Origin: a virus | Taxonomy: Duplodnaviria; Heunggongvirae; Uroviricota; Caudoviricetes | IMG/VR virus record: IMGVR_UViG_3300037454_000603 | Coordinates: 15,646-79,645 of that record | DNA length: 64,000 nucleotides | Reading direction: 5' to 3' (one strand) | Part shown: positions 1 to 64,000 of the stretch, piece by piece | How positions within the stretch are numbered: the stretch's first letter is position 1 | How the letters are laid out: every line of letters starts with the position of its first letter | Made by a program: the position numbers and the translations under genes | The notes under the pieces: model-generated | Told to the model about the DNA's origin: nothing | The model's database searches: none | What the model saw: the letters and a program-made list of their open reading frames with translations, nothing else

Positions 1-836
1 CTCCAAAATTAAAATTCTGAGAAAAAATTAAAACTTTTAACTTAAAATTTTCCAAAAAATACTATTTTCTCCTAAAAATTGGAAGCGCGGCAGAAGTTTA
101 TTTAAAAAATTTAACAAAAATCCAAAAATTAAAATTTTTAACTAAAAAAATCCCATTTCATCGTTCACATTTTGTTAACAATGTTTAACCCCTCGGAGTA
201 CACTCCCTAAGCGTCACCTTTAAAACAATTTCGCACGGCGTCAACTATTTGACTTTTTTATAAGGGAGCTGGAGCTGCGACTTACTCAAATATTTGATTT
301 TTAAGGGAGCTGGAATTTTTTAGAGCTTTTTGTCGAGCTGTTACTTATTTTTAGAAAATTTGACTTTATTTTAAATTTGACTTTATTTGCGCTCGGTTTG
401 GCAGCCAATAATTTCTATGATTTTACAATAATTTTTATGATTTTACAAGAATTTCTATGATTTTGCAAACTTTTTTTACAATTTAAATTAACTTAAATTA
501 GTTCAAATGAACCCATAAACTTAAACCTCTATTCTATAATTACCTTTAACTCTTGGCCTTCCAGAGGCTAGGTTGAGGTAAATTAGCGTAGAGGTCTTTT
601 TATTAGTGCCCCTCGGGGACTGCTCTGCTAGGCTGCTCTTTTAGACTTTTCCCCTTTTGTTTTTCCCTTAGTTCTCCCCTTAATTTTCTTCCTTAGTTTA
701 TTTTCTCTTTGTTCTCCCTTTTACTCTCTCTCTTCCTTTACTCTCCCTTTACTTTATTTTCTTCTTTCTTCCTTCTCCCTTTTTCTTCCCAAACTAAAAG
801 CCCGTTCTCTACTTTCAAAGAACGGGCTTCTTTTTT
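1..836. repeat. Non-coding repeat-rich region. Contains: (a) ccaaaa(a)ttaaaatt, 2 copies; (b) taagggagctgga, 2 copies; (c) aatttgactttatttt, 2 copies; (d) three 22-bp direct repeats aataatttctatgattttaca at 402-470; (e) a ~160-bp polypyrimidine tract at 630-790.
   Basis: No ORF and no promoter module; direct repeats visible in the sequence; sits at the downstream end of the minus-strand transcription units. Confidence 0.6.
800..836 (-). terminator. Intrinsic terminator hairpin aaaaGCCCGTTCtctactttcaaaGAACGGGCttcttttttttt. Flanked by A and T runs, so it can work in either direction.
   Basis: Perfect 8-bp GC-rich stem followed by a T-run, directly after the TAA stop of gene 838-1593. Confidence 0.7.
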
Positions 837-837
837 T

Positions 838-1593
838 TTAAAACCAACTTAAAACTATTTTAACTACCTTAAGCAAATCTTCAAAGTTTTCTTTAACTTC
901 AAAAACTTCTCTTATTTTCTTCTTTCTCCAATTTTCACTTAGAACTACTTCAATTCCCTTTTCTCCCAAACCAACTTTCTTCTTCTTCTTAACTTTTATT
1001 TTAACTTCTTCCTCTACTTCTACTATTACTACTAAAATTGCTCTTATTAGATTATAGTAATAGTTACAGCTCTTATCCTTAATTTCTTCTCTTATTTTAT
1101 TCTTATAGTAGATTGGTCTTTTACACAATTCTTTAATTACTTCCCTATTAACCTTTTCATCTAGGCTTTCTTCCTCTAATGTGCCGCCCTACCATAAGAT
1201 TTCTTCTCTTAATAAATCAGTTTTTACAGTAACAACTGCCTTTGTTCTTCCTTTCTCCCAATCTTTATCTGCTTCTTCTTTTTTTAATTGCGGCATTCTA
1301 CTACTTATTCTATTTGAGTTATTATTAATTAAATGAGCACTTACTTCTCTTCCCATTTTACTTTGATAGTCGTTATAGTAATACTCTTCTCCTTTAAATA
1401 CTACTATTGAACGCAATTGATTTGCTAATTGTTTTAATTGAACTTCTCCAATTTCTTCTTCTTCTGAAATTATTGCAACCAATTTAAAAACTTCTTCAAA
1501 GCCATTCTTTAAGAAAATAACTCTTTCTGGATTCTTTTCTGTTGTTCCTTCTATTAGCTTTTCTACTAAAAGAAAATTTTCAACTCTCTCCAA
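838..1593 (-). CDS. Hypothetical protein with a K/E-rich C-terminus. Has an in-frame TAG at 1189-1191, read through as sense. The start codon is uncertain (TTG at 1591-1593, or internal).
   Basis: ORFs 1189-1593 and 838-1128 are in the same frame, joined across a single TAG; a TAA lies in frame upstream; the 16-mer TGGTAGGGCGGCACA spans the TAG. Confidence 0.45.
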
Positions 1594-1836
1594 ACTTGGA
1601 GATCTTCTTATATACTAATATAGGTAATATTTCATTTAAACTGACCCCCTTTTAATTTTTTAAACCCCCGTTTTATTTTGACCCCTATTTGATTTGAACC
1701 GACCCCGTTTTTTTTATTTTTTCTGCCGCCCCTCTATTTTTTAAGTAGGAATTTTTAGCTAGCCCTCTATTTATTTTATTATTATTATATTATTATATAT
1801 ATACTATATATATTATTATTGTAATATTAGTAAGAT

Positions 1837-1880
1837 GGATAATTTCTATCCATTTAAATGGATAATTTCTATCCATTATC
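1837..1880. promoter_or_regulatory. Two tandem copies of a 19-bp perfect palindrome ATGGATAATTTCTATCCAT. Looks like an operator for a dimeric DNA-binding protein.
   Basis: Exact duplicated palindrome in non-coding DNA between gene 838-1593 and the initiator-like gene 1916-2338. Confidence 0.5.
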
Positions 1881-1915
1881 TTTTCTTTAACCTTGCGCCG
1901 GCAGAGCAAACCACT

Positions 1916-2338
1916 TTAATCTATTTCTTGTTTTAAAGAACTCCCCTCAAAATATTCCTCTCTATATGGCCCGTCATTATCTCCAAACTCGACAAAAATA
2001 TACCCCATAAAATTAGGGAATAATTCTGCAGGTCTAAGAAAACCATTTTCAATTAGTTCTTTTATCCCTTTATCATAAGTAGCTTTTGAAATATGGCAAG
2101 CTTTTTGAACTTCTTTACCTGACAAGGCAAACTAATAATTGTCAATATTCATATTAAACCAAGTCCAAATTTTAAAAGCACTAGGAGAAAGTAAATAAAT
2201 AGCAAATTTTATCGCATCAAGTCTAAAGAGAGAATAAAGATTATCTTTATTTACCTGTGCTTTTTTAATCCGTATAGCTTTTTGTTTTCCTTTAACATTC
2301 GGAATAGCATACCGCTTATTTTCCTACATCTTCGGCAT
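1916..2338 (-). CDS. Phage replisome-organiser/DnaD-like N-terminal HTH domain protein (FKIWTWFNMNIDNYQFALSGKEVQKACHISKATYDKGIKELIENGFL). Two in-frame TAG codons, including codon 5.
   Basis: Translation with TAG read as sense gives a contiguous 140-aa protein; RBS GGAGGGGGG is 8 nt before the ATG at 2336-2338; a GC-rich structured leader lies at 2340-2440. Confidence 0.55.
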
Positions 2339-2657
2339 TATAACAACCCCCCTCCATTGTTCCTTGCTGGTCGCTTCGCTCCCAGCGTTCGAAACTTCCG
2401 CCGCTACCGCGGCTCCGTTTCAAACTTATTTTTGTTTTTGAGCTATTTATATTACTATTATTATATTATATATATTAATATAATTATTATTTTAGTAAGA
2501 TGTAAAAATTTTTTCAATTTGTGCCGCCATATTACAAGTTTATTATTATTATTATTATATTATATATAATATATATTATATTAATTATTATTTTAGTAGG
2601 TGTATTAATTTTTAGTACACGAAGCAATTTTTTTCTACTTCACCGCGGCACCATAAC

Positions 2658-2873
2658 TTACCACTTAGTATCAATAAGTTCAACAATTTCCCACTTAACA
2701 TTAGAGCAATGCTCCTCTGCAAATACTTCTGCCTGTCTCTGGCTAAACCAGCACTGTAAGAGAATTCCTTCATTATTAGAGCTATCTTCCAAATCAAAAA
2801 CTCCAAAAAAAGGGTCTCCGCCACTTGTTACTAAAAGCTCTTCCGATTCATTCATTATACAATAAAGTCTCAT
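2658..2873 (-). CDS. Hypothetical small protein
   Basis: ORF with AAGGAG RBS 7 nt upstream. Confidence 0.5.
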   Translation of the reverse strand: MRLYCIMNESEELLVTSGGDPFFGVFDLEDSSNNEGILLQCWFSQRQAEVFAEEHCSNVKWEIVELIDTKW

Positions 2874-3070
2874 TTAACTTCTCCTTCTTCTTTTTCGGCG
2901 GCATATTTTTTAATTGCCTTACTATATTCTTCAAATAATTTTTTATCATATTCCTTTGAATATGCCCATCTTTTTACTAATAAATCCGTATACCATTCTA
3001 TACAATCATTAGCTATTTTTTCTGCTAAACTGTCAAGGAATTCTTCAATTAATTCTTCCACAACTTCTCC
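2870..3070 (-). CDS. Hypothetical small protein (VEELIEEFLDSLAEKIANDC...). Likely GTG or ATG start just downstream of a GC-hairpin/SD module.
   Basis: ORF 2870-3199 on the track; the N-terminal MVWRRRVNGG is encoded by the repeated module ATGGTCTGGCGGCGCAGAGTTAATGGAGG, which also occurs at 5623. Confidence 0.4.
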   Translation of the reverse strand, partial: GEVVEELIEEFLDSLAEKIANDCIEWYTDLLVKRWAYSKEYDKKLFEEYSKAIKKYAAEKEEGEVK

Positions 3071-3098
3071 TCCATTAACTCTGCGCCGCCAGACCATT

Positions 3099-3325
3099 TC
3101 ATTTATTCTTCTCCTTTGTGAACAAATCACGAGCTTTATATAAAGCCAGAAGTTCAAGTCTAATATCTGGTTCATGAATTTTGCCGTCTGAATATCCATT
3201 TATGAAAACATCTATTTCTTTGATGGCTATCATACGATCGAGAACTTCTAGCAGGTTGATTTTGTTCTTCATTATAGCATCAAGTTTTTTATTGGCAGCT
3301 GTTTGTATGTCACCTCTAGTCATTT
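3099..3325 (-). CDS. Hypothetical small protein (MTRGDIQTAANKKLDAIMKNK...)
   Basis: RBS GGAGGAAACAAA then ATG at 3323-3325, immediately after GC hairpin 3343-3381. Confidence 0.5.
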
Positions 3326-3342
3326 TGTTTCCTCCTTCTAGA

Positions 3343-3381
3343 TTGTGCCGCCCTACCAAACTTCTATCAAGGGGCGGCGCG
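3343..3381 (-). repeat. GC-rich hairpin element (GTGCCGCCC, 19-nt loop, GGGCGGCGC). Sits between the TAA of the GIY-YIG gene and the RBS of the next gene.
   Basis: 9-bp pure GC inverted repeat in AT-rich DNA; shares the 16-mer TGGTAGGGCGGCACAA with 1180-1195 and 8058-8073. Confidence 0.7.
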
Positions 3382-3387
3382 GTATAT

Positions 3388-4190
3388 TTAGAATCCAAAA
3401 TCTGAATTATCAATCTCTAATTTATCTAATTCTTTTCTCATTCTCTTTAGAATATCAAGGCCTACCTTTTTCTTTTCTGTCTCTTCTAAATTAGAAGTTG
3501 CTTTAGCCTCTTCACTAAATTTAGCATATAGTTCTTTATCATATTCTTTAATATGTCCCGCAAGCCTATTAATTTCTTTTCTTATCTCATCAAGCGGCAC
3601 AGCAGCGTCAGCAGGACAAGAATAAAAGACAAAATGATTATGTTTGTGTTCAACAATATAGCCTTTATCAATTAATTCCTACTTAGCCTTTCTATATGTG
3701 CTTTCTGCAAGACCATAAGCCTACTAAAAATTTTTAGGAGATAAATTAAATTCCCAACCGTCTTCATTTTCTGCAAAATATAAGTATAACTTAAATCCAG
3801 ATGGAGTTAAATTCTTTGCCGCCTCTCTAATTTCATCAATTTCTATATACATAAACTTCATCCCCTTTTCCTTATATTTAGGTTTACATATTTTTCCAAA
3901 TAACTAATTTGGAATTCCTTTTGTTAAATTATAACCATTGTTATATGTATTGAACTTATCAATCCATAAAATTTCTTTATCATCTAATTCATCGACATTA
4001 CATATCTCTAAAATTTCAAAATTGAAATTTTTTATTCCATATTTTTTAAAATCTAAATACAAAGGATTAGTGTTTAATCCCTCGCTATTTCGATGCTCTC
4101 GCCATCTTCTCTTAATATCTATCGACTATCCAATATAAGATTTACCATTTATTTTGTTTGTTATTTTATAAATTCCTATCATACACTATC
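3388..4190 (-). CDS. GIY-YIG homing endonuclease (MIGIYKITNKINGKSYIG-TAG-S...RRWREH) fused to a C-terminal DnaD/replisome-organiser-like HTH domain. At least five in-frame TAG codons.
   Basis: GIY..YIG and R..EH motifs with TAG at the canonical Gln position; TAA stop at 3388-3390; ORF 3388-3600 is its C-terminus. Confidence 0.7.
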
Positions 4191-4268
4191 CCCTCATAAT
4201 TATTTATTAATTTTATTATAGCATTCATTAGCTCTTTTTATTGCATCAGAAAGTTCAGTCTCTATATC

Positions 4269-5038
4269 CTATTCTTTTACTTCTCGAATAACATAGTCTA
4301 TATAATATCGAACTTCAGTTAATCTAAAGCAAGGAATTTTTGCAAGCTTACTATTTACATAATAACTCTCTTCAAAATCAATTAAATCTAAAACTTTTAA
4401 AAACATTAAACTCTCTCTTATTTTTTTATCATTAGCCGTTTGTTTTGTTAAATTAAAAGCATCTCTAATAGTTTCAAATCTAATATCTTTATAATTTTGT
4501 CCAAGAGAGACACAAGTATCTCTATAACTGCAACACAATAAATAAAGCTTCATTTCTAGTTCACTTGCTTGATACTTTTCATTTAGAGTTTCTAATGTAG
4601 TTTCTGGAACAGGGGTCCACCGAGAAGGTCTACTTATCCAATAAACACCATTCTTTTCTTCTTTATTTCGCAAAGACCAAACTCGAAAAGCTTCTTTTTC
4701 CGCTTCTTTTCGTAAAATTGGTCTAGTAGGAGGATTTTCTCCTGTCGGGTCTAGTTGAGATATAAAATTATTATTTTCAATTTTTTGTTCATATTCCCAT
4801 AAAGGAACATGACTATATTGATTTTGTCCTTTAAAAGTGATTCTTCCAGTATATTCCAAATAATACAAATAGAACTTCACAGTCTTATCTGAAATACCTG
4901 TTGCCTAATAAATTTTAGTAAGGACTAAATCTTTCTATCTAAACATTCTGGTATTATCTGGATAATTTGCTAATCCTGCGATACAAACTAAATAGCTATA
5001 TAATTTCATAGAACTTTTAGCAATTTCAATTTCTGATG
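4269..5038 (-). CDS. Replication-initiator-like winged-helix protein (MKLYSYLVCIAGLANYPDN...). Two in-frame TAG codons. Lies next to the iteron array.
   Basis: ORF 4269-4880 continues upstream through two TAG codons to the ATG at 5036-5038; five 22-bp iterons lie directly upstream. Confidence 0.5.
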
Positions 5039-5149
5039 CAGGCATCGGCGCGGCAGTTTTTAACTAAATTTTCTACATATTGGAATTACCTCCTAATTTT
5101 TGATTTCTATAAAGAAGTGAAATTCCAGAAAAATACTTCAAAAAAAATC

Positions 5150-5270
5150 GGTTCGGAATTTTTAATACCGTTCTCGGAATTTTTAATACCGTTTTTAGAA
5201 ATTTGTAACACCAATTTTAGGAATTTTTAATACCGTTCCTCGGAATTTTTAATACCATATAGTATTACTT
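5150..5270. repeat. Five direct 22-bp iterons, (c/t)CGGAATTTTTAATACCGTT. Each is an imperfect palindrome. Candidate origin or initiator-binding array.
   Basis: Seen in the sequence with 22-bp periodicity; adjacent GC-rich hairpins at 5296-5350. Confidence 0.6.
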
Positions 5271-5395
5271 TCTTTTAAAAAGAAAGTAATCAAAGAAACC
5301 TTCTGCTCGGGCGCAGAAGCAGGCCCTGCTCACCGCTTCGCGGTTCGCAATCTTTAAGTAAGAAGAAAAGGAATTTAGTTTTCCTTAACTTCGCG

Positions 5396-5425
5396 CCGCC
5401 AGACCATTGGCGGCCGGCGCAGTAT
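5396..5425 (-). repeat. GC-rich hairpin element GCGCCGCCagaccattGGCGGCCGGCGC, directly after the TAG stop of small gene 5424-5603
   Basis: Inverted GC repeat; the sequence AATGGTCTGGCGGCGC is shared with 5623 and 3070. Confidence 0.65.
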
Positions 5426-5603
5426 TCTATTTATCCTTTTCTTTTTCAAGTTCATATTCCGCTTTTGCAAGTTCTAAATCAAGCAAATAGCAAAGAAGAG
5501 CTTCTGTTGCACTTAAAGAAGCTTCTTTTTCTGTAATTTCAGCAAGCCCTTTTTCTATTTGAGCTATTAAATGTAAATATGTTTCTATATCCATTTGTCC
5601 CTC
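5424..5603 (-). CDS. Small (59 aa) coiled-coil-like protein MEGQMDIETYLHLIAQIEKGLAEI...
   Basis: ORF below the track threshold; RBS GGAGGG is part of the repeated module AATGGTCTGGCGGCGCAGAATTAATGGAGGGACAAATG. Confidence 0.45.
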
Positions 5604-5622
5604 CATTAATTCTGCGCCGCCA

Positions 5623-5660
5623 GACCATTGGTCCTGTCCGTTGTGGGCGCCGGCGTAACC
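5623..5660 (-). repeat. GC-rich hairpin/SD module (copy of the 3070 module)
   Basis: 30-nt near-identity with 3070-3100. Confidence 0.65.
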
Positions 5661-5723
5661 TAATTTAGTTTTTAAAGCTTAAAGTTAAAACAAAAGGGAT
5701 AGAAAATTCTATCCCTTTATTCC

Positions 5724-6056
5724 TTACTTCTTTGGAGCTTTCTTTGCGGCAACTTCGTCCTCATAAGCCTTTGCTTCAATTTCCAAATCATAACGTTCAA
5801 CAGGCCTCTTACAATCTGTCTTATTATACCAATTTCTTGTTGAACACTTAATTGAAACAATCAAATCTGATGCGCCGCCCTCTTCATCTTTCGCACAACC
5901 AACCTTAATTCCGATTTCATTGGAGGCAGTAAGTCTTACATCTTCATAGCGTTCCTTCAGATACTCAATTATATCTTCAACTACTGTCTGTCTAGCCTTT
6001 TCCTTTATTACTGAAACTTTCTCTTCATCGTACAAATCAAGATAAATCTTTTCCAT
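5724..6056 (-). CDS. Hypothetical protein (110 aa)
   Basis: Intact ORF with no TAG. Confidence 0.55.
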   Translation of the reverse strand: MEKIYLDLYDEEKVSVIKEKARQTVVEDIIEYLKERYEDVRLTASNEIGIKVGCAKDEEGGASDLIVSIKCSTRNWYNKTDCKRPVERYDLEIEAKAYEDEVAAKKAPKK

Positions 6057-6310
6057 TAGTATACCTCTTCCTTTCTAGCCCACATTATATTTGCGCCAAA
6101 ACTTAAATCATCTTCATTAATAGCACTATACTCACGTTCAAGCTCTTCAAGTTCATTTTCATAATGAAGAACTTGTTCCCTATCTCCCCATTCATTACAA
6201 GAGGAAATATAATCTGTCAAAGTGTTCTTCATATAGTCATATGCTCGTTTAGCACTTCTAAAATATATTACGTCAGGTTCTGTATCGAAATGAACAACCC
6301 AAATACTCAT
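6056..6310 (-). CDS. Hypothetical protein (84 aa)
   Basis: Intact ORF; conserved promoter module at 6330-6390. Confidence 0.55.
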   Translation of the reverse strand: MSIWVVHFDTEPDVIYFRSAKRAYDYMKNTLTDYISSCNEWGDREQVLHYENELEELEREYSAINEDDLSFGANIMWARKEEVY

Positions 6311-6459
6311 TTTACTACTTCCTTTCTTAATTTTTTTCTTTTTTTCATCTTTTCTATATATATTATATCATAATTTTTGAAAAAAATCAATAATATTTTT
6401 TAAATTTTTTATTAAAGTTTTATGAATTTGTTTTATTTTTGAAACTAAAAAAATTGAAG

Positions 6460-6531
6460 TTACGGATAAGAGGTTCGAACTCCTACTAGTAGAGTCAAAG
6501 TCTACCGTGCTTCCCGTTACACCAATCCGTA
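6460..6531 (-). tRNA. tRNA-Gln (anticodon UUG) with U1-A72
   Basis: Cloverleaf read by hand. Acceptor TACGGAT/ATCCGTA; anticodon stem GTAGA/TCTAC; loop CTTTGAC; T-loop TTCGAAC. Confidence 0.7.
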
Positions 6532-6540
6532 GTATTGCGC

Positions 6541-6578
6541 CGCGGTACCACAGCGCAAAATTGTACCGCGGCGCCACG
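6541..6578. repeat. Perfect 12-bp GC inverted repeat GCGCCGCGGTAC, 14 nt, GTACCGCGGCGC
   Basis: Seen in the sequence; lies between tRNAs. Confidence 0.7.
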
Positions 6579-6647
6579 GCACAATTTAATTAGAGGTTCT
6601 AATCGTTTATTTTTCTTTGGTCGTATGAACCTTAAACAGTGGACCGA

Positions 6648-6720
6648 TCACCCATTCCCGATTCGAACGGGAGTCTGATGGCTGAGAACCACCTATTCTT
6701 ACCAACTAAACTAATGGGCG
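6648..6720 (-). tRNA. tRNA with anticodon CUC (Glu-like)
   Basis: T-arm TCCCG-TTCGAAT-CGGGA; anticodon stem GGTGG/CCATC; loop TTCTCAG. Confidence 0.55.
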
Positions 6721-6749
6721 TTAAGCAAGCGGCTTAGCCGCAAGCTTTA

Positions 6750-7166
6750 TTAGAACTCAACGTTCTCTTCTCTCTTCTTCTTATCCTTGGCAATCTTATC
6801 TGCTTTCTTAGCCGCCTTCTCAGCGTCCTTCTCAGCCTTCTCGGCAACATATGCTTCATAATCAGCCTTAGCCTTGTAGAAATCAAATGCTTCAAAGGTC
6901 TTCTTATCTGTCTTTCTGTCAACAGGATCCTTCGCACTTGCATTTACCGTGAAGCAAACAGGAACTTCCAGACCATCAACTTCAGCCATACCACAGATTA
7001 CACTAATCTCGTTGGTCTTGGACTGACCGCCTGTTCTAATCCAACTTACATTCTCTTCACCATAAACTCCAACAAGAGCATCAAATAGAGTCTGCATCGC
7101 CTCTACCTTAACATCTGTCTTCAGCTTTGTTATTGTGTAATCCTTTGTAATCTTAAACTTTGCCAT
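6750..7166 (-). CDS. Hypothetical protein (138 aa) with a K-rich C-terminus. Preceded by an unusually long (~150-nt) structured leader downstream of promoter module 7330-7390.
   Basis: Intact ORF; RBS AAGGAGTAATGAAG. Confidence 0.55.
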   Translation of the reverse strand: MAKFKITKDYTITKLKTDVKVEAMQTLFDALVGVYGEENVSWIRTGGQSKTNEISVICGMAEVDGLEVPVCFTVNASAKDPVDRKTDKKTFEAFDFYKAKADYEAYVAEKAEKDAEKAAKKADKIAKDKKKREENVEF

Positions 7167-7415
7167 TCTTCATTACTCCTTTTCAAAATTAACTTAAACT
7201 TTATTTTCTTAATTTGTGCCCTTTATTTATTTCTCACGAGCACTTTATGAGAGGTAGGCTCTATTATCTACCATTACGCTTTCTTGTACCACCTTCCAGC
7301 GAACAGGTGAAGTTTTATTTATAGACGTTTACATATCTCGTCTTCTTTTCTTTTTCTATATATATTATATCAAAATTTTTTAGAAAAATCAAATAAAAAA
7401 TTGTTTTATTTTGTT

Positions 7416-7796
7416 TTAAAAGTATCCAACTTTATCATACATAGGAGCATAAGTTTTAACATGATTATGTCTTACAACACAAACCAATTTTTCATTGCCA
7501 TCTTCTTCTTTAAGATAGATATAAGCTTTATCTGTTGTTACTGCTTCTCTACCTCGAGGCTGTGTCATCTTCTTTGCTCGATTTTCAATTTCAATCATAT
7601 TGTTAGAATTAACTTCAACTCTTCCTCTTCCACCGACGATAATAAAAATTAACTTATCATTTTTAAAGGCGGGCTTCGATTCAGCAATGTTACCCCTCCA
7701 CTTCACACTATATTCCTCATGAATATCTTTGATGATTAAATGTGTCTTGACAAGAGCTTCATCTCTCATTTGCTTCTCCTTTATTAAACTTCTCAA
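7416..7796 (-). CDS. Hypothetical protein (126 aa)
   Basis: Intact ORF. Confidence 0.5.
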   Translation of the reverse strand: MRSLIKEKQMRDEALVKTHLIIKDIHEEYSVKWRGNIAESKPAFKNDKLIFIIVGGRGRVEVNSNNMIEIENRAKKMTQPRGREAVTTDKAYIYLKEEDGNEKLVCVVRHNHVKTYAPMYDKVGYF

Positions 7797-7962
7797 AAAA
7801 GTTTAGAACACTTTCTTCACATTGTCTTTCTATTTTATCTTCGCTTTTGGGCGCATTCTTGGACTTATGAACTGGGTTTTGTTCTTTCCAACATTTAAGA
7901 AAACATTTTGCAACATCTTGGTCTTTTTCATATTGCTTTTTACAAACTGGACAAATAAACAT
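7759..7962 (-). CDS. Small zinc-ribbon protein (CPVCKK...CFLKCW)
   Basis: Intact ORF with cysteine pairs. Confidence 0.5.
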   Translation of the reverse strand: MFICPVCKKQYEKDQDVAKCFLKCWKEQNPVHKSKNAPKSEDKIERQCEESVLNFFEKFNKGEANER

Positions 7963-7984
7963 TTTCTTATCTCCTTTTAAAATA

Positions 7985-8075
7985 CGTCGCGCCGCCGTCC
8001 CAACTCATGAAGGTCTTTGTTACCCCGCCTATTGACGGAGTTCCCGTCATAAGTGGTAGGGCGGCACAACAAGGC
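7985..8075 (+). repeat. GC-rich element in plus orientation (GTCGCGCCGCCGTCCC ... AAGTGGTAGGGCGGCACAACAAGG)
   Basis: Shares a 16-mer with 1180 and 3343; the motif cctattgacgg is shared with 49118. Confidence 0.6.
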
Positions 8076-8295
8076 AAGTTATCCTCCTGCCTAAGAGCTA
8101 TTTTAGATTATCATTTGATAATCTTTTTTTTCTTTCTTTTTTTATTTTCTATAAATATTATATCATATTTTTTAAAAAAATTCAAATATTTTTATTTCAT
8201 TTTATAGTAATTATCTATTCTTCCTGCGGCATTAAGTGCAGACAATGTTATTATAAGAATAAGAACTATGATTGTTATAATGACAAACTTCATAA

Positions 8296-8532
8296 TTATT
8301 CCTGATAATTTATCTGATAGCACCAAAAAAGCTCATCAACATAAAAGCCACCATACTTGGTATCTTTATAATTAGTTTCAAACTCTTCAAAGATTTCTTT
8401 ATCATGGTCAGAAGTGGGATCATATCCCCATTTTAGAAGCAATGCTCTTGCCGCGGTGTAAGCGTCTTCAATATTTGCATAAGCGGTATAATCACAATCA
8501 GATGTTTCAAGAAGCCAAATTGTTTTCACCAT
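8296..8532 (-). CDS. Hypothetical protein
   Basis: Intact ORF. Confidence 0.5.
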   Translation of the reverse strand: MVKTIWLLETSDCDYTAYANIEDAYTAARALLLKWGYDPTSDHDKEIFEEFETNYKDTKYGGFYVDELFWCYQINYQE

Positions 8533-8533
8533 A

Positions 8534-8800
8534 TTAATTCTCCTTCCAAACTTTCATCATATTTTCTGGCGGAATTATCTCCGCACGACGTATACAAGAC
8601 TGATTTCCAAGGAATTCTGCTATCCACCAATCTTCGCGTGCTTCTCCTTCTCCTTCGAGCGTAAAGCATACGGTTGGGAAAAGCTTTGCTATTGTCTCCA
8701 TATCTTCCTCCCAGTTATACCACTTCCAATTGCAGCTATACTGAATAAGTTCGTCAAAATAGGTATAATCATTAGTATCCTCTTCACTATCATTTTCCAA
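8534..8800 (-). CDS. Hypothetical acidic protein
   Basis: Intact ORF. Confidence 0.5.
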   Translation of the reverse strand: MENDSEEDTNDYTYFDELIQYSCNWKWYNWEEDMETIAKLFPTVCFTLEGEGEAREDWWIAEFLGNQSCIRRAEIIPPENMMKVWKEN

Positions 8801-8927
8801 AAAGACTTTTAGGAAAGCTTTCCTAATTTCCTTATAAACTTTAGATTCAGAACAATTTCATCGCCTGTTTCAGTATCAGTAAGTGTGAGTTTAAAATCAG
8901 TATAATATCCCATTTTTACTTCCTTTC

Positions 8928-9233
8928 TTAACGTAAAACAATCTCAATTTTTCTTTTGCTTATTCGGAACTCTCTATTACATTTTTTACAAAAAGTTATA
9001 GAACTATCATTAAAATCATTAAATTTTTGCATATCTTCTTGAATTTCATTGAGAGCATCTGCAATATGAACAGTTTCATATACTTGCTCTTCATAATTGA
9101 AATGATTAAGATGGCATTCATAATTAAAATGATTAAATATCTCTGTCCTTACGTCTTTGTAATTATAAAAAATTTTTGGCTTTAAAGGCATATTTTTTGT
9201 GCTTTCTGTCACTATATAAATAATTTGTTCCAT
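8928..9233 (-). CDS. Hypothetical protein with a C-terminal zinc ribbon
   Basis: Intact ORF; promoter module at 9250-9300. Confidence 0.5.
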   Translation of the reverse strand: MEQIIYIVTESTKNMPLKPKIFYNYKDVRTEIFNHFNYECHLNHFNYEEQVYETVHIADALNEIQEDMQKFNDFNDSSITFCKKCNREFRISKRKIEIVLR

Positions 9234-9311
9234 TTTTTACTTCCTTTCTCATCTTTTCTATATATATTATATCATATTTTTTTAAAAATTTCAAATCTTT
9301 TTTGTTAAATC

Positions 9312-9385
9312 CCTATGAAGATTCGAACTTCAATCTGACTTTAAAAAGTCCATCTTATCCTTTAGAAGATAGGGACATACCCATA
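9312..9385 (-). tRNA. tRNA-like element with an aberrant anticodon arm (GAC-TTTTTAAA-GTC, an 8-nt loop). Probably a pseudo-tRNA or frameshift-type tRNA. It begins a ~480-nt non-coding structured region (9312-9800).
   Basis: Acceptor GTCCCTA/TAGGGAT and T-arm TGAAG-TTCGAAT-CTTCA are good; the anticodon loop is non-canonical. Confidence 0.35.
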
Positions 9386-9804
9386 TAGGGTAGCGGCTTA
9401 TTTTCAGCTCACGTTGCCCGCCACCGTGACGTTCAAGGCCCATTAACAATTTAAGTCTGCCGCTCTTGCTTACTCAGACTAACTATTGGATGTCAATCCC
9501 TCTTTTGTCGCTAAAAGAATAACGGTTTACTATCGTAAAACTAACGCTACGTTTCTTTATTTTACTTCGCGTCCGTAGTAAACCGAAGCACATCCATGTA
9601 TTAACTTCTTCAAGGAGGGGAACGGCTTCTTAATCATCAAAGCTTAGAACGTTATTTACTCTCCATTAATAGTAGGATTAAGCACCGCAGAAGCAAATAT
9701 TTCGGGCACGTTACTCCGTTTCTTCTTTTTAAGATAGAAGAAATAACTATCTACACACGCTGTGCCGCCGTCAGTGTGTTACCGCGGCACAAAGTAACTT
9801 GAAA

Positions 9805-10098
9805 TCAAATATCATAATTAAGTTCTGAGGTATAAGCTGCTTCATACACTTCATGAGAGATAAAATTTCCATCAGCATCATAGGTATCAATCCAATGGTA
9901 AACATAACAGTGTATATCAACATCATCTTTCTCAAAATTATAGGACACATATGGACTATAACATATTAACTCTTCAGTTCCATTTTCTCCGTATCTTGTA
10001 AAATAACAAGCACCCACCTTATCAAGGGCAGCCTTACATTTTTCAAAATCAGTCATACCATGAAATCTCCTCTCCAATAAGATATCTATAAAATTCAA
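9805..10098 (-). CDS. Hypothetical protein
   Basis: Intact ORF. Confidence 0.5.
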   Translation of the reverse strand: MNFIDILLERRFHGMTDFEKCKAALDKVGACYFTRYGENGTEELICYSPYVSYNFEKDDVDIHCYVYHWIDTYDADGNFISHEVYEAAYTSELNYDI

Positions 10099-10384
10099 CG
10101 AAATTTGTTATTTGAGGATGTTTGTTTTTGACTGTAGTTCGTCTACAAAATTCCTCATAGTCCCATTCACAATCAAAAATAAAAAACTCAAGGTCAGAAT
10201 TTTCAGCGGGAAGAGAAAGTCCCTCTTTAATTGCAGCAATTATAAGACCCATATAATTATGAGTAATTATTTCTTCTGTCGCGCCGCAGCCAAATAACTT
10301 CTCAACTTCTGAATAAAACTTTTCATTTTGAAAGTATTGTTCATAAAAATCTATCATTATGTTTCTAAAAGCTAAAGCAGTCAT
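10049..10384 (-). CDS. Hypothetical protein
   Basis: Intact ORF. Confidence 0.5.
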   Translation of the reverse strand: MTALAFRNIMIDFYEQYFQNEKFYSEVEKLFGCGATEEIITHNYMGLIIAAIKEGLSLPAENSDLEFFIFDCEWDYEEFCRRTTVKNKHPQITNFVEFYRYLIGEEISWYD

Positions 10385-10399
10385 TTAGTTCTCCTTTCA

Positions 10400-10663
10400 T
10401 TAATATCCACAAGAAATATTTAACTCCTTTTTATAAACACCAAGTTCTCTTTCATCTAGATAGAAAGAGAATCTTTTTGTTTTATTTTTTTTAAGTAAAG
10501 AGCAAAGGCGCTCAACTTCTTTTAATTCAATTTCTTTTATATCTGGGTATTTTTCATATTCATAGTTTAGTATATCAATAAGAATATTTTTAATTTCTTC
10601 TACCGAAGAAACAACCTCAGGCTCACCCTCTGAATCAGTTAATATATAGGTTGTTATTTTCAT
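10400..10663 (-). CDS. Hypothetical protein
   Basis: Intact ORF; promoter module at 10680-10730. Confidence 0.5.
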   Translation of the reverse strand: MKITTYILTDSEGEPEVVSSVEEIKNILIDILNYEYEKYPDIKEIELKEVERLCSLLKKNKTKRFSFYLDERELGVYKKELNISCGY

Positions 10664-10676
10664 TTTACAGACCTCT

Positions 10677-10732
10677 TTTCTTATTTTCTATAATAATTAT
10701 ATCATAAATTTTAAATTTTTTCAAATAATTTT
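10677..10732 (-). promoter_or_regulatory. Conserved promoter module: -35 TTGAAA, 17 bp, extended -10 TGATATAAT, about 25 nt, RBS
   Basis: Near-identical module found before most early genes; more than 30 copies. Confidence 0.75.
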
Positions 10733-10765
10733 ATTTAAAATACCTTGCGCCGCGGTAACATAAAA

Positions 10766-11029
10766 TTACCACGGCAAATCTTCTGACGTAAGAGGTCCAG
10801 TAAAATCATTTGAAACAATTCCTTCATATCTTGCAACAGTTGCAGCTTCAAAACGATTAATAAATGTTACTCCTTTAAAAAGAAAACCTTCTTCAACATT
10901 ATAAATATGAACATTAAGCATAATAAGTCTATTATAAATTGTGTCGTGTTTGTCGCCAGTCATTATTTGCGGAAAATCTGAATTTTCAGTAAAATAAAAC
11001 TTTACCGCAGGAACTAATAGTCTTACCAT
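10766..11029 (-). CDS. Hypothetical protein
   Basis: Intact ORF; followed by GC hairpin 10746-10772. Confidence 0.5.
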   Translation of the reverse strand: MVRLLVPAVKFYFTENSDFPQIMTGDKHDTIYNRLIMLNVHIYNVEEGFLFKGVTFINRFEAATVARYEGIVSNDFTGPLTSEDLPW

Positions 11030-11046
11030 GCTTAACCCTCCTTTAT

Positions 11047-11301
11047 TTAGTTTTCATTGTAATAGCGGTCATCATAAGAATCTTCACCGCCGACCGTTTG
11101 AGAAAGAACCTCATATTCTTCAATATAAGCATCTGTATATACTTTTCTTCGAAGGTCGGCACAACGCTCTTCTGCATCTCTTTTGGTATAATAAATACTG
11201 TCGATTTTAGGAAAACCAAATCTGCTAATAGGCATATAGTTGTTAGAACGTGTAATTACTACATAAACCATATTATTACTCCTTTTATTCTGTGTCGCCA
11301 A
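11047..11301 (-). CDS. Hypothetical protein
   Basis: Intact ORF. Confidence 0.5.
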   Translation of the reverse strand: MATQNKRSNNMVYVVITRSNNYMPISRFGFPKIDSIYYTKRDAEERCADLRRKVYTDAYIEEYEVLSQTVGGEDSYDDRYYNEN

Positions 11302-11547
11302 ATCAATTAATAATCTGTGTGTTAATAACGAATAGTATACTCTGTTACTCCATAATCATAATATCCATATTTCTTATTTTCTTTTTCAATAAAATCCTGA
11401 GCATCTTGTTCATTTGCAAAAACACCTTGAATTGTTTTTATTATAGTATTATTAATAAAATTTTCATACCAAGCTATATAAACTTTATCCATTTTAAAAC
11501 TCCTTTTCTATTTTCTATAATAATTATATCATAAATTTTTATTTTTT

Positions 11548-11802
11548 TCAAATAATTTTATTTAAAATACCTTGCGCCGCGACATCATATTGTTTGTTAA
11601 GATTTATATTGCCGAGAATTTTTATTTTCTTAGGGGTCTTAACTATATCATATCCAGAACTTGACCTTGAATAACCATAATCAAAAAGTTCGGTAGCAAT
11701 ATACTCATTTGGAGAACAACTAAAAAGAACTTCATGCTCATATGAAACCACCACTCGAATTATGTCTTGATACAATATAATAGTTCCTTTTTCTAACTGC
11801 AT
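11548..11802 (-). CDS. Hypothetical protein. Its C-terminus (DVAAQGILNKII) is encoded by a copy of the GC-motif/promoter-flank module.
   Basis: About 40-nt identity with the 10735-10775 region. Confidence 0.5.
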   Translation of the reverse strand: MQLEKGTIILYQDIIRVVVSYEHEVLFSCSPNEYIATELFDYGYSRSSSGYDIVKTPKKIKILGNINLNKQYDVAAQGILNKII

Positions 11803-11951
11803 TTTTCTTTCTCTCCTTTTCTATTTTTCTATATATATTATATCATAAATTTTTATTTTTTTCAAATAAAAATCTGAAAAATGTGGATATGGTTTAGATA
11901 TTTTTTACTTACCTTTAGTAAATAAAATTTTTTAAAATGAGGTGAATATAA

Positions 11952-13039
11952 TGGGTTTGATTTACTATAAAGGAGACCCTTATGGTGATGGATATATTGA
12001 TCTTGATGAAAGATTAGAATTTTATGCTATCGAAGGAGAGCCACAGACACCGACTGGTGAAATTATTAAGGAAATTGTTGGCTAGGATGAGCATGGCAAT
12101 CCAATTTATAGAATAAATATTCCAATGGGAACAACAATTGAAAATGCTTTTGCAACTGATACAATTGAGACCCATATTGTAGAAGATAGTGAAAGAGTTC
12201 GACTTCAAGCAGATGTTGGAACTCGTCTTAAATGGGGAAATAGACCAGCTGAAGGTATTATTGCAGGTGGGCTTAGAGTTTTAACGAGATCATCAAGTCT
12301 TGTTGATTAGAGTATTACTAGCGGCGCTATTCCAGTAAATGCCAAATGTAAAGACAATATTGCTAACTACGTTTATAGTGACGTACTTTTTCCTCGTTGC
12401 ACTAATTGTCGTAGCTCAATTAATCCTGTTATAGAATGGTTTTCAGAATCTTCTTATTGGATTGGAAGTGGAACATCTTCAGAACCAGAAAGAAATTGGA
12501 GAGAATATTAGTTCCAATTATCAATGAAGTATTCTCTTAATACATCGAATGATCCAGTTATTGCTTTACCCGGTTATGCCGTGCCTTGGTATCTAGGTTA
12601 GACTCCATTTCCAAGTGGAATAACGATAGATGATAAAAAAATTATTCTATCATCTTCTGTTAATTCAAAAAGTTATTCATCTATTGGAAGTGGAAGAGAT
12701 TATTTACCAGCTTTATTTGGCGGAATATTTATTTTAAATCAGATATTGACTTTTGATGCTAGTACTAGTAGTGCATCTGGTCCAGCAAATGCTAATGATT
12801 TGGTCTATGCAGATGTAACTTGTTATATTACTTCACTTTCTAATAATCCCAATGTAGGTGTAGATGACTATGCGTATATTTGCGATAGGTCAGTATCTAT
12901 GACTCAATCTACTAGTAGTATTTATAACTTATACCTCCCAATGTCAGAGGATGAAGTTCGTTATGCAATGGGTGTTCAGGACTTATTTGACCAAATCTCT
13001 TATGAAGAATATATTCATCATCTTCCTTCGGGTGATTAA
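11952..13039 (+). CDS. Plus-strand hypothetical protein (~362 aa) with four in-frame TAG codons. Contains a Ser/Thr-rich segment.
   Basis: RBS GAGGTGA 7 nt before the ATG at 11952; the frame stays open across the TAG codons to the TAA at 13037-13039; track ORFs 12125-12310 and 12746-13039 are fragments. Confidence 0.5.
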
Positions 13040-13041
13040 TT

Positions 13042-13428
13042 ATGGGACTTTATACAGGTAAGCACCTAAAAACTTTTCATATAATAGATGGTGTTAAAAA
13101 AATTAACTATGCTCACATTAATAGAATTGTAATTCCAAGTAATAGTTATATTTATTGCGACCTCTCGAGGGGTCCTATTAATCGCTTACTCTGGACTAAT
13201 TATAGTCGAGAAGCCTTTACTGAATATACTTATCATTGTACATATACAGCAGAACATCATTCTCGTGTTAAACACACTCATATTGATAATGCTCTGTCCG
13301 TAACTAAAAATACTCCAGAAGGTATTGATATTCCTGCTTCAACAGGATCAGGGCATCTTCATTAGAATATTTATAATGAGCATGTAGATTTGGTTGTAAC
13401 AAAAACAATTACTTATGAAGATAACTAA
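13042..13428 (+). CDS. Plus-strand hypothetical protein (~128 aa) with one in-frame TAG
   Basis: ATG at 13042 is 2 nt after the upstream TAA; terminator at 13431-13470. Confidence 0.5.
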
Positions 13429-13430
13429 AA

Positions 13431-13470
13431 AGAGAGATAGGATATCCTATCTCTCTTTTCTTTTTAATAA
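13431..13470. terminator. Bidirectional intrinsic terminator AGAGAGATAGGATATCCTATCTCTCT followed by TTTTCTTTTT
   Basis: Perfect palindrome with T-run; lies between the convergent genes 13042-13428(+) and 13464-13790(-). Confidence 0.7.
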
Positions 13471-13790
13471 TCCCAAAAAGGATGTTTACTATTCATTCTG
13501 TAAGGGTCATCAAAATCCCCATACTCCTCACAAGGGCTATAATGGTAATCATATTCTGTATAAGGTTCTGTTTGTGGTTTAAAATTAGAACCAAAGCTTT
13601 CTTTAGCAATTTCCTTTGAAGTTTTTTCTTTTTCTTCATTTCTTAATTCCATTGGCTCAATAAAAACATGATATTTATTTTCCATTAAAAATGAGCCCCT
13701 CTTCTTTGCACCATTTTCAGAATCCCAAGCAGAATCAATAAAAGACTTTTCAATATCAGTTGTATACTTATAAAGCAAATAAATTTTCAT
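13464..13790 (-). CDS. Hypothetical protein
   Basis: Intact ORF. Confidence 0.5.
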   Translation of the reverse strand: MKIYLLYKYTTDIEKSFIDSAWDSENGAKKRGSFLMENKYHVFIEPMELRNEEKEKTSKEIAKESFGSNFKPQTEPYTEYDYHYSPCEEYGDFDDPYRMNSKHPFWDY

Positions 13791-14003
13791 TTAATCCTCC
13801 ATTCTTATATGGTAAAAGTTATAATGACTTCCGTAATCAATACATTCTGTTACACTATCTATTTTCCAAGAACGATAATAATAAGGCTGAATTCTTTTTT
13901 CCTGTAAGTCTGCAATCATTGCCGCGCGGGCTTCCTTATCTGTATTAAACTTTCCAAGAATTTTTATTTCATTACCGTTATCAAATTCAAGAATAAAATT
14001 CAT
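13791..14003 (-). CDS. Hypothetical protein
   Basis: Intact ORF. Confidence 0.5.
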   Translation of the reverse strand: MNFILEFDNGNEIKILGKFNTDKEARAAMIADLQEKRIQPYYYRSWKIDSVTECIDYGSHYNFYHIRMED

Positions 14004-14005
14004 AA

Positions 14006-14371
14006 TTAATCCCTGTAATAAAGGTTGTTAAATGAAAAGATTTGTTCGTTCTTATCGCCTATGATTACAAAACTAAGAATATAAATATCAAGCCCTGGGC
14101 TATTAAAAGCCTCATCAATTTCAAATTTACTCAATTGGCTATCTGCCTGTCTGCATAGTTCTTCGGCAATATCCTGAAGACAATATTCTTTTTCTTCCTG
14201 ATAACAATAGGTGGGTTCAAGCTTTTCAAGTATAGGTTTTATTTCCTGTGGCACTTCCAAAGTTTCATCACTAAAATCATAGATGACATACTCTCCGTTC
14301 TCCTCAAAAAGATTCTCTATTATTTTCTTTGCTTCATAAGCATTCATTTTACATTCTCCTTTAATTTTCAA
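14006..14371 (-). CDS. Hypothetical acidic protein
   Basis: Intact ORF. Confidence 0.5.
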   Translation of the reverse strand: MKIKGECKMNAYEAKKIIENLFEENGEYVIYDFSDETLEVPQEIKPILEKLEPTYCYQEEKEYCLQDIAEELCRQADSQLSKFEIDEAFNSPGLDIYILSFVIIGDKNEQIFSFNNLYYRD

Positions 14372-14912
14372 AATCTGGCAAGACTATTTGAATTATATTT
14401 TTAGTATTAATTTTATCAATAAGCCATTTTCTTCGATTTTTCTCATCAGAAGATTCTCGTCCAAAAAAGAAAGGAAGTTCAGTAGGATTTATGAATGAGC
14501 CACAAACACTTACAAATGTTCTATTTTGGTCTGTAATTCTCTTGGTTATATGAAATTTAAAATCATTAAATGATTCAACTTTTTCATTATCTTTTAAATA
14601 TTTTTTTCTTAATTCAAAATTTATCTTGCCAAATATATAAGTTTCAGGATTTTCTCCATATGGACGAAGATCTGCCATAAAACTTCCCTGATAAATATAT
14701 GGAGCATCAGAAAAGGTAACTTGCGGGTAATTCGTACATTCAACATCGCTATAATCATCAACACTATCGTAATAAGCACAAGCTCTAAGGGCATTGTCTT
14801 TGTCTGGGCAGACGGCAAGAATTTTCTTATCTTCTGACCATTCACAGCAACCTGTTACAATCCATATCTCGGGCAAAGTAGTCTCATTTTTATTCATTAA
14901 ATTCCCTCCCAA
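14361..14912 (-). CDS. Hypothetical protein (183 aa)
   Basis: Intact ORF. Confidence 0.5.
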   Translation of the reverse strand: MGGNLMNKNETTLPEIWIVTGCCEWSEDKKILAVCPDKDNALRACAYYDSVDDYSDVECTNYPQVTFSDAPYIYQGSFMADLRPYGENPETYIFGKINFELRKKYLKDNEKVESFNDFKFHITKRITDQNRTFVSVCGSFINPTELPFFFGRESSDEKNRRKWLIDKINTKNIIQIVLPDFEN

Positions 14913-14918
14913 TAGTTT

Positions 14919-15608
14919 TTAATGGTCTGTGCCGCGACCCGAAAGCACAACTTGACCTTTATTATCCACAAATTCGATAAGACAATCGGGCTGCCAGCCA
15001 CGATAAAATATTTCTCTAAAAGTTCCAAATTCTGTTATTTCGTAAATTTTATATTTTTCATGACAATAATCTAACATATCAATATAATGAATAAGTTCAT
15101 CACTATTCATAATTGTATTTTCACGAGTATCGTTATCCCATAAACAAACTCTCTGAACAAGATATTGACAATAATCTGTTGATGGAGCATAATAGAAATT
15201 ATAACTACCATCTTCATTAGGATTTTCTAAATCAAGAAGTTCTGAGAAAATTTTATAAGCATCTTCCCATTCTTCTTCATCAAAATCATCAGGATTAAAA
15301 CCGTAACATCTCCATTCCCCAAATTTGTAAAGATATGCAAAATTAGTGTAAGGTGCCGCTTGACCAGTAATAAATTCTTCAACAGTGCAATAAAGTTCTT
15401 TAGTTTCCTCAAAAGGGTCTCTTAAAGAGCAATCCTCATATAAATGCCTAAATTCATTAACCTTTATAATTTTTTCAACAAGAAAATCCTCATCTTCAAT
15501 TGTTCTTAGTATTGGAACCATATGTTCGGGATATCCATCTGTCATAACCCAAGCATAACGAACCAAATTTTTATTTATCTGATAGCCTATTAAACAATGT
15601 GTACTCAT
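14919..15608 (-). CDS. Hypothetical protein (~229 aa; true start MSTHCLIGYQ)
   Basis: On the track, the N-terminal 20 aa (MKFLKNYDIIIIENKK...) is a translation of the promoter module; RBS AAAGGAAGT precedes the internal ATG. Confidence 0.55.
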   Translation of the reverse strand: MSTHCLIGYQINKNLVRYAWVMTDGYPEHMVPILRTIEDEDFLVEKIIKVNEFRHLYEDCSLRDPFEETKELYCTVEEFITGQAAPYTNFAYLYKFGEWRCYGFNPDDFDEEEWEDAYKIFSELLDLENPNEDGSYNFYYAPSTDYCQYLVQRVCLWDNDTRENTIMNSDELIHYIDMLDYCHEKYKIYEITEFGTFREIFYRGWQPDCLIEFVDNKGQVVLSGRGTDH

Positions 15609-15616
15609 ATTTTTAC

Positions 15617-15672
15617 TTCCTTTCTTATTTTCTATAATAATTATATCATAATTTTTTAAAAATTTCAAATAT
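15617..15672 (-). promoter_or_regulatory. Conserved promoter module (TTGAAA, 17 bp, TGATATAAT)
   Basis: Identical to the copy at 16517-16572. Confidence 0.75.
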
Positions 15673-15724
15673 AATACTGTGCCGCCCTATCAATAATTAA
15701 ATAAAAGTTGACACGGCACATCAA

Positions 15725-15760
15725 GCAAAAAACGCCTTGCATTGGAAACAAGACGTTTTC
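15725..15760 (-). terminator. Intrinsic terminator AACGTCTTG, loop, CAAGGCGTT then TTTTTGCTTG
   Basis: 9-bp stem with one mismatch plus a T-run, downstream of gene 15925-16248. Confidence 0.5.
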
Positions 15761-15924
15761 AGAATCTCTTTCTACACGTGGCAGACGAGCTATCACAATA
15801 TAAATTGTGACCTTGCACAGCAAGTAGGCTAACGCCTTTGTAAGCAGTTTACTGTCAATACTCAGGACACGTCTTAGTTATACTCCAAGAACCGTGAGTT
15901 AGTTATCTTTAATTATCCTTTTTC

Positions 15925-16248
15925 TCAATAGATTTTGTCTACTGTCATTTTTGTAAGCCTATAGTCATGTATCCTAAAATAGTATCCCTCGGTGCAGTAA
16001 AGAGGATTATCAAGTGAAGATAATGTGACCTTCATTTTCTTTATATTTCTCATTAAAAATTTCATATAAGGGTCATTTACATCATTGTCTTCTTTCATTA
16101 TTTCCAGTTCATCTTCTGATATTTTTATATTTTTTGTAAGATAAAATTTAATTGTTGCTTTTGCCTTTTCAAGAGTAGAACATATACCAATTACTACTTT
16201 GTTGTCTTCCTCACAATATTCTATTACCCAAACCGCATTTTCATTCAT
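15925..16248 (-). CDS. Hypothetical protein
   Basis: Intact ORF. Confidence 0.5.
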   Translation of the reverse strand: MNENAVWVIEYCEEDNKVVIGICSTLEKAKATIKFYLTKNIKISEDELEIMKEDNDVNDPYMKFLMRNIKKMKVTLSSLDNPLYCTEGYYFRIHDYRLTKMTVDKIY

Positions 16249-16277
16249 TTTAAATCCTCTTTTCTTAAAAATATCAG

Positions 16278-16508
16278 TTACTTATTTTCTCTCTTTGAAA
16301 CTACATACCATCCTGCTTCCTTCTCTTCTATAGTTGGCAAGCGATTAAGAACATTATATACTTCTATACATTCCCAGCATAACATCTTACGTCCTTCAGT
16401 TGTCTCGGCAGGAAAAACCCAACCAATTCTTTTGTCATATCCCCACTTACCCAACTCTATTCGTTCTTTACAATTATCGCAATACATCTCTTTATTTACA
16501 ATTCTCAT
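16278..16508 (-). CDS. Zinc-ribbon protein (true start MRIVNKEMYCDNCKERIE)
   Basis: The track's N-terminal extension is a promoter-module artefact. Confidence 0.55.
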   Translation of the reverse strand: MRIVNKEMYCDNCKERIELGKWGYDKRIGWVFPAETTEGRKMLCWECIEVYNVLNRLPTIEEKEAGWYVVSKRENK

Positions 16509-16661
16509 AATATTTACCTCTTTCTTATTTTCTATAATAATTATATCATAATTTTTTAAAAAAATCAAATAAAAATTAAGGACAGTTATCCTTAAAAGAT
16601 AAACTGTCCGTGTAAAAACTCCCTAAGAGCTTTTTATATTTACTTTTTTAATCATACGGAG

Positions 16662-16733
16662 CAGGTTGTCAAAGACTTGAACTCTGACCGTCGCATTTGG
16701 ACTGCGAAATGCTACCAATTACACCAACAACCC
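16662..16733 (-). tRNA. tRNA-Trp (CCA)
   Basis: Anticodon stem TCGCA/TGCGA; loop GTCCAAA; T-arm CAGAG-TTCAAGT-CTTTG. Confidence 0.65.
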
Positions 16734-16740
16734 ATATAAG

Positions 16741-16813
16741 TAGGGAGAGGTAGAATCGGACTACCATCTTGACTTTATCAGAATCAAATACTTAACCATT
16801 ATACTATCTCCCC
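16741..16813 (-). tRNA. tRNA-Ile (GAU)
   Basis: Acceptor GGGGAGA/TCTCCCT; T-arm GGTAG-TCCGATT-CTACC; loop CTGATAA. Confidence 0.6.
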
Positions 16814-16819
16814 ATTTAA

Positions 16820-16892
16820 AGCTCCCACTCCGTGATGATCGGAGCTCTATCGCTTACAAGGCGATTATTCTACCAACATAAACTATGGGAGC
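16820..16892 (-). tRNA. tRNA-Thr (UGU)
   Basis: Acceptor GCTCCCA/TGGGAGC; anticodon stem ATCGC/GCGAT; loop CTTGTAA. Confidence 0.65.
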
Positions 16893-16917
16893 ATTCTTTT
16901 AAAAACTTAGTAAAAAG

Positions 16918-16991
16918 TAGCCCCAACGGAACTCGAATCCGTATCTAGAGATTGAAGGTCTCTTATCCTCACCCAATTAGACGATGGAGCC
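16918..16991 (-). tRNA. tRNA-Glu (UUC), loop CCTTCAA
   Basis: Acceptor GGCTCCA/TGGGGCT; anticodon stem AGAGA/TCTCT; T-arm ACGGA-TTCGAGT-TCCGT. Confidence 0.6.
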
Positions 16992-17150
16992 ATTTCTCGG
17001 TTTTACTTCGCTTCTTAATTTTAACGAGTGTTTTCCGCAAAGCCACATATCACTGGGAGCGGCCCAGTGTCGGTGGTAGTTTAAACCGTAAATCCGTGTT
17101 AACCCTCGAATGATTTTATCAACAAGTGAAAGGCAATTCATTAGCCATTT

Positions 17151-17190
17151 TGGTGCCGCAGGGGAGACTTGAACTCCCGACGCCCACGTC
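17151..17190 (-). tRNA. 3' half of a split tRNA (anticodon-stem 3' strand CGTGG, T-arm GGGAG-TTCAAGT-CTCCC, acceptor CTGCGGC, then A-CCA)
   Basis: Pairs with the 5' half at 17659-17694 (acceptor GCCGCGG, anticodon-stem 5' strand CCACG). Confidence 0.6.
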
Positions 17191-17218
17191 TTGGTCCTAA
17201 TAAGAAGAATTGAACTTC

Positions 17219-17632
17219 TCAAATTTTTAAATAGTCTTCATAAGTAATGTGGTTTTTTGCTTCAAGATAATGAAACTCATGATGACAATTAGAACAAAGC
17301 AAAACACATTTTTCTAATTCATCAAAAGCAGCTTGTACCTTAACATTATTACCGCTACAGTACGAGCCAATATTAAACTCTTTTTCATTAGGATTTAAAT
17401 GATGAAATTCCAATGAAGCTTGACATTTATCATAGCCGCATTTTTCACATTTTCCACCCTTCCGTTTTATGAGTTCTTTTTTAAGAGCATGGCGTATTGC
17501 TGTAATTGTCTACGCACGACCTTGGCTATCGCCTTTGTCGTAGCTAGGAGAGCAATCAAAACAATACTTTCTACTTTCACCATGTGGGATGGTTTCAAAA
17601 TCTTTTCCACATATTAAACACTATTTAATCAT
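17219..17632 (-). CDS. HNH endonuclease with an N-terminal zinc ribbon (CSNCHHEFH). Two in-frame TAG codons. Lies between the two halves of a tRNA gene.
   Basis: ATG at 17630-17632 with RBS AAAGGTG; TGA stop at 17219-17221; the 3' exon begins 30 nt later. Confidence 0.65.
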
Positions 17633-17658
17633 TTGTTCACCTTTCTGAATATTAAGTC

Positions 17659-17694
17659 AGCGTGGCGCTCTACCAAATACTGAGCTACCGCGGC
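17659..17694 (-). tRNA. 5' half of a split tRNA (GCCGCGG-TA-GCTC-AGTATTTGGTA-GAGC-G-CCACG-CT...)
   Basis: Complete acceptor 5' strand, D-arm and anticodon-stem 5' strand, then the sequence runs into the HNH ORF. Confidence 0.6.
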
Positions 17695-17698
17695 TTAG

Positions 17699-17772
17699 CG
17701 GTTCTAGCGGTACTTGAAACCGCGACCCTCGGCTTGACAAACCGATGCTCTGACCAACTGAGCTATAGAACC
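17699..17772 (-). tRNA. tRNA-Asp (GUC)
   Basis: Acceptor GGTTCTA/TAGAACC; D-stem GCTC/GAGC; loop TTGTCAA; T-arm GCGGT-TTCAAGT-ACCGC. Confidence 0.8.
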
Positions 17773-17778
17773 AAATAA

Positions 17779-17849
17779 CGGGAGATGAGGGAATCGAACC
17801 CACGCCCTGACGTTAACAGCGTCGCGCTCGACCTTCGAGCTAATCTCCC
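17779..17849 (-). tRNA. tRNA-Asn (GUU)
   Basis: Acceptor GGGAGAT/ATCTCCC; D-stem GCTC/GAGC; loop CTGTTAA. Confidence 0.7.
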
Positions 17850-18264
17850 ATATCCCCACTCTAAGTTTATATTGCGAGAGCGGGCACCGCATCTGCCAGT
17901 AGTTTAAAGTCTTCGGTCAGCAAAGGCTCGGACTCTATTTATATTAGCGTCCAATAGTAAGGACGGTTCTTTTAAAAAGGTTTTCTCCTTTAAGCAGTTT
18001 ATTGTTAATACTTAGAACACGTCGATTTAGCCTACGAATCGTCGGCATTAGAGGCTGGGCTATAGCACCACTTTCATTTTCCTCTTTTTTTCTATAAAGA
18101 TTATATCATAAATTTCTTAAAAAGTCAAAATTTCAACTTTTAAGATTTTTATAATCGAAAGGAATCTGGCGGAATTATCAACGGCGCCGCCAGTCACCTC
18201 TTGTTTTAGAAAGGAAGAACAGTTTTAAAACTTGTTCAGGTTTGGAAGAAAAGTGCACCGAGGA

Positions 18265-19065
18265 TTAAATTTTCTCCCACTCTTCATCAGAAATTTTATT
18301 TATTTCCGTTTTTTTATATGGTAAATTTTCAGCTTTACACCATTTACGAATTGCATTATCAGATACTCCATAGTTTTTCCCAATTTGAACGAAAGATAAC
18401 GTTCTAATTAGCTATTTTAATTCTTGCCTATCAGGACGATTTTTTACAATTCGGTGCTATTTTTTATAGCAATCAACACAATAAGTACTCGTATTTCCTA
18501 TCTACTTACCACAAATTATACAAGTATTATTTGTTTGTTTATTATTTATCTATTCATTACTGCTACAAGTATCTTTTTTAAACTTATCTTTGTTTACTAC
18601 TCCATTTTTACGAATAGGATAACTTATACCCTCTTGAATCCAAGTCTCTCCAATATTTATACTGCTTATAGTTCGCTAAGATACATTAAACTATTTACCA
18701 ATATCTTCTTGACTCAATGTTGTAGTTGATAAAAGAGTAATTATATCCTAAGCCTACTATTTAGTTAATTTTACTGGTAAAGAAGTATTGCCGCCATCAG
18801 TTAGATTATATCCATTTAATGGATTATGACTATCATAATATTTTATCCAGTACTTTTCCCTATTATTTAATTCTTCAAGGCTACATTCCTCTACAACTTC
18901 AAATAAAAAGTTATCAATTCCATATTTTCTCATTGCTCGGTATATAGGATAATCATCTGTCTAATAATGCCCTCTATGTGCTTTCCAGCGTCTGCAAATA
19001 TTTTGAGACTATCCTATGTATATCTTTCCATTTATCTAATTAGTAATTTTATAAATACCGATCAT
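18265..19065 (-). CDS. GIY-YIG homing endonuclease (MIGIYKITN-TAG-INGKIYIG-TAG-S) with a C-terminal HTH tail (...WCKAENLPYKKTEINKISDEEWEKI). Multiple in-frame TAG codons.
   Basis: Motifs read by hand; TAA stop at 18265-18267; promoter-like module at 18090-18140. Confidence 0.65.
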
Positions 19066-19194
19066 TATTACTCACCTCAAATACAAGTAACAATTAAAAT
19101 CGAACCCTCTAAGAAAATAGAACCAATTTCTTCTATTCGTTGAACTATAATAAATATAATGCACTATCCATTAGACTACACGGGCATATCAAAG

Positions 19195-19265
19195 TTTCCG
19201 ATGAGAGAATCGAACTCCCATTGCGAGTGCCAGAAACTCGCGTCCTACCGTTAGACGAATCGGAA
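19195..19265 (-). tRNA. tRNA-Gln (CUG) with U1-A72
   Basis: Acceptor TTCCGAT/ATCGGAA; anticodon stem CGAGT/ACTCG; loop TTCTGGC; T-arm GGGAG-TTCGATT-CTCTC. Confidence 0.6.
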
Positions 19266-19272
19266 GAATTGG

Positions 19273-19344
19273 AGGTAGCGGCAGGATTCAAACCCGCGTC
19301 ATCGAGGTTGCAGCTCGAGGTCTTAATCACTTGACTACGCTACC
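19273..19344 (-). tRNA. tRNA-Cys (GCA)
   Basis: Acceptor GGTAGCG/CGCTACC; anticodon stem TCGAG/CTCGA; loop CTGCAAC. Confidence 0.65.
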
Positions 19345-19422
19345 GTTATTTTTAAAGTGTTTTTTCCTTTTCTCATTTTCTATAAAAATTATAACAAAAT
19401 TTTTAAGAAAAATCAAATTTTT

Positions 19423-19496
19423 AATTTTTAAGTGCGGATAGCGGGACTCGAACCCGCAGAATCTACGTTCTAAGCGTAGCACGTATGCCAATTCCA
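19423..19496 (-). tRNA. tRNA with anticodon UAG (Leu-decoding) but a short, type-I variable arm
   Basis: Acceptor GCGGGTA/TATCCGC; anticodon stem CTACG/CGTAG; loop CTTAGAA; T-arm GCGGG-TTCGAGT-CCCGC. Confidence 0.55.
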
Positions 19497-19876
19497 TCAT
19501 ACCCGCATTTCGAGCAAGGTTGCGAACCTCTAACGACAGCTTAATGCCGAGACCAACTTTTGTTATGGAGTCTTGATGCTAAAGCCCCTTAGTTTCACAT
19601 ATGAACTAAAAAGTTTAATTACCACTTTATGCAGGTAATCCACAAAGTAATTAGTTTACTTAGACTGAAGATTTATACTCTTGATGACCTTCAACGCACC
19701 TAAGTTTAACCGCACATAGGGTAGGTTTGGATTTAATTCTAACCCCAGACCGAAATACTGGGTATTTCAATTGCAAAAGATAGAAGCATTTTTAATTCTT
19801 TGCTTAGGAATGGACACGAGGGATTACCACATCTACGCTCTTTTGGAGCGTCGCCTTAATTAGACCACTGTCTGAA

Positions 19877-19953
19877 TGGAGAGTACGAGAATCGAACTCG
19901 TCTGAATATCCAGTTTGCGAAACTGGTGACCACTCCTTGCAGTCCCACTCCCC
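19877..19953 (-). tRNA. tRNA-Ala (CGC) with the G3-U70 identity pair
   Basis: Acceptor GGGGAGT/ACTCTCC; anticodon stem CCAGT/ACTGG; loop TTCGCAA. Confidence 0.6.
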
Positions 19954-20038
19954 AAATGAGAGATTTTTATTTTATTTCCTCTCTCATTTTCTATATTAAT
20001 TATAACAAAAATTTCTGAAAAAATCAATTTTTTAATTT

Positions 20039-20296
20039 TTAAAGTTCATTGAATTCAATACTATCAAGAATATCAGCAAGCCTTGCCGCGTTTTCAATAA
20101 ATGCAGTAACATTTTTGCCAGACTGAGCTACTGTATCATAAACTTTACTTGGATCAATGTTTTTCATTTCATCTGCCATTTCAAGAATATTATAGGTTGC
20201 ATTTGTCATTGATGCAGCAATTATAAGATTCTCTCTTATTGCCTGATAAACATTCTCTTCTGTTAAATCGTTATTAAAAAGCTTATTTCTCTTCAT
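20039..20296 (-). CDS. Hypothetical protein
   Basis: Intact ORF; promoter module at 19990-20040. Confidence 0.5.
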   Translation of the reverse strand: MKRNKLFNNDLTEENVYQAIRENLIIAASMTNATYNILEMADEMKNIDPSKVYDTVAQSGKNVTAFIENAARLADILDSIEFNEL

Positions 20297-20309
20297 TTAA
20301 AAACTCCTC

Positions 20310-20567
20310 TCAATCTTTATCAACAAATTCTATGGTTATATAAAGTTCGTCGGTATCACTAGAATATGCATCAAATGCATCAGTATCTATACAATGAAGT
20401 TTAGAAATAAAATTCATTGCAGTTTCATTATCACCTTGTGCTATACAATCAAGTATATATCTCCCCACAAGTTTACGAAGTTTTGCTCTCGCTTTTTCAA
20501 GAGAAGAACAAATATATATATCAAACATTCCATCGTAATCCCAATGAACCACGTAAACTTTTTCCAC
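20310..20567 (-). CDS. Hypothetical protein
   Basis: Intact ORF; promoter module at 20577-20632. Confidence 0.5.
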   Translation of the reverse strand: MEKVYVVHWDYDGMFDIYICSSLEKARAKLRKLVGRYILDCIAQGDNETAMNFISKLHCIDTDAFDAYSSDTDELYITIEFVDKD

Positions 20568-20709
20568 TTTATTCTCCTTTCTTATTTTCTATAATAATTA
20601 TATCATAATTTTTTAAATTTTTCAAATAATTTTTTGCTTATTTCGCGCCGCGGCACCATAATTTTATGTTACGGCGGCGCGTTGTAATTTTAAAGTATGA
20701 TTGAAACTC

Positions 20710-21408
20710 TTATTCTTCAAAAAATTCGGAACTATCTTCAACTACCATTTCATAAACGTCTTCAAAATTTCCTTCTACTGCAAAGTAAATTCGTTCAGAA
20801 TCATAGTCTTCTCCGAAAATATCGTCGAAATCCTCGGCAATCTCAGGACAATCTCTTCCCATTTTATGACAGTAAACTCCAAGAGTAGGAATATAAACTC
20901 CAAAATGAAAATCCCAAGCACTACCAGCCATAGCTACAACATATTCATTTTCATTAGCTTCTTCAATATTTTGAATTATTCTTACATTTTTAAAAGCGTT
21001 GATAATATTATCTGCACAAACTCTTAGAGCTGTCATAGTGCGATAATCATGCTCTATTGCAATTGCAGTGTAAGCATCAAAACCATCTTCATAATCATTA
21101 TATCTATGATTATATGCAGCAAATGTCTTTTTTGCATCTATTTTACAATTGCTTATTTCTTCAAAAGTATAATAAATCTCGTCTTCAGTGTTTACTTCAC
21201 CAGATTCCAAGCTATAATGGTCGTAAAAACGTTCAAACTGGTCATCTGTTGCACAAGGATGATACCATACTCCCCACTTTTGAAAAGCAAAACTCATACA
21301 GTTATAGTCTTCCCAGCAAGAATTTTCGTAAGTTCTGTTACTATATTCATTCAGAGGGTCAACAACATCGGCAAGAATTTTTCCATTTGACAAAAGTGTA
21401 GTAGCCAT
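20710..21408 (-). CDS. Hypothetical acidic protein (232 aa)
   Basis: Intact ORF. Confidence 0.5.
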   Translation of the reverse strand: MATTLLSNGKILADVVDPLNEYSNRTYENSCWEDYNCMSFAFQKWGVWYHPCATDDQFERFYDHYSLESGEVNTEDEIYYTFEEISNCKIDAKKTFAAYNHRYNDYEDGFDAYTAIAIEHDYRTMTALRVCADNIINAFKNVRIIQNIEEANENEYVVAMAGSAWDFHFGVYIPTLGVYCHKMGRDCPEIAEDFDDIFGEDYDSERIYFAVEGNFEDVYEMVVEDSSEFFEE

Positions 21409-21531
21409 TTACAACTTCCTTCCTTTTTTATTTTTATTTATTTCTCATTTTCTATAATAATTATAGCATAAATTTTAAAAAAAATCAAATAAAAAAGAGA
21501 GTTTTTCAACTCTCTTTTAATTTTAATATTC

Positions 21532-21939
21532 TTAATTATTAGTTCTTGGAATCATTTTCAACTCATTATCTGTTATTGAAAGTCGCATTTCTCCTTCAAC
21601 TTTAAACTTATTAAACTGACTAGGTGTCATATACATATAAAAATAATATCCTTTATACAAGGGGCTTTCGACCATTACTCTAACCAATTGCTCCTCATGA
21701 TAAGATTCATAGCAGGAAATTTCAGTTACTTCATAAATTTTAGGCTTATTGCTTTCATGAATTGCCACAGGTATTGAAGAAAACAAGAAGCAAAAACCTA
21801 TTCCCACCACAACTAAACCAAATTCTTCAAAATGATACATAATAGCTACACCGCTCATAGCTAAAATAATTCCAATCACAAGCAATACTGGTACTAACAA
21901 ATTAATCCTCCTTAATACTCTGTGCCGCGAGGCCATCAA
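21532..21939 (-). CDS. Membrane protein (two TM segments)
   Basis: Intact ORF with hydrophobic segments. Confidence 0.5.
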   Translation of the reverse strand: MMASRHRVLRRINLLVPVLLVIGIILAMSGVAIMYHFEEFGLVVVGIGFCFLFSSIPVAIHESNKPKIYEVTEISCYESYHEEQLVRVMVESPLYKGYYFYMYMTPSQFNKFKVEGEMRLSITDNELKMIPRTNN

Positions 21940-22096
21940 AATTTATCTTCATCTTCATCTTTCCAAACTTCACTATCTTCAAAATCCTTATTATCTTTGT
22001 CAAGAATAAACAAAATCATTGCAGCAAACCATACAACTATTATTGCCGCGAAACAAATAATAAAAAATAGTCCAAGTTTCATTTTTATTCTCCTTT

Positions 22097-22423
22097 TTAA
22101 TCCATTGGTCTACCAAAGGCAAGTCTATGTTCATAAGACTGCAAATCCTTATAACCTGCTGCAGTAAGGTCCGCGGCAGCAAAAATGGCCACGTCAGAAG
22201 CAAGATAAGTATTTTCTACTTCTGCAAGCTCAATCATTATAGCAGGATATTTCTCGCTTATACACCAATTAATAGCATGCATTATTTCCTCAAGTTTATC
22301 TCCAGACTCTACCACTATTCCATAAAGAGTAGCATTTGGACACTTAACATTAAACTCCCCTTCGTAATCATGAGCAATAAAGGGATAGCCCCAGCCTTTA
22401 AAAGAATTTGCTTCAATTATCAT
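22097..22423 (-). CDS. Hypothetical protein
   Basis: Intact ORF. Confidence 0.5.
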   Translation of the reverse strand: MIIEANSFKGWGYPFIAHDYEGEFNVKCPNATLYGIVVESGDKLEEIMHAINWCISEKYPAIMIELAEVENTYLASDVAIFAAADLTAAGYKDLQSYEHRLAFGRPMD

Positions 22424-22425
22424 TT

Positions 22426-22737
22426 TTAATTCCTCCTGTTTGTTAAAATATAACTATCTGTTTCAATTTCTGTTCCATCTTCAAGGACAAAAGTATAGCT
22501 TTTATAATATGTCCCGCCCTTATTCTCAAAGCTTTGAATTTCTGAAGTCTTAATTGAAATTCCATCTATTATTATATATTCAAAAGATTGAATCTTTGCA
22601 TATCTATCCTCTTGAACTTTGTTGGCAACAGGACTTAATATTAAATACATTGCCAACATAATACAGCTTATTAATACTATTGCAAATAAAAATAATTTTA
22701 TTGTAAAGAATATTTCTTTTTTTGTTTCTTCTTTCAT
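22426..22737 (-). CDS. Membrane-anchored protein
   Basis: Intact ORF with an N-terminal TM segment. Confidence 0.5.
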   Translation of the reverse strand: MKEETKKEIFFTIKLFLFAIVLISCIMLAMYLILSPVANKVQEDRYAKIQSFEYIIIDGISIKTSEIQSFENKGGTYYKSYTFVLEDGTEIETDSYILTNRRN

Positions 22738-22762
22738 TTCCAGTATCTCCTTATAATAGCTT

Positions 22763-23053
22763 CTACAATTGCTTCATTCTATCTAGATATTTTCTATATT
22801 CTTTTTTATTTTTCTGTATTTCTATTCTATTTTGATTTCTTAAAACCCATTCATAGCAAGTCTTTCGAGTGGATGCTGAGCAAACTCTAAGTCCAGAATT
22901 TAAATCTGTACAAACCCATTTCAGAATAGTCGAAACATTTCTTTTCTGAATTTTATGAAAACCATAAATATTAGTTTCATCAATCCAGCCTGTTTTAACT
23001 TCATAGGTTCCGTCAATTTTCATTATATAAAATTTTCCTTTGTGAAATCTCAT
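22763..23053 (-). CDS. Hypothetical protein (true start MRFHKGKFYIM)
   Basis: Promoter-module artefact at the N-terminus on the track. Confidence 0.5.
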   Translation of the reverse strand: MRFHKGKFYIMKIDGTYEVKTGWIDETNIYGFHKIQKRNVSTILKWVCTDLNSGLRVCSASTRKTCYEWVLRNQNRIEIQKNKKEYRKYLDRMKQL

Positions 23054-23142
23054 ATAAATTCCTCTTTTCTTATTTTCTATAATAATTATATCATAAAAAA
23101 TAAAAAAAGTCAAAGAATTTTTATTCTTTGACTTTCATTTTA

Positions 23143-23799
23143 TTAAAGACCCCACTTCTTAAATTCGTTATCTAAATTTATTTGCCAGTCGTTAAGAAAA
23201 TCTCCAAATATCTGAGTAAAAGCATCTTTAGGCTTCTCGCTATTTTTACTTTCTTCTTTCTTAATATTCAAATTTTTCTGAAGAAAATCCTCCAAATCTT
23301 CAGAAGTTTTTTCATTATAATTGAGAGGCGGCTTAACGTTTTTCATCTTATTAAGTACTTCTTCATCTTTATTAGCCAAAGTCTTGCCCTGATGCTTCAT
23401 TATAAGGTCAAAACAGTTTGGAGCATATTTAACATTATAATTATGAATTTCTGTCTTCAAAGCCTCATACTTACTCAAAATGCTCTGCTCTGCTATTTTT
23501 CTTTCCTTTTCTATTTTATTTTCATTTTCTGTCTCTTTCATTTCACACTTCTGTGCACACATATACATGTCCTTCAATGATGTATAGGTCTTACCACAAA
23601 TAGGACACTTATAAACTCTTTCCATTCTTAAATCCTCCAATTTATTAATAAAATTCCTTTGAGCGTTCTCTGTCCGCCTGCTTACGACGGCGATAATTAT
23701 TGCTTTGTCGCTTATCTTTTTCTTTGTTTCGTTTCTCCTGTTTCTTCTGTTTGTCTCTTTCTCGACGCTGCTCAATTTCGTCCTTGTCATAAACGTCAT
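23143..23799 (-). CDS. Hypothetical protein with a C2C2 zinc finger and a K/E-rich region
   Basis: Intact ORF. Confidence 0.5.
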   Translation of the reverse strand: MTFMTRTKLSSVEKETNRRNRRNETKKKISDKAIIIAVVSRRTENAQRNFINKLEDLRMERVYKCPICGKTYTSLKDMYMCAQKCEMKETENENKIEKERKIAEQSILSKYEALKTEIHNYNVKYAPNCFDLIMKHQGKTLANKDEEVLNKMKNVKPPLNYNEKTSEDLEDFLQKNLNIKKEESKNSEKPKDAFTQIFGDFLNDWQINLDNEFKKWGL

Positions 23800-24380
23800 T
23801 CCGACGGTTCAATTGTAATCCCTCCATAGAATATATTATGAAACTCCTCTGATGTAAAATCGTCAATAGAAGCTACTTCATCACAATGAATAAATAAATC
23901 AAAAATTTCCATTTTATTCTCCTTTAGTCTGTAATATCTTCAGTGGTAGGTGGATAGCACTCAATCCCATAATAAATTTGAGTGTCCACTTCATTGTAAC
24001 TATTAAGAATCTCATTATAAATTTTGAATCTACTTAAAACAAAATCATACTCCTCAATTTCTTCATCAAGAGACTCTATTGTATCCATAATTTCAAAATA
24101 CGTTGAAAGCATATTTTCAGTTTTATTGCTTAAAAGTTTAAGGGCTTTTTTGTAATTTTTCTTTCTTTTTTGAAGAGAAGCGATATCAGCCTTAACTTCC
24201 AGAATAAGCTAATTAAGTTTATCAATAGTAAGTTCTCGAATCTTTTCATAAGGAGCATTAGCACTCATGAGTTCATAAATTCTTGTACTTCTACAAAAAG
24301 TACCGAGCGGAATAAAAACTTCTTTATTTTCTGTTGTTATATAAATATTCAAATATTCACTCACAATATTCCTCTCCTTC

Positions 24381-25121
24381 CTAAAAATATTCGTAGAAAT
24401 TACTATTATAGCCCGCATAATCAAAAATCATACAGCGTCCATCTTTGGCGAAGCCATAATTACCTCTATGTAAATCATCTATATATTCGGTTTCATAAAC
24501 AACCTTCGCCGCCTTAGTAATTCCAAAAGTTTCAATTAATGCACCAACAAAACTTTTACCTAGTCTTTTATTAGTCACATGATTAATTATTTTATTTTTG
24601 ATAGGAGAAATAGTTTTAACATAGTCAATATCAAAACTATATTTTGAATTTTCATAAGTTGTTGAATATTTTTCTTGAATATAAATACTTAAACCATCAA
24701 TATTCATTATAAAAAAATTAGGAGTAAGTATTTGCTGAAGTTCATCAGATGCATTTTCATAGAAATCGTCTTCAATTTGACATACATCTTGAGTTGCTTC
24801 ACCAACGGGTTTAAAATCTGTTTCAAATCCATCTTCATCATAGGTACAGGAATAAAAACCTGTAAAAGGAATTTTTATTACATAATTTCTTTTGCGAGGT
24901 ACAATAACAAGTTTTGTCATTCCCATATAAATTTGAAAATCTTCGTCCCAATCAGGATAAGAAATAAAACTTGGTTCGGGAACAAAACCCGTTATTATTT
25001 CATGGTCTGCAGGATCGGAGTCTCCCATTACCGCTTCTTCAGCAATATAAAGCCCTTCAAGTTTTCCATAACCGAGAGCTTCTCTAACATAATATTCAAT
25101 TTCTTTAATAGAATATTTCAT
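24381..25121 (-). CDS. Hypothetical protein (true start MKYSIKEIEYY)
   Basis: Promoter-module artefact at the N-terminus on the track. Confidence 0.55.
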   Translation of the reverse strand: MKYSIKEIEYYVREALGYGKLEGLYIAEEAVMGDSDPADHEIITGFVPEPSFISYPDWDEDFQIYMGMTKLVIVPRKRNYVIKIPFTGFYSCTYDEDGFETDFKPVGEATQDVCQIEDDFYENASDELQQILTPNFFIMNIDGLSIYIQEKYSTTYENSKYSFDIDYVKTISPIKNKIINHVTNKRLGKSFVGALIETFGITKAAKVVYETEYIDDLHRGNYGFAKDGRCMIFDYAGYNSNFYEYF

Positions 25122-25195
25122 TTTAAAGCACTCCTTTTTATTTTCTATAATAATTATAGCATAAAAAATAAAATTTTTCAAATATTCTATTGATT

Positions 25196-25270
25196 ACCTT
25201 GCGCCGCGGCACCATTGATGGACAAACAAAAGCAAGCCGCGCGAATTATATCGGCGGCCGGCACGGTATA
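25196..25270 (-). repeat. GC-rich hairpin element (GCGCCGCGGCACCATTGATGG ... GGCGGCCGGCACGGTATATA) immediately upstream of a promoter module
   Basis: Seen in the sequence; same arrangement as 10740, 15690, 20642, 48080 and 53622. Confidence 0.65.
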
Positions 25271-25442
25271 TAATCAAACTAAAAAATGAGTAATAATAAA
25301 AACAATAGAAAGGAAATAAATTAAAGCTCCAAAGCCTTTCTTTAAAGCTTTTTTCTTCTCTTTTCTTGCTGCCCAGTATCCTGCGCCGCCAGCCTCTAAC
25401 ATATAAGCCAATAATAAAATAAAAATTCCTAAATACCACATA

Positions 25443-26573
25443 TTATTTCAACCCCAAAAATTTTACAAGTTCTTTTGCAGTTTTTCCTTCAATAGAAAGT
25501 TTATCATCGTAAGCTAAATAAGCCCAATTTGTATGCTCATTTAAGTTCTTTTTAACCCAATCAGAAAATTCTTTTCGACTCGCGGCGCAGTGTTCTTTTT
25601 TCCAATTTTCAACCATTTCTTTAACAGCTAAAGTCATACCGATAGCAGCTTTATACTGTAAGCTAACTTTATGAAAGAAGTCACGGTATTGACCAAAATA
25701 AGCTAAAAACTCATCTTGCTCATTTTCAAGTATCATTGCCAGTGCTCTTTCTACTGTTAGAACGCCGTTATTCGCCATTCTATGGAGTTCTACATACTTC
25801 TCAGTTTTGATTTTAACTCTATCGAAATCTGCATCACAAACTACTATTCCTTCATTATTGTCGCCCATATTTTTAACAAATTCACAATAATCTCTTTTGC
25901 TATTAAAATAATAATGTTTGGGGGTCTCAAAACCGCAAGCATCTCCAATCATTTCAACCGCTTCAGGATAAAGTTCTAAAAGAGTTCTCATATCTCTAAT
26001 TGAAAGCAGATAGAGAGCAGGCTCAGGGTAATCTAAAACGATACGCGTAACAGGGCTTACAAGCTCAAAAGTCCAACACTTTATCTTATTATAGTTCTTA
26101 AAATTAGATAGAGGACAAACTGCTTCAAAAAGTTCTCCATAGGTTTTGTAAGGGCTTGCTGGATTATTAATTTCGGCTTTGAAGGCGTCAATACACCCAT
26201 TGGTCGACAAATGCCATTTACCACGAGCATACCAAGCAGACATTATAGAGCCATCTATTTTTTCACTTGCCCACGCGGTAGGCCATTCAATCTGCGCTGC
26301 GTGAGACTCTCCAAGATTAAAAAATCTTTCAAAGGCGAAACGAACAACTTTAAAATTCTGAGTTGAATCGAGAATAAGCCCTCTTGCTTCTCGGCATATT
26401 TTTTCATTAAAATCTGAGTTAATTTGGTTATACTTAAATAATACAAATCCATCATCCCAGCTTATTTTTAAGTTATATGGAGCACCAGAAAGGAGAGCCT
26501 CCCAATCTTTATGCTCATGTATGAATTTAACTATTTCTAACATCTTCTTCTCTCCATTTCCATTTATATCCAT
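25443..26573 (-). CDS. T4 Rnl1-like RNA ligase (motif I EKIDGS; FFNLGE; motif IV EGIVVC; motif V KIKTEKY)
   Basis: Motif order and spacing match RNA ligase 1 by inspection. Confidence 0.7.
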   Translation of the reverse strand: MDINGNGEKKMLEIVKFIHEHKDWEALLSGAPYNLKISWDDGFVLFKYNQINSDFNEKICREARGLILDSTQNFKVVRFAFERFFNLGESHAAQIEWPTAWASEKIDGSIMSAWYARGKWHLSTNGCIDAFKAEINNPASPYKTYGELFEAVCPLSNFKNYNKIKCWTFELVSPVTRIVLDYPEPALYLLSIRDMRTLLELYPEAVEMIGDACGFETPKHYYFNSKRDYCEFVKNMGDNNEGIVVCDADFDRVKIKTEKYVELHRMANNGVLTVERALAMILENEQDEFLAYFGQYRDFFHKVSLQYKAAIGMTLAVKEMVENWKKEHCAASRKEFSDWVKKNLNEHTNWAYLAYDDKLSIEGKTAKELVKFLGLK

Positions 26574-26688
26574 ACGCAGTTTTTCTATCTCCTTTACATA
26601 CTAAACGAATAGAATTTGCTGCACTTCTTGTTTTTCCTATTGCTAAAGCAGCTTCCTCACAAGCTTCATATGTAGCTATAAAATTTCC

Positions 26689-27410
26689 CTATAAGTCATA
26701 TTGATTAACAGGCCTTGCTCCTGTTTTTCGATATGGCTTTGGAGCTGGTTCTCCATGTTTTACAAATAAATATTTTAACGCTCTGCCGCCAGTAGATAGA
26801 GCAGTACTTACCATACTTTCTGTCATATTTAACGCATGAGCAGCAGCACGACCGGACTCATAAGTATTCAAAAAATTACCTTTTAAGTCATAACAGTCAA
26901 TGCAAATTTTTCTTGAAGATTGCATAGCTTTTGTTGCTTTTTCTTTTTGCCTTTGCTTTGCTTCTTCTGACCACCCTTTGAAACCAGATAGAGCATAATA
27001 CACTGTATTACGTCTACATTCATATTCTTTGGCAATTTCATCAACACTAAAGCCTTTGTCCCACAGATTCTTAAATTCCTAATAGTTATACTTCTGCGCA
27101 CCTTCGCCACCAATTGTCGAGTTATACCCTTCTTGGTAAGAGTTATATTCTGCTATCCAATAACATTCTCTATCAGAAAGCGCAGAATTATCTTCTACGT
27201 ATTCAAGCTCTTTTGCTTGAAAATGATCAATACCATATTTTCTTATTGCTTTATAAAAATGTGTATCATGACGGGAATCTCCCTCAGAAGAAAAAGCTCT
27301 ACGTTTATGTTCATGCCATCTATGTTCTATTGTAGAAATTGTCTATCCAATATAAACCTTATCGTTTATATCATTAGTAATTATATAAATGTATCCCATT
27401 TATATCGCCT
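26689..27410 (-). CDS. GIY-YIG homing endonuclease (MGYIYIITNDINDKVYIG-TAG-T...HRWHEH) with a C-terminal NUMOD-like DNA-binding tail. Two in-frame TAG codons.
   Basis: Hand translation; ORF 26689-27003 is its C-terminus. Confidence 0.65.
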
Positions 27411-27770
27411 CCATTTCTGTATTCTATTTATAAAGTAGAAAATTCGCAAAAACAATACAGAAAAATTAAGACTTAATATCCTGTTTTAAAATTCTCTTTC
27501 ACCACCACATAAGCAAATAAAACTCTTCGGGTAGCTTTCCTTCTTCAACTAATTCAAGTGTTCGCTTTAAAATTGCTTTAGACTCAACCTCATCATCATA
27601 ACAATAGTCTTCTCCACTCATTTCTTCAAGCTAATATCGGTCTAAATGAGTAAAGCTATCATTCATCATACCATCTGACAAAAAAGTACTAAGTACAAAA
27701 GACCTTAGAGAAGGGTCAAATTCTTTTTCTAAGTCATTAACATCAACGACAAAAGCTTCCTTATATAACA

Positions 27771-28019
27771 TTATTCTTTATCCACCTCTACTCTTTCAAC
27801 ATAAAGCGGACACTCATTTTCTTCTTGACAATAACAGTTAAAATCGTTAGGATTATCAGAATAATTTTTTGTCAACTGAATTATAGCATTTTTCTTGTCA
27901 ATATTATCTAACCATTCCAAGCCCATTATATTTTCGATAACTTCAACAAGGGCTCTTTCGGAGGTAGAATAAGCTCCTAAAACACAACCCATCCAATCTG
28001 TAATAACCCAAATTTCCAT
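27771..28019 (-). CDS. Hypothetical protein
   Basis: Intact ORF. Confidence 0.45.
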   Translation of the reverse strand: MEIWVITDWMGCVLGAYSTSERALVEVIENIMGLEWLDNIDKKNAIIQLTKNYSDNPNDFNCYCQEENECPLYVERVEVDKE

Positions 28020-28020
28020 T

Positions 28021-28278
28021 TTAATCCTCCTTTTCCTTCCAATTTATATTATAAACTTCTTTTAAAGTATTAATCATACATTGTCTATAATCAGGATACT
28101 TGTTATTTTCCAATCGAGCGATAATTTGTTCCTTTGAAGCTGGTGTAAAATTATTCTCATTCATTGATGTTAAACAATTCATATCACCAAGAGCACAAAT
28201 ATGACAATCAAAACAAGGAATTATATCTTCATCATTCCAATGACTGAACATTTTTAGTCCTCCATTTCCGCGCCGCAA
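28021..28278 (-). CDS. Hypothetical protein
   Basis: Intact ORF. Confidence 0.45.
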   Translation of the reverse strand: MRRGNGGLKMFSHWNDEDIIPCFDCHICALGDMNCLTSMNENNFTPASKEQIIARLENNKYPDYRQCMINTLKEVYNINWKEKED

Positions 28279-28529
28279 TTAGGGCAATAACTTGTATATC
28301 TTTCAAGCGGTACTTCTATTGCGCCGCACGACGAGCAGTCCGCGCAATCAAGAGTACCATAAGCTGTAGTTATCTTGCCCCAGTTAATCCACTTACCCTT
28401 CTTACGCTCTGTCTCAAAAGAGTCTTCGTGATATTCAAATCTACCAATAAGACTGCGGAGATCAGTCTCGCCGCAGCACCTCATATCATTAACTACATCT
28501 TCAACAGTATCAACAGGAACTACTAACAT
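28254..28529 (-). CDS. Zinc-ribbon protein
   Basis: Intact ORF, CxxC pairs. Confidence 0.45.
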   Translation of the reverse strand: MLVVPVDTVEDVVNDMRCCGETDLRSLIGRFEYHEDSFETERKKGKWINWGKITTAYGTLDCADCSSCGAIEVPLERYTSYCPNCGAEMED

Positions 28530-28530
28530 A

Positions 28531-28800
28531 TTAATTCTCCTTTCTGTATGAAGAATAGATTATTTTTTCTATTCTTGGTAATACCTCTGTTTCTTTAAGA
28601 TTATTTCTTAAACAAAAATCCTGTGTAAAAGCCTTGATGGAGAAATTTATGAAAGTTCTTAAAATTTCAGCTTCCTCATCATCAGACAGTTGCTCAGGTC
28701 TATTTATATAATATTTATGGAAAATTCCTTCTGATGGACAGTTTGGGTCAACTTTCATAATCGTAATTTGAAAAGCATTAAAATTTTGAATTTCTTGCAT
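28531..28800 (-). CDS. Hypothetical protein
   Basis: Intact ORF; promoter module at 28810-28860. Confidence 0.45.
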   Translation of the reverse strand: MQEIQNFNAFQITIMKVDPNCPSEGIFHKYYINRPEQLSDDEEAEILRTFINFSIKAFTQDFCLRNNLKETEVLPRIEKIIYSSYRKEN

Positions 28801-28802
28801 TT

Positions 28803-29180
28803 TTATTTCCTTTCTTTTTCTTTTCTATATATATTATAACAAAATTTTTTAAATTTTTCAAATTTTCTTTCTGATTTCAGCCTATTAATTCGTATAATCA
28901 TTGGAAAAGGCGCCTTTGTGCCTATATCAACTACATCTGACGAGATATAGATATACTCAGACGACAGATATTCTTCATTCATAGATTGAAATTCTACCAT
29001 TTTACAAGGCCCTTTCATGGTTATATTGTGCCGCCCAAATTTATCTACATATTCATAAGATATTATTGCTATCTTTTTGGACGGATCTATAAAGAAATTA
29101 TAAAATCTATCCACTTTAAATATTTTACTCATTTTATCCATTTTTTCTCTTATTCCCGCACCTCTACTCTTCGTGCCCAT
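28803..29180 (-). CDS. Hypothetical basic protein
   Basis: Intact ORF. Confidence 0.45.
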   Translation of the reverse strand: MGTKSRGAGIREKMDKMSKIFKVDRFYNFFIDPSKKIAIISYEYVDKFGRHNITMKGPCKMVEFQSMNEEYLSSEYIYISSDVVDIGTKAPFPMIIRINRLKSERKFEKFKKFCYNIYRKEKERK

Positions 29181-29407
29181 CGACTATTTTGACCACAATT
29201 AAATCCAAAAAATAATTCATTTTGTCTATAAGAAGATTTTAGAAAATCTTGATAAGGTTCTGGATTAAAACTTCGAGATTCAGCAATATCTTCAATGTAA
29301 TGATATAAATAGTAATAGGCTCTATTTGCTGTTTTAAAAATTATTGGTTCATCTCTATAACAACTTTCAATTATCCATACATAATCCATTTTAATTTCTC
29401 ACTCTCC

Positions 29408-30016
29408 TTACTTAAACAACCCGAGTTCTTCTATATGTCTTCCTTGAATAGTGTGATAAATTTCTTTCCAATCTTTACAGAAAGTAACATCATTCTTTTC
29501 TGCATATTGCTCTGCTTTAAATTTCTCATTCCAAGGGTACTCAAAGCAAATGCCATGATAGGGCGGCGAATCAATAAAATGGTCGTAACAATCATCAACC
29601 AGAAAATCTACATTAAGTAACTGTTTCTTTTTAATTGAAATTGCGTGCTGACGTACATAGTCCTCTGGGAAGAAACTTAATTCCCTAGTTAAAAAGCTAA
29701 TTTTCTTTCTAAAATTTTCTGCTGTTGTTGCGGTCGCAAAATAAATTTCAGCACCTTCTTCATATAGTTTATGAATATAATATGCCGCCCCATCAATCAT
29801 TCGAACCTTTTTCCAGACAGACTTTTGCTCAAAAGCTATAGGAACAATCCACTGACATTCTGGCGGCAAAGCATCTTCAATCCAATATGAAGTCATATCT
29901 TCCATTTTTAAATTAACTTGTGGAAAACAAGAGTTAATAAAAGCAAGAATTTGAGTTGTTGTATCTGTTAGAACATTGTCTATATCAATTGCTATTTTCA
30001 TTATCTTCCCCCTCAC
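29408..30016 (-). CDS. HAD-family 5'(3')-deoxyribonucleotidase-like phosphatase (IAIDIDNVL)
   Basis: DxDxV motif at the N-terminus. Confidence 0.55.
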   Translation of the reverse strand: MRGKIMKIAIDIDNVLTDTTTQILAFINSCFPQVNLKMEDMTSYWIEDALPPECQWIVPIAFEQKSVWKKVRMIDGAAYYIHKLYEEGAEIYFATATTAENFRKKISFLTRELSFFPEDYVRQHAISIKKKQLLNVDFLVDDCYDHFIDSPPYHGICFEYPWNEKFKAEQYAEKNDVTFCKDWKEIYHTIQGRHIEELGLFK

Positions 30017-30386
30017 AAACCCACTTCATTACTTTAACTTCTTTGTAATAACAACGGCGAGGTACCTGCGGCTCATATTCTTCTATTCCATAGTCGTCAT
30101 GCTGCCAAAAATGCACCATATAATGTTCGTCGTCTTCAATATCAATTATATATTCCCTAATAACCCAGCCGCGCCGCCCCTCACCTACTATATCTCCATA
30201 GTCATAATGAAAAAGGTCCCAACCAAAAATCAAATCCAAATCATCAACAGTTTCTCCATTTCTAAACATTTCTTTAAGATGATTTATCATGAAGTCTTCT
30301 TCTTCTTTGGAAACCATAGTATTTATTCCATCTTCACTCCAGTTTTCTCTATCTGTAAATCTTTCAACTATATCTTTATAATCCAT
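29985..30386 (-). CDS. Hypothetical acidic protein
   Basis: Intact ORF. Confidence 0.45.
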   Translation of the reverse strand: MDYKDIVERFTDRENWSEDGINTMVSKEEEDFMINHLKEMFRNGETVDDLDLIFGWDLFHYDYGDIVGEGRRGWVIREYIIDIEDDEHYMVHFWQHDDYGIEEYEPQVPRRCYYKEVKVMKWVCEGEDNENSN

Positions 30387-30440
30387 TATTCATCACCTCA
30401 CCTTTTATATTCATATCACTTTTATTATCCTAGTTATATA

Positions 30441-30878
30441 TTAACAGCTGCTGTCTTCCAGTTTTCTTTGCTGTTCTTCAATCTGCTCTTCTATTCGAGT
30501 AGCTTCAAGCCTTTTTAATTTAAGAGCCGTCTTTAATCTGTTAAGTTCAGCGTTTTTCTCAGCTTGTTCTTTTCTTCTTTTTTCTTCTTCTATAAGTTCA
30601 TCGAGCTCTTCGTCCGTCATATTAAACCACTCATAACGAATATCAAATTCTTCTGTATAACATTGCCCACGATACACGCTATCCCACATTAATGTAATAG
30701 TTGACTCATTAAAAGATAAATCAAATTCCCAAGGCTCACTCGACGGGACATCAGAACAAAATTTTTTGGCTATATCCCTCGCCGCAATTTTCAATTCATC
30801 TGTAAGTCTATTAATTTCGGTAATGTTATCAATAGAAAATCTTGTTCTCATACTTAATTTCTTCCTTTCTTTTACCAA
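30441..30878 (-). CDS. Hypothetical coiled-coil protein
   Basis: Intact ORF. Confidence 0.45.
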   Translation of the reverse strand: MVKERKKLSMRTRFSIDNITEINRLTDELKIAARDIAKKFCSDVPSSEPWEFDLSFNESTITLMWDSVYRGQCYTEEFDIRYEWFNMTDEELDELIEEEKRRKEQAEKNAELNRLKTALKLKRLEATRIEEQIEEQQRKLEDSSC

Positions 30879-31192
30879 TCCACAGTAAGTCTATATCCTT
30901 CTATTTTTAAGGCGGTTCCCGTTAGCTCTCTTATACAAGTTGAATAGCCTTCTTTTTTATAACAATCAGATAATTCATCTATAACATCTTCAATTTGATA
31001 AATATCTTCAAAGTTAGTTTCGGTTGTATAAAGAGTTAATTCAATATCGGCGTTACTTTCACCACAAAAAGACCTATTTTTTATAGCTTCCTTCATCATT
31101 TTGTTAGCTATCCACAAATTTCGATCAATTTTGCCAGAATGAAGGTCTGTTCTCTCCATCGCTTTCTTTATAGAATAAGGTTTAATATTCAT
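30872..31192 (-). CDS. Hypothetical protein
   Basis: Intact ORF. Confidence 0.45.
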   Translation of the reverse strand: MNIKPYSIKKAMERTDLHSGKIDRNLWIANKMMKEAIKNRSFCGESNADIELTLYTTETNFEDIYQIEDVIDELSDCYKKEGYSTCIRELTGTALKIEGYRLTVDW

Positions 31193-31427
31193 ATTTCTCT
31201 TCCTTTCTTAAAAGACACCCTGCTAAGTAACCATCTCTAAAGGCTTCCATTATATCATAAAACATATCACGTTCTTCTGGCTCAATCCAATCTTCAAGTA
31301 TATTTTCTAGAATATTAAGTTCGTAATCCTTCATCTTAGTGAAACTTACATTATTAAAAGGAAGATTAAATTTATAAATTGCATAATTTATCGCTGCTCG
31401 CCTAGCTTTATTTTCCATTTCATTCAT
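31182..31427 (-). CDS. Hypothetical protein
   Basis: Intact ORF; promoter module at 31440-31490. Confidence 0.45.
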   Translation of the reverse strand: MNEMENKARRAAINYAIYKFNLPFNNVSFTKMKDYELNILENILEDWIEPEERDMFYDIMEAFRDGYLAGCLLRKEEKYEY

Positions 31428-31519
31428 TAATTTTTCACCCTTTTCTTTTTTCTATAACAATTATATCACAAAAAATAAAAAAAGTCAAAGAATTTTCTTC
31501 TTTGACTTTTCTTTAACTA

Positions 31520-32398
31520 TTACTTTTCTACCGTAGCTTCCTTTGAAATAGAATCTTCTATGTTAAAGATGAAGCCGTTACCTTCTCCAACAACCTTGGG
31601 CATTATACCGTCCCAACGTTCAATCTGATTAAAGTAAAGAACGTTCTGGTCAATAGACTCTGAAATCTTCTTATTGGCCTCTGCCTGAGCCTCAGCCTTT
31701 GCAAGAATAGCTTCTGCTTCTGCTTGTGCGGCGATAGTTTTTTCTGAAGCCGCGGCCTCAGCTTCTACTACTCGTCTTGCTTTTTCTGTCTCTGCTCTCA
31801 GTTTGTCCTGCTCTGCGATTTGCTTCTGTTCTATTGCATCATCATATTCCTTAGAAAAATCAAAATTAACAATAGAAAATTTCTCAATATAAATTCCATA
31901 AGAATTTAGTTTGTTATCGAGGGCAGTCTTAATTTCATCACCAACTATGTCACGCTGAGCTATCAAATTTTCAGCAGTATAACGAGCAGTAGCAGCTTTA
32001 ATTGATTCTTGTGCCGCGGGCGCAATTAAAATTGTCTCATAATCAAGTCCAACATTTTGATACATAGAAGCACTTGAATCTCCGACAAGGCGATAGTTGA
32101 TTGCAACTTTTGAATTTACAGACTGAAGATCCTTAGACACTGCACCAGCGTCAGCTTCAAGAAGTTGTACTTTATTAGACATATCAACTACGTTTGTAAT
32201 AAAAGGAGTCTTTAAATGAAAACCTTCATTATAAGTATCCTTTGATACACTACCAAGTCGTACTATTACGCCAGTGCAACCAGGTGGCACGATTGTTATT
32301 GAACTTAAAATTACTATTAAAGCAATTATGGCAATCGCTACAAAAACTATAACTCTTTTAAGTGGAAACTTTACGATAGTTGTATTAGTCTTATTCAT
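31520..32398 (-). CDS. SPFH/band-7 (prohibitin/HflC-like) membrane protein with an A/E-rich coiled-coil tail
   Basis: N-terminal TM segment, SPFH-like core, AEAEA repeats; RBS AGGAGG before MNKTNTT. Confidence 0.6.
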   Translation of the reverse strand: MNKTNTTIVKFPLKRVIVFVAIAIIALIVILSSITIVPPGCTGVIVRLGSVSKDTYNEGFHLKTPFITNVVDMSNKVQLLEADAGAVSKDLQSVNSKVAINYRLVGDSSASMYQNVGLDYETILIAPAAQESIKAATARYTAENLIAQRDIVGDEIKTALDNKLNSYGIYIEKFSIVNFDFSKEYDDAIEQKQIAEQDKLRAETEKARRVVEAEAAASEKTIAAQAEAEAILAKAEAQAEANKKISESIDQNVLYFNQIERWDGIMPKVVGEGNGFIFNIEDSISKEATVEK

Positions 32399-32411
32399 TT
32401 TTTTCCTCCTA

Positions 32412-34110
32412 TTATTCCTTATTACCCTGAGCCGCGATACCATTAAAATTAAATATGTTATTACCACCGCACATCTGGCTCATAAGTATCATGGTAAGAA
32501 AATCATTATCATTACCGTCTTTACTCATAAATATAAAAGGAAGCATCTGATTCATGTTAGTATTGTTACCCATCATCTGAGACATCATAAGGAACTTAAT
32601 CATATCACCGTCGTTGCCCTTGGTTATATCGCTAAACATCATAAGAGGCATCATGTTTCCAAAAGGAGTATTCTCATTTGCAGTATTTGCAAAACTTTCA
32701 AAAGGATTAATAACCTTAGTCATATAATTAAATCCGAAAATATTGACCTGTGGAATTATAGTCTTAACGTCACCGCCAATAGGATTTACTACCTTCACAC
32801 CATCATCTACAAGTTCCTTAACAATTACATAATCACCCTTAAATCTTACAACGTCATTAGGCTGAATCTGATTCACAGCAACAGGCATTGCAAACATAGG
32901 TGCCTCAATGGTCATACCAGTTACATCAATTGCTCGATTGTCCTTGTAAACAAAAAACTTGCCACTCTTATCTGCAAAAGCAACACCATTTATAGAATAC
33001 TTAATCTTATTTGTAGTAAGCTTACCAAAATCTACATCATTAAATATATTATTGAAAATCTCACTCATATTACTTTTTTCCTCCTTGTTTTTAATTACCT
33101 CTATGTTTGAATGATTTTGAAAATTAATACAGCAATCAGAAAATGATGCCGTTGAACTTATTTGATCTAAATCACTAGAAGATATAAAAAGACCTTCTTT
33201 ATTTGTGTTATTAACAAGACCATTATGATTAATTAAAGGTTTTAATATATCTTCTTCATTTAAAATGAGCTTATTATTATTAAGATTAATTACTTCATTA
33301 ACATATCGCCTTTTTAATTCATGATAATCAATAGTAGTATATCTACCACAATTATCGAGAGAACTATAACTAAGTTTAGAATTATTATAATTTACAGAAA
33401 CTTCATTTTTTTCAACAAAATTTTTAATCCATTCTGTACCAAATTCATTTTCAAAAATCTGTGCTTTTATAATAATTTTCCATTCTTTCTTATCTATTAA
33501 ATAAGTAATATTATCTTCATCTACAGTTGTTTTACCTTCAATTCTTATATCAGTATCCTTATATGATGGAACATAATCATAAGTTTTCAAAAATCTATCT
33601 GTATTATTTCTTAGCTCTTTAATATGAATAATGTCTCCAATTTGTAATTTATCGTAGAGCTCTTTATCAAGAATTTCATAAGGATAAACTTTTGACTCTA
33701 AAGCAAAAACTCCTCTATTACTAGCAAAACGTACAAAGACTATATTATGCAACTTCTCTTCTCCTTTCTTTTGATTTAAATCAATTGGTAAAATTTCAAA
33801 ATATTCGGTTTCGGTCTAATAAGTTATCGTCCCATCTGTAGAAGCTTCTTTAAAAAACAAAAGTCTACCTAGCCTATTAGTTAATCGAATACAGACAAGT
33901 TTACCATTAATAACACCCGTATAACGAATTTCTCTCCATTCAGTTCCATTTTTATTGAAATCTTTAAGGCTCAACAAAGGAGTATCAGTAGAGAAAGTAA
34001 ATTCTGCCATACTTCCATAGCATGAGACTTCTAATTGTAAATTAAAAGCTTCTATTATCTAAGGCTCTTTTGTATCGTAAATAATTGTTATAGTCTCACT
34101 CATAATTTCC
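32412..34110 (-). CDS. Large hypothetical protein with a Met/Asn-rich C-terminus and in-frame TAG codons in its N-terminal third
   Basis: ORFs 32412-33752 and 33816-34010 are joined through TAG codons; boundaries approximate. Confidence 0.4.
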
Positions 34111-34167
34111 TCCTTTCTTTTATTTTCTATATTAATTATACTATAAAATAAAAGAAAAGTCAAAAAA

Positions 34168-34494
34168 TTATTTTTTGTCTCCCTTCATCCATGCGCCGCA
34201 AGTAGGACAATAATCAGTCATTATACGACTTTGAGGTTCGCTTTTACAGTTTGAACAATAAGGATAGTAGCCATCAGAACAAATTTCCCATTTTGCGGCA
34301 GGAGTTAAAGAAACAGCTTCAGTAATAGGAAGCTTTTCAACTTCTCTAATCACGTCTTCAATTTGACAATCACCAGTACAATAATCGCAAAAGTCGCAAA
34401 AATCTTCCTTAATCATATTCATAAAATCACTTTTTTTGATAAATCCTTCCATTGATAACAACTCTCCCTTAAAAGTCATAATATAATTTTCCAT
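34168..34494 (-). CDS. Cys-rich zinc-finger protein
   Basis: Intact ORF; GC motif/SD upstream. Confidence 0.5.
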   Translation of the reverse strand: MENYIMTFKGELLSMEGFIKKSDFMNMIKEDFCDFCDYCTGDCQIEDVIREVEKLPITEAVSLTPAAKWEICSDGYYPYCSNCKSEPQSRIMTDYCPTCGAWMKGDKK

Positions 34495-34566
34495 TTTAAT
34501 CCCTCTTCATTTGCGCCGCCAGTACATTTAAAAAGGCTTAGTTATAAAAACTAAGCCATAAGCTAA

Positions 34567-34637
34567 AGCGGCATAGGGTAATCGAAACCCCATCTAGGCG
34601 GTGGAAGCGCCTCATTCTACCATTAAACTAATGCCGC
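34567..34637 (-). tRNA. tRNA-Gly (UCC)
   Basis: Acceptor GCGGCAT/ATGCCGC; anticodon stem AGGCG/CGCCT; loop CTTCCAC. Confidence 0.7.
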
Positions 34638-34693
34638 AAAGAATAGGAGCCAACGCAGGCGCTAAGCTCCCGAAGAACATAAGTTCTTGTTCA

Positions 34694-36157
34694 TCAAGCC
34701 CAAGTAAACTCGGGCTTAGTTAAAATTTCTTCCATTGCTTCAAAAGCACTTTTATTAATCAAAGTCTGCATGAATTTGAAAGTTCCAGTACTTTGACCAG
34801 AAACATAGCCAACATTTTCACTACATCTTGAAAGAGTATTGTTGCTTCTAGATTCAACATTCCAGTAGATAATCTTGCTCATAGGAACTCCAATATATTC
34901 AAACTTTTTCTTCCACTTTTCAGCTATTGATTCGCAATAATCCTGTCCTGCCCAACTATTAACTTCCATATCTGAAATTATTACAATTGCTTTGGGAGCA
35001 TCATGACTCATTCGAGCAACTTCATAAACCTTAGCAAAAACTGCATCAAGGTTAGTTGACCAACCCCAGTTAGCACTCATGACCTGTCTTACGCACTGAG
35101 TTAAAGACCAATTATCAGAAATCTTATGGAAAGAAGGACTAGAGGAAAAATTACAAAAAATATTATGATATTCTCCATGATTTCTCTGGGCAAAATAAAT
35201 TGCAAGACCAACAGCAGTAGAAATAGGTCGATAACCATCGTATTCCATGGAACCACTGGTATCAGCTACTACGAGTATATTATCACTTTCGCCCACATAG
35301 TTAGGAAGTGCCTTCCACTGTTCCTCAGCTATAGTGTCAAGCTCTCTAACACTCTTGGAGCAAAGAGGCTTGACAATATCATAAGGATAAAGAGTTGCCG
35401 CATTAACCTTGGCTTCTCCCTTTACAAGAGCATCCTTATACTTCTGGAATCTCTCAGGAACTCTCTTGTTAAAAGTAGAAATATATCTACTCATAGCTAC
35501 GGAAGGAACGCCCTCAAAGTTAATTTCATTCCACTGGCCAGCGCTCATCTTCTTTTCGACCACGTCTATATACTTTCTCATTGTGGAAAGAGTCTTACGA
35601 TAAGTTCTAGGAGTTACACTAAACTTTTTGCAAAACTTATTTGCCAACTTTCTGGTTTCGTCAGATGAAGTATTAATAGATGGCATCCATTTAGCAAGCA
35701 AAGTAATGGGTTTATTCTCTCTCATATTCTTCACATCAGTTCGAAATTGAGTCTCGACAAACTGCCACATTTCAGTTTCAACTGATGTTCCTTCAAAAAC
35801 AAAAAGGTCGTCCCATCTACCTGTATCAACAATCTTCTGGAAATTCTTCTTTATCTTCTCGGAATTAAATTTGGCAAGCTCTTTGAGAAGGAGTCGCCCA
35901 ATTCGTCTCTCTCCAAGACCACCATCTCTTACATTTCTAGCATAAAGGACGAGGTTATCCGCAAGTTCTTCATTTTCACGTCTCGCCGCCTTCCAAGTCT
36001 GAATTATATCTATATCTTCTCTATTCCTCATACCACCAATGTTAGCGAAAAGATCAAGCAAATCGCCGCCATCAGTGGTATTAAAACAACGTCCGCCATT
36101 CTCAGTATAAGTCTTAATTGCTTCATTCTTAAACATATCTGCAAAACTCATTTCCAT
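34694..36157 (-). CDS. rsr: Ro60/Rsr orthologue. N-terminal TROVE domain plus C-terminal vWA domain (MIDAS motif DTSGSM).
   Basis: Domain order and the MIDAS motif read by eye; an adjacent Y-RNA-like element lies at 36190-36292. Confidence 0.6.
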   Translation of the reverse strand: MEMSFADMFKNEAIKTYTENGGRCFNTTDGGDLLDLFANIGGMRNREDIDIIQTWKAARRENEELADNLVLYARNVRDGGLGERRIGRLLLKELAKFNSEKIKKNFQKIVDTGRWDDLFVFEGTSVETEMWQFVETQFRTDVKNMRENKPITLLAKWMPSINTSSDETRKLANKFCKKFSVTPRTYRKTLSTMRKYIDVVEKKMSAGQWNEINFEGVPSVAMSRYISTFNKRVPERFQKYKDALVKGEAKVNAATLYPYDIVKPLCSKSVRELDTIAEEQWKALPNYVGESDNILVVADTSGSMEYDGYRPISTAVGLAIYFAQRNHGEYHNIFCNFSSSPSFHKISDNWSLTQCVRQVMSANWGWSTNLDAVFAKVYEVARMSHDAPKAIVIISDMEVNSWAGQDYCESIAEKWKKKFEYIGVPMSKIIYWNVESRSNNTLSRCSENVGYVSGQSTGTFKFMQTLINKSAFEAMEEILTKPEFTWA

Positions 36158-36189
36158 TTCTCCTTTTAACTCAAGATAATTTTTAATTT

Positions 36190-36292
36190 GTTGCTGTTTT
36201 ATCTTACTATCACGACGGTCATTCGGGCACCGTGCCCTATTTTTTTAAGGAGGGAGTCGAACCCTGCCCAAGCAATTCTGGGAGCTTTTATT
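36190..36292 (-). ncRNA. Y-RNA-like (YrlA-like) structured RNA. The 5' and 3' ends pair (ACGACGGT/ACCGTCGT). It contains a tRNA-like T-arm (GGGTTCGACTCCC) and an internal hairpin GGGCACGGTGCCC. It lies between the promoter module (36310-36360) and rsr.
   Basis: Seen in the sequence; synteny with the Ro60 orthologue. Confidence 0.5.
36228..36262 (+). terminator. Plus-strand intrinsic terminator GGGCAC-CG-GTGCCC then TATTTTTTT. It is embedded in the Y-RNA-like element.
   Basis: GC stem followed by a T-run on the plus strand. Confidence 0.45.
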
Positions 36293-36374
36293 TTTGGTTT
36301 GCTGAACCGTCGTTTTTAATTTTCTATAAATAGTATAACAAAATTTTCAAATAAAATCAAATTTTTAATTTAGT

Positions 36375-36587
36375 TCATATCTCTTTGAATGCATATATTT
36401 GCTCTAACAATTCAGAATAACAACCATAGAAACTGTTATCATATACTGTATTGCTGATATTACATGGATCAAACTTAACTCTGAACCTTGTTTTTTCTTT
36501 GCCATTATCGCAAATACATTTTTCTATCTCAGTTATCGTACCCCAGTAACCCTGAACACAAACTTTCATACCTATTGTGATATTCAT
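36375..36587 (-). CDS. Hypothetical protein
   Basis: Intact ORF; promoter module at 36630-36690. Confidence 0.45.
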   Translation of the reverse strand: MNITIGMKVCVQGYWGTITEIEKCICDNGKEKTRFRVKFDPCNISNTVYDNSFYGCYSELLEQIYAFKEI

Positions 36588-36703
36588 ATTTTATACCGTC
36601 CTTTTCAGTTTTTCCAAGGATTTTCCGTTTTCTTTTTACTATAATAATTATAGCAAAAAATTTTAAAAAGTCAAATAATATTAATTATCCAGTTTAATTT
36701 TGA

Positions 36704-36916
36704 TTACTTTTTGTGAAATCTAATTGAGTCTTTATATGAAGCTCTTCGACCACAACAGGGACATTTGCAATACACATCAAAAGGTAAGCAAGGCGGCGTA
36801 ATAGATACATCTCTATCTCCTCTATCCGCCTTCCATTCACATTCACAAACTGAACAATAAAAGAAAAATTCACCTATTCTACGATATTGAGATTTTCCTG
36901 CTTTAACTACTCTCAT
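36704..36916 (-). CDS. Zinc-ribbon protein
   Basis: Intact ORF; promoter module at 36940-36990. Confidence 0.45.
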   Translation of the reverse strand: MRVVKAGKSQYRRIGEFFFYCSVCECEWKADRGDRDVSITPPCLPFDVYCKCPCCGRRASYKDSIRFHKK

Positions 36917-37017
36917 ATTATTTTCTCTCTTTCTTTTTTTATTATAATTATTATAACAAAAAATTTTAAAAAAGTCAAATAAAAAGAAAGACTATATAAA
37001 CATAGTCTTCCTTATGC

Positions 37018-37105
37018 TGGCGCCGCAGGAAAGATTCGAACTTTCAGACTCTTACAAGCCGATGCTTTTCAAGAGCACGCCTCCTCCCCTCTAAGGTACT
37101 GCGGC
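37018..37105 (-). tRNA. tRNA-Ser (UGA), type II, CCA encoded
   Basis: Acceptor GCCGCAG/CTGCGGC; loop CTTGAAA; long variable arm. Confidence 0.7.
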
Positions 37106-37117
37106 AAATACAAGACA

Positions 37118-37230
37118 CTATTAATTAAACTCCGCTCTACCGACTGAGCTATTCTCCCATAAAATAGGAGAAGATGGATTCGAACCATCGACACGAGGCT
37201 TAAAAAGCAAATTAAGCGAGTTGCTGTAGT
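37118..37230 (-). tRNA. Permuted or fragmented type-II tRNA. A 3' half (anticodon-stem 3' strand AACTC, long variable hairpin GCTTAAtttgctttTTAAGC, T-arm GATGG-TTCGAAT-CCATC, acceptor TTCTCCT) sits upstream of its cognate 5' half (GGGAGAA, D-stem GCTC/GAGC, anticodon-stem 5' strand GAGTT). The flanks are 9-bp complementary (TAGTGTCTT/AAGACACTA).
   Basis: The halves complement each other but are in reverse genomic order. Confidence 0.4.
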
Positions 37231-37238
37231 GTCTTAAT

Positions 37239-37315
37239 TGGTTTCTCGGCTCCGAATTGAACGGAGGTTTCAAGCTTTTAGAGAGCTGAATGCTGACCAC
37301 TTACACTACCGAGAA
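37239..37315 (-). tRNA. Amber suppressor tRNA, anticodon CUA (loop CTCTAAA), U1-A72 Gln-like acceptor, CCA encoded
   Basis: Acceptor TTCTCGG/CCGAGAA; D-stem GTGT/GCAT; anticodon stem CAGCT/AGCTT; T-arm CTCCG-TTCAATT-CGGAG. Confidence 0.8.
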
Positions 37316-37321
37316 ATATTA

Positions 37322-37990
37322 TTAAATTTTATCCCATTCTTCATTGGAATAAGAATTAATGTCTTTTTTTCTTCTTGGAAGTCCATATTTATCACACCAT
37401 TTTCTTACTGCATTATCGGATACATTACAATTTTTTCCTATTTCACTAAAAGAAAATTGACGTATCCTTTGCTTAAGTTCTTCTCGTGTAAAAGGACATT
37501 TCCATTTCTTCTCTTTCTTTTCCTCTTTTTCTTCTTTTTTTCTTATGGGATAAGATTGATTCTTTTGCTTCCACATTTTCCCATTGTTTATCTAGGATAT
37601 TAAACAATGACTAACGTTATATTTCTTTGCAATTTCTTCCCCAGTAAGAGAAGCGTTTTTTAAATCATATACAATTTCATTTGCAATATTCCAGTTAATT
37701 TTGTACTACATATTTTCAATAGTACTCATATTATATCCATTCGGGGTCATTGTATTATATTTATTTATATAATATTTTTCTTTATCATTAAGTTCTGTCA
37801 AGGCGCATTCTTCTATTACCTCGAAAGAGAAGTTCTCTTTTCCATACTCTCGCATTGCCTAATATAATAAAGTATTCTTTGTATTCATTTTATTCTAATG
37901 TTCTCTCCATCTTCTTCTAATATCATTGGACTATCCAATATAAGACATTCCATTAGATTTATTAGTAACTTTATAAATTCCTATCATTTA
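37322..37990 (-). CDS. GIY-YIG homing endonuclease (MIGIYKVTNKSNGMSYIG-TAG-SNDIRRRWREH-TAG) with the shared C-terminal HTH tail. Four in-frame TAG codons.
   Basis: Hand translation; ORF 37322-37576 is its C-terminus. Confidence 0.7.
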
Positions 37991-38024
37991 AATCACCCTT
38001 AAAATAAATTAGAGAGTATTATAA

Positions 38025-38096
38025 CGCCCTTGGAAGTAATCGAAACCTCATCTTGGGTTCCGTAGACCCACGTCCTATCCATTGAACGACAAGGGC
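38025..38096 (-). tRNA. tRNA-Arg (ACG)
   Basis: Acceptor GCCCTTG/CAAGGGC; anticodon stem TGGGT/ACCCA; loop CTACGGA. Confidence 0.7.
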
Positions 38097-38103
38097 AAAT
38101 TAG

Positions 38104-38176
38104 TCTGAGAACAAGGACTCGAACCTTGACCTGCAGGGCCACAACCTACAATGCTTACCGTTACACCACTCCCAGC
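38104..38176 (-). tRNA. tRNA-His (GUG) with an extra G at -1
   Basis: Anticodon stem GTAGG/CCTGC; loop TTGTGGC; D-stem GTGT/GCAT. Confidence 0.6.
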
Positions 38177-38187
38177 ATATAATTAAT

Positions 38188-38250
38188 ACAGGTGAAGAGA
38201 TTCGAACTCTTACTGTCTGCGTTCTTAGCGCAGTTTCTCTACCAGTTGGA
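38188..38250 (-). tRNA. tRNA with anticodon AAG (Leu-decoding), type-I short variable arm
   Basis: Anticodon stem CTGCG/CGCAG; loop CTAAGAA; T-arm AAGAG-TTCGAAT-CTCTT. Confidence 0.5.
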
Positions 38251-38280
38251 ATACACCTGCATATGCCCCGAAGGGCAATT

Positions 38281-38793
38281 TTATTTAGATAGCATATTTG
38301 CTACACCAGAAGCCGCATAGCTATCTGGCTTAATTCTAGCTTCAAAACCTGAAGCCTCAATCCAACCACAAATTTCTTTTATAAGTTCCTTAGTCTTGCC
38401 GCGGCGACCAATGTCAGCATGAACAGCAAAAGACAAACGATTTTCATCAAACATTATATCAAGATCAATGTTATCTTCAAGTAGTTCTTCTTGAAGAGCA
38501 TCAATGAAACCCATTGCATTCACAATTGAACGGTTAGTTTCTTCGATAATCTTTTCCTTTAGGACTTTTATCTTAGGAATATCTTCTCTGCGGAAGAAAA
38601 AAATACCACCGTCACCAATACGGCAAACAGCTATAACTTCAACCATACGAGTCATTTTGTGATTTTGAGAGTCAGTACCAACAGTTATATCATAACTTTC
38701 TGAAGGATTAACTCTAATGTAATCTGCAATTACCTTAATCATTTCGCTGTAAGAAACTTCCTGACCATTACCACGCTTAAATATCTTTTCCAT
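38281..38793 (-). CDS. Hypothetical protein, possibly RNase H-like fold (ITVGTDSQ)
   Basis: Intact ORF; weak motif only. Confidence 0.3.
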   Translation of the reverse strand: MEKIFKRGNGQEVSYSEMIKVIADYIRVNPSESYDITVGTDSQNHKMTRMVEVIAVCRIGDGGIFFFRREDIPKIKVLKEKIIEETNRSIVNAMGFIDALQEELLEDNIDLDIMFDENRLSFAVHADIGRRGKTKELIKEICGWIEASGFEARIKPDSYAASGVANMLSK

Positions 38794-38889
38794 TTTTGTT
38801 CTACTCCTTTATTTTTTAAATAAAGCAAGACAGTTTAGGTATTGTTTTTAAAAGAAACAGCCATAAAGAGTTGCTGAAACTGTCTTTAA

Positions 38890-39008
38890 TCGAGATGACA
38901 GGACTTGAACCTGCAGCTTCTTGCTCCTGGCGCCAATGGCTGGAGTTGCACCAGCTAATACTCTTCACTGACCAAAGCAAGCCGTCTACCAAATTGACTT
39001 ACATCTCG
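38890..39008 (-). tRNA. Aberrant ~119-nt tRNA-like gene. Acceptor (CGAGATG/CATCTCG) and T-arm are good, but there is a ~45-nt extra segment between the D-arm and T-arm. Anticodon unresolved.
   Basis: CTTGC...GCAAG brackets a 50-nt insert. Confidence 0.4.
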
Positions 39009-39018
39009 TTATATGGAC

Positions 39019-39780
39019 TTAAATTAAAGCCCATTCTTCATCTGTATAGTTATTTATATCTGTCTTTCTTCTAGGTAGTTTTTCAAAATCACACCATTTG
39101 CGAATAGTATTATCAGAAACATTATATATTTTTCCTATTTGAGTAAAAGGTTTTGTACGAATTAATTGTTTTAACTCTTCCCTTGAAGGTCGCTCAACTG
39201 TTCTAAAAAATAACTAATTACATTTTACACATCTAGTAGATTTATAATCTATTTCTGCTCCACAATCTATACAATATTTTTGTTCTCTTTTATCTCCATG
39301 TCTTTTTTTAGATATTGCTTGAATGGGATATTCTCTATCATGTTTCCAATATCGTCCAGTATTAATACCTTGTATCATTTCTACAGATATATTCCACTTT
39401 TCTGCTATTTCTCTATGAAACATATCTGTCTTTTCTAAATCATTTATTATACCAATAATTTTTTCCTTATTAATTTCATTTCCAGAGCTATCTCCGCCAA
39501 TAGTCAAATTATATCCCTCAAAAAATGAATTATACTATTTAATATAGCTTTTTTCTTTTTCATTCAACTCAGAAACTAAACATTCTTCAAGAACTTCAAA
39601 AGTAAAATTTTCAAAACCGTATTTTCTTATTGCTCTGTATAAAGGTTTATCATAATTATGATCATTAGGATTAAATGCAGTTGATTTATGACCTCTCCAT
39701 CTTTTCTTTATATCTTTGCTCTATCCAATATAAACTTTTCCGTTAATCTAGTTTGTAATCTTATAAATTCCTATCATATT
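39019..39780 (-). CDS. GIY-YIG homing endonuclease (MIGIYKITN-TAG-INGKVYIG-TAG-SKDIKKRWRGH) with a zinc ribbon and the shared HTH tail. In-frame TAG codons.
   Basis: Hand translation; ORF 39214-39507 is an internal piece. Confidence 0.65.
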
Positions 39781-39890
39781 TACCACTCTCCATACATCAT
39801 TAACCACTCATTTAATATAAAATTAAGGGAAGAGTGAGTGGTTACTCTTATCAATAGGTTTGCAATTCCTATCTATCCCCTAATATCAAT

Positions 39891-39963
39891 ACCTGTGGGT
39901 GGATTCGAACCTCCAAACAGCGAATTTTAAGTTCGCTCGCTTTGCCAATTAGCGTACACAGGC
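39891..39963 (-). tRNA. tRNA with anticodon UAA (Leu-decoding), short variable arm
   Basis: D-stem CGCT/AGCG; anticodon stem GCGAA/TTCGC; loop CTTAAAA. Confidence 0.55.
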
Positions 39964-40031
39964 ATATTGCTAATATAATTATTAGCAACATCATTGAAAA
40001 GAAAGGTCAAAAATGGCAGTATTTGACCTAA

Positions 40032-40104
40032 TGACCGTACGCGGGCTTGAACCGCGAATCTTCGCCTTGAAGGGGCGACGTGTTAGCCAGTTCCACTATA
40101 CGGC
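40032..40104 (-). tRNA. tRNA-Glu (UUC), second copy, loop CCTTCAA
   Basis: Acceptor GGCCGTA/TACGGTC; anticodon stem TCGCC/GGCGA. Confidence 0.65.
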
Positions 40105-40260
40105 CTTACATACAAGACAGCTTGAAACTCCAGAGGAGTGTGAAGGGTTTGAACCTTCTAAAAATTTTTTTACAGAAAAACTTTATTAACCAGAAAATGA
40201 GTTGCTGAAACTGTCTTTTTTAATTTTCTAAATAAATTATAACAAAATTTTTAAGAAAAA

Positions 40261-41040
40261 TCAAATTTTTTTCCAATCTTCTTCAGTATAATGCTCTATA
40301 TCTGCTTTTCTATAAGGAAGATTTTCATTTTTACACCATTTGCGAATTGCATTATCTGTAACTCCAAACATTTCTCCAATTTTAGTAAAAGGCAAAGTTT
40401 TAATTAATTGTTTTAACTCTTCTCGATTAGGTCGATTTACTTTACGATTTTTTAATCTATTACATTTATCACATCTAGTAGAACCAAACAATATTTTAGT
40501 ACCACAATCAATACAATACGTATCTGGATTTTTAATTTTCTTAAAATATTCTTCTTTTTCTCTTAATGGATACTGTAAAATATCTTTCACCCAACTCTTA
40601 CCAGTATTAATATTAGATATTAAAGACTAATCGACTTGATACTTCTGTGCTAAATCATTCTATGAAATTTCAGTATAAAGTAAAGCCTTGATTATTTCAT
40701 CGACCTATACCTCATTTAATTTCAAAGGATGTGGAGTATTGCCTCCGTCATCCTAATTATAACCATAGTCATTATCATTGGAATGATAATAACTAATCCA
40801 ATATTTTTCTCTATCATTCAATTCTTCAATAAAACAACTTTCAATTATCTCAAATCGAAAATTCTCTATTCCATATTTTCTTATTGCCCTATATAGTGGA
40901 TAATTATAGCCCTTATTGTTTGGATTATGGGCAGCACATTTATGATTTTGCCATCGTTTTTTAATATTTCTACTCTACCCAATATAAATTTTTCCATTAA
41001 TTAAATTAGTAATTTTATAAATTCCTATTTCTACATTCAT
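40261..41040 (-). CDS. GIY-YIG homing endonuclease (MNVEIGIYKITNLINGKIYIG-TAG-S) with a zinc ribbon and the HTH tail. In-frame TAG codons.
   Basis: ORF 40261-40590 is its C-terminus; terminator hairpin at 41090-41112. Confidence 0.65.
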
Positions 41041-41147
41041 ATAATCGTCTCCTACAAATTATTTCCTACAACAATATAATATACAAAAGGAAGAGGGTAG
41101 GAGCCTCTTATCATAGAGTGATCAAATTCTACTATCCTTTTGTATTT

Positions 41148-41216
41148 ATGTCACAAGATAGAATCGAACTATCTTAAAATGCTTATGAAGCATTTTTCTT
41201 ATCCATAAGTTGTGAC
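41148..41216 (-). tRNA. tRNA with anticodon CAU (Met, or lysidine-modified Ile) and a reduced D-loop
   Basis: Acceptor GTCACAA/TTGTGAC; anticodon stem AATGC/GCATT; loop TTCATAA; T-arm GATAG-TTCGATT-CTATC. Confidence 0.55.
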
Positions 41217-41380
41217 ATACCGCCTTATTTCATACTACGGAGACGGTGCCGCGAAATATTTACTTTTCAAATATTTAAAGTCAATCAGTTTAGCCTTCGC
41301 TGATAGCCAAGCTTAGACCGCTTTCTTTTGCGACGCCCTAGCTACTCGTCGTTTGATTCGTGCACAATCAAGAACCGCAT

Positions 41381-41650
41381 TTTTAACTTCTAAGATAAGG
41401 ACTCCTGCCGCGGCACCGTCCGACTTATGTTTTTAACTTTGAGGATAAGGACTAGCACGTAGCTTATTGTCCGACCTTTAATCTAGAACTTTTTAACTTT
41501 AAGGGATAAGGGCTCTTCTAGTTCGCCCGACCTCTTCTAATTAAGTGCGCTTTTAACTTACGATAAGGTGCGCTATCCGACGGAAACCTTTTGTTAACTT
41601 TTATAGAGGATAAGGGACTAACTCGGCTCTAGATCTTCTGTCCCGACCTA
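41381..41650 (+). repeat. Tandem array of five ~50-60-bp diverged repeats. Each is TTTTAACTT, a few nt, RGGATAAGG, then a hairpin with a co-varying stem (GGAC/GTCC, GGGC/GCCC, GGGAC/GTCCC) and a variable loop, then GACC.
   Basis: Seen in the sequence; compensatory stem changes point to a structural RNA or DNA element. Confidence 0.55.
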
Positions 41651-41666
41651 TTACAATAGGAGGTGA

Positions 41667-41774
41667 TACTCTTATGAAAAAGAGTTTTCAAGATACTTTT
41701 ACTTTTTTAAATTTTAAAATCTTTTCAAAAAATCTACTTATTTTAATATCTAAAATTGCTGTAAGTATCTTTTA
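41667..41774 (+). CDS. Plus-strand 35-aa hydrophobic peptide MKKSFQDTFTFLNFKIFSKNLLILISKIAVSIF. Has a strong RBS (AGGAGGTGA). Resembles type-I toxin or holin-like small membrane peptides.
   Basis: ORF directly downstream of the repeat array on the same strand. Confidence 0.4.
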
Positions 41775-41775
41775 G

Positions 41776-41857
41776 TGGGAGAGGAAGGACTCGAACCTTC
41801 GAAGACCGAAGCCACGTGGTCTACAGCCACGCGCAATTGCCGCTATGCGACTCTCCC
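41776..41857 (-). tRNA. tRNA-Tyr (GUA), type II
   Basis: Acceptor GGGAGAG/CTCTCCC; anticodon stem CGTGG/CCACG; loop CTGTAGA. Confidence 0.7.
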
Positions 41858-42141
41858 ATTATTTTATATATATTCTAACCAAGAATATAAATGTTATAAC
41901 CCCACTCCTAGGTTTTATTTTATACGCTCCTATCCCCAGAATAGGTGGCATACAATACCTAAGTCCAAAAGTACCATAGAATTACATCGCGCCGCGACCA
42001 CTATGATATTTCTACTTGTTATAACTTCCCAAGTTTATCTTTAATTAAACCCCTTTCTTTTTAAGGACAAGACACTATTTAAATACAATCAGTTCCCAAA
42101 ACAGATGTTATTTAATAGCTGTAAGTGTCTTTGATGAATGG

Positions 42142-42216
42142 TTTCAGCGGAAGGATTTGAACCTTCGGTGTCCTGTTTTAGAGACAGGTGCGTTAAACCC
42201 ACTTCGCCACGCTGAA
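42142..42216 (-). tRNA. Second amber suppressor tRNA, anticodon CUA (loop CTCTAAA), U1-A72. Its sequence differs from copy 1.
   Basis: Acceptor TTCAGCG/CGCTGAA; anticodon stem CCTGT/ACAGG; T-arm GAAGG-TTCAAAT-CCTTC. Confidence 0.8.
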
Positions 42217-42364
42217 ATATAATCAAGATAAAATATTTAAGTCATTTTCATTTTCTATATTAATTATAGCAAAAATTTTCTTAAAAATCAAATTTTTAAC
42301 TTTTAACTTTTATAGAAAAGAGGTAAGTGTTTTAAGTGTTATCGCTTCACTATGAATAAATTGG

Positions 42365-42456
42365 CGACATTGACTGGACTTGAACCAGCACACCGATATA
42401 ATCGGCTACTCAGAGGTTAGCAACCTCCTGCCTTACCAAGTTAGGCTTACAATACC
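42365..42456 (-). tRNA. tRNA-Ser (GCU), type II
   Basis: Anticodon stem GGAGG/CCTCT; loop TTGCTAA; variable arm CCGAT/ATCGG; discriminator G. Confidence 0.6.
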
Positions 42457-42460
42457 ATAA

Positions 42461-42534
42461 TAGACGTAGTGAGACTCGAACTCACGCTCCCCGACTTAAA
42501 AGGTCGGTGCTTTCACCAACTAAGCTACACGTCC
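42461..42534 (-). tRNA. tRNA-Lys (UUU)
   Basis: D-stem GCTT/AAGC; anticodon stem CCGAC/GTCGG; loop CTTTTAA. Confidence 0.7.
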
Positions 42535-42686
42535 ATATTTAAACCATTTGGCGGTCCGTCGCAATCCCGCAAAACTTACATGGAGTTACACAACCTTAAT
42601 AACGGAGTTGGTTCTCCGAGTGTTCCATTTACTAAGCCCTTATTGTCTTGGCAACTTTACTAATCTTTGTTCACAAATGGTTTAAG

Positions 42687-42777
42687 TGCTCCCTCCGAGA
42701 CTCGAACTCGGACACCTTTCGATACCTGTTCTTGAGACAGGCGCGTCTGCCATTTCGCCAAGGGAGCATTTGATTGG
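42687..42777 (-). tRNA. tRNA-Leu (CAA), type II
   Basis: Acceptor GCTCCCT/AGGGAGC; loop CTCAAGA; long variable arm. Confidence 0.7.
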
Positions 42778-42782
42778 GCGAC

Positions 42783-42866
42783 TGAGATTCGAACTCAGGA
42801 CAGGTTTCCCATGCGCGGGTCAAAGCCGCGTGTGTTCAGCCACTTCACCACCGCCCAGTTTTTTTG
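42783..42866 (-). tRNA. Type-II tRNA with anticodon UUG and U1-A72 (a Gln anticodon on a long-variable-arm body)
   Basis: Anticodon stem CGCGG/CCGCG; loop CTTTGAC; 15-nt variable arm. Confidence 0.5.
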
Positions 42867-43157
42867 ATTTCTCTTAACTTTTCTATAATAATTATATCAA
42901 AATTTTTAAGAAAAATCAAATTTTTAATTTTCATTTTCTAATAAAGAAGTAATATATTCTTTTGTTAATCTAATAAAATGCTAATCCCTAAATTGATTTT
43001 CTAAATAACTTTTCCAACACTCATCACAAAGTATTGTATCCTAATCTTCTGTCAAAAATAATCGACTACAATTCGGACAAACTATTTCAAAATCATCTAT
43101 AAATTGTTTTCTCTCTCTCATTTTCTATAATAATTGTATCATAAAATTTGAAAAAAT

Positions 43158-43622
43158 TCAAATTTTTGATTTATCAAATTCCTCCAAAATATATCCATTA
43201 TCTTCGAACCAATTCTGTAGTGGTATCCTTTCACTACAAGGATTCTTAGGCGTTTCAAAAACAATTAAAACACAAACAGGTTCTTCTTCAAAATTTTCAA
43301 AATCTTTAACTTTTTGACCAAGTTTTTCAAATTTCTCCATTATAGAAGCAAAATTTAACTTGTCAAGTTGTTTCCGATAAGCTTGAAGAAAATCACAATA
43401 AGAACCAATTTTTTGACAACCATTGGGCCCGCGGCACAGTCCTGCAAGTTCAAGACCTGGAATAAATTCTGCCGCTTCAATGCCATTCCAAACACCATTC
43501 TTATCTTTAAACTGATGACCATTTTGTTTAAAATACTTAGGAGGCCATGCAGCGGTACTAATGGGAATAAAATTATGTTTAAAATTTCTAATTTGATAAA
43601 AGTAAGAAATTAAAATTTTCAA
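43158..43622 (-). CDS. Hypothetical protein (154 aa)
   Basis: Intact ORF; promoter module at 43120-43170. Confidence 0.5.
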   Translation of the reverse strand: MKILISYFYQIRNFKHNFIPISTAAWPPKYFKQNGHQFKDKNGVWNGIEAAEFIPGLELAGLCRGPNGCQKIGSYCDFLQAYRKQLDKLNFASIMEKFEKLGQKVKDFENFEEEPVCVLIVFETPKNPCSERIPLQNWFEDNGYILEEFDKSKI

Positions 43623-45156
43623 AATTAAATTCTCCCTTCAAGTTCCTCTTTTAATCTTTCTGTAATATCTTTTCGTTCTCCACTGTAAGGATTATATTGT
43701 TCCAATTTATAATCCTCAATCTTCCATTTTTCTACGTCACTTACTGCATGACAAATCCAGCGATAAACGCACTTAATTTTATCACCTTTTGAGTGAAAAA
43801 TCGTATCTACACCAAGAGTCCCCGTTAAAATATAGTGAGTATGCTCTTCTGGTCTCCAATCATCCTACATTTTAGTCCTCCTTCTGCTTAAAAATCCAAG
43901 CTCTATCTCCTGTCTGAAGGACATAGAGAACACCAAACTGGAAATTTTTAGGGGCAGAATTTACAACCTGAACTTTTCGCTCTGTTCCATAAAGTGATGA
44001 AACAAGGTCTTTCCCCTTCACCTTATCATAAATTTCATTTGTAATTTTAAGTGAAGTTTGATTATTTTCTTCTCCAACTTTTTCAAACTCAGTTATTTTA
44101 AGCAAAACTCTTGACTTAAAAAGTCTTTCTTCTCCCATTATCATCACTCCTTTGATATATTATTCTCATTCTTGATAAAGAACTCATCTCCTGCAAAATA
44201 AGTATCTATAAAAATTCCATTTTTGTAGAAATCTATTGCATACTTCATTGATGGTTCACGATAGTCACTTATATTTGCTATTATACAATTGTAAGAATTT
44301 TCTTTTACACACAAAGTAAACTTATCTCCAACTTTCAATTATATCAATCCTTTCTTTTAATATAAGTATATCACTATTTTTTAAAAAAATCAAATCTTCA
44401 AGTTTAGAAGAGCCGTGGCAGACAAAACAGGCAATTTCATAGTCCAAGTTCCAAGTTTCTCTATAATCAAAGCCATATTTTTCTTAAATTTTTGCTAGTT
44501 TTATCTTCTTCATGCTGATATTCTTTTTCTTTAGTTAATAAAGCCAATCTTTTCCATTCTTTCATTTTAAGACTCTCCCTTATTTCTTTTATTATATTAT
44601 ACTAAAAATTTTTAAAAAAGTCAAAATAAAAGACTCCAAGTAAAACTTGAAGTCTTTCTTCAATTATAGTCCAGGATCTGCCTCTTCTTCCTCAACAACA
44701 TAAGTATCATCATTCTAAGACTGAGTCCAAGCTCCAAAAATCTCCTATTTAGCAATTCCAGTATTTGCTCGCCAAGCATCAGCACCGTTACCAGTCTTAA
44801 AATTGTTGGAAACCATATAAGTTTTAAGATTTTCAAACTTAGGTTGTTCATAACCATACTCTTGATTTTCCTTGGTAGCTTTCATTATAATAGGTTCAAT
44901 AAACATAATATCCCTCCTAGCCTTATAGCTATATTTTTATATTCTAATCTCTAACAACTGTATCCGCATCTTTCTTCTTTTCAATAAGTTGACCAAATTT
45001 ATCAACCTAAAGACTATCTGGAGGCGTACAATAAATAGGTCTCCAGAAATACATTTCATAATACTCGTCCCAAACCCAAGTATTAATTAGTTCTTTATCT
45101 TCCATTTAATTCGCCTCCATTAGAAAGAAAAGGAGACGTTGCCGCCTCCTTCTCAA

Positions 45157-45660
45157 TTACTCTTCAACAAGCTTGTCTGAAAGGTCTTTAATCTCATCTT
45201 TAACTTTTTCTAACTCTGCCTTGAGAATTTCAACAATTGTCGCAATGGACTCATCAGTAATTTCTGTCTCAGGGTCTTCTGGGTCTTTTTTCTTTAAAGA
45301 ACCTAAGTTATAGCTCGCTGCAGAACTTTTAATTATTGTAGATTTATTTTTATCTTCAATATTTTCAATTAAAGTTCTAAGAGTTGCTGCTTGCTTAGAA
45401 AGCTTGCAAATTTGCTTTTCAGTTTCATTCTGCTTAATAGCCTCTTGTTCCTCGACGGGAGGATAGGGGTATCTAGGTGGAGGAGGAGGCACTAACCAAG
45501 CATAAGGAGGATAAGGAGGTGGAGGAGGTGGAATAAAATAACAATCATCTTTACCATCCTTATCATGATGTTTATGATGACAACCACAATCTTCTCCATA
45601 ACTAGATCCTGTTTGATACTGAGCTAGGTCTGAATTATAAACAAGGTCGTTTATAGGCAT
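45157..45660 (-). CDS. Proline-rich protein (PPPPPPYPPY ... PPPPPRYPYPP) with a coiled-coil C-terminus
   Basis: Intact ORF. Confidence 0.5.
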   Translation of the reverse strand: MPINDLVYNSDLAQYQTGSSYGEDCGCHHKHHDKDGKDDCYFIPPPPPPYPPYAWLVPPPPPRYPYPPVEEQEAIKQNETEKQICKLSKQAATLRTLIENIEDKNKSTIIKSSAASYNLGSLKKKDPEDPETEITDESIATIVEILKAELEKVKDEIKDLSDKLVEE

Positions 45661-45807
45661 ACATTATCACCTCTTTTAAAATATTTTAATAAGAGTACCA
45701 ACCTCTTATTCTAACAAAAAGTCTTTTTTACTATCTTTTCCTCTAACTTTTTCTAAATAGAAGAGCCGCGAGTCCAATTTTCTGGACTGGCGGCTCGGTG
45801 TTATTTA

Positions 45808-46500
45808 TCAGTGTGCGCTTGTATCAAATTCATCTACATATTTCCAATAATATCCTTTATATAACTATCCGTCATTAAAATGATGTTTTAGAATTGTACC
45901 TTTTAATCCTAAAGAAGAGGCCGCTTGTCTATTTGAAGAAAAAGTATTTATTAAATTCCAATCTTTATCATATTGTAATACTGTTTTACCTTTTCCTCCG
46001 CTAGTATGCGGTTCAATTCTATTTACAGGTCTATTATCATCTGAAAATCTCCACTAATAATTTCCTGCACTGTAACATCCGCCTCTTGCTGCTCTCTAAA
46101 TATTAGCATTTTCAATACCTGTTTTTGCCGAAGCTTCTCCACAAGATTTAAATTCTGCAACAAAATTTCCCTCTAAATTATACTATTTTATAGGTCTAGC
46201 ATTAAAAGAAGTACCATTTCCTTCTCCTTTTCCTTCCGTCATGTTATATCCATTTTTATAACTATCATAATATGATATCCAATATGCTTCTCTTAATATT
46301 AAATCTTCTTCTGGGCACTCTTCAATAACTTCAATATTAAAATTATCAATGCCATATTTACGCATAGCAAAATATAGATGAGTATTCTTATTCTAATAAG
46401 AAGATTTATGTTCTTTCCAACGGTGTTCTATATTATATCTAGTCATTCCGATATAAAGTTTGTTATTTATTATATTTGATATCTTATAAATATATCCCAT
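45808..46500 (-). CDS. GIY-YIG homing endonuclease (MGYIYKISNIINNKLYIG...HRWKEH) with C-terminal NUMOD-like repeats. Five in-frame TAG codons. Ends with TGA.
   Basis: Hand translation; ORF 46183-46365 is an internal piece. Confidence 0.65.
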
Positions 46501-46528
46501 TTTCAAAACTCAACTCCTTTATTACAAT

Positions 46529-46831
46529 TTAATTCTCCTTTAGAAATTTCTCTAATTTGTTCCATTCTTCATTTAAGATTTTAATAACTTCCAAGCCCTC
46601 TTTTTCTTCTTTCCAAATTGGTAAACAATAACCAGTCTTTCCTCTTAATTTCGCACCGCGAGACCGACAAAAAATTAAGAAATCGTTATATTTTAGTCCC
46701 AAAAGTCGCGCCGCGAGTACATAATATGAACTGGTATAATTCTCTCCAAGATTTTTTATCGCTCCGTGCCCAATAAAAGCAATTCTATAATATTTTTCAT
46801 CAGCGGTTTTACAAAGCTCAAAACCTTTCAT
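46529..46831 (-). CDS. Hypothetical protein
   Basis: Intact ORF. Confidence 0.45.
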   Translation of the reverse strand: MKGFELCKTADEKYYRIAFIGHGAIKNLGENYTSSYYVLAARLLGLKYNDFLIFCRSRGAKLRGKTGYCLPIWKEEKEGLEVIKILNEEWNKLEKFLKEN

Positions 46832-47151
46832 ATATTAACCCCTTTCTGAATTTCTGCCATTTTCTTCCATTCTTTTTGTGTAAGATTACAAATTTTACAA
46901 AGGGCGGCATGATAATCTCCATTAGAGTTAATTCTTTGAATTTGTTTTATAAAATGTTCTGCGCCACGAATTGGCTTATTAAAATCAATTTTTTCTTCTA
47001 TTTCTGGCTCGATTTTAAAATCAGGAATTATATACTTTGAAACAGTTGAAGGACTAACACCAACAATTTCAGCAACTCTTTTCTTAACTCCTAATTCAAG
47101 ATAAAGTTTATTTATTTGAATAATAGTATCTTCATCTATTTTTCTTCCCAT
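46828..47151 (-). CDS. HTH DNA-binding protein (ELGVKKRVAEIVGVSPSTVSKY)
   Basis: HTH motif in an intact ORF. Confidence 0.5.
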   Translation of the reverse strand: MGRKIDEDTIIQINKLYLELGVKKRVAEIVGVSPSTVSKYIIPDFKIEPEIEEKIDFNKPIRGAEHFIKQIQRINSNGDYHAALCKICNLTQKEWKKMAEIQKGVNI

Positions 47152-47153
47152 TT

Positions 47154-47441
47154 TTATCCTTCCTTCATAACTTTAAGTAATATCTCCTGAAGTTCATTTT
47201 TATCCATATAAATTGTTTTAATACCATTTTTAATGCTAGGATTCATAAGAAAAATTTGTCTATCTCTAAAATAAGTTCCTTTGTATTTATCCTTTAGAAG
47301 AATCGCAAGCCCAGGAGTTACATTAATGAGCTTATAGCCTTTATTCGCCCCAAGAATATTACAAAGCTTTGAAAACAAATATTCACATTCTTTATCTTCT
47401 ATTGTTGGTTTTTCTATTCTAAATAAATCCCAAAAACTCAT
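47154..47441 (-). CDS. Hypothetical protein
   Basis: Intact ORF; promoter module at 47460-47500. Confidence 0.45.
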   Translation of the reverse strand: MSFWDLFRIEKPTIEDKECEYLFSKLCNILGANKGYKLINVTPGLAILLKDKYKGTYFRDRQIFLMNPSIKNGIKTIYMDKNELQEILLKVMKEG

Positions 47442-48141
47442 AATTTTCCCTCCTTTATATATTAATTATATCATAAAAAATTAAAAAAGTCAACTAAAAA
47501 GTTGACCTTTAAAATATTAATTATTCCATTTCCCAATATATGCCTATATAATTATCGAATTCCTTAGTTTTATCATTATAGACCTTCAAGACCTCATTGT
47601 TTATAATACGAAAACTATAAGGAGTACATCGCAATTTTTTAGTCATTTTTTTAAACCATTCATCATAATCATAAAAGGAAGGAAAAACAGTATAATTCTT
47701 ATTCAATGACGATCCACCTTTCAATAGATGTATAAATATCTTTATCACATAGAACATAGGTTTCTGCCCATTCCGCTTGACTTAGAAGACAACCAAGCAT
47801 AGATTTAGCATTTACCTTGAATTGAGTACTTCCGTCAATAAGATAAACATCTGCATCTATCTTATCTATAATATTACAAAAATCTTTTACATCTGTAAGA
47901 GTATCAAGTCTAATCTTATTCTTCATTTTACATTACCTCACTTTTTTTTAAATAAATCTAAAAATATATCAAACCCCGCAATATTAAGTAGAAAAATAAT
48001 AAAAGCCAATATAATAATTTTCATACTTTTATCTCCTTTCTATAAAAATTATAACAAAAATTTTTATAAAAATCAATAATTCGCCGCGCTTCCATTTTTT
48101 ACCAATAAAAGTAAAATTCTGGTAGCGCGGCGCATAGTAAT

Positions 48142-48390
48142 TTAAAGAACCTCTTCAAAACCAAAAACACAATATCCTTCTTTTAATCCATATCCATTTA
48201 AAACATAATTAATTTGATAAAGTTTTTCATTAATTGGATATGTAACAGGAGTTAAATCTTCATAACAAACAAAACTAATATAGTCACCTTTTTGATATCC
48301 TCTGTCATTTTCTCGAACTTCAAATCTTTTACTACCTTCCATGATTGCTGCCGCAAAAGGTCGTTGAATTTTTATTGTATGTGTCATTTT
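48142..48390 (-). CDS. ASCH/DUF3850-like small protein (MTHTIKIQRPFAAAIMEGSKRFEVRENDRGYQKGD)
   Basis: Start assumed at the internal ATG within ORF 48142-48621. Confidence 0.45.
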   Translation of the reverse strand, partial: KMTHTIKIQRPFAAAIMEGSKRFEVRENDRGYQKGDYISFVCYEDLTPVTYPINEKLYQINYVLNGYGLKEGYCVFGFEEVL

Positions 48391-48703
48391 ATCCCACCCT
48401 TTGATTATATCCATATTCATCACTATGGTAGTATTTTGTCCAATATTTTTCTTTTTCTGTCTATTCTTCTTTTGGACAAACCTCAACAATTTCCCAAGTA
48501 AAATTTTCAAGTCCTTCGTTCCACATAGCATCATAAAGCTATCCTTTAATTCTTTCAATATTGCATCCACGTTTAGCATGTGTACGCCAACGAGATAGAA
48601 AAGAAGCAGATGTTTTTCCAATATAAACTTTTTGATTCTTAATATTGGTTATTTTATAAATACCACCGTTATCTTTGTCTCCACTTAAAACTCTTTTAAA
48701 CAT
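48366..48703 (-). CDS. Short GIY-YIG nuclease (GGIYKITNIKNQKVYIGKTS...RWRTHAKRGC). Two in-frame TAG codons. Apparently in frame with the upstream TAG-rich coiled-coil ORF.
   Basis: Hand translation; TAA stop overlapping the ASCH-like gene. Confidence 0.5.
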
Positions 48704-49447
48704 TTCTTCTATTCTAGTTTTATAATAAACATCATATATAAGCTTATAAATAACTTCCTATTTAGAAAAAGTTAAAGCTAAAGTTTTAAGTTTCTCAATA
48801 TCTGCCTTCTCTATATCATTAATCTAAACTCGATAAAAATCGGCTTGCTATTTTCTTTCTTCATCAAGCTTAAAGCGAGCAATTATCTCTTTCTATTTAC
48901 TCTCATATTCCTGAATCTCTTTATTTAGAGTTTCCCTTTGTTTGGATATTTGCTCGCTAAATATGAAAAAATCTTTATCAAGCTCCTCTTTTTTATCTTT
49001 ATAATTAGCCTTTAAATTTTCTAGTTCAGTCTAAAATTTTTTAGTTTCTTCTGAAATTTGCATAGTCTACTCTTGACTTCTACGCTGTGCCGCCGCCCTG
49101 TCCATTTCTTCCACCTATTGACGGCGGCGTAAATAATCTTGAGTTAATTCTTCAGTTTTTTGCTAAAAATTCTATTTTTCTTTGTTATAATTTCGGTTAA
49201 GTTGCTCAAGAGAACGACGAAGTTCTTCCTGTTTAATAAGATGTTCTTGGGTTAATTCCTTATCAAAAATATCTTTCTTTTCTTTTAGACCATTAAGAAC
49301 TTTACTTTGAGATTTTTTAAATTCCTTCTTTTCAACATCTCTTCCTCGTGCAACTAGACAAATATACATTGCCGCGGCACCAAGAAGAAAGCAAAGTATT
49401 ACAAGTAAAATTGTTACTACCATTCGGTTATTCCTCCTTCTTTTCAC
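48704..49447 (-). CDS. TM-anchored coiled-coil protein (MVVTILLVILCFLLGAAAMYI...) with at least eight in-frame TAG codons
   Basis: ORF 49172-49447 continues through TAG codons; the boundary with the downstream GIY-YIG gene is unresolved. Confidence 0.35.
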
Positions 49448-50210
49448 TTACAACCTTATGGTCTCTTGCCTTTCCCTCTTCTATATATCTTAAAAGAGTT
49501 TCTAAACTAATTTCTCTATGACAAGAATAACGCTCAGGACAATAATGAAGTCTTTTACACTTGGGTACAAATATTTCTAATTCTTTTACAAGATATTCCC
49601 ATTCATCAGAATAAATGCAAAGAGCATCTAAAATTTCATTACACAAATCTCTAATTTCCCAATAAGCCCTTTGACATAATCTTTGTTCCATTATGTTTAT
49701 AAGTTCTCTAAGTCCTACTCTAAACATCATTTTAGTTGAATAACTTAAAGGCAAAATTTCACTAGCATCTTCTTTAGCAATACCCATTTCCTTTAATGCT
49801 TTCATTGTTTCATTTGCATTTACCATAAAAAAATCATAAAGATCTTTTGCTTCACTATTTTTTTCTATATCCTTTGGAGTGATATAATCAAAATTATCAT
49901 AATTGATATAACGAGTTGAGGCCTGAAGACGAGTGACATCAATTATATGTGTATAAAGTTCTCTAATACACTTTGCAGACCAACCATCAAGTACCATGTA
50001 AATTTGAGGAAATTCAAGTGTTCTCCAATGCCCACTTTTAAAACAATCAACTCCTCGTTCAAAATTTTTCTTATTATTTTTAATATCAGCTCCCCAACAA
50101 ACTCCTGCTGCAAACCCTGCAAAAGTAAGAGGTTCGTCTGTTGTTTCACTTAGGATAATAACTCTACCCTTCTGGTCAAATCGTCTGCTCAGCATAATTT
50201 TCCTCCTCAT
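49428..50210 (-). CDS. ThyX-like (flavin-dependent thymidylate synthase family) protein. The canonical RHR motif is replaced by YTH.
   Basis: RLCQRAYWEIRDLCNEIL matches the ThyX helix RLCHRAQWEIRELAEAM; upstream segment ELYTHIIDVTRLQASTRY. Confidence 0.5.
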   Translation of the reverse strand: MRRKIMLSRRFDQKGRVIILSETTDEPLTFAGFAAGVCWGADIKNNKKNFERGVDCFKSGHWRTLEFPQIYMVLDGWSAKCIRELYTHIIDVTRLQASTRYINYDNFDYITPKDIEKNSEAKDLYDFFMVNANETMKALKEMGIAKEDASEILPLSYSTKMMFRVGLRELINIMEQRLCQRAYWEIRDLCNEILDALCIYSDEWEYLVKELEIFVPKCKRLHYCPERYSCHREISLETLLRYIEEGKARDHKVVSEKKEE

Positions 50211-50795
50211 TATTCATAGATTCAAATAATTCTAAATCTTCAATTCTTCGACTTATATAATTAAGTTCAAGCGGATAGTAGTCTAAAGCTTTGAAGCTAA
50301 TGTTTAAAATTTTATCTTGTATTTTTTCTTTAAAGCCAATTATTGATGTTGGGGCGGCAAATAGTTTCCCTTCTGTTGAATAGCGATAAACATAATCATC
50401 TCCTGCAAGATAAAGAACATCTACTTTATTACCATTATAATTAGTTTGATAACTCCAACCATCAGTTCTCCAATTTTTAAAACAATTCCAAGGTTTTTCT
50501 TTATATTTATTATCTCTACTTAAAATTATAATTTCACCGTCAATTTGTTTTAAAAGTTCAATTGTTTCATCATCGTTCTTTTCGTTGATTATACCACAAA
50601 GAATTATACTATCTTCTTTTTTAACAAACTCGTTAATTCTCTAAATCACAAACTTATTATATTCTCTAGGAGTTTTTCTCAATTGTCGTGCCGCATCTCG
50701 ACTAAATAGATTTAAATCTCCAACAATCCAACATTTACTCATTCTATCCCTCCTTTATAATATAATTATATCATTTTTAAAGAAAAAAGTCAAGA

Positions 50796-52457
50796 TTAAA
50801 TCTTGACTTCTGTTTTTTCTTTAAGTATCTGTCTCACATATTCCATTGTAAGACTACCACAAATCTTTCCAAAGCCTTCTATAGCTTGAACAGTATCAGG
50901 CTCTTCTTTAAGGCAATCTTCATAAACAAGACGATTAATATTCTTTGCAATAGTTCCCATGTGAGTCTCGTTCCAATCCCAAGGAATTATTTGATCTTCA
51001 GCAAGTTTTTCCAGAATTTTCTCAATACGACGACGAGTTACTACTGTTGCGGCATAGTTACGTAAAGCTTCCTTTTTCTTAAGCTCTTCTGGGTCGACAG
51101 GTTTCTTATGGTCTTTATGAACTTCACTAAACTTCTCAGAAACAAGCTTTAAATATATTGGACGTCTACTATCATTATCTTTAAGACGCTCCTGTGATTT
51201 TACTACTACACCTTCGCCGCAAGGCTGGGCATTAAGATTTGTTTGCCCAATAAAAGAATAAACATGGTCCCAACCTCTAAATGGACCAGTATAAAATATA
51301 GGTGCCATATAGATAGTTTCCATAACCTTCATTGTTGACTTAGCAAGACCATTAAAAATAGCAAGCACATCTTCAAAAGGTAACCAACTTTCTTCTACAG
51401 TATCCCATATATCAAAAAGATAAAATTTTTTATAAAAAACTTCATCATATGAAATTGTATGTTTACAATTATGCACAATAAAATTATTAGCGATAAAATT
51501 GGCTATATTTTCGTTGCCACTCATACAAATATCATAACAATCTTCTTCACCGACATCCTCGATAGAAATAATATAGTCAAACTCATAATCAAATTTAGGC
51601 TGATTCTTAAATTTAGTATGACTATTTCCGTGACAATCTTGACAAAGTACTTGCCAATTATCTTCAGTATTATGAAAAGGATTCTCATCTTTATGATGAA
51701 GATTTAGTCCATTTGTGGCTCCGCATATCTCACATTTTCCAATTCTATCCTTGTATTCTTTCTGTTTTCTAAATATCTCTCTCGTACCAATTCCATAAGT
51801 TCTTTGATGAGTATTCCTTGTAATAAAATCTGTAATAGCAACACAATCATACTCAGAAAGTTTTCCTAATTCTACCCACCCCTTAGGAGTTAAAAAAGGA
51901 TGATTAGCAGTAGCTTTAATTGAATAACCTTTATGAGTTGTCAGCTTATAAACCTTTTTCTTTCCAGTATAAACAATTTCTTGTATTTTATTGGGCTGAA
52001 TTATATCAGTTTCCAAATCAAGAGAATAAATACTTGGATAGCCATTCCTCTCCCACCAGCTCTTAGTTCTTCCCTCTTCTGGAGTATGAGCATATTCATA
52101 CATTTCTTTCAGCGTCATTTCTTTTTTTCCTTTTCCTGCGCTGACTTTTTTAATAACTGTATCTCCAGAAAGACAAAGCCATTCGCCAAACAAAATATAA
52201 CGACCGTAATTAGTTGCAATAGCTACGGCCTGTTTAGGTAAACGTTGAGTCCACTCCCAAAAACCATTAAGAGTATTCATTTCATTTAACGGTCGGCGAC
52301 GAGAGAAAGCAACAACGCTATCTGTTTCGGAATCATAGGAAAATGCACTTGAGGATCCGTCAACCTTCTCACTTATTGTAATCTCTTCTCCTATTTTAAA
52401 ACAATTGATATATTTTTCTTTTAAACGTTCTATATCTATATACTTTTTTTGTTTCAT
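50796..52457 (-). CDS. Rnl2-like RNA ligase (motif I EKVDGSS; FGEW; FDIWD; EGVVVK). Interrupted by an intein (residues ~95-330) that carries an HNH domain.
   Basis: Intein boundaries FGEWL/CLSGDTV and FIVHN/CKHT; HNH CEICG...HHKDENPFHN...LCQDCH. Confidence 0.65.
   Translation of the reverse strand: MKQKKYIDIERLKEKYINCFKIGEEITISEKVDGSSSAFSYDSETDSVVAFSRRRPLNEMNTLNGFWEWTQRLPKQAVAIATNYGRYILFGEWLCLSGDTVIKKVSAGKGKKEMTLKEMYEYAHTPEEGRTKSWWERNGYPSIYSLDLETDIIQPNKIQEIVYTGKKKVYKLTTHKGYSIKATANHPFLTPKGWVELGKLSEYDCVAITDFITRNTHQRTYGIGTREIFRKQKEYKDRIGKCEICGATNGLNLHHKDENPFHNTEDNWQVLCQDCHGNSHTKFKNQPKFDYEFDYIISIEDVGEEDCYDICMSGNENIANFIANNFIVHNCKHTISYDEVFYKKFYLFDIWDTVEESWLPFEDVLAIFNGLAKSTMKVMETIYMAPIFYTGPFRGWDHVYSFIGQTNLNAQPCGEGVVVKSQERLKDNDSRRPIYLKLVSEKFSEVHKDHKKPVDPEELKKKEALRNYAATVVTRRRIEKILEKLAEDQIIPWDWNETHMGTIAKNINRLVYEDCLKEEPDTVQAIEGFGKICGSLTMEYVRQILKEKTEVKI
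51468..52175 (-). other. Intein (Hint domain plus HNH homing endonuclease) inside the Rnl2-like ligase
   Basis: Block A CLSGDT at the N-terminus, block G VHN-C at the C-terminus. Confidence 0.6.
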
Positions 52458-52459
52458 TT

Positions 52460-53390
52460 TAATCTATCCTCCAAATATTTTAAATTTATTTTATTCTTAT
52501 CTGTATATGGAATTATTATTAAAGGAATATTATGTTCTTTACAATACTGCTATTTTTTTAAATCATTTTCCTTTAAATTTTTAAAACTTTCCTCTCCTCC
52601 AAAAAAATCTATTGGTTCATAATGTTGCTATCCATTAAATTCAATTAAATACTTTAATATATTATCTTTAAACAAAGCAAAATCAAATCTTAATACCTTT
52701 TCTTTTCCTTTTAAATCCTAAAAAGAATATTCTCTTTCTACTCTATAATTCATTGTAGATAGTATACTAGCAATAATTGTTTCACCCTATGATTTTATAC
52801 AACCACAAGACTATGTCTAATTAGATATTAAATTATAACTATTTACTGTGACATAATTCCCGCAATCACATTTACATAACCAATAAGCGTGGGTATTATT
52901 ATTTTTTCTATTTTTCATTGCTTCCTCATCAATTTTTAAAGCAATCAATTTTCCAAATCTTTGATTGGTCAAATCTTTTCGTTTTTCTTTTAATTTATCT
53001 AAATTTAAGCATCCACAAGATTGAGTATCTCCAGCTTTTAAATTGAGAGTCTTAGCTATAATTTCTTTTCCGCAATCACAGCGACATAGCCATGCAGTTC
53101 TTAACATACCAGAAGGCTCTCTTATAGATTCAACTTGCTTAAGAACGGTTAATCTACCAAAACGTTGTCCTTCAAGCTAATTACCAACTGCTTCTCTAAC
53201 TCTTTCATTTCTTAGACAGCCGCACGATAAAACTTTTCCCTATCTTAAATCATTTCCATAAACGTTTTTAATTGTACCACATTCGCACTAACAAGTCCAT
53301 TTAATCCTTTTAGTAGTACGAGGATTTTCTTCATGTAATACAGTTAATCTTCCAAATACTTGTCCTGTTAAATCAATCTTATTACCCATT
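52460..53390 (-). CDS. Nuclease-like protein. Three tandem zinc-ribbon repeats (FGRLTVL...WxCxCDCG...SCGC) plus a C-terminal PD-(D/E)XK/DUF559-like domain (LRFDFAL...IEFNG-TAG-QHY). At least six in-frame TAG codons.
   Basis: ORF 52817-53107 is a central piece; hand translation of both flanks. Confidence 0.45.
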
Positions 53391-53621
53391 TATATCTACC
53401 TCCCATATTGTAGTCCCATATATTATAATATAGAAGGAAAGATATTATGGGCTATCCTTGTCGAGAGACTAGCTACTTTCTCTCTATCCTTCTATTTATA
53501 AGTATTAGAAAAATTATTCATATTCAAACTTTTCTTTTTTTTCTGTAATAAGTATATCAAAAATTTTTAAAAAATTCAAATATTCTACTATTCTTTTAAG
53601 AAGATAGACTTTTTACTTATT

Positions 53622-53690
53622 CCGCGCCGCCGTACCATATATTTATCCAATATCTAGCTCTTGTCCACTATGGGCGCCGGCACAACGTAA
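53622..53690 (-). repeat. GC-rich hairpin element upstream of promoter module 53540-53590
   Basis: GCGCCGCCGTACCATAT ... GGGCGCCGGCAC. Confidence 0.6.
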
Positions 53691-53855
53691 CTTGAATAAA
53701 TAAAAAAAGAGCAGTATTACCTGCTCTTTCCAAATGCGTTGATTTTCTCTAATTGATATTTTTACTTTCTTCTACGTTGGATTTTTCGCTTTAAAAAACT
53801 TAAATTGAAGTTGCCAATTTCAATTCCAGCTATCGTCTCTCTCAGAGCTCGATGT

Positions 53856-54815
53856 TTACCAAGTAACGGCGACGTCAAGTTGATAAGGGTTGCTATAAGC
53901 AAAACCACCAGTATCACAAACAATTGCCGTTCCTAATGAACATTCTACTAAAGTTCCGCGTGGATGTACGTCTAGAGCAGCAGCTACCATAATGTAATTT
54001 CCTAACATCTTGCATCCGTCTGAACGAACCCAATATGGATAATTTACAGAGTCAAAGCCCATTCCCCTCATTATTGAAATTACTCCAGTCATGTCTAAGT
54101 TGTAGTATGTTTCTTTTCCAGACGGACCATAAACAACACCAGCTGAAGGATTAAGAACAGGGCCATTCCAGTAAGTCGGTGAACTCACGATTGGTTCAGG
54201 CTCCTTATATTCATTAATTACTTCAATATTAGGATTACATTCTGTACAAATTCTAGCTTCTATATCGCTTGTATCAGTTATCTCATAACATTCATTGGAA
54301 ACCCAATGACAAGTTGCTCTATGAAGATAATGGGTGCTAGGCTTAAATACTATTTTGTCTTTTAGCTAAGGACCTATGCTTCCTACCATGCGTTCAGTAT
54401 CTTCATTCATAGTAGGCTCAATGTCTTCAATAGGTGGAGGTCCAAGTTCAGGCTTTACTTCCTCTGTGATAACAATGCGGCTATTACGCAAGCTATTAGA
54501 ACTTGAACTATCGGAATTCCTGCTAGAGTTACTGTCCTTCCGAAAGCCTTCAGAAGTTTCTTCTTTATTGACCTCTTCTTCACAACTTTCATTTTTAGAA
54601 GAATTTTCTTTCTGTTCTGAAGAGCTGTCTTCAAGTTCAGAAGAATCATCAATTTGAGAAGAGCTATCTTCTTTTACTTTCTGTTCCATAGTTATTTCTT
54701 TCTGAATAAAAGAACTGTCCTTTCTGTCAGCTCTCTTGTCTATTTGACCACAGCCAGAAAATATTATGACAGTTATTGTCATAATTGCTGCAATCATTAA
54801 ACCAAATTTCTTCAT
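53856..54815 (-). CDS. Secreted lipoprotein (signal peptide with lipobox FSGC; S/E-rich linker) with a C-terminal 3D-domain peptidoglycan hydrolase. Two in-frame TAG codons.
   Basis: ORFs 54366-54815 and 53856-54188 share a frame; 3D motif LDVHPRGTLVECSLGTAIVCDTGG. Confidence 0.55.
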
Positions 54816-55086
54816 TTTAATTCCTCCTTAATTCGGTACTAAACCGCGTCAAGAGAAATCAACGCTGATAACGTTAGCGAAAAACGTTACTTTTATAAGT
54901 AATATTTTATCATAAATTCTCTAAAAAATCAAGATTTTGATTATCTTCTTGAAATCCAAAAAGCATTATAGTCTAACTATTATCTTCTTTTCTGATGATA
55001 AAACCCTTTACATCAAAAATTTTATGAGGTAAAATATGACAAATAATACCTTGCTCTTTAAAACATTCATTTATATCTTCCATTAA

Positions 55087-55401
55087 CTATTCTGTCTTTT
55101 CATCTAAATTTGGAAAAAGACAAAGATAATGTAAAACTTCATTAAAACAATCATAAGGCTCTTGAAGCATTAAAGCATGACCTGATTTAATTACGGGAAT
55201 ATTGCCTATTAACTTATTGCCCTCTTCGTTTATAAAGCCATATCTTTCTTTTAAAATAGGAATAATAACACTTAAAGCAATTTTAAATTCCCTATCATTA
55301 AGTTCTATAAATTTAGGCTGAGTTGCTTTTAGAAATTGATGAAATAAATAATCAATTTCAACAGTCATATTGTCATCTTTATAAAGCAAATAATTTTTCA
55401 T
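55087..55401 (-). CDS. Hypothetical protein
   Basis: Intact ORF. Confidence 0.45.
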   Translation of the reverse strand: MKNYLLYKDDNMTVEIDYLFHQFLKATQPKFIELNDREFKIALSVIIPILKERYGFINEEGNKLIGNIPVIKSGHALMLQEPYDCFNEVLHYLCLFPNLDEKTE

Positions 55402-56519
55402 TAGAAAAATATCATCTCCTGCTGAGTTTTTTCAGCAATCCTTCCAGCCTCTCCCTTCTTATTCATACCTTGTCCTTTTTTATATCGTTTAGCAATAGAA
55501 GGGCACCAATAAAGAATATTCTGAGCTCTGGTTGCGGCGACATAAGCAATTTTTCGCTCTTCTTCGCAATAACATCTTACTCCTACTGTTATAACATTAG
55601 GAGCCTCAAGGCCTTTACTTGTATGTACTGTTAAAATTTTTACGCGATTACTGCTCATTAATTGTTCTAATTCAATTAAATCTAGGTCTCCACGTTTAAA
55701 TGTTACATTTGGAATTCCTCTTTCATCAAGAATTTCTTGCGCCGCGGCAAGTTCATTATTGGTTCTTGTTAAAATAAACCAATCGCCCCAATTTCCATTA
55801 ATTTCTAGTTCTTCTATTGCATCATCAAAAGAGCATCTTTCCACAATACCTTTTTGAGTTTTGTGAGGAACCGATTTTGGACTCATAGGATTGTAAGAAT
55901 TTAAGAAGTCTTCTGCAAAAGAAAGAATATTTGGCGCATTACGATAATTTTCTACTAAGAAATATTTTTTATAATTATCGTCTTTATAGAAATTTTCCAG
56001 ATATTTAAGTGAGCTACCTTTAAAGCCGTAAATTGCTTGTCGATCATCTCCAACCCAGAACCAATTCTTAGCAGGAATCTTTTCCAAAAATCCATATTCT
56101 AGTGGGCCTATATCCTGACATTCATCAATTAGAATGTGTTCAACAGGAAAGAACTGATGACTTTTTAAACATCTTGTCTTTTCTAGAATTTTGTCAAATT
56201 CAAATTGTTTAGTAAAGATTGAAGTATCTATACCATTATAAATACAAATATCACTTGCGTAAGCATGAACCGTACCAATAAAAGCTCCAAGACAAACATC
56301 TCCTAGTCTTGCCTTCATTTCCTCTGCCGCGGCGGTGGTGAAAGTTATTGCAACAATACTTTCGGGCGGCACATGGCGTTCTTCTATTAGGTATTTAATT
56401 CGTTCGGTAAGAACCCTAGTTTTGCCTGCTGATGCACAAGCTAAGCATAAGATTTTAGGTTCAGTAGCTTCAACAACTTTTCGTTGTCTTATATTAAGTT
56501 TCATGTAGAATTCCTCCAA
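55401..56519 (-). CDS. Compact UvrD/PcrA-like SF1 helicase (ASAGKTR; DECQD; VGDDRQAIYGFKG; HTSKGLE)
   Basis: Helicase motifs in order. Confidence 0.6.
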   Translation of the reverse strand: MEEFYMKLNIRQRKVVEATEPKILCLACASAGKTRVLTERIKYLIEERHVPPESIVAITFTTAAAEEMKARLGDVCLGAFIGTVHAYASDICIYNGIDTSIFTKQFEFDKILEKTRCLKSHQFFPVEHILIDECQDIGPLEYGFLEKIPAKNWFWVGDDRQAIYGFKGSSLKYLENFYKDDNYKKYFLVENYRNAPNILSFAEDFLNSYNPMSPKSVPHKTQKGIVERCSFDDAIEELEINGNWGDWFILTRTNNELAAAQEILDERGIPNVTFKRGDLDLIELEQLMSSNRVKILTVHTSKGLEAPNVITVGVRCYCEEERKIAYVAATRAQNILYWCPSIAKRYKKGQGMNKKGEAGRIAEKTQQEMIFF

Positions 56520-56582
56520 ATCTATTTTTTCTATTTATAGTATAGCATAAAAAGAAAGAGAAGTCAATTAATGACTTCTCTA

Positions 56583-59500
56583 AAAAATATTAATCGTTCT
56601 AACCGTTCCAGCTATGTAATAAGAAATAGAAATAAGACTTATTGTTTTGTGTTGATATTGTATAATTAAGTTCCAAAGCTCCATAAGTTAAATGACTTTC
56701 AAAAATAATATCTCCAATTTGGAGGGAACCTAAATTTATATTACTATCTATAACCTTAATACCTTCTCTTAAAGTACCGCCGTCTGAAAATTGACCAATT
56801 CTAAATGAAAAATATCTAGTATCATTATCATTAGCTAAAAAGTTTTCTATTCTTTCAAAAAGTTCCTAATCGGCAGAACTTACCGATGGTTTTCCTCTCA
56901 TTAGCCATCTAGCGTATTTTTTAAAACTAATTTCGAAATCTTGCTAAGTCGCAATGCCGCTAGGTAATGAATCAAAAAAGTAAACTTTTAACAAATTACC
57001 ACTTTCACCATAATAAAAATTGCCAGCATTTCCAGAGGAACCTATTAAATTTCCACTAAATTGACCAGGAGTTAATGCAAGACCTTGAAATTCTTCATTT
57101 ACTTCCGTCTATGAAAAAGCAATATAATTCCAACAAGCGGATTGAGTGGCATTACCTATAACACAATAATTCGTTACAACGAAGGGAATTGTATCGCATG
57201 GGCTCGAAGCTAACTCACCTAAATAGAAACCTTTAACTGGTTTTTTAGTTGCGGTTGTACTAGGATCGAGAGGAGGGGCAGGAGGTGGATTAGAACCGTG
57301 GCTAACAAACTAATCAATATTTAAATTAGATTGTGCCATATCTGTTGATTGCATAGTTAAAATCCAAGTATCAACTATTCTTTCTCCTTCTCCCGCGACT
57401 TCATGAGCTACATCATAAACTCTTAAAGTCATAGTTAATCCCGTAAAGCTTTCATTATAAGTTGCATCGAGTGATACTGGTACAACTCTTAACATGCCAT
57501 ATGGATTCATTCCACTAGGAGTTACACTTCCTGCTCCAGAGAAGTTAGTTACATAAAACTCATTTTCTACATCATAGGCATCTATTCTATCTTCATAAAG
57601 TAAAGGATTGATTGAAATATTATTTGTATCAGCAAAATAATATAAATAAGTTCTATTAAGATTTCTATCATAAAGAATAACACCTGGATAATATTCTGAA
57701 TAATAGTAATTATGAGAATAGTTATTCATTCTGAAGTAAGGAACAATACATAGGTTACTCTCTGAATACTGCGAGAATAAATATCTTAGCTAACCCTATG
57801 CATATTGTAGCGCCGAGAGACCAGTTCTGCTACTATTATCAAAATCATCAAACTTAACATAATTTCTTAAATCGTCAACTGGAACAGGAACAACTTCACA
57901 GTGAACGTCTTTATAGAAAGGTTCCTAAGATAAAACCGCATACATAGCCCATAAATACTGTGTATTTTGCCAAAGTTGAATTAATTCATTCAAAATTGAA
58001 TCAAGTAAGGGCTTTAATTTATTGCCAAAAATAAACTCACAAATTCCAGTTAAAACTTCACTAATAACCCAGAAGTTTCTATTTAAATCTTCAACCTCGA
58101 CATATCTTAGATATCGCGGCATTAGTAAACGAATCCAATTGCCTTTTTCGTTTGTAAAATCTAAATTATCACTATATTCAATAACAGCTCTAATTGCATC
58201 TGGGTCTCGTGCCTGTTGATAAGATGTCCCACTTTTATTTTCCCAAGGAATAACCCAAGTCGTATCATCTGAGCATTCCCATCTAAAAGAATTACCTGCA
58301 TCTGCATTCTTTAAATCTCCAACTTTAACACTGCCATATAAAGTAGCATTATCCCCAAAACTTCCGTCAAAATCGCTTGCAAGTTGACAAATGCTTTCAT
58401 TCCAGAACTAATTGCCAGATTCACCTAAATAGTCTGTTAAAGTTGAATTAAAATCTATTGAAGCATCTATATGTCCGAAAACAGTATCGTTTCCAATTGC
58501 GCTGCCTAAGAAAGGCCCTTCGGGAGAAAGAATAATTCTATCAAGCATACTTGTCCATATATTATTAATAGAGGCAGACAAACTTGATAAAGTAGAAGAA
58601 TTAAAATCATTATAATTTAACTAGCTATTTTTATCATATAAATCCTAAAATAACTAATCAAAAGTTGTATAAGCCATTTAGTTTATCACCTCTTTTATTA
58701 TGGATTAATATAATCTAAAATTCCACTTGAATCAAAAATATAACCTTTCATTGGAAGAGCCTAGCCAAGACTTCCATCGTTAACATAAGTAGGAGTATTA
58801 TAATTGTCCCAAGTTGGATCATTATCCCATTCTCTAAACATACTTATCTAATCATCAGAAACCTTAAATTTATTATTATCACCATCGTATTCAAAGAAAA
58901 GCTATAAAACGTGAGTATGTCTACCACCAACATAAGTTGCTTTATTGCCTTGTATACTAGAACTGTAGCCATCAAATAAATTCCAAATTCCTGAAACTTT
59001 ATAGTAATGCTATAAAACATAGGTAACTGTATGACCAACTCCTCCGCCGGCAATATAATCATTAATAGCATCTATTACTTCTTGCTAAGTCGGATTATCT
59101 GGTAGACCTAATTCATCAGCTGTTACATACCAATATCCAGTGGCACTTCCACCAGTTACTACTATTTGTTCAACAGTATTAGTTTCTTTGTTAAAATGAT
59201 ATAAGACCTGTGCCGTAGTTTGAGCATTAACTCTATAAATTGTTTCATTAGGTTTACTTGTAGCATTAAGCTACGGAAGTCTCCATTTGTCTGAAGAACC
59301 CTAAGCAGGATTTTCTCTTAAAAGACTAGCGGGGAAATTTCCCACGAAACCTTCAGCTTTATTAATAGGAATAACAGTATCTATAAAGCCCACTGTGACT
59401 CCATTCTCATCATTAATTGGATACGAAAATTTATATCCATCAATATCAATTTCTGGTAGGTCTGCACTATCTAAATATTCCATAGGAACATATCTAACAT

Positions 59501-61780
59501 AATGACATAAAATATTCTAAGTCCAATACCCCTAATAACCTTGCGCCGCCCCCTCATAACCTCCAAGCCAAGAAGAAACACCAATTGAAGTTAAAATATA
59601 ATTAATTTTATTTTTATCAAGATAATCTTCGCTATCCACTTGTTCAAATGCATATTGAAGATATCTCTAACTCATATCTGCACTTAAACCTTTTAGACCA
59701 CAAACGTTACTAAGATTATTTCTTTTATTAAATTTAACTTCGCTTTTATCATTTATTTTAAAGAAAGATAACTTCCAGTCATCATTAACTTTTTCAAGCT
59801 TTTCTGACATAAAAACGGCTTCCTAGGTCTAGTCAGTTGGGCTAAGCGGATTCTAAGAATCATGATTATTAAAATATCCTTGAATACTATTAAGTCCAGA
59901 AGTAGTTCCCGCGGCACCAATAGTCAAATTACATTTATATCCAGTTCGTTTTCCAGAACTGTCTAAAACTTCTCTTACAGGACCATTTATATTAATAGGA
60001 GCTTGCATTGTAACTGACTAACCTACAAGACTTTCTATATTTGTTCCTTTAGGAAAATATTCACCAATTTTTAACAAAGTTCCCTAATTAGCAATTGATA
60101 ATCCTTTAGTATCATACTCAACCTAACCGCCAACCTCATAAGAAGAATAATCATAATCTGTCACTAATTCTCCTTTATAACAATTATCGCCAGAATTCCT
60201 TGCTGTAAACTATACTGGTAGTCTATGTTTAACTTCTTCTTCAAGAGAGGTTCTAAATATAACTTCACTAGTATTATTAATAACTGTAGCTTGATCTGAT
60301 TCAACCACTCCAACAAGTGACTTAGTTCCAAAGATTAATCTTTCAGCGGCATCATAGAAATTAAAAGATATATCTGCGTTTAAAAAGTCGCCGTCTCTCA
60401 CGCATCTCAAAACAGGTTTAACTTCTAATTCTGTTTCATATTTATAATTGTTTTGAGTAGATTCAAGTATCATATCTCTTGTTTCTAAAAGCCCTCTAGA
60501 ATTATAGTATAAATAAAGTCCTGAATAGGGGAAAAAGTATTTAGTATGTTCGTTATTAATGCCATACAAATATCTTCCAAAAAATCTACCAGCAGCGCGT
60601 GCCTAGCGGGCTGGTGCCACTTCATTCATTGGTACAGTTACGTCAATACCAAAAGTTAAAGGCGCTTTAGTGGCATAGAAAGTACCTCCACCTTCTAAAT
60701 CCTAAAGACCATAATAGGAACTAAGAGGTTTAAAAGTTTCAACATTTCTAGCTCTATCATAAAAATATAAGAAAGGATAAGATTCATAATAATAATAATT
60801 ATGTTCATAATTCTAATACCTAATACAAGGAAGCACACATAAATCATACTTTGAATATTTTTGCTTTAAAAACTAAATACTTTTTTTAATCTTTTGAAAG
60901 TTATGATTATTATTTTCTGGCTTTTCAAGAAAAGGCGGATATTCTTCATCAATATCCCATCCATTATCAAAGTTATCATATTTCTTATGTGGCTAAAACT
61001 CATTATTGGGAATATAAAGAACTTCACAATGTACACCTTCAATCCTCTACTGTTCCGCCGCAAGCAGTCCCGCGGCAACCCAAAGATATAACATATTTTC
61101 CCAAAGTTCACCAAGTTCTGTAATCAATCCTTCTATAATATCTTTCAATCCTTCTGGACCAAGCAAAAACTAGCATGCGCCAGAGATTACACTACTAATA
61201 ACCCAAAAGTTTCTATTTAAATCTTCAACTTCAACTCTACGAGTATTCATTGGCATTATTAATCGTATTGCGTTTAAAGCATCACTCTAACTCTTTGGAG
61301 AAGTAAACTAAAGTTGTGTGCCGTTTTGTATTACAGCTAAGCACTCATCGTAGCGACAAGTATTATAGTCATTATTACTTAAGTTTTTCCAAGGACGAAC
61401 AAAGTTTTCTGTGTTCTAAAAAGATAGTCCCGCGTCCCCATTTCGTAAATCATATATTGTAAATATATTATTAAAATTTCCATTAGCAAATAAAGTTTCA
61501 TTTTTATCAATTAACGCTTGAATACTTTCATTCCAAAAAGTATCTCGCTCTTGACCTGGCTCGGGATCAGGTAAATGAATAATATAATCATACAAGTCTC
61601 CTAAATCAGCTTTTTGCTGGATTCGACCAAATAGAGTTTGTATATTTGTAATGTTCTCTTTATGTAGCAATCCTTCCTAATTTTTATATGCCGCCAGCCT
61701 ATCTTTCCAATAGTTTATCTTGTCTGTATTGGATAAAAGCTTAGATAAATCCTCAATATTGGGATTATAATTAATCGCCA
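56583..61780 (-). CDS. One or more very large structural ORFs (tail-fibre or receptor-binding-like) dense with in-frame TAG codons. Internal boundaries unresolved.
   Basis: Continuous minus-strand coding frame across TAG codons; track ORFs 57310-57729, 60210-60569 and 61416-61670 are fragments; no promoter modules inside. Confidence 0.4.
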
Positions 61781-62107
61781 TTAACCTTCACCACCACTAT
61801 CCTCTTCTTTATTAATTTGAAATCTATTCCAAATATCCTTCAAAGAATCGAATCCATTCATGGCAATAAAAGCAGTTATAAAACCAACAATTATACCAAT
61901 TCCAACTGCTTTTAAAATTAAGCCGTAGCATATAAAAGAAGCTATCATGCATACTAAAACTCCTACAATTAATGTTAAAGCTTTTGTTGGAAATGATTTT
62001 GGTAATACTTGCTTTAAAACTTGAACAATAATTGATGTTATCGCGGCAAGAACACCTAAATCAGTTAAAGTCGCACCAGTTGTTAAACCTAAAATCTGTT
62101 CTAACAT
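61781..62107 (-). CDS. Holin-like small membrane protein (three TM segments)
   Basis: Hydrophobic segments; position in the lysis/structural block. Confidence 0.4.
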   Translation of the reverse strand: MLEQILGLTTGATLTDLGVLAAITSIIVQVLKQVLPKSFPTKALTLIVGVLVCMIASFICYGLILKAVGIGIIVGFITAFIAMNGFDSLKDIWNRFQINKEEDSGGEG

Positions 62108-62109
62108 TA

Positions 62110-62640
62110 TTCTCCCTCCTGTTCATTAGGAACAAAAATAATTCTTTCATCTTGACTATGATTAAGAAATCTTTGAGTCCATGCTGTATACTAATCGTCG
62201 GACATTTTAACATGGGATGGATAACATATATGGAAATAAATATCTTCATTATTCTAAAGATTCGTTCCATTTATTATCGCATTCACCTATAAATTGCCTT
62301 TATAAGTCTTACCCTAAGCAGTAGAATTAACAAGAAAATTATCAGGAATGTCTTCTATTCTTACGTTAGCGGGTAAGTTTAATATATCTTGAGTTAAAAG
62401 GTCTCCAAAAATAACTTGACCGTCGTTTCCAGTTATCTCTCTCATGGCTCATCACCAGATGGAAGATTATTATAAATATTTTCAAATGCTTGTTTTACAT
62501 TATCATGAACGAAATAAACATTTTCATCTGAGCCCTTAGTATACCCAGGCTAATCGAATACTTCATCTTCTAATTCAGCGATATCTAAATTAGTCTTTAC
62601 ATCCTTGTGTACATGCATGCATTCACATTCAAAAGTTGGA
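62110..62640 (-). CDS. Hypothetical protein with many in-frame TAG codons
   Basis: Open frame only if TAG is read as sense. Confidence 0.3.
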
Positions 62641-62734
62641 TTAGGCATCTGAAATCCCTCCCTTTATTTTATTTTCTATAATTAAGTAATAATTCCTTTG
62701 ATAGAATACAATAGTTTGATATATCTCTGCCAAT

Positions 62735-62766
62735 GTTTGAATTATTCTATTGAATATGTTATAATT
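62735..62766 (+). promoter_or_regulatory. Plus-strand sigma-A-type promoter TTGAAT, 17 bp, TATAAT
   Basis: Perfect hexamers and spacing upstream of the plus-strand gene at 62799. Confidence 0.55.
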
Positions 62767-62798
62767 ACTATAGAAAATAAAAAAGGAGGAATTGCAAA

Positions 62799-63004
62799 TG
62801 AAAAAATATTTAGTTACTTTAGCGGCACCATCTTTAGGTTTAATACATGAGAACGAAAATTATATTGAACCTTATATTGTATCAGCTGAAAATTTAGATG
62901 AATTATCTTTTTATGTGGATAATAAACTAATGAGAAAATTTGCATTGGATTATAAAGTTGCTCTCTCCGATGTAAGAATTCTCTTCGCTGCAGCACTAAA
63001 GTAA
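62799..63004 (+). CDS. Plus-strand small protein MKKYLVTLAAPSLGLIHENENYIEPYIVS...
   Basis: RBS AAAGGAGG 7 nt upstream; terminator at 63005-63035. Confidence 0.5.
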
Positions 63005-63035
63005 GATGGGCCTCTAACCCATCTTTTTTATTATA
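63005..63035 (+). terminator. Intrinsic terminator GATGGG-cctctaa-CCCATC then TTTTTTATT
   Basis: Stem plus T-run. Confidence 0.6.
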
Positions 63036-63067
63036 AAACTTTTAATTATAATACGCAAATGTTTAGC

Positions 63068-63104
63068 TTAAAAGCCATCTATTTAAATTAATAGATGGCT
63101 TTTA
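63068..63104. terminator. Bidirectional terminator AAAAGCCATCTAT-ttaaatta-ATAGATGGCTTTT
   Basis: 13-bp palindrome flanked by A and T runs. Confidence 0.6.
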
Positions 63105-63125
63105 CTAATTCTTTTATAAAATTTT

Positions 63126-63398
63126 TATCTTCAAAATTGAGCACAATTGAATCCAGAGCTAAAGAATATTTATTTAGTAATAGTTCTAAAAGCTCAATTG
63201 TTTTCTAGTAGCTTCTCTTTCCAAAAACAACTATTTGTATAATTTCGCCGCCGTCCATGACTTTCCAACATTCACGATTTTCTACAAAGTAGCCAATAGA
63301 AGAAATTGGTAAATCTTCTATTCTTTGAATAAAATATTCTGATTGAGAAATAAAAGAATTTTGATAAGCATCGTCTAGAAGAAAAACTTCTATTTGCT
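63126..63398 (-). CDS. Small protein MTLRRRSK... with seven in-frame TAG codons. The start codon is embedded in the GC motif ATGACCTTGCGCCGCCGTAG.
   Basis: Open frame only if TAG is read as sense. Confidence 0.3.
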
Positions 63399-63476
63399 AC
63401 GGCGGCGCAAGGTCATTTTTTAATATATAAGAGTTATACTAAAATCCTTTTTCTTTTTTAAATTTAGTTCTTATTC

Positions 63477-64000
63477 TCATTTTATATAAGTAATCTTTCC
63501 ACTCTTTGCACAAAGATATCCGCTAGGACACTTAACCCAAATTTCATTGCCAATTTCAACAACATCTAAAACGGTAATAACAGTGCCAACCTTAAAAACA
63601 GCTAGAAGTTGAGAATAAGCATGACGTTTACCATCTTCAGTAAGGTCTTTATAGAGTTTTTGCTTAGAACCTGTACCTGGGGCAACCCTTACTTTCATAC
63701 TGTAAAGAAGTTTATAGTTTTTCCCTTTCTCATATGGAAGCTTAACTTCTGGTTTAGTTTCACTTAAATACTTCTTAGCAACCCAACTCTTGTTTTTAAG
63801 TTGAACCCAAACAAGATTATTATTAGTTGTTTCAGTGCCATTAATAACTTCTACCTTGGTTCCGTTCTTTAAAATACCATTCCAGCTACCATTAGGAGTT
63901 GCACGGTAGTTAAGTCCATCAGAACAATTAACATAGAGAGTTGAATAAGTATCAACAATAGGCTTTGAGCTTAAATACTTTTTAGCAACATAATTGCCAT
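63477..64000 (-). CDS. Endolysin-like protein with two C-terminal bacterial SH3 (SH3b) cell-wall-binding repeats. Partial: the N-terminus lies beyond the window.
   Basis: SH3b-like repeats YVNCSDGLNYRATPNGSWNGILKNGTKVEVI and GTVITVLDVVEIGNEIWVKC; the frame stays open to the window edge. Confidence 0.5.
   Translation of the reverse strand, partial: GNYVAKKYLSSKPIVDTYSTLYVNCSDGLNYRATPNGSWNGILKNGTKVEVINGTETTNNNLVWVQLKNKSWVAKKYLSETKPEVKLPYEKGKNYKLLYSMKVRVAPGTGSKQKLYKDLTEDGKRHAYSQLLAVFKVGTVITVLDVVEIGNEIWVKCPSGYLCAKSGKITYIK

Follow-up and report, generated by a model that had tools for sequence, protein, structure and literature searches.

The 64,000-nt stretch of phage DNA analysed here (the window) probably encodes a Ro60-like ring protein of the DUF2828/DUF7788 type together with seven Y-RNA-like partner small RNAs, and the copy in the leader of the protein's mRNA would serve feedback control. 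The locus combines a protein whose model has the Ro60 fold with a family of structured and conserved RNAs, which lie on the strand of the gene and co-locate with it. An earlier note on this DNA had described an Rsr protein with a TROVE domain and an adjacent YrlA-type RNA, forming one RNA-repair module with an Rnl1 ligase and a HAD phosphatase. The sequence features it listed are all present, with the RNA coordinates moved by about 20 nt, and its interpretation holds in part: the Ro60 fold stands, the RNA is not of the YrlA type, and the case for a repair module is weak.

The gene for the Ro60-like protein (34694-36157, minus strand) specifies 487 amino acids comprising an alpha-solenoid ring and a vWA domain. 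Its product matches Pfam DUF2828 and DUF7788 (8e-30 and 8e-26) and, over its full length, PHROG 850 (2e-113), and by sequence its family is DUF2828/DUF7788. The MIDAS motif DTSGSM is present as reported, within VVADTSGSME, and residues D299, S301 and S303 are invariant among 41 homologues. An AF2 model (pLDDT 90) has Ro60/TROVE structures as all of its best 13 Foldseek matches in the PDB (E 4.5e-9 to 8e-6, TM ~0.6, ~500 columns), which supports a Ro60 fold of ring plus vWA/MIDAS at fold level only. Pfam TROVE matches neither this product nor, even at E <= 10, any of the 41 homologues, and a profile search of PDB sequences found no Ro60. Formally, the missing TROVE match is the very outcome that the earlier note had named as refuting its reading; the proposed Ro60/Rsr architecture is retained for the predicted fold and dropped for the TROVE family. 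Homologues include one with 65% identity at locus L003 and gp55 of mycobacteriophage Faith1, a direct homologue that aligns with 94% of the query at 30% identity.

Upstream of this gene and on the same strand lies the structured RNA of about 100 nt that had been placed at 36190-36292; its true span is 102 nt, at 36212-36313(-). As had been claimed, its termini pair: ACGACGG (36313-36307) and CCGTCGT (36218-36212) form the terminal stem P1, which the minimum-free-energy fold lengthens to 9 bp. Within this stem lie CAGCAA (36304-36299), a V hairpin, a bulged 7-bp T-arm (36269-36249) and a further, AS-like hairpin (36237-36225), giving four helices in total. The T-arm contains the tRNA-like sequence noted before, GGGTTCGACTCCC (36264-36252), and has the canonical UUCGA loop. 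Taken alone, the fold has only a modest advantage over those of shuffled sequences (z = -2.2); the real support for the structure comes from the orthologues at loci L003/L004, L009, L175 and L176. Each of these folds independently into the same four helices, which four distinct orthologues maintain with compensatory changes.

The RNA is real and conserved, and it is not of the YrlA type: it has no Rfam match at E <= 10, lacks a D-arm and carries CAGCAA in place of the YrlA motif GNCGAAN0-1G. A decayed, functionless tRNA pseudogene would account for the canonical T-arm loop, the position among tRNA genes and the failure of both ARAGORN and the Rfam tRNA model to call the element. This reading is hardly credible, and conservation and covariation largely refute it: the L003 orthologue matches the first 33 nt at the 5' end exactly despite only 65% identity of the protein, the four helices are maintained by compensatory changes, and the module of stem plus CAGCAA is common to more than 100 other elements.

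Seven elements of this kind occur in the window, all on the strand of the gene (36173-42131, minus strand). Their architecture is a stem, 2-3 nt, CAGCAA, a variable insert, the other side of the stem and a G. The constant module consists of a terminal stem of 7-9 bp, usually AAGAY...RUCUU and then G, with CAGCAA single-stranded 2-3 nt past the 5' strand; no counterpart of this signature turned up in Rfam or in the literature searched. The earlier note had missed that the 102-nt RNA belongs to a seven-copy family.

The smallest copy (36173-36205, 33 nt) reads AAGAUAA-aa-CAGCAA-11 nt-UUAUCUU-G, and the most elaborate (37112-37235) has a complete permuted-tRNA module of V, T-arm, closed acceptor-like hairpin and D-arm. 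The latter folds at -41.3 kcal/mol (z = -4.4) and matches all 114 positions of the Rfam YrlA model RF02553 at a local E = 2.2e-6, with 34.8 bits, which is below the gathering score of 69; it is the YrlA-like RNA, a permuted-tRNA mimic, of the locus and lies 950 nt upstream of the Ro60-like gene. The remaining copies sit beside tRNAs. A 60-nt element (38827-38886; AAGACAGU-uu-CAGCAA...ACUGUCUU-G) lies 3 nt past a tRNA-like gene, and a 104-nt element (40114-40217), which has a T-arm-like hairpin (GAAGGUUCAAACCCUUC) and one more hairpin, stops 8 nt short of tRNA-Glu. An 82-nt element (41690-41771; AAGAUACU-ua-CAGCAA...AGUAUCUU-G; z = -3.5) lies 3 nt past tRNA-Tyr. A probable 63-nt member (42069-42131; AAGACACU-ua-CAGCUA...AGUGUCUU-G), outside the strict definition by one core mismatch, lies 7 nt past tRNA(CUA).

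The signature was found beside the DUF2828 gene in many unrelated phages. Across 72 DUF2828 loci (630 kb), the gene strand carries 106 strict motifs and the opposite strand two, while shuffled sequences would give 1.3; 97 unrelated viral loci (1774 kb) hold eight. Only one of these 97 loci, L135, has three copies, and it alone in this set encodes a DUF2828 homologue. There are 111 distinct instances of the motif with 74 distinct stems; all seven stem pairs (7/7) show changes on both sides, and the covariation score is 1.02 compared with 0.23 for shuffles. Because stems were selected for pairing, their 100% pairing holds by construction, and the unbiased support for the family is the contrast in strand, with shuffles and with control loci. 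A strict copy is absent from 27 of the 72 loci, many of which have cores with one mismatch. Copies flank the DUF2828 gene in Felix O1, Listeria LMTA-34, Bacillus Tsamsa and Faith1, and the 76-kb Faith1 genome contains only three, all directly after the gene.

Proximity to the DUF2828 gene could also arise merely because both occupy tRNA regions, with stem plus CAGCAA acting as a host-RNase processing or protection signal in cassettes that punctuate or stabilise tRNA operons independently of the protein. The spacers of 3-8 nt between elements and tRNAs fit such a role, as do the retention of the 102-nt RNA on the L176 contig, where the DUF2828 gene has been replaced, and one good-looking T5 element (CAGCAA with a 9-bp stem) in an examined 49-kb region that has no DUF2828 gene. 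We consider this explanation rather improbable, given where copies are missing. The window is indeed rich in tRNAs, with 26 genes called by ARAGORN, but every copy falls in the 6 kb upstream of the Ro60-like gene and none occurs in the tRNA clusters at 6-20 kb; likewise, the Faith1 tRNA cluster, 20 kb from the gene, has no copies. Moreover, Actinobacteria, Firmicutes and Proteobacteria have different RNase repertoires, yet the same core recurs in phages of all three, always beside the DUF2828 gene.

The two copies nearest the gene lie in its leader, where a promoter-like site, the 102-nt RNA, the 33-nt mini-hairpin, a Shine-Dalgarno sequence and the ORF follow one another, and no terminator-like site was found between the 102-nt RNA and the ORF. 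The promoter that had been proposed is present in a consensus scan as TTGATT-17-TGnTATACT with a TG extension (36332-36360, minus strand), a consensus match only, and promoter-like matches in this AT-rich stretch are not enriched over shuffles; the same arrangement precedes the L003 orthologue. About 6 nt separate the end of the 33-nt element from the Shine-Dalgarno sequence AAAGGAG. A model (R2) constructed from sequences outside the window recovered this copy independently, as its best match across both strands of the whole window (29.4 bits, E = 1.8e-4). Of 68 loci, 38 have a leader element whose end is no more than 50 nt from the start codon, compared with 2.5 expected. Both this frequency and the uninterrupted order would suit a purely cis-regulatory leader, in which the 102-nt RNA and the mini-hairpin act as 5'-UTR control of translation or stability, for example as an operator for the Ro60-like protein or another factor, and not as stand-alone small RNAs. 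This is unlikely as a full account: at L003 a second promoter and an 85-aa ORF intervene between the gene and the RNA, which is preceded by a promoter of its own, the L009 orthologue lies ~800 nt upstream of its gene, and most copies cannot be leaders because they are found between tRNAs or, as in Felix O1 and Faith1, downstream of the gene. For the 33-nt copy, this account and the partner-RNA reading overlap.

Of the remaining proteins of the proposed repair module, the ligase is genuine but only loosely linked to the Ro60-like gene. The T4 Rnl1-like RNA ligase (25443-26573, minus strand) matches PF09511 (RNA_lig_T4_1; 1e-14) and PHROG 562 (4.5e-43) and has the motifs KIDG, EGIVV and KIKTEK. 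It lies 8-10 kb from the Ro60-like gene with unrelated genes between, and a ligase homologue within ~5 kb of the DUF2828 gene occurs at only 7 of 72 loci, so it is not a conserved neighbour. The HAD nucleotidase (29408-30016, minus strand) is an NT5C-type 5'(3')-deoxyribonucleotidase (PF06941, 2e-14; DIDNV motif), linked to the DUF2828 gene at 4 of 72 loci. The known role of this deoxynucleotidase family is dNMP metabolism, not RNA-end healing, and nothing ties the protein to RNA repair. The scanned ORFs yielded no polynucleotide kinase. The Rsr/YrlA repair module, with the HAD protein as an end-healing phosphatase, is very improbable; it fails already on TROVE membership, and the features of the 102-nt RNA also speak against it, even though the protein has the Ro60 fold, the sub-threshold YrlA match is nearby, the window has two RNA ligases, and cluster L mycobacteriophages join a Ro-like protein, RNA ligase and polynucleotide kinase (PMC13148394).

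We favour a Ro60-like protein with partner RNAs, in which the constant stem and CAGCAA would be the candidate docking site of the protein, like the Ro60-binding stem of Y RNAs, and the variable inserts would be effector or decoy modules. These range from nothing, through partial tRNA mimics with a T-arm only (the 102-nt RNA), to a full YrlA-like permuted tRNA. As elements lie 3-8 nt from flanking tRNAs, they are probably freed from tRNA-operon transcripts by tRNA-processing enzymes. The promoter-proximal 102-nt RNA and 33-nt hairpin would form the 5' leader of the protein's mRNA and could permit loading in cis and/or translational feedback, and the system may act in RNA surveillance or counter-defence during infection. 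Against this reading stand the Ro60 link, visible in the model at fold level only, the 27 of 72 loci with no strict copy, the RNA without the gene at L176, the absence of an RNA orthologue at L008, and the T5 element. Furthermore, Bas63 gp130, a Ro60-like Felixounavirus protein, counters Ppl defence when transferred alone to T7 (bioRxiv 10.1101/2024.10.10.617714), so that the anti-Ppl phenotype, at least, may not need RNAs; synteny with FO1a gp42 suggests that gp130 is orthologous to the DUF2828 family.

Bacterial Rsr with YrlA/YrlB (Chen et al. 2014, PMC4201824; RF02553) shares with this locus a ring-plus-vWA protein, several RNAs per locus and, in 37112-37235, the module order V, T, acceptor-like stem, D; Y RNAs also lie on the same strand within 4 kb of Ro60, phages included (PMC4201824). 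In contrast to those systems, the phage protein is DUF2828/DUF7788 with no TROVE match, the conserved RNA motif is CAGCAA, the best YrlA score is below gathering, most copies have no tRNA-like part, and one is built into an mRNA leader beside a Shine-Dalgarno sequence. At E <= 1, the YrlA model misses the elements of Felix O1, Faith1 and Tsamsa. Small stable RNAs, some tRNA-like, also lie among the T5 tRNA genes (RNA1, RNA2, RNA3 and others; NC_005859 annotation); in the T5 region examined, a single element fits the motif well. The structures of the phage-encoded Ro60 of Thermus phage phiLo (PDB 9KOP, 9L5Y) are the best structural matches (E = 4.5e-9, 16% identity), and the phiLo protein has been demonstrated to bind host PNPase and two Y-like RNAs, Yrl1 and Yrl2, encoded directly upstream (PMC12135203). 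The phiLo RNAs were chosen by a CGAA motif and are of stem-bulge-stem form, whereas the present seven copies carry CAGCAA and are interleaved with tRNAs. Among annotated relatives, the SEA-PHAGES 'Ro-like RNA binding protein' (for example Faith1 gp55 and LeBron gp53; PMC13148394) includes the gp55 homologue, and the Felix O1 homologue gp42 likewise lies directly upstream of tRNAs. The authors of the Bas63 study guessed at Y RNAs among the neighbouring 'tRNAs' (bioRxiv 10.1101/2024.10.10.617714), and neither that study nor the SEA-PHAGES one (PMC13148394) identified partner RNAs; the CAGCAA-stem elements that follow FO1a gp42 and Faith1 gp55 offer concrete candidates for them.

The Ro60-like gene at 34694-36157 on the minus strand encodes a protein of 487 aa containing VVADTSGSME, in which the MIDAS Asp and both Ser (DxSxS) are invariant across 41 homologues. 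The earlier note read this gene as Ro60/Rsr with TROVE and vWA domains; the fold and the MIDAS motif stand, and the TROVE assignment does not, as neither the protein nor any of the 41 homologues matches TROVE (PF05731) in Pfam at E ≤ 10. The Pfam families found instead are DUF2828 (PF11443), at 104.4 bits against a cut-off of 29, and DUF7788 (PF25043), at 91.1 bits against 27.1, with VWA_2 matched by 36 of the 41 homologues, and PHROG 850 ('RNA-binding protein') spans residues 4-484 (E = 2e-113). Ro60 was also absent from searches of PDB sequences with the single protein or a profile, the profile returning just weak matches to integrin I-domains. The 41-sequence alignment gave an AlphaFold2 model with a pLDDT of 90.2 and a pTM of 0.89, and the best 13 Foldseek matches of this model in the PDB are Ro60 throughout (E from 4.5e-9 to 8e-6; TM 0.57-0.61 over approximately 500-550 aligned columns), including those of Thermus phage phiLo (9KOP, 9L5Y), Xenopus, human and Deinococcus, whereas structural matches to the vWA domain alone give a TM of about 0.25 at most. 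Since the structural matches are Ro60 while Pfam returns DUF2828 and DUF7788 without TROVE, the modelled protein has the Ro60 architecture, a ring of alpha-helical repeats and, after it, a vWA domain with MIDAS, yet belongs to a separate sequence family.

To our knowledge, particles of Ro60 with Y RNA have been described in animals, in bacteria and in a few phages, and for TROVE-annotated proteins only. DUF2828 proteins are far commoner in phages than TROVE-annotated Ro60, with more than 5,700 metagenomic clusters and 707 phage records that cover Felixounavirus, herelleviruses of Listeria, Enterococcus and Staphylococcus, phages of Campylobacter, Vibrio, Aeromonas and Bacillus, and the cluster L mycobacteriophages. 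The mycobacteriophage members already bear the annotation 'Ro-like RNA binding protein', and the family as a whole has been labelled 'RNA-binding' or 'Ro-like' without an assigned RNA partner. Judging from synteny, gp130 of the Felixounavirus Bas63, a Ro60-like protein, would also belong to this family; transferred to T7 on its own, it still counters the Ppl defence system (bioRxiv 10.1101/2024.10.10.617714), so some activities may not need RNAs.

On the minus strand, TTGATT-17-TATACT (36360-36332) is followed by the RNA named in the earlier note, here the flagged RNA (36212-36313), and then by the gene. The flagged RNA, whose position had been placed approximately 20 nt off, reads ACGACGG-uu-CAGCAA...GGGUUCGACUCCC...GGGCACGGUGCCC...CCGUCGU-G (36313-36211). 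Its termini pair as had been proposed, in a terminal stem (P1) of 7-9 bp, and the expected T-loop-like hairpin is present. Folded alone it is modestly more stable than its shuffles (z = -2.2), so that the single-sequence fold proves little. Orthologues are more informative: in the loci L003 and L004, where the adjoining protein shares 65% identity, the RNA has the same first 33 nt and one hairpin changes from GGGCA/UGCCC to GGACA/UGUCC. R1, a covariance model built from the flagged RNA, added one more orthologue (L009, 59 bits) along with weak partial matches, and a pattern scan of metagenomes added two further ones (L175 and L176). Four distinct orthologous sequences each fold separately into the same four helices. 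In P1, CGG/CCG becomes UAG/CUA, with two compensatory pairs in L009/L175; the V hairpin keeps a constant position in every orthologue; the T-arm has 7 bp with a bulge and the loop UUCGACU; and the acceptor-like (AS) hairpin reads GGGCA, GGACA, GGCGG or GGCGA, each with a matching partner strand. This conservation and covariation led us to reject the reading of the flagged RNA as a decayed tRNA pseudogene.

[quoted passage not shown] The flagged RNA is on the strand of its gene, with its 3' end 54 nt upstream of the start codon. The description of the adjacent element as Y-RNA-like holds for paired termini, T-arm, proximity and conservation, and fails for the YrlA class. Over 36100-36420, Rfam returned neither YrlA nor any other meaningful match at E ≤ 10, and a scan of the window at the Rfam gathering threshold returned tRNAs only. 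A D-arm is absent, with just GAAUGA between the AS hairpin and the 3' strand of P1, and the YrlA motif GNCGAAN0-1G does not occur in the flagged RNA, where P1 is followed by UUCAGCAAACC; across the family the core is CAGCAA.

Other searches were less productive. The exact 15-mer ACGGTTCAGCAAACC had 97 matches among viral contigs, all by chance or in coding sequence such as the 'DGSANQVL' repeats of tail fibres, and these 97 viral loci served again as an unrelated control set. A near-identity DNA search of phage genomes gave no match, and the R1 matches in the window at 62992-63032 and 21484-21523 were set aside as terminator hairpins. Single elements come and go between close relatives. L008 is precisely without the flagged RNA's orthologue. 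In L176, a 3-kb contig (165-1540, compared with L009/L008), the RNA is kept and approximately 530 nt stand in place of the DUF2828 gene; misassembly is possible there.

A recurring pattern could be read in the 130-nt stretches that precede the gene in 64 related loci: a stem strand, 2-3 nt, CAGCAA, a variable insert, and the complementary strand followed by G, often just 5' of the Shine-Dalgarno sequence. A first stem screen, in which G-U pairs and any of three spacer lengths were accepted, proved too loose, with controls also reaching 7-9 bp, and Watson-Crick-only criteria with strand, shuffle and unrelated-locus controls were therefore adopted. Under a strict definition (at least 7 Watson-Crick pairs, exact core and trailing G), the gene strand of 72 DUF2828 loci (630 kb) holds 106 motifs, compared with 2 on the opposite strand, 1.3 expected when the sequence downstream of the same sites is shuffled, and 8 on both strands of the 97 unrelated viral loci (1774 kb). 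L135 is the only one of those 97 loci with three good copies, and also the only one to encode a DUF2828 homologue (E = 2e-60). This contrast of strand, shuffle and control is the unbiased evidence for the family, because the 100% pairing in the alignment holds by construction. In addition, 74 different 7-bp stems occur among 111 distinct instances, every stem pair shows changes on both sides in a collapsed alignment of 34 sequences, and the covariation score is 1.02, compared with 0.23 for shuffles and 0.08-0.14 for slid partners. The lengths of the elements fall into groups around 34, 60 and 120 nt, and a T-arm is present in 23 instances. The family is not covered by Rfam 15, and the literature searched held no mention of DUF2828 in such a context or of CAGCAA together with phage and tRNA-like RNAs.

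All window members of the family are on the minus strand and within 6 kb upstream of the gene, at 42131-42069 (with the variant core CAGCUA), 41771-41690, 40217-40114 (with a T-arm), 38886-38827, 37235-37112, 36313-36212 (the flagged RNA) and 36205-36173 (a 33-nt leader copy); there are no copies on the plus strand of the window or in the tRNA clusters at 6-20 kb. The window is rich in tRNAs, as the earlier note had observed, with 26 called by ARAGORN. Family members sit 3-8 nt from flanking tRNAs, so that release by tRNA processing is probable. The candidate YrlA-like tRNA mimic of this locus is not the flagged RNA but the element at 37112-37235, which folds at -41.3 kcal/mol (z = -4.4) into P1, a V hairpin, a T-arm, a closed acceptor-like hairpin and a D-arm. 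It scores 34.8 bits against Rfam YrlA RF02553, below the gathering score of 69 (local E = 2.2e-6), in an alignment that covers all 114 model positions including the T, acceptor-like and D arms, and its core is CAGCAA, not GNCGAA. Several other features were seen among these elements. At 38890-39008 (minus strand), directly before a CAGCAA element, lies an Rfam tRNA match of 119 nt that was not called by ARAGORN, and similar tRNA-like genes with inserts of at least approximately 45 nt (Rfam tRNA matches of 113-138 nt) occur in the comparison loci L053, L069, L042, L045 and L014. An RNaseH_like protein (PF04308, E = 5e-41) is encoded among the CAGCAA elements and tRNAs at 38281-38793 (minus strand), and its gene recurs upstream of the DUF2828 gene in close relatives (L002, 1212-1724; L003, 1-172).

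The copy nearest the gene deserves separate consideration. At 36173-36205 it ends approximately 6 nt before AAAGGAG, and it is the single significant match on either strand of the window (29.4 bits, E = 1.8e-4) to R2, a collapsed stem-plus-core model built only from other loci. Large inserts defeat R2, and the long copies accordingly rest on the explicit pattern search. When 6 or more Watson-Crick pairs were required and no more than one mismatch in the core was allowed, 38 of 68 loci had an element whose end falls within 50 nt of the start codon, where shuffling gives an expectation of 2.5. The leader stems of L042 and L045 surround a stretch with a tRNA score of 55 bits. As no terminator-like site was found between the flagged RNA, this mini-hairpin and the ORF, both RNAs are probably part of the mRNA leader in this phage.

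Copies are also present in cultured phages. In Felix O1 (FO1a), four stand just downstream of gp42 (record positions 23794-24626), one of them with both a T-arm and a D-arm. Three precede the gene directly in Listeria phage LMTA-34, four are found upstream of it among tRNAs in Bacillus phage Tsamsa, and three come immediately after gp55 in mycobacteriophage Faith1 (41991-42247). Rfam YrlA misses the elements of all four phages at E ≤ 1. The whole 76-kb genome of Faith1 has no copies beyond those three, not even in the tRNA cluster 20 kb away, which indicates that the motif goes with the gene and not with tRNA clusters in themselves. The tRNA region of T5 has one convincing-looking copy and one chance-like copy. 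The former (L172, 19585-19661, minus strand; record positions 39584-39660) has a 9-bp stem, CAGCAA and a trailing G, and follows T5.080, the gene of an SPFH-like lipoprotein, on its downstream side. A search of 49 kb of T5 gave no DUF2828 homologue, and T5 also annotates several stable tRNA-like RNAs without an assigned function. Two larger RNAs were noted as well, a ROOL match just below threshold (88.5 against 99.1 bits; L169, 961-1512) upstream of the DUF2828 gene in LMTA-34, and a HEARO RNA (139 bits; L053, 108-350).

The earlier note had further proposed that the gene and its RNA form an RNA-repair module with a nearby ligase and phosphatase. Both enzymes were correctly recognised: the Rnl1-like ligase, with predicted activity, matches PF09511 at 1e-14 (55.4 bits against a cut-off of 28.3) and has the nucleotidyltransferase motifs KIDG (I), EGIVV (IV) and KIKTEK (V), and the HAD protein matches NT5C (PF06941) at 2e-14 (54.3 bits against 24.8) and contains IAIDIDNV. 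Their conserved association with the Ro60-like gene did not hold up. Among the 72 loci, only 7 have an Rnl1-type ligase and 4 an NT5C gene within approximately 5 kb of the DUF2828 gene, on which grounds a conserved repair operon is rejected, and the stretch between the ligase and the Ro60-like gene is occupied by unrelated genes (Band_7, NUMOD1 and unknowns). A commoner neighbour than the ligase is a protein of unknown family at 32412-33752 and 33816-34010 (minus strand), which matched nothing in Pfam or PHROG and which, in 15 of 72 loci, lies downstream of the DUF2828 gene. The window does hold a second RNA ligase, of Rnl2 type (PF09414; 50796-52457, minus strand), interrupted by an intein with an HNH endonuclease, and cluster L mycobacteriophages combine a Ro-like protein with an RNA ligase and polynucleotide kinase (PMC13148394). 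Given the two ligases and the cluster L combination, a shared theme at the level of the genome is plausible.

There are also signs that TAG is reassigned in this lineage. Two tRNAs carry the anticodon CUA (37239-37315 and 42139-42216, both minus strand), the window homologue (32412-34105, minus strand) of a 570-aa gene in L003 has two in-frame TAG codons, at 34061 and 33818, and only 24 ORFs of at least 140 aa are found in the 64 kb under code 11. In L002, an 83%-identical relative, the DUF2828 gene (2679-5227) is split after approximately 80 codons by an insert of approximately 1.07 kb that carries a GIY-YIG/NUMOD3 homing-endonuclease ORF and has an intron-like look, and TAG stands at the Gln position of YIGQT in a GIY-YIG gene. 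The CAGCAA core equals the two codons for glutamine, the amino acid as which TAG seems to be read in this lineage; this likeness is probably coincidence, because the same core occurs in phages with no sign of recoding.

How these parts could work together can be outlined. P1 and the single-stranded CAGCAA would form a constant module at which the DUF2828 ring protein docks, the inserts would act as variable functional modules with tRNA mimics among them, and the elements would be processed from longer transcripts. The leader copy might serve loading in cis, translational feedback, or both. We see about an even chance that the stem-plus-CAGCAA elements are an undescribed and widespread class of phage Y-like RNAs, being the specific ligands of DUF2828 proteins, with modular inserts and an autoregulatory leader copy, in an RNP for counter-defence or RNA surveillance. 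A searchable signature beside these genes provides named candidate ligands in cultured, tractable phages, so that the question of what phage Ro-like proteins bind becomes directly testable, and the same signature brings out dozens of small RNA genes, so far unannotated, in the tRNA regions of phages.

Phage homologues of Ro60 with Y-like RNAs are already known, as are 'Ro-like' labels for the DUF2828 family, and the Ro60 of phiLo binds two upstream Y-like RNAs and also the host PNPase (PMC12135203). What appear to be new are the CAGCAA-stem RNA family, its close, strand-specific tie to DUF2828 genes across phages of unrelated hosts, and its presence in leaders. The core is CAGCAA in this family, in contrast to GNCGAAN0-1G in YrlA (PMC4201824), and the Y-RNA concept would thereby gain a second recognition motif.

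Follow-up and report, generated by a model that had tools for sequence, protein, structure and literature searches.

A tailed phage that probably reads TAG as glutamine with two CUA-anticodon tRNAs of its own

Results

Two CUA-anticodon tRNA genes

The 64-kb stretch of DNA analysed here (the window) belongs to a tailed phage genome of ~179 kb with a GC content of 32%, found in gut or rumen-type metagenomes and recovered by independent assembly from both the Logan and the JGI data. Using ARAGORN, we detected 26 tRNA genes in the window, all on the minus strand. Two of them, Sup1 (37239..37315, minus strand) and Sup2 (42139..42216, minus strand), carried the anticodon CUA, and both lie inside the genome's cluster of 26-28 tRNA genes. 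The Rfam tRNA model scored 47.4 bits for Sup1 and 66.3 bits for Sup2 against a gathering score of 29, and the two predictors agreed on CUA at both loci, as the sequence-only reading of this DNA had claimed.

Both tRNAs have the anticodon loop CUCUAAA, the acceptor pairs U1-A72, U2-A71, and C3-G70, A73, and an encoded CCA, together with 5-bp anticodon stems, D-loops of 8-10 nt, and variable loops of 4-5 nt; the anticodon stem of Sup1 contains a single C-U mismatch at its top. Sup1 starts 6 nt past the stop codon of a GIY-YIG gene (37322-37987). A consensus scan located a sigma-A-type promoter-like site (TTGATT, 17-nt spacer, TG-TATAAT; 42263..42291, minus strand) ~45 nt upstream of Sup2, a pattern match that may function as a promoter. 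The two tRNAs had been described as unrelated, but they are 68% identical, have their ends and loop in common, and are mutual best matches within the window. In the related contig L005, syntenic CUA tRNAs correspond to Sup1 (11141-11212) and Sup2 (6734-6824, flanked by tRNA-Ser(GCU) and tRNA-Tyr), and the relatives carry one or two syntenic CUA tRNAs each. These results show that Sup1 and Sup2 are structurally sound and that their synteny is kept in a relative.

The U1-A72 end had been proposed to be tRNA-Gln-like, and this was borne out. The phage tRNA-Gln(CUG) (19194..19265, minus strand) has the same three top acceptor pairs and A73, and across five loci U1 was present in 7/7 CUA tRNAs and 9/9 tRNA-Gln versus ~18% of the remaining tRNAs. 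Among the CUA and Gln(CUG) tRNAs of the lineage, U1-A72 and C3-G70 were invariant and compensatory changes occurred at 16 of 20 pairs, which indicates that the cloverleaf of Sup1 is preserved. Sup1 and Sup2 lacked the identity elements of E. coli GlnRS (G73, G2-C71, and G3-C70), as did the phage tRNA-Gln(CUG).

In whole-sequence similarity, tRNA-Gln was not the nearest neighbour of either Sup1 or Sup2. This result, the limited identity between the two tRNAs, and the label 'Pyl' that ARAGORN gave to both would fit an alternative in which decoding of TAG is ambiguous or gives a residue different from Gln, with Sup1 and Sup2 charged differently (Gln plus Ser, Leu, Tyr, Lys, or Pyl). Some relatives' CUA tRNAs also have long extra arms, as is typical of Ser, Leu, and Tyr tRNAs. 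We consider this alternative very unlikely. The label was assigned because of the anticodon alone, and the anticodon stems, D-loops, and variable loops are ordinary, unlike those of tRNA-Pyl. When aligned, the CUA tRNAs of relatives match the tRNA-Gln(UUG) family of this lineage, long-armed forms with long-armed forms. The acceptor end common to Sup1, Sup2, and tRNA-Gln(CUG) likewise argues against non-Gln decoding, as do the codon data given below.

TAG as a sense codon

We summed the lengths of minus-strand ORFs of at least 100 aa under alternative codes. Treating TAG as sense restored long ORFs and raised the sum from 10,416 aa under the standard code to 15,919 aa (+53%), whereas the TGA-as-sense control gave 11,710 aa (+12%). 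A crude call placed 142 in-frame TAGs in 33 ORFs, each at least 70 aa long, a few of which are doubtful because their TAGs lie in N-terminal extensions (e.g. 25443-26756 and 36704-37003); the earlier count of at least 25 such genes was therefore fair. A curated set of 86 genes contained 136 TAGs, which did not cluster near gene ends, and its genes stopped at TAA (67) or TGA (19), by construction of the set. In about half of the genes, TAG is probably read as Gln. The public gene caller had independently settled on a code with TAG as sense, as is evident from its uninterrupted calls of the 1027-aa and 695-aa products described below.

The amino-acid identity of TAG was examined in 65 pairs of orthologues shared with related contigs. 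CAA or CAG stood opposite TAG in 61 of 280 codons, 8.3 times the background. No other residue was enriched in these pairs (Ser 1.2-fold, Lys 1.0-fold, Leu 0.4-fold, Tyr 0.3-fold, Trp never), and the other codons opposite TAG matched the substitution spectrum of Gln (E, K, S, N, R, and H). Orthologues of the 1027-aa protein gave a like pattern. TAG or Gln codons were found opposite 42% of TAG positions versus 62% of CAR positions. The GIY-YIG homing endonuclease gene at 18265..19065 (minus strand), in which 12 TAGs make up 67% of Gln-type codons, was used as a test case for amino-acid identity. Two conserved TAG columns held Q in 113 and 97 of 120 metagenomic homologues, and the YIG-Q column was Gln in five of six cultured standard-code phages and TAG in six paralogues from the window. 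Alignment to homologues and orthologues thus placed Gln at the TAG positions. These results show that TAG is a sense codon and evolves like a Gln codon; the tRNAs, ORFs, and orthologue codons together support the proposed reassignment of TAG to Gln served by phage CUA suppressor tRNAs.

We regard it as extremely improbable that the in-frame TAGs are artefacts or pseudogene marks, with the CUA tRNAs providing low-level read-through. The open 1027-aa ORF (58698..61781, minus strand) contains 28 TAGs and had 80% and 52% identity to independent assemblies that also carry TAGs, the same genome was assembled separately in the Logan and JGI data, and the TAGs of the curated set follow a Gln-like substitution pattern. 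This reading was effectively refuted by the 1027-aa orthologues (20 TAGs in L002 and 9 in L003) and by the codon comparison of the 65 pairs.

Distribution of TAG among genes

The TAG-bearing class consisted of homing-endonuclease genes, large late-looking proteins, and lysis genes. Eight GIY-YIG homing-endonuclease genes and two others were present in the window, free-standing and TAG-laden. On the minus strand, besides the test case, GIY-YIG genes at 37322..37987 (YIG-TAG-S and REH-TAG-N), 39019..39777, and 40261..41040 had five, four, and five in-frame TAGs, respectively. The gene adjoining Rnl1 (26527..27399) had three (YIG-TAG-T), a GIY-YIG plus HTH protein (3388..4197) had six and zero CAA/CAG, and those at 45808..46500 and 48389..49423 (coiled-coil plus GIY-YIG) had five and 11. 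A further homing endonuclease (52454..53389, minus strand; PHROG 374/559/9084) had nine, including EFNG-TAG-QHY. TAG had been said to occupy the column after YIG in every GIY-YIG gene; it was found there in six of eight, and the column is M in 45808..46500 and K in 48389..49423. A neutral origin of the TAG bias may lie in relaxed constraint, or in horizontal acquisition of the homing endonuclease genes.

In the 1027-aa late-looking gene, TAG accounted for 56% of Gln-type codons (28 TAG, 19 CAA, and 3 CAG), and distant homologues of its product are fusions with GH25 muramidase domains. Its 695-aa late-looking paralogue (56590..58677, minus strand) contained 12 TAGs. Also on the minus strand, a 112-aa gene in the late/lysis neighbourhood (62107..62445) had four TAGs, and a 130-aa gene directly downstream of the GH25 endolysin (63088..63480) had three. 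The endolysin itself, which extends beyond the window end, had three, and in the sequence from L001 an 80-aa gene overlapping the endolysin start used TAG for five of its six Gln codons.

TAG-free genes included those for a UvrD-type helicase (55401..56504; 0 TAG among 12 Gln codons), ThyX, NT5C, a DUF2828 plus DUF7788 (Ro60/TROVE-like) protein (34694..36157; 0 among 13), and two RNA ligases, one of them split by an HNH-containing intein (50796..52457; 0 among 16); the three located genes are on the minus strand. TAG had been said to spread into homing-endonuclease and replication genes; the former held, but the identifiable replication and nucleotide-metabolism genes here (UvrD, ThyX, NT5C, and the RNA ligases) are TAG-free. 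Most small genes behind the conserved sigma-A-type promoter also lacked TAG, as had been stated. A few genes, among them 32412-34103 and 50176-50742, have early-type promoters and one or two TAGs. Near-consensus extended -10 sites lay nearly all on the coding strand.

TAG-bearing genes had 18.6 in-frame TAGs per 1000 codons versus 22.4 off-frame, whereas the other genes had none in 7,932 codons versus 19.1 per 1000 off-frame. The heterogeneity of TAG use (G = 204.8) was matched in 0 of 5000 permutations, and fifteen genes had at least five CAR codons yet no TAG (P = 5e-17). These results show that the genes split into TAG-permissive and TAG-excluding classes.

The sigma-A-type extended -10 promoters, together with the dockerin/CHAP proteins of relatives (a dockerin-containing protein in one of them), suggest Firmicutes hosts. 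That the host itself reads TAG as Gln, the tRNAs being ordinary supplements without any code switch, is very unlikely: half of the coding sequence is strictly without TAG, which is hard to square with a normal Gln codon, and the promoters and the dockerin protein argue for ordinary hosts of the Clostridia type. The 64-kb window of the ~179-kb genome encodes no RF2, anti-RF1 factor, or aminoacyl-tRNA synthetase, and it contains no terminase gene.

Discussion

We consider it highly probable (roughly 0.88) that this is a code 15 phage in which TAG means Gln, served by its own CUA tRNAs, in which case recoding would act as a translational timer. Host RNA polymerase would transcribe Sup1 and Sup2 from sigma-A-type promoters, and the host Gln-charging system (GlnRS, or non-discriminating GluRS plus GatCAB) would load them with Gln; we infer this charging because they retain the acceptor-stem features of the phage tRNA-Gln(CUG) and U35. 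As the suppressor tRNAs accumulate, they would outcompete host release factor 1 at UAG. Immediately needed genes, probably most small early genes and those for UvrD, ThyX, NT5C, the RNA ligases, and the Ro60-like protein, would avoid TAG and so be readable by a naive host, and free-standing homing endonucleases, large virion-type proteins, and lysis genes would be completed only after suppression is established. Such a timer has been put forward for other recoded phages. The split in timing is not absolute, given the TAGs in 32412-34103 and 50176-50742, and Sup2, with its own sigma-A-type promoter, may be made from the outset, in which case any delay would come only from accumulation time.

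A possible but doubtful alternative is that the recoding is real and the split reflects drift rather than a regulatory device. With a suppressor present, C-to-T change would turn CAG into TAG where selection is weak, as in selfish homing-endonuclease genes, fast-evolving virion proteins, and imports from recoded phages, and CAA/CAG would be retained in highly constrained or highly expressed genes. The lower conservation of TAG than CAR positions fits drift, as do the similar in-frame and off-frame TAG densities in TAG-bearing genes (the neutral expectation), the near-absence of CAG from TAG-rich genes such as the 1027-aa gene, and the host-type promoter of Sup2. However, no TAG occurs in the 7,932 codons of the other genes, many of them small and poorly conserved, a pattern indicative of active exclusion and not solely of slower drift, and the late/lysis bias arises independently in unrelated recoded clades. 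The intein HNH endonuclease, translated within an early gene, is also TAG-free, unlike the free-standing endonucleases.

Code change of this kind is already well described in gut and rumen phages. Among rumen jumbo phages, code 15 has been reported for 8.75% (PMC13037316), and in crAss-like phages metaproteomics has validated it (PMC9523058). The implied novelty of recoding with Firmicutes-type promoters finds no support, as TAG- and TGA-recoded clades with predicted Firmicutes hosts have been published. Their recoding falls mostly on structural and lysis genes and, in Agate phages, preferentially on a group I intron endonuclease (TGA-recoded) (bioRxiv 10.1101/2021.08.26.457843). Our phage resembles the Agate/Sapphire/Jade-type phages (Borges et al.) in its low GC and genome well over 100 kb, in encoding its own CUA suppressor tRNA, in the spread of recoding through structural and lysis genes of several modules, in keeping the standard code for early and DNA-metabolism genes, and in a recoded homing endonuclease. 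It differs in that its 64-kb window encodes no RF2 or synthetase and in a denser set of TAG-laden, free-standing homing-endonuclease genes than the text of that paper mentions.

The proposed Phassvirus phAss-1, for which a Clostridia host is predicted, has three Sup-CTA tRNAs (PMC10607447) to the two here; both phages come from gut metagenomes, reassign TAG to Gln, have predicted Clostridia-type hosts, and lack a dedicated synthetase (here, in the 64-kb window). A megablast of 20 kb found no DNA similarity to GenBank phages, and tblastn gave no match for the 1027-aa late protein. The lack of DNA similarity to phAss-1 and the different genome sizes (~179 kb versus 136 kb) indicate a separate lineage. 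With crAss-like and Lak phages, to which the pattern had been likened, the reassignment, suppressor tRNA, and late-gene bias are all shared; however, those phages infect Bacteroidota, no relationship to our phage was detected, and sigma-A-type extended -10 promoters are found here. In T4, the GIY-YIG homing endonuclease SegB lies within the phage tRNA cluster and, in mixed infections, causes the tRNA region to be inherited preferentially (PMC2330249). GIY-YIG genes are likewise interspersed with tRNA genes in our phage but, unlike in T4, the putative endonuclease genes would need the neighbouring suppressor tRNAs for their own translation.

TAG is read as a sense codon

Minus-strand ORFs of 100 aa or longer totaled 10,416 aa under the standard code and 15,919 aa when TAG was treated as sense, an increase of 53%. 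In a control in which TGA was instead treated as sense, the total reached only 11,710 aa (+12%). The early regions of two related contigs, L006 and L007, gained about equally under the two treatments. The minus strand holds nearly all genes of the window, which has a GC content of ~32% and a steadily negative GC skew. Long reading frames were restored across many in-frame TAGs: 28 in a 1027-aa ORF (58698-61781, minus strand) and 12 in its 695-aa paralogue (56590-58677, minus strand). An exact-protein look-up showed that Logan contains an independent assembly of this genome, and a further look-up gave a contig of 178,943 bp. The automatic gene caller of Logan had called both of these genes whole, indicating that it used a TAG-sense code.

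TAG codons were not in excess near gene ends, so there was no sign that TAG still terminates genes. The base following TAG showed no convincing bias relative to that following CAA/CAG (chi-square p = 0.03, small effect). The phage is recoded with code 15 (TAG = Gln). The sequence-only reading, which had proposed recoding of TAG to a sense codon, was a real observation correctly interpreted.

TAG behaves as a glutamine codon

To identify the encoded residue, we used the GIY-YIG endonuclease gene at 18265-19065, which contains 12 TAGs, as a query with TAG masked as X. Among 120 full-length metagenomic homologues, Gln made up 28% of residues at TAG columns against a background of 4.5%, and two conserved TAG columns carried Q in 113/120 and 97/120 homologues, although these counts may be partly circular, as the database may itself translate TAG as Q. 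Because of this possible circularity, we repeated the test in cultured standard-code phages and at the codon level in orthologues. Six matches came from Enterococcus, Bacillus, Staphylococcus and Vibrio phages, and five of them had Gln at the conserved YIG-Q column. Of the eight GIY-YIG paralogues here, six have TAG in that same column; the initial claim of TAG there in every one fails for the other two.

At the codon level, the window was compared with six related contigs over 65 pairs of orthologous genes, in which 280 codons lay opposite TAG. Of these, 58 were TAG and 61 were CAA/CAG, the latter representing an 8.3-fold enrichment over background. The remaining codons encoded the residues that usually replace Gln (E, K, S, N, R, H). 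Relative to background, Tyr (0.3-fold) and Leu (0.4-fold) were depleted, Lys (1.0-fold) and Ser (1.2-fold) were not enriched appreciably, and Trp never occurred. Orthologues of the 1027-aa protein, taken by themselves, showed the same codon pattern. The metagenomic homologues, the cultured phages and the codon-level comparison together indicate that TAG behaves as a Gln codon, and the proposed alignment of TAG positions to Gln was confirmed.

Two CUA-anticodon tRNAs with glutamine-like acceptor stems

ARAGORN detected 26 tRNA genes in the window, all on the minus strand, and Rfam added two more. Two of the ARAGORN genes have the anticodon CUA: Sup1 (37239-37315, minus strand) and Sup2 (42139-42216, minus strand), scoring 47.4 and 66.3 bits, respectively, against the Rfam tRNA model (gathering score 29). 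Sup1 was dropped from the whole-window Rfam scan by the fast filter only. Both programs thus upheld the two predicted CUA tRNAs. They had been described as distinct and unrelated: the first word is fair, but the second is too strong, since Sup1 and Sup2 are 68% identical and each is the other's best match in the window, though barely above background.

Both tRNAs have the anticodon loop CUCUAAA, the pairs U1-A72, U2-A71 and C3-G70, discriminator A73 and an encoded CCA. Apart from these two, only tRNA-Gln(CUG) at 19194-19265 shares the same first three pairs in the window. Whole-sequence comparison against 121 tRNAs was uninformative for classification, with His, Asp, Ser and Val tRNAs as nearest neighbors (0.75-0.79), and we therefore relied on acceptor-stem features. 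A weak U1-A72 pair is typical of bacterial tRNA-Gln and is read by GlnRS and GatCAB.

To retrieve the tRNA clusters of four relatives, we anchored the comparison on the RNaseH-like gene that lies within the cluster and is TAG-free. In L005, gene order is kept and a CUA tRNA is present at both syntenic positions. L008 has two CUA tRNAs and L007 has one; none was found within the 20 kb of L006. Phage-encoded CUA tRNAs are common but not universal in code-15 phages, being reported for ~40-60% of such genomes. Across the five loci, U1 was present in 7/7 CUA tRNAs and 9/9 tRNA-Gln, compared with ~18% of the remaining tRNAs. When five CUA tRNAs were folded together with two Gln(CUG) tRNAs, the consensus was a cloverleaf with compensatory changes in 16 of 20 pairs, in which U1-A72 and C3-G70 were invariant. 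The CUA tRNAs of the relatives align with the lineage's tRNA-Gln(UUG) family.

The identity elements of E. coli GlnRS are G73, G2-C71 and G3-C70. Sup1 and Sup2 lack them, having A73, U2-A71 and C3-G70 instead, and the phage's own tRNA-Gln(CUG) has the identical set, which suggests that the E. coli rule may not hold for this host. Taken together, the sequence features give good, if indirect, support for charging of both CUA tRNAs with Gln.

ARAGORN labeled these genes tRNA-Pyl. A tRNA-Pyl has a 6-bp anticodon stem, a 3-nt variable loop and a very small D-loop, and goes with pylS/pylBCD. We rejected the label, as the two tRNAs have 5-bp anticodon stems, D-loops of 8-10 nt and variable loops of 4-5 nt, and TAG aligns to Gln. 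No pyl genes were present among the annotated ORFs of the window.

TAG is confined to one class of genes

Across 86 curated genes, TAG accounted for 27% of Gln-type codons overall but was very unevenly spread (G = 204.8; 0 of 5000 permutations reached this value). Fifteen genes with at least five CAA/CAG codons had no TAG at all (P = 5e-17). In TAG-bearing genes, TAG was about as frequent in frame (18.6 per 1000 codons) as off frame (22.4), whereas in the remaining genes it was absent from 7,932 in-frame codons, compared with 19.1 per 1000 off frame.

The TAG-rich class comprises the eight GIY-YIG homing-endonuclease genes, a homing endonuclease at 52454-53389 (PHROG 374/559/9084), a small HNH-like gene, the two large paralogous proteins and genes around the lysis cassette. 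The GH25 endolysin, which extends past the window end, has 3 TAGs, and in an 80-aa gene overlapping its start TAG makes up 5/6 Gln codons, both counted on the Logan contig. The TAG-free class comprises UvrD helicase, ThyX, NT5C, both RNA ligases, the RNaseH-like protein, an SPFH protein, a Ro60-like DUF2828 protein and most small genes, in agreement with the earlier statement that most small early genes with the conserved promoter lack TAG. Unlike the free-standing endonucleases, the HNH endonuclease within the RNA-ligase intein is TAG-free; because of its location it must be translated along with its early host gene.

The intein-split RNA ligase gene (50796-52457, minus strand) is TAG-free throughout, and its orthologues in L002 (317 aa) and L003 (314 aa) have no intein. 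In the ORF of the other, Rnl1-type ligase (25443-26756, minus strand), all four TAGs fall within codons 1-52, ahead of the ligase domain, in a segment overlapping a GIY-YIG gene (26527-27399). These four TAGs are probably not coding, with the real start near 26570.

The 1027-aa and 695-aa proteins had no Pfam or PHROG matches. If they are late or virion proteins, as we infer from their place beside the lysis genes and from remote homologues with a GH25 fusion, recoding is concentrated in late, structural and lysis genes, and early genes are compatible with the standard code. A neutral origin of this bias is plausible, with CAG drifting to TAG where constraint is weak. Such a cause would concern only the distribution of TAG and leaves the recoding itself unaffected.

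Promoters and a possible order of events

Near-consensus sigma-A-type promoter sites with an extended -10 were almost all intergenic and on the coding strand. One such site (42291-42263, minus strand; TTGATT, 17-nt spacer, TG-TATAAT) lies ~45 nt upstream of Sup2. Sup1 lies directly 3' of a GIY-YIG gene. A terminator-promoter unit also recurs on the minus strand (31460-31513, 23085-23136, 47465-47510, 50765-50811 and 56539-56581), in which a long AT-rich hairpin carries the -35 box TTGACT in its 3' arm and is followed by a T-run and TG-TATAAT. This unit is what the sequence-only reading called the conserved promoter.

Taking recoding with Gln as the basis, the most likely order of events is as follows. 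Host RNA polymerase would transcribe the tRNA cluster, and the CUA tRNAs would be loaded by the host's Gln-charging system. As they accumulate, they would outcompete release factor 1, and TAG-containing genes would be completed thereafter. For timing, charging and RF1 competition we follow the published model. The annotated ORFs of the 64-kb window included no release factor or synthetase genes. Indirect hints point to a Firmicutes host.

The suppressor tRNAs and the TAG-laden GIY-YIG genes between them might also form a mutually dependent mobile module. The endonucleases would be translatable only where CUA tRNAs are active, locking them to recoded phages, and would in turn drive preferential inheritance of the suppressor cluster in mixed infections. 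T4 SegB promotes preferential inheritance of the T4 tRNA region in this way (PMC2330249), and three GIY-YIG genes in the window are likewise interleaved with tRNA genes. We consider such a module rather unlikely; if it did exist, it would spread the code-change device through a phage population. In a weaker variant, Sup1 and Sup2 might be functionally specialized in timing, charging enzymes or resistance to tRNA-targeting nucleases. The homing load of the 64 kb is very high, comprising eight GIY-YIG genes, one PHROG-374-type gene, one small HNH-like gene and one intein HNH. The many TAG-rich endonuclease genes within the tRNA cluster offer a test bed for whether selfish elements adapt to a changed code or help to spread it.

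Other RNA features in and near the tRNA cluster

Between tRNA-Tyr and a tRNA-Met-like gene lies a non-coding block (41217-41774, minus strand) that is 83% identical to L005:7184-7774, with long stretches near 100%, even though identity in a late protein of this pair of phages is just 52%. The block contains five tandem modules over ~430 nt, each with a GGAC/GTCC-closed hairpin of variable interior, CCTTATC(C), 2-9 nt and AAGTTAA(AAA). All five copies of the motif in the window fall within this block (0.08 expected by chance), and L005 and L006 have four and two copies, respectively. No Rfam match was obtained for the block, even at E < 10, and a two-sequence consensus fold was too conserved for covariation to show. 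We regard the block as a candidate new structured RNA.

Long extra arms are normally restricted to Leu, Ser and Tyr tRNAs. However, tRNA-Gln(UUG) at 42774-42857 (minus strand) combines a canonical bacterial tRNA-Gln acceptor (U1-A72, G2-C71, G3-C70) with an extra arm of ~15 nt. This tRNA is kept in L005 (5976-6061) and L006 (6401-6485), where the arm sequences differ and the hairpin is retained. L005 and L007 each have a long-armed CUA suppressor tRNA, of 91 and 86 nt, respectively. No description turned up in a quick search of the literature. An additional AT-rich tRNA (41149-41216, minus strand), detected by Rfam alone (32.3 bits), reads by eye as anticodon CAU, and its syntenic counterpart in L005 is tRNA-Met(CAT). 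In L008, a more distant relative, positions 1-20516 hold 41 tRNA genes, including the two with CUA and one called with a two-base "anticodon", alongside a tmRNA-like gene.

tRNA-Pro(UGG) (38890-39008, minus strand; Rfam tRNA 49.3 bits), detected by ARAGORN in intron mode only, has a 45-nt intron directly 3' of the anticodon. At this length the intron is too short to be a self-splicing group I intron. Introns in tRNAs have been reported from recoded jumbo phages (PMC13037316).

Directly downstream of Sup1, 37101-37215 (minus strand) matches the YrlA family of Y RNA-like RNAs over its full length with both tRNA-like arms present (34.8 bits, below the gathering score of 69; E = 4e-6 locally). A DUF2828 + DUF7788 (Ro60/TROVE-like) gene lies ~1 kb away (34694-36157, minus strand), and the two probably constitute a phage Ro/Y-RNA module. 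The motif AAGACA(G/C)T..CAGC(A/T)A occurs four times on the minus strand (38870-38886, 40201-40217, 41755-41771 and 42115-42131; 0.02 expected by chance) and is confined to the tRNA cluster. Every copy supplies the 5' arm of a long hairpin whose end reads ...TGTCTT; one lies directly after Sup2, and a variant begins the YrlA-like RNA after Sup1. These hairpins may serve in processing or termination, or may be additional Y-like RNAs.

Comparison with known recoded phages

The window had no DNA match among GenBank phages (megablast, 20 kb of the window), and tblastn found no homologue of the 1027-aa protein among them. UvrD-based and Sup1-sequence scans of IMG/VR returned no relative. Hallmark genes (terminase, major capsid protein), by whose homology a crAss-like or Lak phage would be recognized, were not found in the window. 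The only relatives found were metagenome contigs (168-183 kb) which, to judge from their record names, may come from ruminant or animal gut. By these comparisons, the lineage itself is new to annotated collections. Its genome and those of its relatives need translation table 15; otherwise, about one-third of coding capacity is lost or fragmented.

Some features of the recoding had been taken as unusual, a view that does not stand. Borges et al. described several clades with predicted Firmicutes hosts in which TAG or TGA is recoded. These phages have suppressor tRNAs, and recoding affects their structural and lysis genes, replication genes to a variable degree and, preferentially, a group I intron endonuclease of Agate phages (bioRxiv 10.1101/2021.08.26.457843). 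Babkin et al. reported three Sup-CTA tRNAs in phAss-1, with a predicted Clostridia host (PMC10607447). In a 2026 survey, 8.75% of rumen jumbo phages used code 15 or a related code (PMC13037316), and for crAss-like phages metaproteomics has validated code 15 (PMC9523058). All the features thought unusual are therefore already on record, and current understanding is unchanged by our findings. What this phage adds to the known TAG-to-Gln phages is an uncharacterized lineage of ~170-180 kb and a clean two-class example, TAG-excluding versus TAG-indifferent, of the pattern expected if recoding times late-gene expression.

Follow-up and report, generated by a model that had tools for sequence, protein, structure and literature searches.

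Within a tRNA operon of the phage genome studied here, the gap between two tRNA genes holds a tandem array of five copies of a compact RNA module, in which a hairpin of two short helices is followed by an A-rich box. Homologous arrays of 3-5 units each are present in at least four other phage contigs. That the module exists, has this structure, is conserved and represents a novel RNA family is well supported. The array RNA most likely corresponds to the minus strand and is co-transcribed with the tRNAs, with the hairpin preceding an AAGUUAA box. As to its role, we propose, at a probability of roughly one in three, that the array may bind a single-stranded-RNA-specific factor in a multivalent manner, as a platform or decoy, and that it would be freed by tRNA processing. 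All coordinates refer to the 64,000-nt stretch of phage DNA that was analysed (the window).

The array covers positions 41380-41648, where reading of the sequence bears out the five tandem units (U1-U5) described in an earlier note on this DNA. The shared box claimed in that note is confined to this site: the pattern TTTTAACTT-N2-8-GATAAGG has four exact matches in the 64 kb, all within the array (shuffle expectation 0.00), while the box of the fifth unit is a variant (TTGTTAACTT...GAGGATAAGG). With three mismatches allowed, the box pattern gives only chance-level matches in the rest of the window. The GC content over 41250-41650 is 41-44%, similar to that of tRNA genes, vs. 19-30% in the surroundings. 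Units are 33-62 nt long and of unequal length inside a single array, which explains why Tandem Repeats Finder did not detect it; their spacing is 50, 60, 60 and 41 bp (a period of 41-61 nt), which is not in helical phase. In the direction of the predicted minus-strand transcript, the first unit is U5 (41591-41648; GGUC-GGGAC-loop(21)-GUCCC-UUAUCC-N7-AAGUUAAC; 42.0 bits with the covariance model R1 described below), followed by U4 (41550-41582; CGUC-GG..CC-UUAUCG-U-AAGUUAAAAG; 34.4 bits), which at 33 nt is the shortest and has a minimal stem and a C:G outer pair. U3 (41490-41532; GGUC-GGGC-loop(11)-GCCC-UUAUCC-N4-AAGUUAAAAA; 46.4 bits) is 100% identical to its copy in the related contig L012, where the loop of U2 (41430-41476; GGUC-GGAC-loop(16)-GUCC-UUAUCC-UCA-AAGUUAAAAA; 45.8 bits) is replaced by 5 nt. 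The last unit, U1 (41380-41425; 42.4 bits), has A:U as its outer pair, and its loop contains a motif, GGUGCCGCGGC, that occurs genome-wide; considered as guides, the unit loops have no meaningful matches elsewhere apart from this recurrent motif.

On the minus strand, the unit consensus reads N'-G-U-C-[G-G-n...]-loop-[...n'-C-C]-U-U-A-Y-C-N, then 1-14 nt and AAGUUAA(A/C)A. The outer helix has 3 bp, N-G-U with A-C-N', contains a bulged U and flanks every hairpin; its closing pair N':N co-varies (10-11 units with G:C, four with A:U and two with C:G) and is intact in every unit, the other two pairs being U:A and G:C. A fixed internal loop, C opposite UU, separates it from the inner helix of 2-6 bp, which nearly always starts with GG:CC, co-varies at positions 3-5 (A:U, U:A, G:C and C:G) and is closed by a free loop. 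The box lies single-stranded 3' of the helix and is invariant, and over the unit as a whole what is invariant is unpaired, namely the C/UU loop, the bulge and the box. Covariation was tested both on extracts with fixed columns and on whole units aligned with MAFFT (17-18 units from five contigs). Paired cells amount to 86.7% vs. 70% in shuffles (0/500 reach the observed value), and the covariation score is 0.39-0.42 vs. 0.11 for shuffled data (again 0/500), with values of at most 0.18 when the partners are slid by 1-3 columns. The compensatory stems reported earlier are thus confirmed, all three types (GGAC/GTCC, GGGC/GCCC and GGGAC/GTCCC) being present, although in U4 the stem is reduced to GG/CC, to which relatives add an A:U pair; contig L208 contributes another type, GCA/UGC. 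The loops, said to differ freely, indeed measure 4-30 nt and are exchanged as a whole between orthologues, those of U1 and U2 differing between the window and L012. Folding of each repeat, which had been suggested as a check, gives a mixed answer: covariation supports the stems, but the stability of single units is no better than that of shuffled sequence (z -1.3 to +1.1). The units are thermodynamically ordinary; structural support comes from covariation only, and the hairpins are weak unless stabilised by something. By inspection, no steady pairing between loops and tails was found.

The window is AT-rich and phage-like, with a GC content of about 20-30%. The 26 tRNAs found by ARAGORN are without exception on the minus strand, as are nearly all ORFs. 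TAG is read as sense in this phage, as indicated by late-looking ORFs with 12 and 28 TAGs and by two tRNAs with anticodon CUA. The array occupies a 558-nt gap between tRNA-Tyr(GUA) (41857-41775, minus strand), which lies directly upstream in the same transcription unit, an arrangement kept in L012 and L208, and a tRNA(CAU) (41216-41149, minus strand; Rfam tRNA 32.3 bits, missed by ARAGORN), which abuts the 3' end of the element. An AT-rich spacer with a long hairpin (41661-41774, minus strand) separates tRNA-Tyr from the array, and a structured 3' extension of 163 nt, here called Y (41217-41379, minus strand), follows it. The hairpins of Y keep their pairing in L012 via double changes, but Y is absent from L208, L022 and L124 and is therefore not part of the core module. 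Further upstream, a conserved spacer of 280 nt, X, lies between tRNA-CUA and tRNA-Tyr. A simple scan finds a minus-strand sigma-70-like promoter with an extended -10 element (TTGATT-17-TGnTATAAT) at 42291-42263 and an intrinsic-terminator-like hairpin with a U run just past tRNA(CAU) (41091-41109, minus strand). Together these suggest a unit consisting of tRNA-CUA, X, tRNA-Tyr, the AT-rich hairpin, the array, Y and tRNA(CAU), which likely starts at this promoter. The next gene downstream encodes a GIY-YIG homing endonuclease (40261-41040, minus strand; Pfam 35.8 bits; PADLOC HEase) with five in-frame TAG codons, one of them in YIG*S. Pairing between the array and the odd tRNA(CAU) was considered and rejected, the duplex energy being the weakest of all 27 tRNAs. 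These phages also invest heavily in RNA repair: the window encodes two RNA ligases, and related contigs carry genes for RtcB or Thg1.

The earlier note had placed the array on the plus strand, opposite to the neighbouring genes, and in this respect we differ from it. All five arrays are co-oriented with tRNAs and genes, and strong extended -10 promoters, with 10-11 of 12 positions matched, are found only on the tRNA/gene strand, so the RNA is most likely the minus strand. The consensus folding of window and L012 has the same preference (-86.3 kcal/mol for minus vs. -71.0 for plus), as do the single-sequence MFE z scores (-1.82 vs. -1.21). Counter to this, three marginal pairs at stem ends would be G:U if the plus strand is read, but A:C in the minus-strand RNA. 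In addition, the plus-strand internal loop UAA/GAC fits the UAA/GAN pattern (5'-UAA-3' opposite 5'-GAN-3', with Watson-Crick pairs flanking) in 17/18 units, a likeness at sequence level, and on a strand without promoter support.

The repeats do recur in related phages, which had been proposed as a further check. Contig L012, the one true homologue among 14 matches of a strict two-box pattern scan of metagenome contigs, is 79.5% identical over window positions 41216-42768 and has the same tRNA order; the array itself is 85% identical between the two, vs. 36-43% for the adjoining spacer. L022 (IMG/VR) has four units, found via single-unit and looser patterns, and L124, a 153-kb contig with a Clostridia MAG label, has three and was among the matches listed in a genome-contig pattern scan. 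L001 and L002, whose RNaseH-like gene product has 89% amino-acid identity to that of the window, carry one unit at the syntenic position, within a GC-rich non-coding stretch of ~680 nt that has its own promoter. The covariance model R1 was built from 17 units, which score 34-51 bits (24-51 bits for all units). In 770 kb of unrelated loci chosen for carrying the box, the background reaches at most 20 bits, and a scan of 312 kb of related phage DNA with R1 adds no copies. A DUF2828 protein with 83% identity to that of the window led to L208, whose array, on which the model was not trained, was found only by R1 (four units of 44.1, 36.7, 28.5 and 24.0 bits), placed between tRNA-Tyr and another tRNA. 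BLAST against the 50,697 deposited phage genomes in INPHARED gave no match, and neither viral pattern scans nor look-ups with the RNaseH-like, 154-aa and helicase neighbours and the remaining DUF2828 homologues returned any true member. The known array carriers thus number at least five contigs, three of them from one lineage, so that the number of independent events is lower than the total of 21 units would imply. The proteins shared across array-bearing phages are only about 40-60% identical, and the arrays vary in unit number (3-5) and spacing (41-100 nt).

This raises the question as to what the array does. Its unpaired bases are fixed, its stems co-vary, and its loops, spacing and copy number are free, which together suggest a repeated recognition site for a trans-acting factor. 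Moreover, the downstream neighbour differs among phages (Y and tRNA(CAU), a tRNA, tRNA-Leu or, in L022, no tRNA in the available part, about 260 nt before the contig end), pointing to a role in trans rather than to service for one particular tRNA. Judged from this comparison of sequences, the array is likely trans-acting and not bound to one neighbour. In the mechanism that we propose, the array would be a non-coding minus-strand RNA within the phage tRNA operon, and RNase P and the tRNA 3'-end enzymes, by freeing the flanking tRNAs, would leave a spacer RNA with 3-5 modules. Each module would be a recognition site for the factor, its repetition would provide multivalent binding, and the array RNA would titrate the single-stranded-RNA-specific factor as a platform or sponge. 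The most plausible target would be a host endoribonuclease or RNA-binding protein that is important during infection; within the window itself no candidate partner protein was identified. A more specific version, in which a tRNA-operon decoy freed by host processing would serve counter-defence, its hairpin-plus-AAGUUAA modules capturing a host endoribonuclease such as a CptN/ToxN-type abortive-infection toxin or a tRNA-targeting nuclease, is conceivable, at clearly lower odds than the general proposal. As a precedent, the type III antitoxins compared below are the most concrete, being small structured repeats whose A-rich tails accompany binding of a nuclease. A functional parallel is offered by the CsrB/RsmZ sponges, which likewise carry a repeated short motif on or next to hairpins, in variable number and spacing, and titrate a protein; in CsrB/RsmZ, however, the motif is GGA in hairpin loops, whereas the loops of the array are free, its fixed bases are at the helix base and in the 3' box, and GGA is not conserved. 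For the genomic setting there is a precedent in T4, whose tRNA cluster reportedly encodes two stable RNAs of unknown function, species 1 and 2 (RNA C and D). These are also non-tRNA RNAs of a phage tRNA cluster that are co-transcribed and cut out alongside the tRNAs but, likened here by description, they are single RNAs of ~120-140 nt rather than arrays of a repeated module.

The strongest alternative, though we still consider it rather unlikely, is a cis-acting element of the tRNA operon that guides or times processing, stabilises the precursor or keeps RNA polymerase elongating across a long operon that is not translated. In four of the five contigs the array is located between or just upstream of tRNAs, and in L124, with a promoter directly before it, it makes up the entire 5' leader of tRNA-Leu(UAA), the last box ending 4 nt before the tRNA. 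The A-rich box also has what we take to be a resemblance to the 3' half of rrn boxA elements. Arguing against a cis element are L022, with no tRNA downstream in the available ~260 nt, and the finding with R1 (312 kb) that most tRNA spacers of the same phages are without the module. The antitermination and processing signals known to us are, moreover, single copies, not 3-5 in tandem.

The units could also be parts of a single, larger non-coding RNA fold that has its own scaffold or catalytic function, which is less likely again. Other large phage RNAs occur beside tRNAs, among them the structured GOLLD and ROOL RNAs, and both the continuation of the array into Y in the window and L012, with its compensatory changes, and the long GC-rich stretch of L001 and L002 would fit such an RNA. 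On the other hand, Y is missing in three of the contigs, the variation in unit number, spacing and loops is unlike a single compact fold, and no long-range covariation was found; the one 12-bp inverted repeat that could provide long-range pairing (41242-41253 / 41409-41420) is not kept in L012. Unlike a large single fold, the array is built from repeated modules, and it has no match to GOLLD or ROOL in Rfam at E values up to 10. More generally, tRNAs alone were recovered from Rfam 15 at the gathering score, and nothing relevant was found at E up to 10 over 40600-42200 or at E up to 1 in L124 (3900-4700). The suggestion that this might be an undescribed RNA module has thus held up, in that the array is structured and repeated and belongs to no Rfam family.

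Work on PhiTE is said to have shown that phages carry antitoxin mimics ('pseudo-ToxI'). The modules might mimic a host type III antitoxin (ToxI/CptI/TenpI-like) and neutralise the toxin at host transcription shut-off. Clostridia-type hosts are suggested by the promoters and by one MAG label, and cptIN systems are common in Clostridia. The array shares with ToxI, CptI and TenpI the tandem structured units, a short GC stem and an A-rich single-stranded tail. Its 3-5 copies of 33-62 nt are inside the range of type III antitoxins (31-62 nt units, 1.9-5.6 copies; PMC3401426, Table 2), although its unit lengths are unequal within one array. Repeats need not be identical, since tenpI repeats may differ while the stem and an A stretch are conserved (PMC12283969). 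Processed Eubacterium rectale CptI, in a sequence derived from a primer, starts with AAGUUUA after cleavage between GA and AAG and contains GGUCGG (PMC4627078), and 13/18 of our units have AAGUUAA directly after an A, plus GGUCGG. The likeness in sequence is limited to AAGUU[U/A]A and GGUCGG, that is, to 6/7 nt and a hexamer with a different structural role. Characterised antitoxins are fixed-length pseudoknots that are highly specific to their own toxin (PMC4627078, section 13), whereas the units described here are nested hairpins of variable length that are kept across phages with only about 40-60% protein identity, and they have no Rfam match at E up to 10. As the likeness to CptI is short, the fold differs and antitoxins are toxin-specific, we consider a role as antitoxin mimic improbable, slightly more so than the larger RNA. 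A type III toxin-antitoxin locus proper, which the earlier note had thought the layout to recall, is contradicted by the gene content. In type III systems the toxin trims the repeats to unit length at an A-rich site, and the array sits between its own promoter and a terminator before the toxin gene, whereas this one lies inside a tRNA operon. It has no ToxN/CptN/TenpN/AbiQ-like gene beside it, nine neighbouring ORFs have no toxin or defence match, the next gene is that of the GIY-YIG endonuclease, and what comes after the array in L124 and L208 are tRNAs.

Much less probable is a plus-strand RNA array that regulates, or is co-expressed with, a small hydrophobic peptide acting as a type I-like toxin, as had been suggested for a 35-aa ORF with a strong RBS. 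An ATG with AGGAGG 8 nt ahead of it does exist in the window, within the reverse complement of the AT-rich spacer, but the ORF (41674-41775, plus strand; MKKSFQDTFTFLNFKIFSKNLLILISKIAVSIF) encodes 33 aa, and in L012 and L208 the RBS and ATG do not align and no ORF of at least 20 aa is present at the equivalent place. It overlaps tRNA-Tyr by one base, sits in the least conserved stretch (36-43% identity to L012) and has no Pfam or PADLOC match, and ORFs rich in F, I, L and K arise by chance in AT-rich sequence. Since ORF and RBS are both missing in the two close relatives, we judge the ORF to be spurious, which largely refutes the peptide part of this model and with it the type I toxin. For the RNA part, the UAA/GAC internal loop and the few plus-only G:U pairs are in favour, but the plus strand has no promoter of comparable quality.

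We give a similarly low, marginally smaller chance to a remnant or derivative of tmRNA, in which the units would come from pseudoknot 1 and the A-rich stretch ahead of the resume codon and act in or against trans-translation. L001 and L002 have a canonical tmRNA right after tRNA-CUA, which the window has not, and ahead of its resume codon this tmRNA reads, in a unit-like manner, GGUCGGCAACCUUAUAGCCAACUUAAACUUAAAC followed by GCA, while a hairpin of Y contains CAAACGACGAG-UAG. Pseudoknot 1 of the tmRNA in relatives is similar to a unit (GGUCGG...CCUUAU...A-rich UUAAA) and on the same strand as the tRNAs. The array, however, has no tRNA-like domain and no tag frame (the frame is not conserved between window and L012, owing to an indel of 28 nt), its pairing is nested instead of a pseudoknot, and the pattern by which the match was found gives ~1 chance match per 10-20 kb. 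Neither ARAGORN nor Rfam finds a tmRNA in the window, the latter at E up to 10, although both detect that of L001/L002. Least probable of all are DNA-level repeats (replication iterons, terminase (pac) sites or other protein-binding sites), for which 3-5 direct repeats with an invariant 7-10-bp box beside a very AT-rich stretch could be cited, but which leave the compensatory changes in two helices unexplained, are out of helical phase and have a raised GC content resembling that of the neighbouring RNA genes.

Some further identities were tried and rejected. The exclusion of CRISPR in the earlier note stands, as the units are neither near-identical nor of fixed length, a variable hairpin divides their conserved parts, the period is 41-61 nt, and there is no CRISPR-DR or tracrRNA match at E up to 10. 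A presumed likeness to Cas9 tracrRNA (AAGUUAAAAU-AAGG..CCG) is not accompanied by a covariance-model match or by a large cas-like ORF among the ORFs read through TAG. For a group I intron tied to the GIY-YIG gene, no intron match was obtained, and the endonuclease is absent in L012 and located elsewhere in L022. A DUF2828/DUF7788 protein encoded at 34694-36157 prompted the idea of a Ro/Y-RNA system; solved Ro60 structures gave no match by sequence, and the array has no YrlA match.

Phage tRNA clusters are commonly read as supplies for codon usage or against nucleases, and their non-tRNA content is largely unexplored; to our knowledge, the extra RNAs of the T4 cluster are still unexplained. The module described here is compact and backed by covariation, and comes with a consensus, a working covariance model and five natural variants. 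If the array, as we propose, acts as a decoy that a host RNase or RNA-binding protein binds, it would represent a counter-defence made of RNA only and released by the tRNA processing of the host, and the bound host factor would be identified through the array. If it is instead a cis element, it would be a new maturation signal of long tRNA operons. Either way, the module is a candidate for a new RNA family.

TAG is a sense codon in the window. Two tRNA genes carry the anticodon CUA (37239-37315 and 42139-42216), and in-frame TAGs occur both in the GIY-YIG gene that is the next one downstream of the array of hairpin-box units (40261-41040, minus strand; five TAGs, one within YIG*S) and in two large, late-looking ORFs (56590-61781, minus strand; 12 and 28 TAGs). 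The 64-kb window holds at least eight GIY-YIG homing-endonuclease-like genes, many sited between tRNA genes, all on the minus strand: besides the one just described, they lie at 3388-4197, 18265-19065, 26527-27399, 37322-37987, 39019-39807, 45808-46506 and 48389-49447.

The tRNA(CAU) downstream of the array (41149-41216, minus strand) scores 32.3 bits in Rfam, is missed by ARAGORN and has a D-loop of 4 nt; at this site the phage contig L012, which also has an array, carries two ordinary tRNA-Met genes instead. An Rfam tRNA call of 119 nt at 38890-39008 (minus strand), where ARAGORN reports none, implies an insertion of ~45 nt. In L124, another array-bearing contig, a tRNA-Leu(UAA) is found in two halves ~215 nt apart (3990-4290, minus strand), split exactly between U34 and A35, the classic tRNA-Leu group I intron site; Rfam gave no intron match for this split gene.

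An 11-nt GC-rich motif (sense-strand form GGUGCCGCGGC) is present in eight copies in the window, against 0.04 expected, all on one strand (plus, as listed: 2642, 6539, 20647, 25203, 28470, 41407, 49371 and 59908). The copy at 25203 has a promoter immediately downstream. One copy forms the loop of U1, the last-transcribed hairpin-box unit, and its complement is found at 41242-41253.

The window encodes two RNA ligases: the gene of one is split by an HNH-containing intein (50796-52457, minus strand), and the other is T4 Rnl1-like (25443-26756); RtcB or Thg1 genes occur in L179, L181 and L209, contigs linked to the window by shared proteins. A conserved DUF2828 + DUF7788 protein (34694-36157, minus strand) is found in thousands of related contigs, often beside a Band_7 gene. 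We wondered whether its architecture is Ro60-like (TROVE + vWA); comparison with solved structures gave no sequence match.

Near-identical 19-nt sequences lie right after tRNA-Tyr (41754-41772) and right after tRNA-CUA (42114-42132), and a long AT-rich hairpin begins at each; pairing in the hairpin after tRNA-Tyr is kept in L012 via double changes. The two may represent a common element for 3'-trailer processing or termination. A GC-rich (about 45%) gap of 150 nt separates tRNA-Lys from tRNA-Leu(CAA) (42536-42685, minus strand), and the relatives L001 (8670-9346) and L002 (about 8790-9480) carry on the plus strand a GC-rich non-coding stretch of ~680 nt with its own strong promoter and one hairpin-box unit inside, followed by tRNA-Leu; neither matched Rfam. 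Also lacking an Rfam match is stretch X, a conserved non-coding segment of ~170-280 nt adjoining tRNA genes (41858-42138, minus strand; counterparts at 1437-1711 in L012 and about 1740-1915 in the array-bearing L208), which starts with GGGAAGUUAUAAC, ends with GGGGUUAUAAC and may be another undescribed RNA.

Follow-up and report, generated by a model that had tools for sequence, protein, structure and literature searches.

Precursor gene and its surroundings

The locus lies within a 64,000-nucleotide stretch of DNA, referred to here as the window, which derives from a large, TAG-recoded phage with more than 26 tRNA genes. The gene of interest is free of in-frame TAG codons, and its ATG start codon shares bases with the TGA stop codon of the gene upstream (ATGA). 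An identical gene was recovered from an independent Logan assembly. A preliminary description had read this region as an RNA ligase split by an intein at approximately residues 95-330. All of the motifs it quoted occur within one open reading frame, namely EKVDGSS (residues 30-36), FGEWL (90-94), CLSGDTV (95-101), FIVHN (326-330) and CKHTISYDE (331-339), and the boundaries fall exactly at residues 95 and 330; the minus-strand orientation of the gene, which it left unstated, is given in Table 1. The insertion point lies two residues past the motif III glutamate (E92), splitting motif III from motif IIIa (FYLFDIWD); motifs IV (E415 in EGVVVK) and V (K437 in YLKLV) follow within the C-extein. By GC content the intein shows no compositional anomaly (32.3%, vs 34.6% for the exteins and 32.4% for the window).

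Table 1. Features of the interrupted ligase gene and of its genomic neighborhood. Positions refer to the window and residues to the unspliced precursor.
Feature	Position	Strand	Basis or remark
Whole precursor gene, 553 codons plus TAA stop	50796..52457	(-)	One uninterrupted ORF, 553 aa
Ribosome-binding site GGAGGA of the precursor gene	52467..52472		
N-extein, residues 1-94	52176..52457	(-)	Motif I K31 in EKVDG; motif III E92 in FGEWL
Predicted class-1 intein, residues 95-330, 236 aa	51468..52175	(-)	PF14890, TIGR01445, Ssp DnaB alignment, predicted fold, invariant residues
Short helical insert, HINT N-terminal half, residues ~110-140	52038..52130	(-)	
Predicted HNH endonuclease core (residues 242-280), flanked by intein blocks B and F	51618..51734	(-)	PF01844, several HNH PHROGs
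C-extein, residues 331-553	50799..51467	(-)	C331 (+1), motifs IIIa/IV/V, all-helical C-terminal domain
Second RNA ligase, Rnl1-like (T4 gp63 type), 376 aa	25443..26573	(-)	PF09511 55.4 bits; phrog_562 E 4.5e-43
ThyX of the window	49428..50210		Intein-free

The phage was also said to carry two RNA ligases, and the Rnl1-like gene in Table 1 bears this out. In one relative (L005), the Rnl1-like gene is found ~4 kb from the intein-bearing ligase. The window further contains at least seven GIY-YIG endonuclease genes, which suggests that homing-type elements thrive in this phage. Judging from one aligned position, Gln is a plausible candidate for the residue inserted at TAG; the similarity of the TAG-decoding tRNA(CUA)s to other tRNAs of the window was uninformative on identity. 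The phage lineage is uncultivated, and a blastn search of the precursor gene against 50,697 deposited phage records returned no match.

Predicted splicing domain, HNH module and ligase

The inserted segment matches the Pfam profile Intein_splicing (PF14890; E 1.4e-17, 68 bits) as well as TIGR01445, and phmmer against PDB sequences retrieves the Ssp DnaB mini-intein (E 3e-14); agreement of this order lies well outside what chance would produce. CLSGDTV and VHN, previously proposed as intein blocks A and G, were confirmed as such by these matches and by canonical splice residues. The block A nucleophile is C95; block B comprises T183-A-N-H186, the histidine of which aligns with His73 of the Ssp DnaB intein; block F contributes D309, and block G supplies H329-N330, followed by the +1 nucleophile C331. 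Across 28 relatives H186 is invariant, C95 is nearly so, and D309, H329 and N330 are likewise invariant or nearly so. In the AF2 model of the precursor, the intein part (pLDDT 60-89) superposes on the DnaB, RecA and DnaX mini-inteins with TM 0.75-0.82. These data support a canonical class-1 intein, with a canonical HINT fold and junction residues, that is predicted to splice. The short helical insert within the HINT domain (Table 1) is enlarged by ~67 aa into a winged-helix-like module in IMG/VR relatives, which suggests that it may be a DNA-recognition region.

The HNH motif noted earlier inside the intein belongs to a complete HNH module with canonical residues. CEICG..HHKDENPFHN..LCQDCH spans residues 242-276 and provides both a CxxC...CxxC zinc site (C242, C245, C272 and C275) and the catalytic residues H255, N267 and H276, while the secondary structure of the model predicts a beta-beta-alpha element at residues 251-279. 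C242, C245, H255, N267, C272 and H276 are invariant in the 28 relatives, and the full HNH/zinc set is invariant or nearly so. The Pfam score is only just at the cut-off of 21.4 bits, PF01844 reaching 21.3 bits in the precursor and 23.3 bits on the isolated intein. The most likely role of this in-frame HNH domain is that of a homing endonuclease, its activity and target being predicted from sequence.

The flanking sequences match the PF09414 RNA_ligase profile (E 3.6e-18), in two stretches totaling 66.7 bits when the precursor is searched. In silico excision of residues 95-330 yields a 317-aa product that matches the profile in one stretch with 80.3 bits, residues 24-196 aligning to profile positions 1-166 of 171; the check that the preliminary description proposed, aligning the extein after removal of the intein, therefore gives a continuous ligase match. 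The twelve closest intein-free homologs, up to 88% identical (P0001), are likewise 317 aa long, and intein-free homologs range from 310 to 318 aa. In precursor numbering, K31, E92, FYLFD and E415-G do not vary among 34 homologs, and E92 aligns with the catalytic E227 of the Naegleria RNA ligase. Motif V is represented by a single invariant Lys (K-x-V), vs K-x-K in T4 Rnl2.

The earlier label 'Rnl2-like' holds at the level of superfamily and architecture, as defined by PF09414, but not in the strict sense: the Rnl2 equivalog TIGR02307 scores 32 bits against a cut-off of 197.15, and the DraRnl equivalog TIGR02306 is similarly below threshold (33.5 bits vs 151.15). The extein is 16-20% identical to T4 Rnl2 (2HVQ/2HVR) and NgrRnl/DraRnl (Rnl5; 5COT), with which it has motifs I, III, IIIa and IV and the covalent nucleotidyltransferase fold in common. 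Used alone in phmmer against PDB sequences, the spliced extein found no ligase; a 34-sequence profile of the extein reaches NgrRnl and T4 Rnl2, which the single sequence did not. Foldseek searches with the spliced-extein model (pLDDT 85.8) recover NgrRnl (E 1e-8) and full-length T4 Rnl2 (E 1e-7), and the NTase domain resembles NgrRnl/Rnl5 at least as well as Rnl2. The N-terminal OB-like domain of Rnl5 is absent, and the helical C-terminal domain (helices at 220-313 in the model) may be of the Rnl2 type: the TIGR02307 alignment covers positions 92-304 of 326, but the full-length Foldseek match to 2HVR combines TM 0.49 with an rmsd of 14 A. The extein falls in phrog_548, whose cultured members are Herelleviridae ligases of ~34% identity. 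None of the Herelleviridae ligases, T4 Rnl2, NgrRnl or DraRnl contains an intein. Overall, the extein is supported as an ATP-dependent RNA ligase of the Rnl2/REL superfamily, with a predicted end-joining activity and substrate.

Empty sites, selection and probable mobility

A syntenic intein-less locus (L002, with gene order UvrD..ligase..ThyX..GIY-YIG) provides the empty site. In an ungapped 954-nt comparison, the sole difference between the empty and occupied sites within ~25 nt on each side is the +1 codon, GTA (Val) vs TGT (Cys); the DNA of the empty site reads ...TTTGGCGAATGGCTT/GTAAAACATACAATT..., with the slash marking the insertion point. Intein-free alleles account for 116 of the best 120 ligase matches, including a dozen closer extein relatives, and the distribution of the intein is sporadic. 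The same intein nevertheless occupies the same site, at 87-94% identity, in ligases whose exteins are only 52-60% identical; the corresponding DNA identities are ~90% for the intein vs ~60% for the exteins.

The apparent size of the family depended on the search. A word-indexed search with the intein found only seven proteins, whereas an exhaustive HMMER search revealed 4267 matches, 21 of them below 1e-30. Related inteins occur in at least 18 further ligase clusters (50% identity) from metagenomes, and the ligase-intein allele itself is present in at least six independent datasets. Ligase and intein were not found together in any deposited phage record; LR756500, considered as a deposited example, was rejected, as its intein sits in ThyX. 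The previous remark that inteins in RNA ligases are uncommon is thus accurate for deposited phage genomes but does not extend to metagenomes.

The intein is under purifying selection, HNH region included: dN/dS is 0.03-0.05 for the HNH region and about 0.04-0.07 for the whole intein (unsaturated pS 0.46-0.51), while the raw pN/pS of the exteins is ~0.5. Over 19 intein-bearing ligases mean identity is 52% for the intein vs 34% for the extein, and in none of the 171 pairs is the extein the more conserved part. Intein copies have diverged considerably at synonymous sites (dS 0.7-1.6), so that none of the observed transfers can be very recent. Moreover, the intein and extein identities of the 19 alleles correlate (r = 0.75) and no incongruence is visible between small intein and extein trees; much of this history may therefore reflect an intein that evolves slowly and is inherited along with its ligase, rather than one that is often transferred. 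A recombination breakpoint lies close to the site. Nucleotides 1-195 of the gene, together with 1 kb upstream, are 97-100% identical to a second locus (L012), but starting at nucleotide ~181 the gene has ~93% identity to L002 and only ~65% to L012, placing a sharp crossover ~90 nt upstream of the insertion site. A downstream end of the putative co-conversion tract was not found and, since these phages are generally mosaic, the crossover may be unrelated to homing.

We consider it highly probable, on sequence-derived evidence, that this element is a splicing- and homing-competent HNH intein in a ligase with an RNA-repair role. After translation, the HINT domain would excise itself through an N-S acyl shift at Leu94-Cys95, trans-thioesterification onto Cys331, cyclization of Asn330 and an S-N shift, releasing an active 317-aa ligase and a free 236-aa intein. 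In a mixed infection, the HNH domain would nick or cut an intein-less ligase allele at the GEWL/VKHT coding site, and recombinational repair from the intein-bearing allele would copy the intein along with adjoining extein sequence, so that the Val-to-Cys change at +1 is carried across as well. The spliced ligase and the Rnl1-like enzyme would presumably repair phage or host RNAs, most plausibly tRNAs given the abundance of tRNA genes in the genome.

An intein that splices but no longer moves, with the HNH domain retained as an inactive or structural passenger and inherited vertically, is an unlikely account of these data. Such an intein could persist because its imprecise loss would destroy an essential ligase motif, and the correlated intein and extein identities, the high synonymous divergence between copies and an HNH domain only at the Pfam threshold all fit this picture, as does the failure to find a near-identical intein in very different exteins. 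However, idle endonuclease domains normally decay. Here the metal-binding and catalytic residues are all invariant in the 28 relatives, and the HNH region is constrained as strongly as the splicing blocks; furthermore, the intein is absent from the nearest extein relatives yet shared, at 94% identity, by distant ones, and its pS is below that of the extein.

The strong constraint could instead indicate that the intein was co-opted and is not merely parasitic, either as a conditional splicing switch that times ligase activation (for example by redox control via Cys1/Cys+1) or with the HNH domain as a weapon in competition among co-infecting TAG-recoded phages, where it would exclude rival phages instead of merely homing. 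Co-option would account for an intein that outstrips its host enzyme in conservation in every pairwise comparison, with dN/dS of ~0.04 along its full length. It would also suit the cysteine nucleophiles at both junctions and the position of the insertion, which is so close to the motif III Glu that the precursor is guaranteed to be inactive. The same pattern is nonetheless expected from a mobile element reselected at each transfer while phage ligases diverge fast, and most ligase alleles thrive without the intein; we regard co-option as improbable. That the HINT-HNH segment never splices, and is a permanent domain insertion or fusion or an assembly chimera, is close to inconceivable. N-terminal HNH-Rnl2 fusions do exist and have been noted in jumbo phages (Iyer et al. 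2021, PMC7824862), but the insert examined here is bounded exactly by Cys1 and His-Asn/Cys+1, it separates motif III from IIIa, and its deletion restores both a continuous PF09414 match and the length of the homologs, which effectively refutes a permanent fusion. An assembly artefact was rejected in view of the identical gene in the independent assembly and the recurrence of the allele across datasets.

Known relatives and significance

The nearest parallels are the inteins of phage ThyX proteins, found in Mycobacterium cluster C phages (Gizmo, Lukilu, Cane17), a Methanomassiliicoccales virus and the huge phage LR756500, which are also class-1 HINT domains in which an in-frame HNH module separates blocks B and F. 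ThyX proteins host five of the 28 closest cluster representatives. These inteins can be aligned over 92-93% of the intein described here at only ~25-35% identity, and they likewise interrupt a catalytic motif, in an enzyme of nucleotide metabolism; they differ in host (ThyX, RHR motif, vs RNA ligase) and in the +1 residue, which is Ser rather than Cys. The closest solved HINT domains are the Ssp/Npu DnaB inteins (1MI8, 6FRG, 4O1R), identified by both phmmer and Foldseek, with which the intein shares block A CxSGD, block B KATANH and block G IVHN. Their host is the replicative helicase, however, and the structures were solved for engineered mini-inteins that lack an endonuclease; the intein described here has its HNH domain. 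The intein-containing RtcB family (NF038162) is another case of an RNA-repair ligase split by an intein, but its GTP-dependent fold is unrelated.

We take IPR021122 to be the REL/Rnl2-type domain. A preprint on actinobacteriophages (10.1101/2025.01.02.630785) lists an RNA-ligase intein host with this entry and reports HNH-type inteins solely from DNA polymerase, minor capsid, terminase and ThyX proteins, not from RNA ligases. An intein of this kind in such a host protein has not clearly been described before.

The element is a genuine and apparently mobile selfish element and an ordinary example of a known mechanism; no new mechanism is revealed. Motif III of a phage Rnl2-like RNA ligase is a well-supported new insertion site for the intein catalog. 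The inteins from at least 18 diverged metagenomic ligase clusters add a new clade, related to the ThyX inteins, to the rare in-frame HNH inteins. In practical terms, the locus yields a compact DnaB-like splicing domain and a candidate HNH homing endonuclease with a defined target site in the 317-aa allele. Overall, these ligases offer, in their alleles with and without the intein, a natural series in which to examine homing and co-conversion in uncultivated, stop-codon-recoded phages.

An RNA ligase gene interrupted in frame

On the minus strand, 50796..52457 is filled by one unbroken open reading frame, 553 codons closed by TAA; its ATG shares bases with the upstream gene's TGA stop (ATGA), and GGAGGA lies ahead of it. 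All motif strings quoted in the preliminary description lie within this frame. Its reading as an RNA ligase split by an HNH-bearing intein is borne out by profile searches: Pfam divides the RNA_ligase match (PF09414, E 3.6e-18) into two stretches and adds Intein_splicing (PF14890, E 1.4e-17) and HNH (PF01844, cut-off 21.4 bits; the precursor scores 21.3 and the intein alone 23.3), PHROGs returns phrog_548 'RNA ligase' (E 3e-44) with a dozen HNH families, and phmmer against PDB sequences matches DnaB inteins from Ssp and Npu (E 3e-14), the two aligned blocks lying one on each side of the HNH region.

Excision of residues 95-330, which had been expected to restore a continuous ligase, leaves a 317-aa protein that aligns to PF09414 in one stretch (residues 24-196 against profile positions 1-166 of 171; 80.3 bits, compared with 66.7 bits for the precursor). 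Its best homologues, in a search among 5.8 billion proteins, are 310-318 aa long, and the intein-free metagenomic allele P0001 has exactly 317 aa and 88% identity across 100% of the spliced query. Intein-free proteins read through the junction in the alignment without a break, as GEWL-[V/T/A]-KHT. The P0001 locus, L002, is syntenic with the window (UvrD-like helicase ... ligase ... ThyX ... GIY-YIG), and its empty site reads ...TTTGGCGAATGGCTT↓GTA AAA CAT ACA... (arrows mark junctions), the sole difference from the occupied site being the +1 codon, where GTA (Val) stands in place of TGT (Cys). Homologue length, read-through and the empty site together mean, therefore, that the extein is continuous and the insert precisely delimited. 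The window's UvrD-like helicase (55401..56519, minus strand) has N- and C-terminal UvrD domains in 372 aa, against 655-662 aa in L002 and in L012, a syntenic locus with the intein-free allele P0003.

The nucleotidyltransferase motifs are invariant in 34 homologues (I, III, IIIa, IV and V), and a profile of these matches Naegleria NgrRnl (E 2e-7) and T4 Rnl2 (E 3e-6). K31 and E92 align with NgrRnl K170 and E227 (counted on the alignment, allowing a one-residue chain offset), and both NgrRnl residues carry mutations in deposited structures. A structural model of the spliced product (pLDDT 85.8) matches the NTase domain of NgrRnl (E 1e-8) and full-length T4 Rnl2 (E 1e-7), and its C-terminal domain is all-helical. 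Scores fall far below the NCBIfam equivalog cut-offs for Rnl2 (32 bits against 197) and DraRnl (33.5 bits against 151); the initial label 'Rnl2-like' therefore stands for superfamily and domain architecture, but not for orthology. Among cultured phages, the closest relatives occur in Bacillus, Staphylococcus and Listeria Herelleviridae, whose RNA ligases share ~34% identity and all lack an intein. The insertion falls two residues past the motif III Glu and leaves motifs I and III on one side and IIIa, IV and V on the other, from which we infer that the unspliced precursor would be unable to act as a ligase.

Features of the ligase-intein precursor (residue numbers) and of the surrounding window (nucleotide positions)
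Feature	Position	Strand	Detail
Ligase motif I, EKVDGSS	30-36		K31 in KxDG
Ligase motif III, FGEWL	90-94		E92 in FGEW
Intein block A, CLSGDTV	95-101		Cys95
Intein block B	183-186		T183-x-x-H186; aligned with His73 of Ssp DnaB intein
CEICG...HHKDENPFHN...LCQDCH	242-276
Intein block F	309		D309
Intein block G, FIVHN	326-330		H329-N330
+1 residue, CKHTISYDE	331-339		Cys331
Ligase motif IIIa			FYLFD
Ligase motif IV	415		EG
Ligase motif V	437		K437, single invariant Lys
tRNA(CUA)	37239..37315	-
tRNA(CUA)	42139..42216	-
GIY-YIG gene	3391..4203	-
GIY-YIG gene	18268..19071	-
GIY-YIG gene	26530..27399	-
GIY-YIG gene	37325..37987	-
GIY-YIG gene	39022..39807	-
GIY-YIG gene	40264..41058	-
GIY-YIG gene	45811..46509	-
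GIY-YIG gene; TAG-recoding example	48392..49447	-	GIY-YIG at C-terminus
TAG-recoding example	52454..53389	-
TAG-recoding example	56593..58677	-
TAG-recoding example	58701..61787	-

Architecture of the intein

By its splicing residues the element is a standard class-1 intein; among the 28 closest cluster representatives aligned, H186, D309 and N330 never vary, and C95 and H329 show almost no variation. In the AlphaFold model of the precursor (mean pLDDT 78.9; intein 60-89) the intein forms a beta-rich HINT domain with TM 0.75-0.82 to the DnaB, RecA and DnaX mini-inteins. The HNH module sits where inteins usually carry their endonuclease, between blocks B and F. Its zinc site of four Cys (C242, C245, C272, C275) is invariant or nearly so, as is the triad H255/N267/H276 among the 28 representatives, and a beta-beta-alpha element is predicted at 251-279. 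The HNH intein is genuine and canonical, and very probably active.

A short helical insertion in the intein occupies residues ~110-140 of the precursor; in IMG/VR relatives with 620-aa precursors it is ~67 aa longer and makes up a winged-helix-like module, and we infer that this region may help DNA recognition. Ligase inteins of ~305-313 aa, encoded at L007 (2983..4845), L008 and L009 and found in P0128 and P0130, carry the ~67 extra residues (…ALKEGLIIEKNEQYIITEKGINKI…) at the same position as the short insertion in the window.

Distribution and evolution of the intein

The intein occupies the same site in 4 of the 120 best ligase homologues, whose inteins are 87-94% identical to that of the window and their exteins 52-60% (~90% and ~60%, respectively, at the DNA level). 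An exhaustive HMMER search with the intein alone across 1.84 billion cluster representatives returned 4267 relatives, 21 of them with E <1e-30; when the window protein and 27 close representatives were scanned, 19 of the 28 contained PF09414 and five ThyX. Ligase junctions are uniform, GE(W/Y)L↓C...HN↓C(K/P/R/S)H, save in two alleles, P0129 and P0140, where the intein lies two codons upstream (GE↓C...HN↓C[CM][IV]KHT instead of GEWL↓C...HN↓CKHT), which suggests site sliding or independent insertion. The same HNH-intein clade (43% identity) also occurs in a small unrelated metagenomic protein, P0122/P0147 (360-363 aa), with the junction ...YF(Y/F)(I/V)E↓C...HN↓CKQK apparently within an E-x-K motif; this host may be a PD-(D/E)xK-type nuclease.

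Codon-level comparison of four intein-bearing genes gave pN 0.03-0.09, pS 0.46-0.75 and dN/dS ~0.04-0.07 for the intein, dN/dS 0.03-0.05 for the HNH region, and pN 0.28-0.35 with largely saturated pS (0.61-0.97) for the exteins. These values point to strong purifying selection on the entire intein including the HNH, which argues for a functional endonuclease, and to a more recent coalescence of the intein copies than of their host genes. Three observations speak against rampant recent transfer: the intein copies differ appreciably at synonymous sites, the identities of intein and extein are correlated (r = 0.75, 171 pairs), and the intein is always the better conserved (mean identity 52% vs 34%). 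A dozen closer extein relatives lack the intein and more distant ones have it; so sporadic a pattern is hard to account for unless the element is mobile or is lost by recombination. Because the intein is so consistently better conserved than its enzyme, we allow a slim chance that it does something more than persist selfishly.

The window ligase gene is a clean chimera. Nucleotides 1 to ~195, and the ~1 kb before the gene, share 97-100% identity with L012; from nt ~181 to its end the spliced gene shares ~93% with L002 and only ~65% with L012. The crossover, ~90 nt upstream of the insertion site, lies where the boundary of a co-conversion tract would be expected; this is suggestive rather than decisive, because no downstream boundary was found and phages of this group are mosaic elsewhere too. 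In L012, the ligase-ThyX block is followed after a few kb by an IS605 OrfB / Cas12f-like TnpB gene (7905..8954).

Phage setting and precedents

The window derives from an uncultivated large phage (relatives' contigs span 84-234 kb) and contains 26-27 tRNA genes, two of them tRNA(CUA). With TAG taken as a sense codon, ORFs cover 33 kb of the minus strand instead of 18 kb, and single ORFs contain as many as 28 TAGs in frame, so TAG is recoded; the ligase-intein, ThyX, UvrD-like and phrog_850 genes contain none. GIY-YIG endonuclease-like genes, at least seven or eight in number and several of them bearing NUMOD or HTH tails, are scattered among the tRNA genes, reminiscent of the T4 seg genes, and most have TAG at the conserved YIG-x-S/T position. 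The second, Rnl1-like ligase of the preliminary description is present at 25443..26573 (PF09511), and one accompanies the intein-bearing ligase in L005 too. The segment 38890..39008 (minus strand) scores 49.3 bits against the Rfam tRNA model, with 49 nt inserted into the anticodon loop, and was not called as a tRNA by ARAGORN; this may be a tRNA gene that is interrupted or carries an intron, in a phage with two RNA ligases. The 487-aa product of 34694..36157 (minus strand; phrog_850 'RNA-binding protein', E 2e-113; Pfam DUF2828 and DUF7788) may be a Ro/TROVE-like RNA-binding protein, adding to an RNA-repair theme in the region.

We take IPR021122 to be the REL/Rnl2-type domain. An RNA-ligase intein host is listed under that entry in a preprint (10.1101/2025.01.02.630785), which also describes actinobacteriophage in-frame HNH inteins in DNA polymerase, minor capsid, terminase and ThyX. 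Such inteins go back in the literature to Dalgaard et al. 1997 and are described as rare, and RtcB RNA ligases are known intein hosts (NCBIfam NF038162). The window intein can be aligned over 92-93% of its length, at ~25% identity, with the HNH inteins in ThyX of Mycobacterium cluster C phages. The HNH-Rnl2 fusions noted by Iyer et al. (2021, PMC7824862) place the HNH N-terminal to Rnl2, unlike the insertion described here. Full-text literature searches found no description of an Rnl2-type ligase with an HNH-bearing intein, and no deposited phage genome contains ligase and intein together. The mechanism is textbook, and an intein that outconserves its own enzyme is the one mildly surprising feature; the host protein and insertion site are new for an HNH intein, and the arrangement recurs in metagenomic phages.
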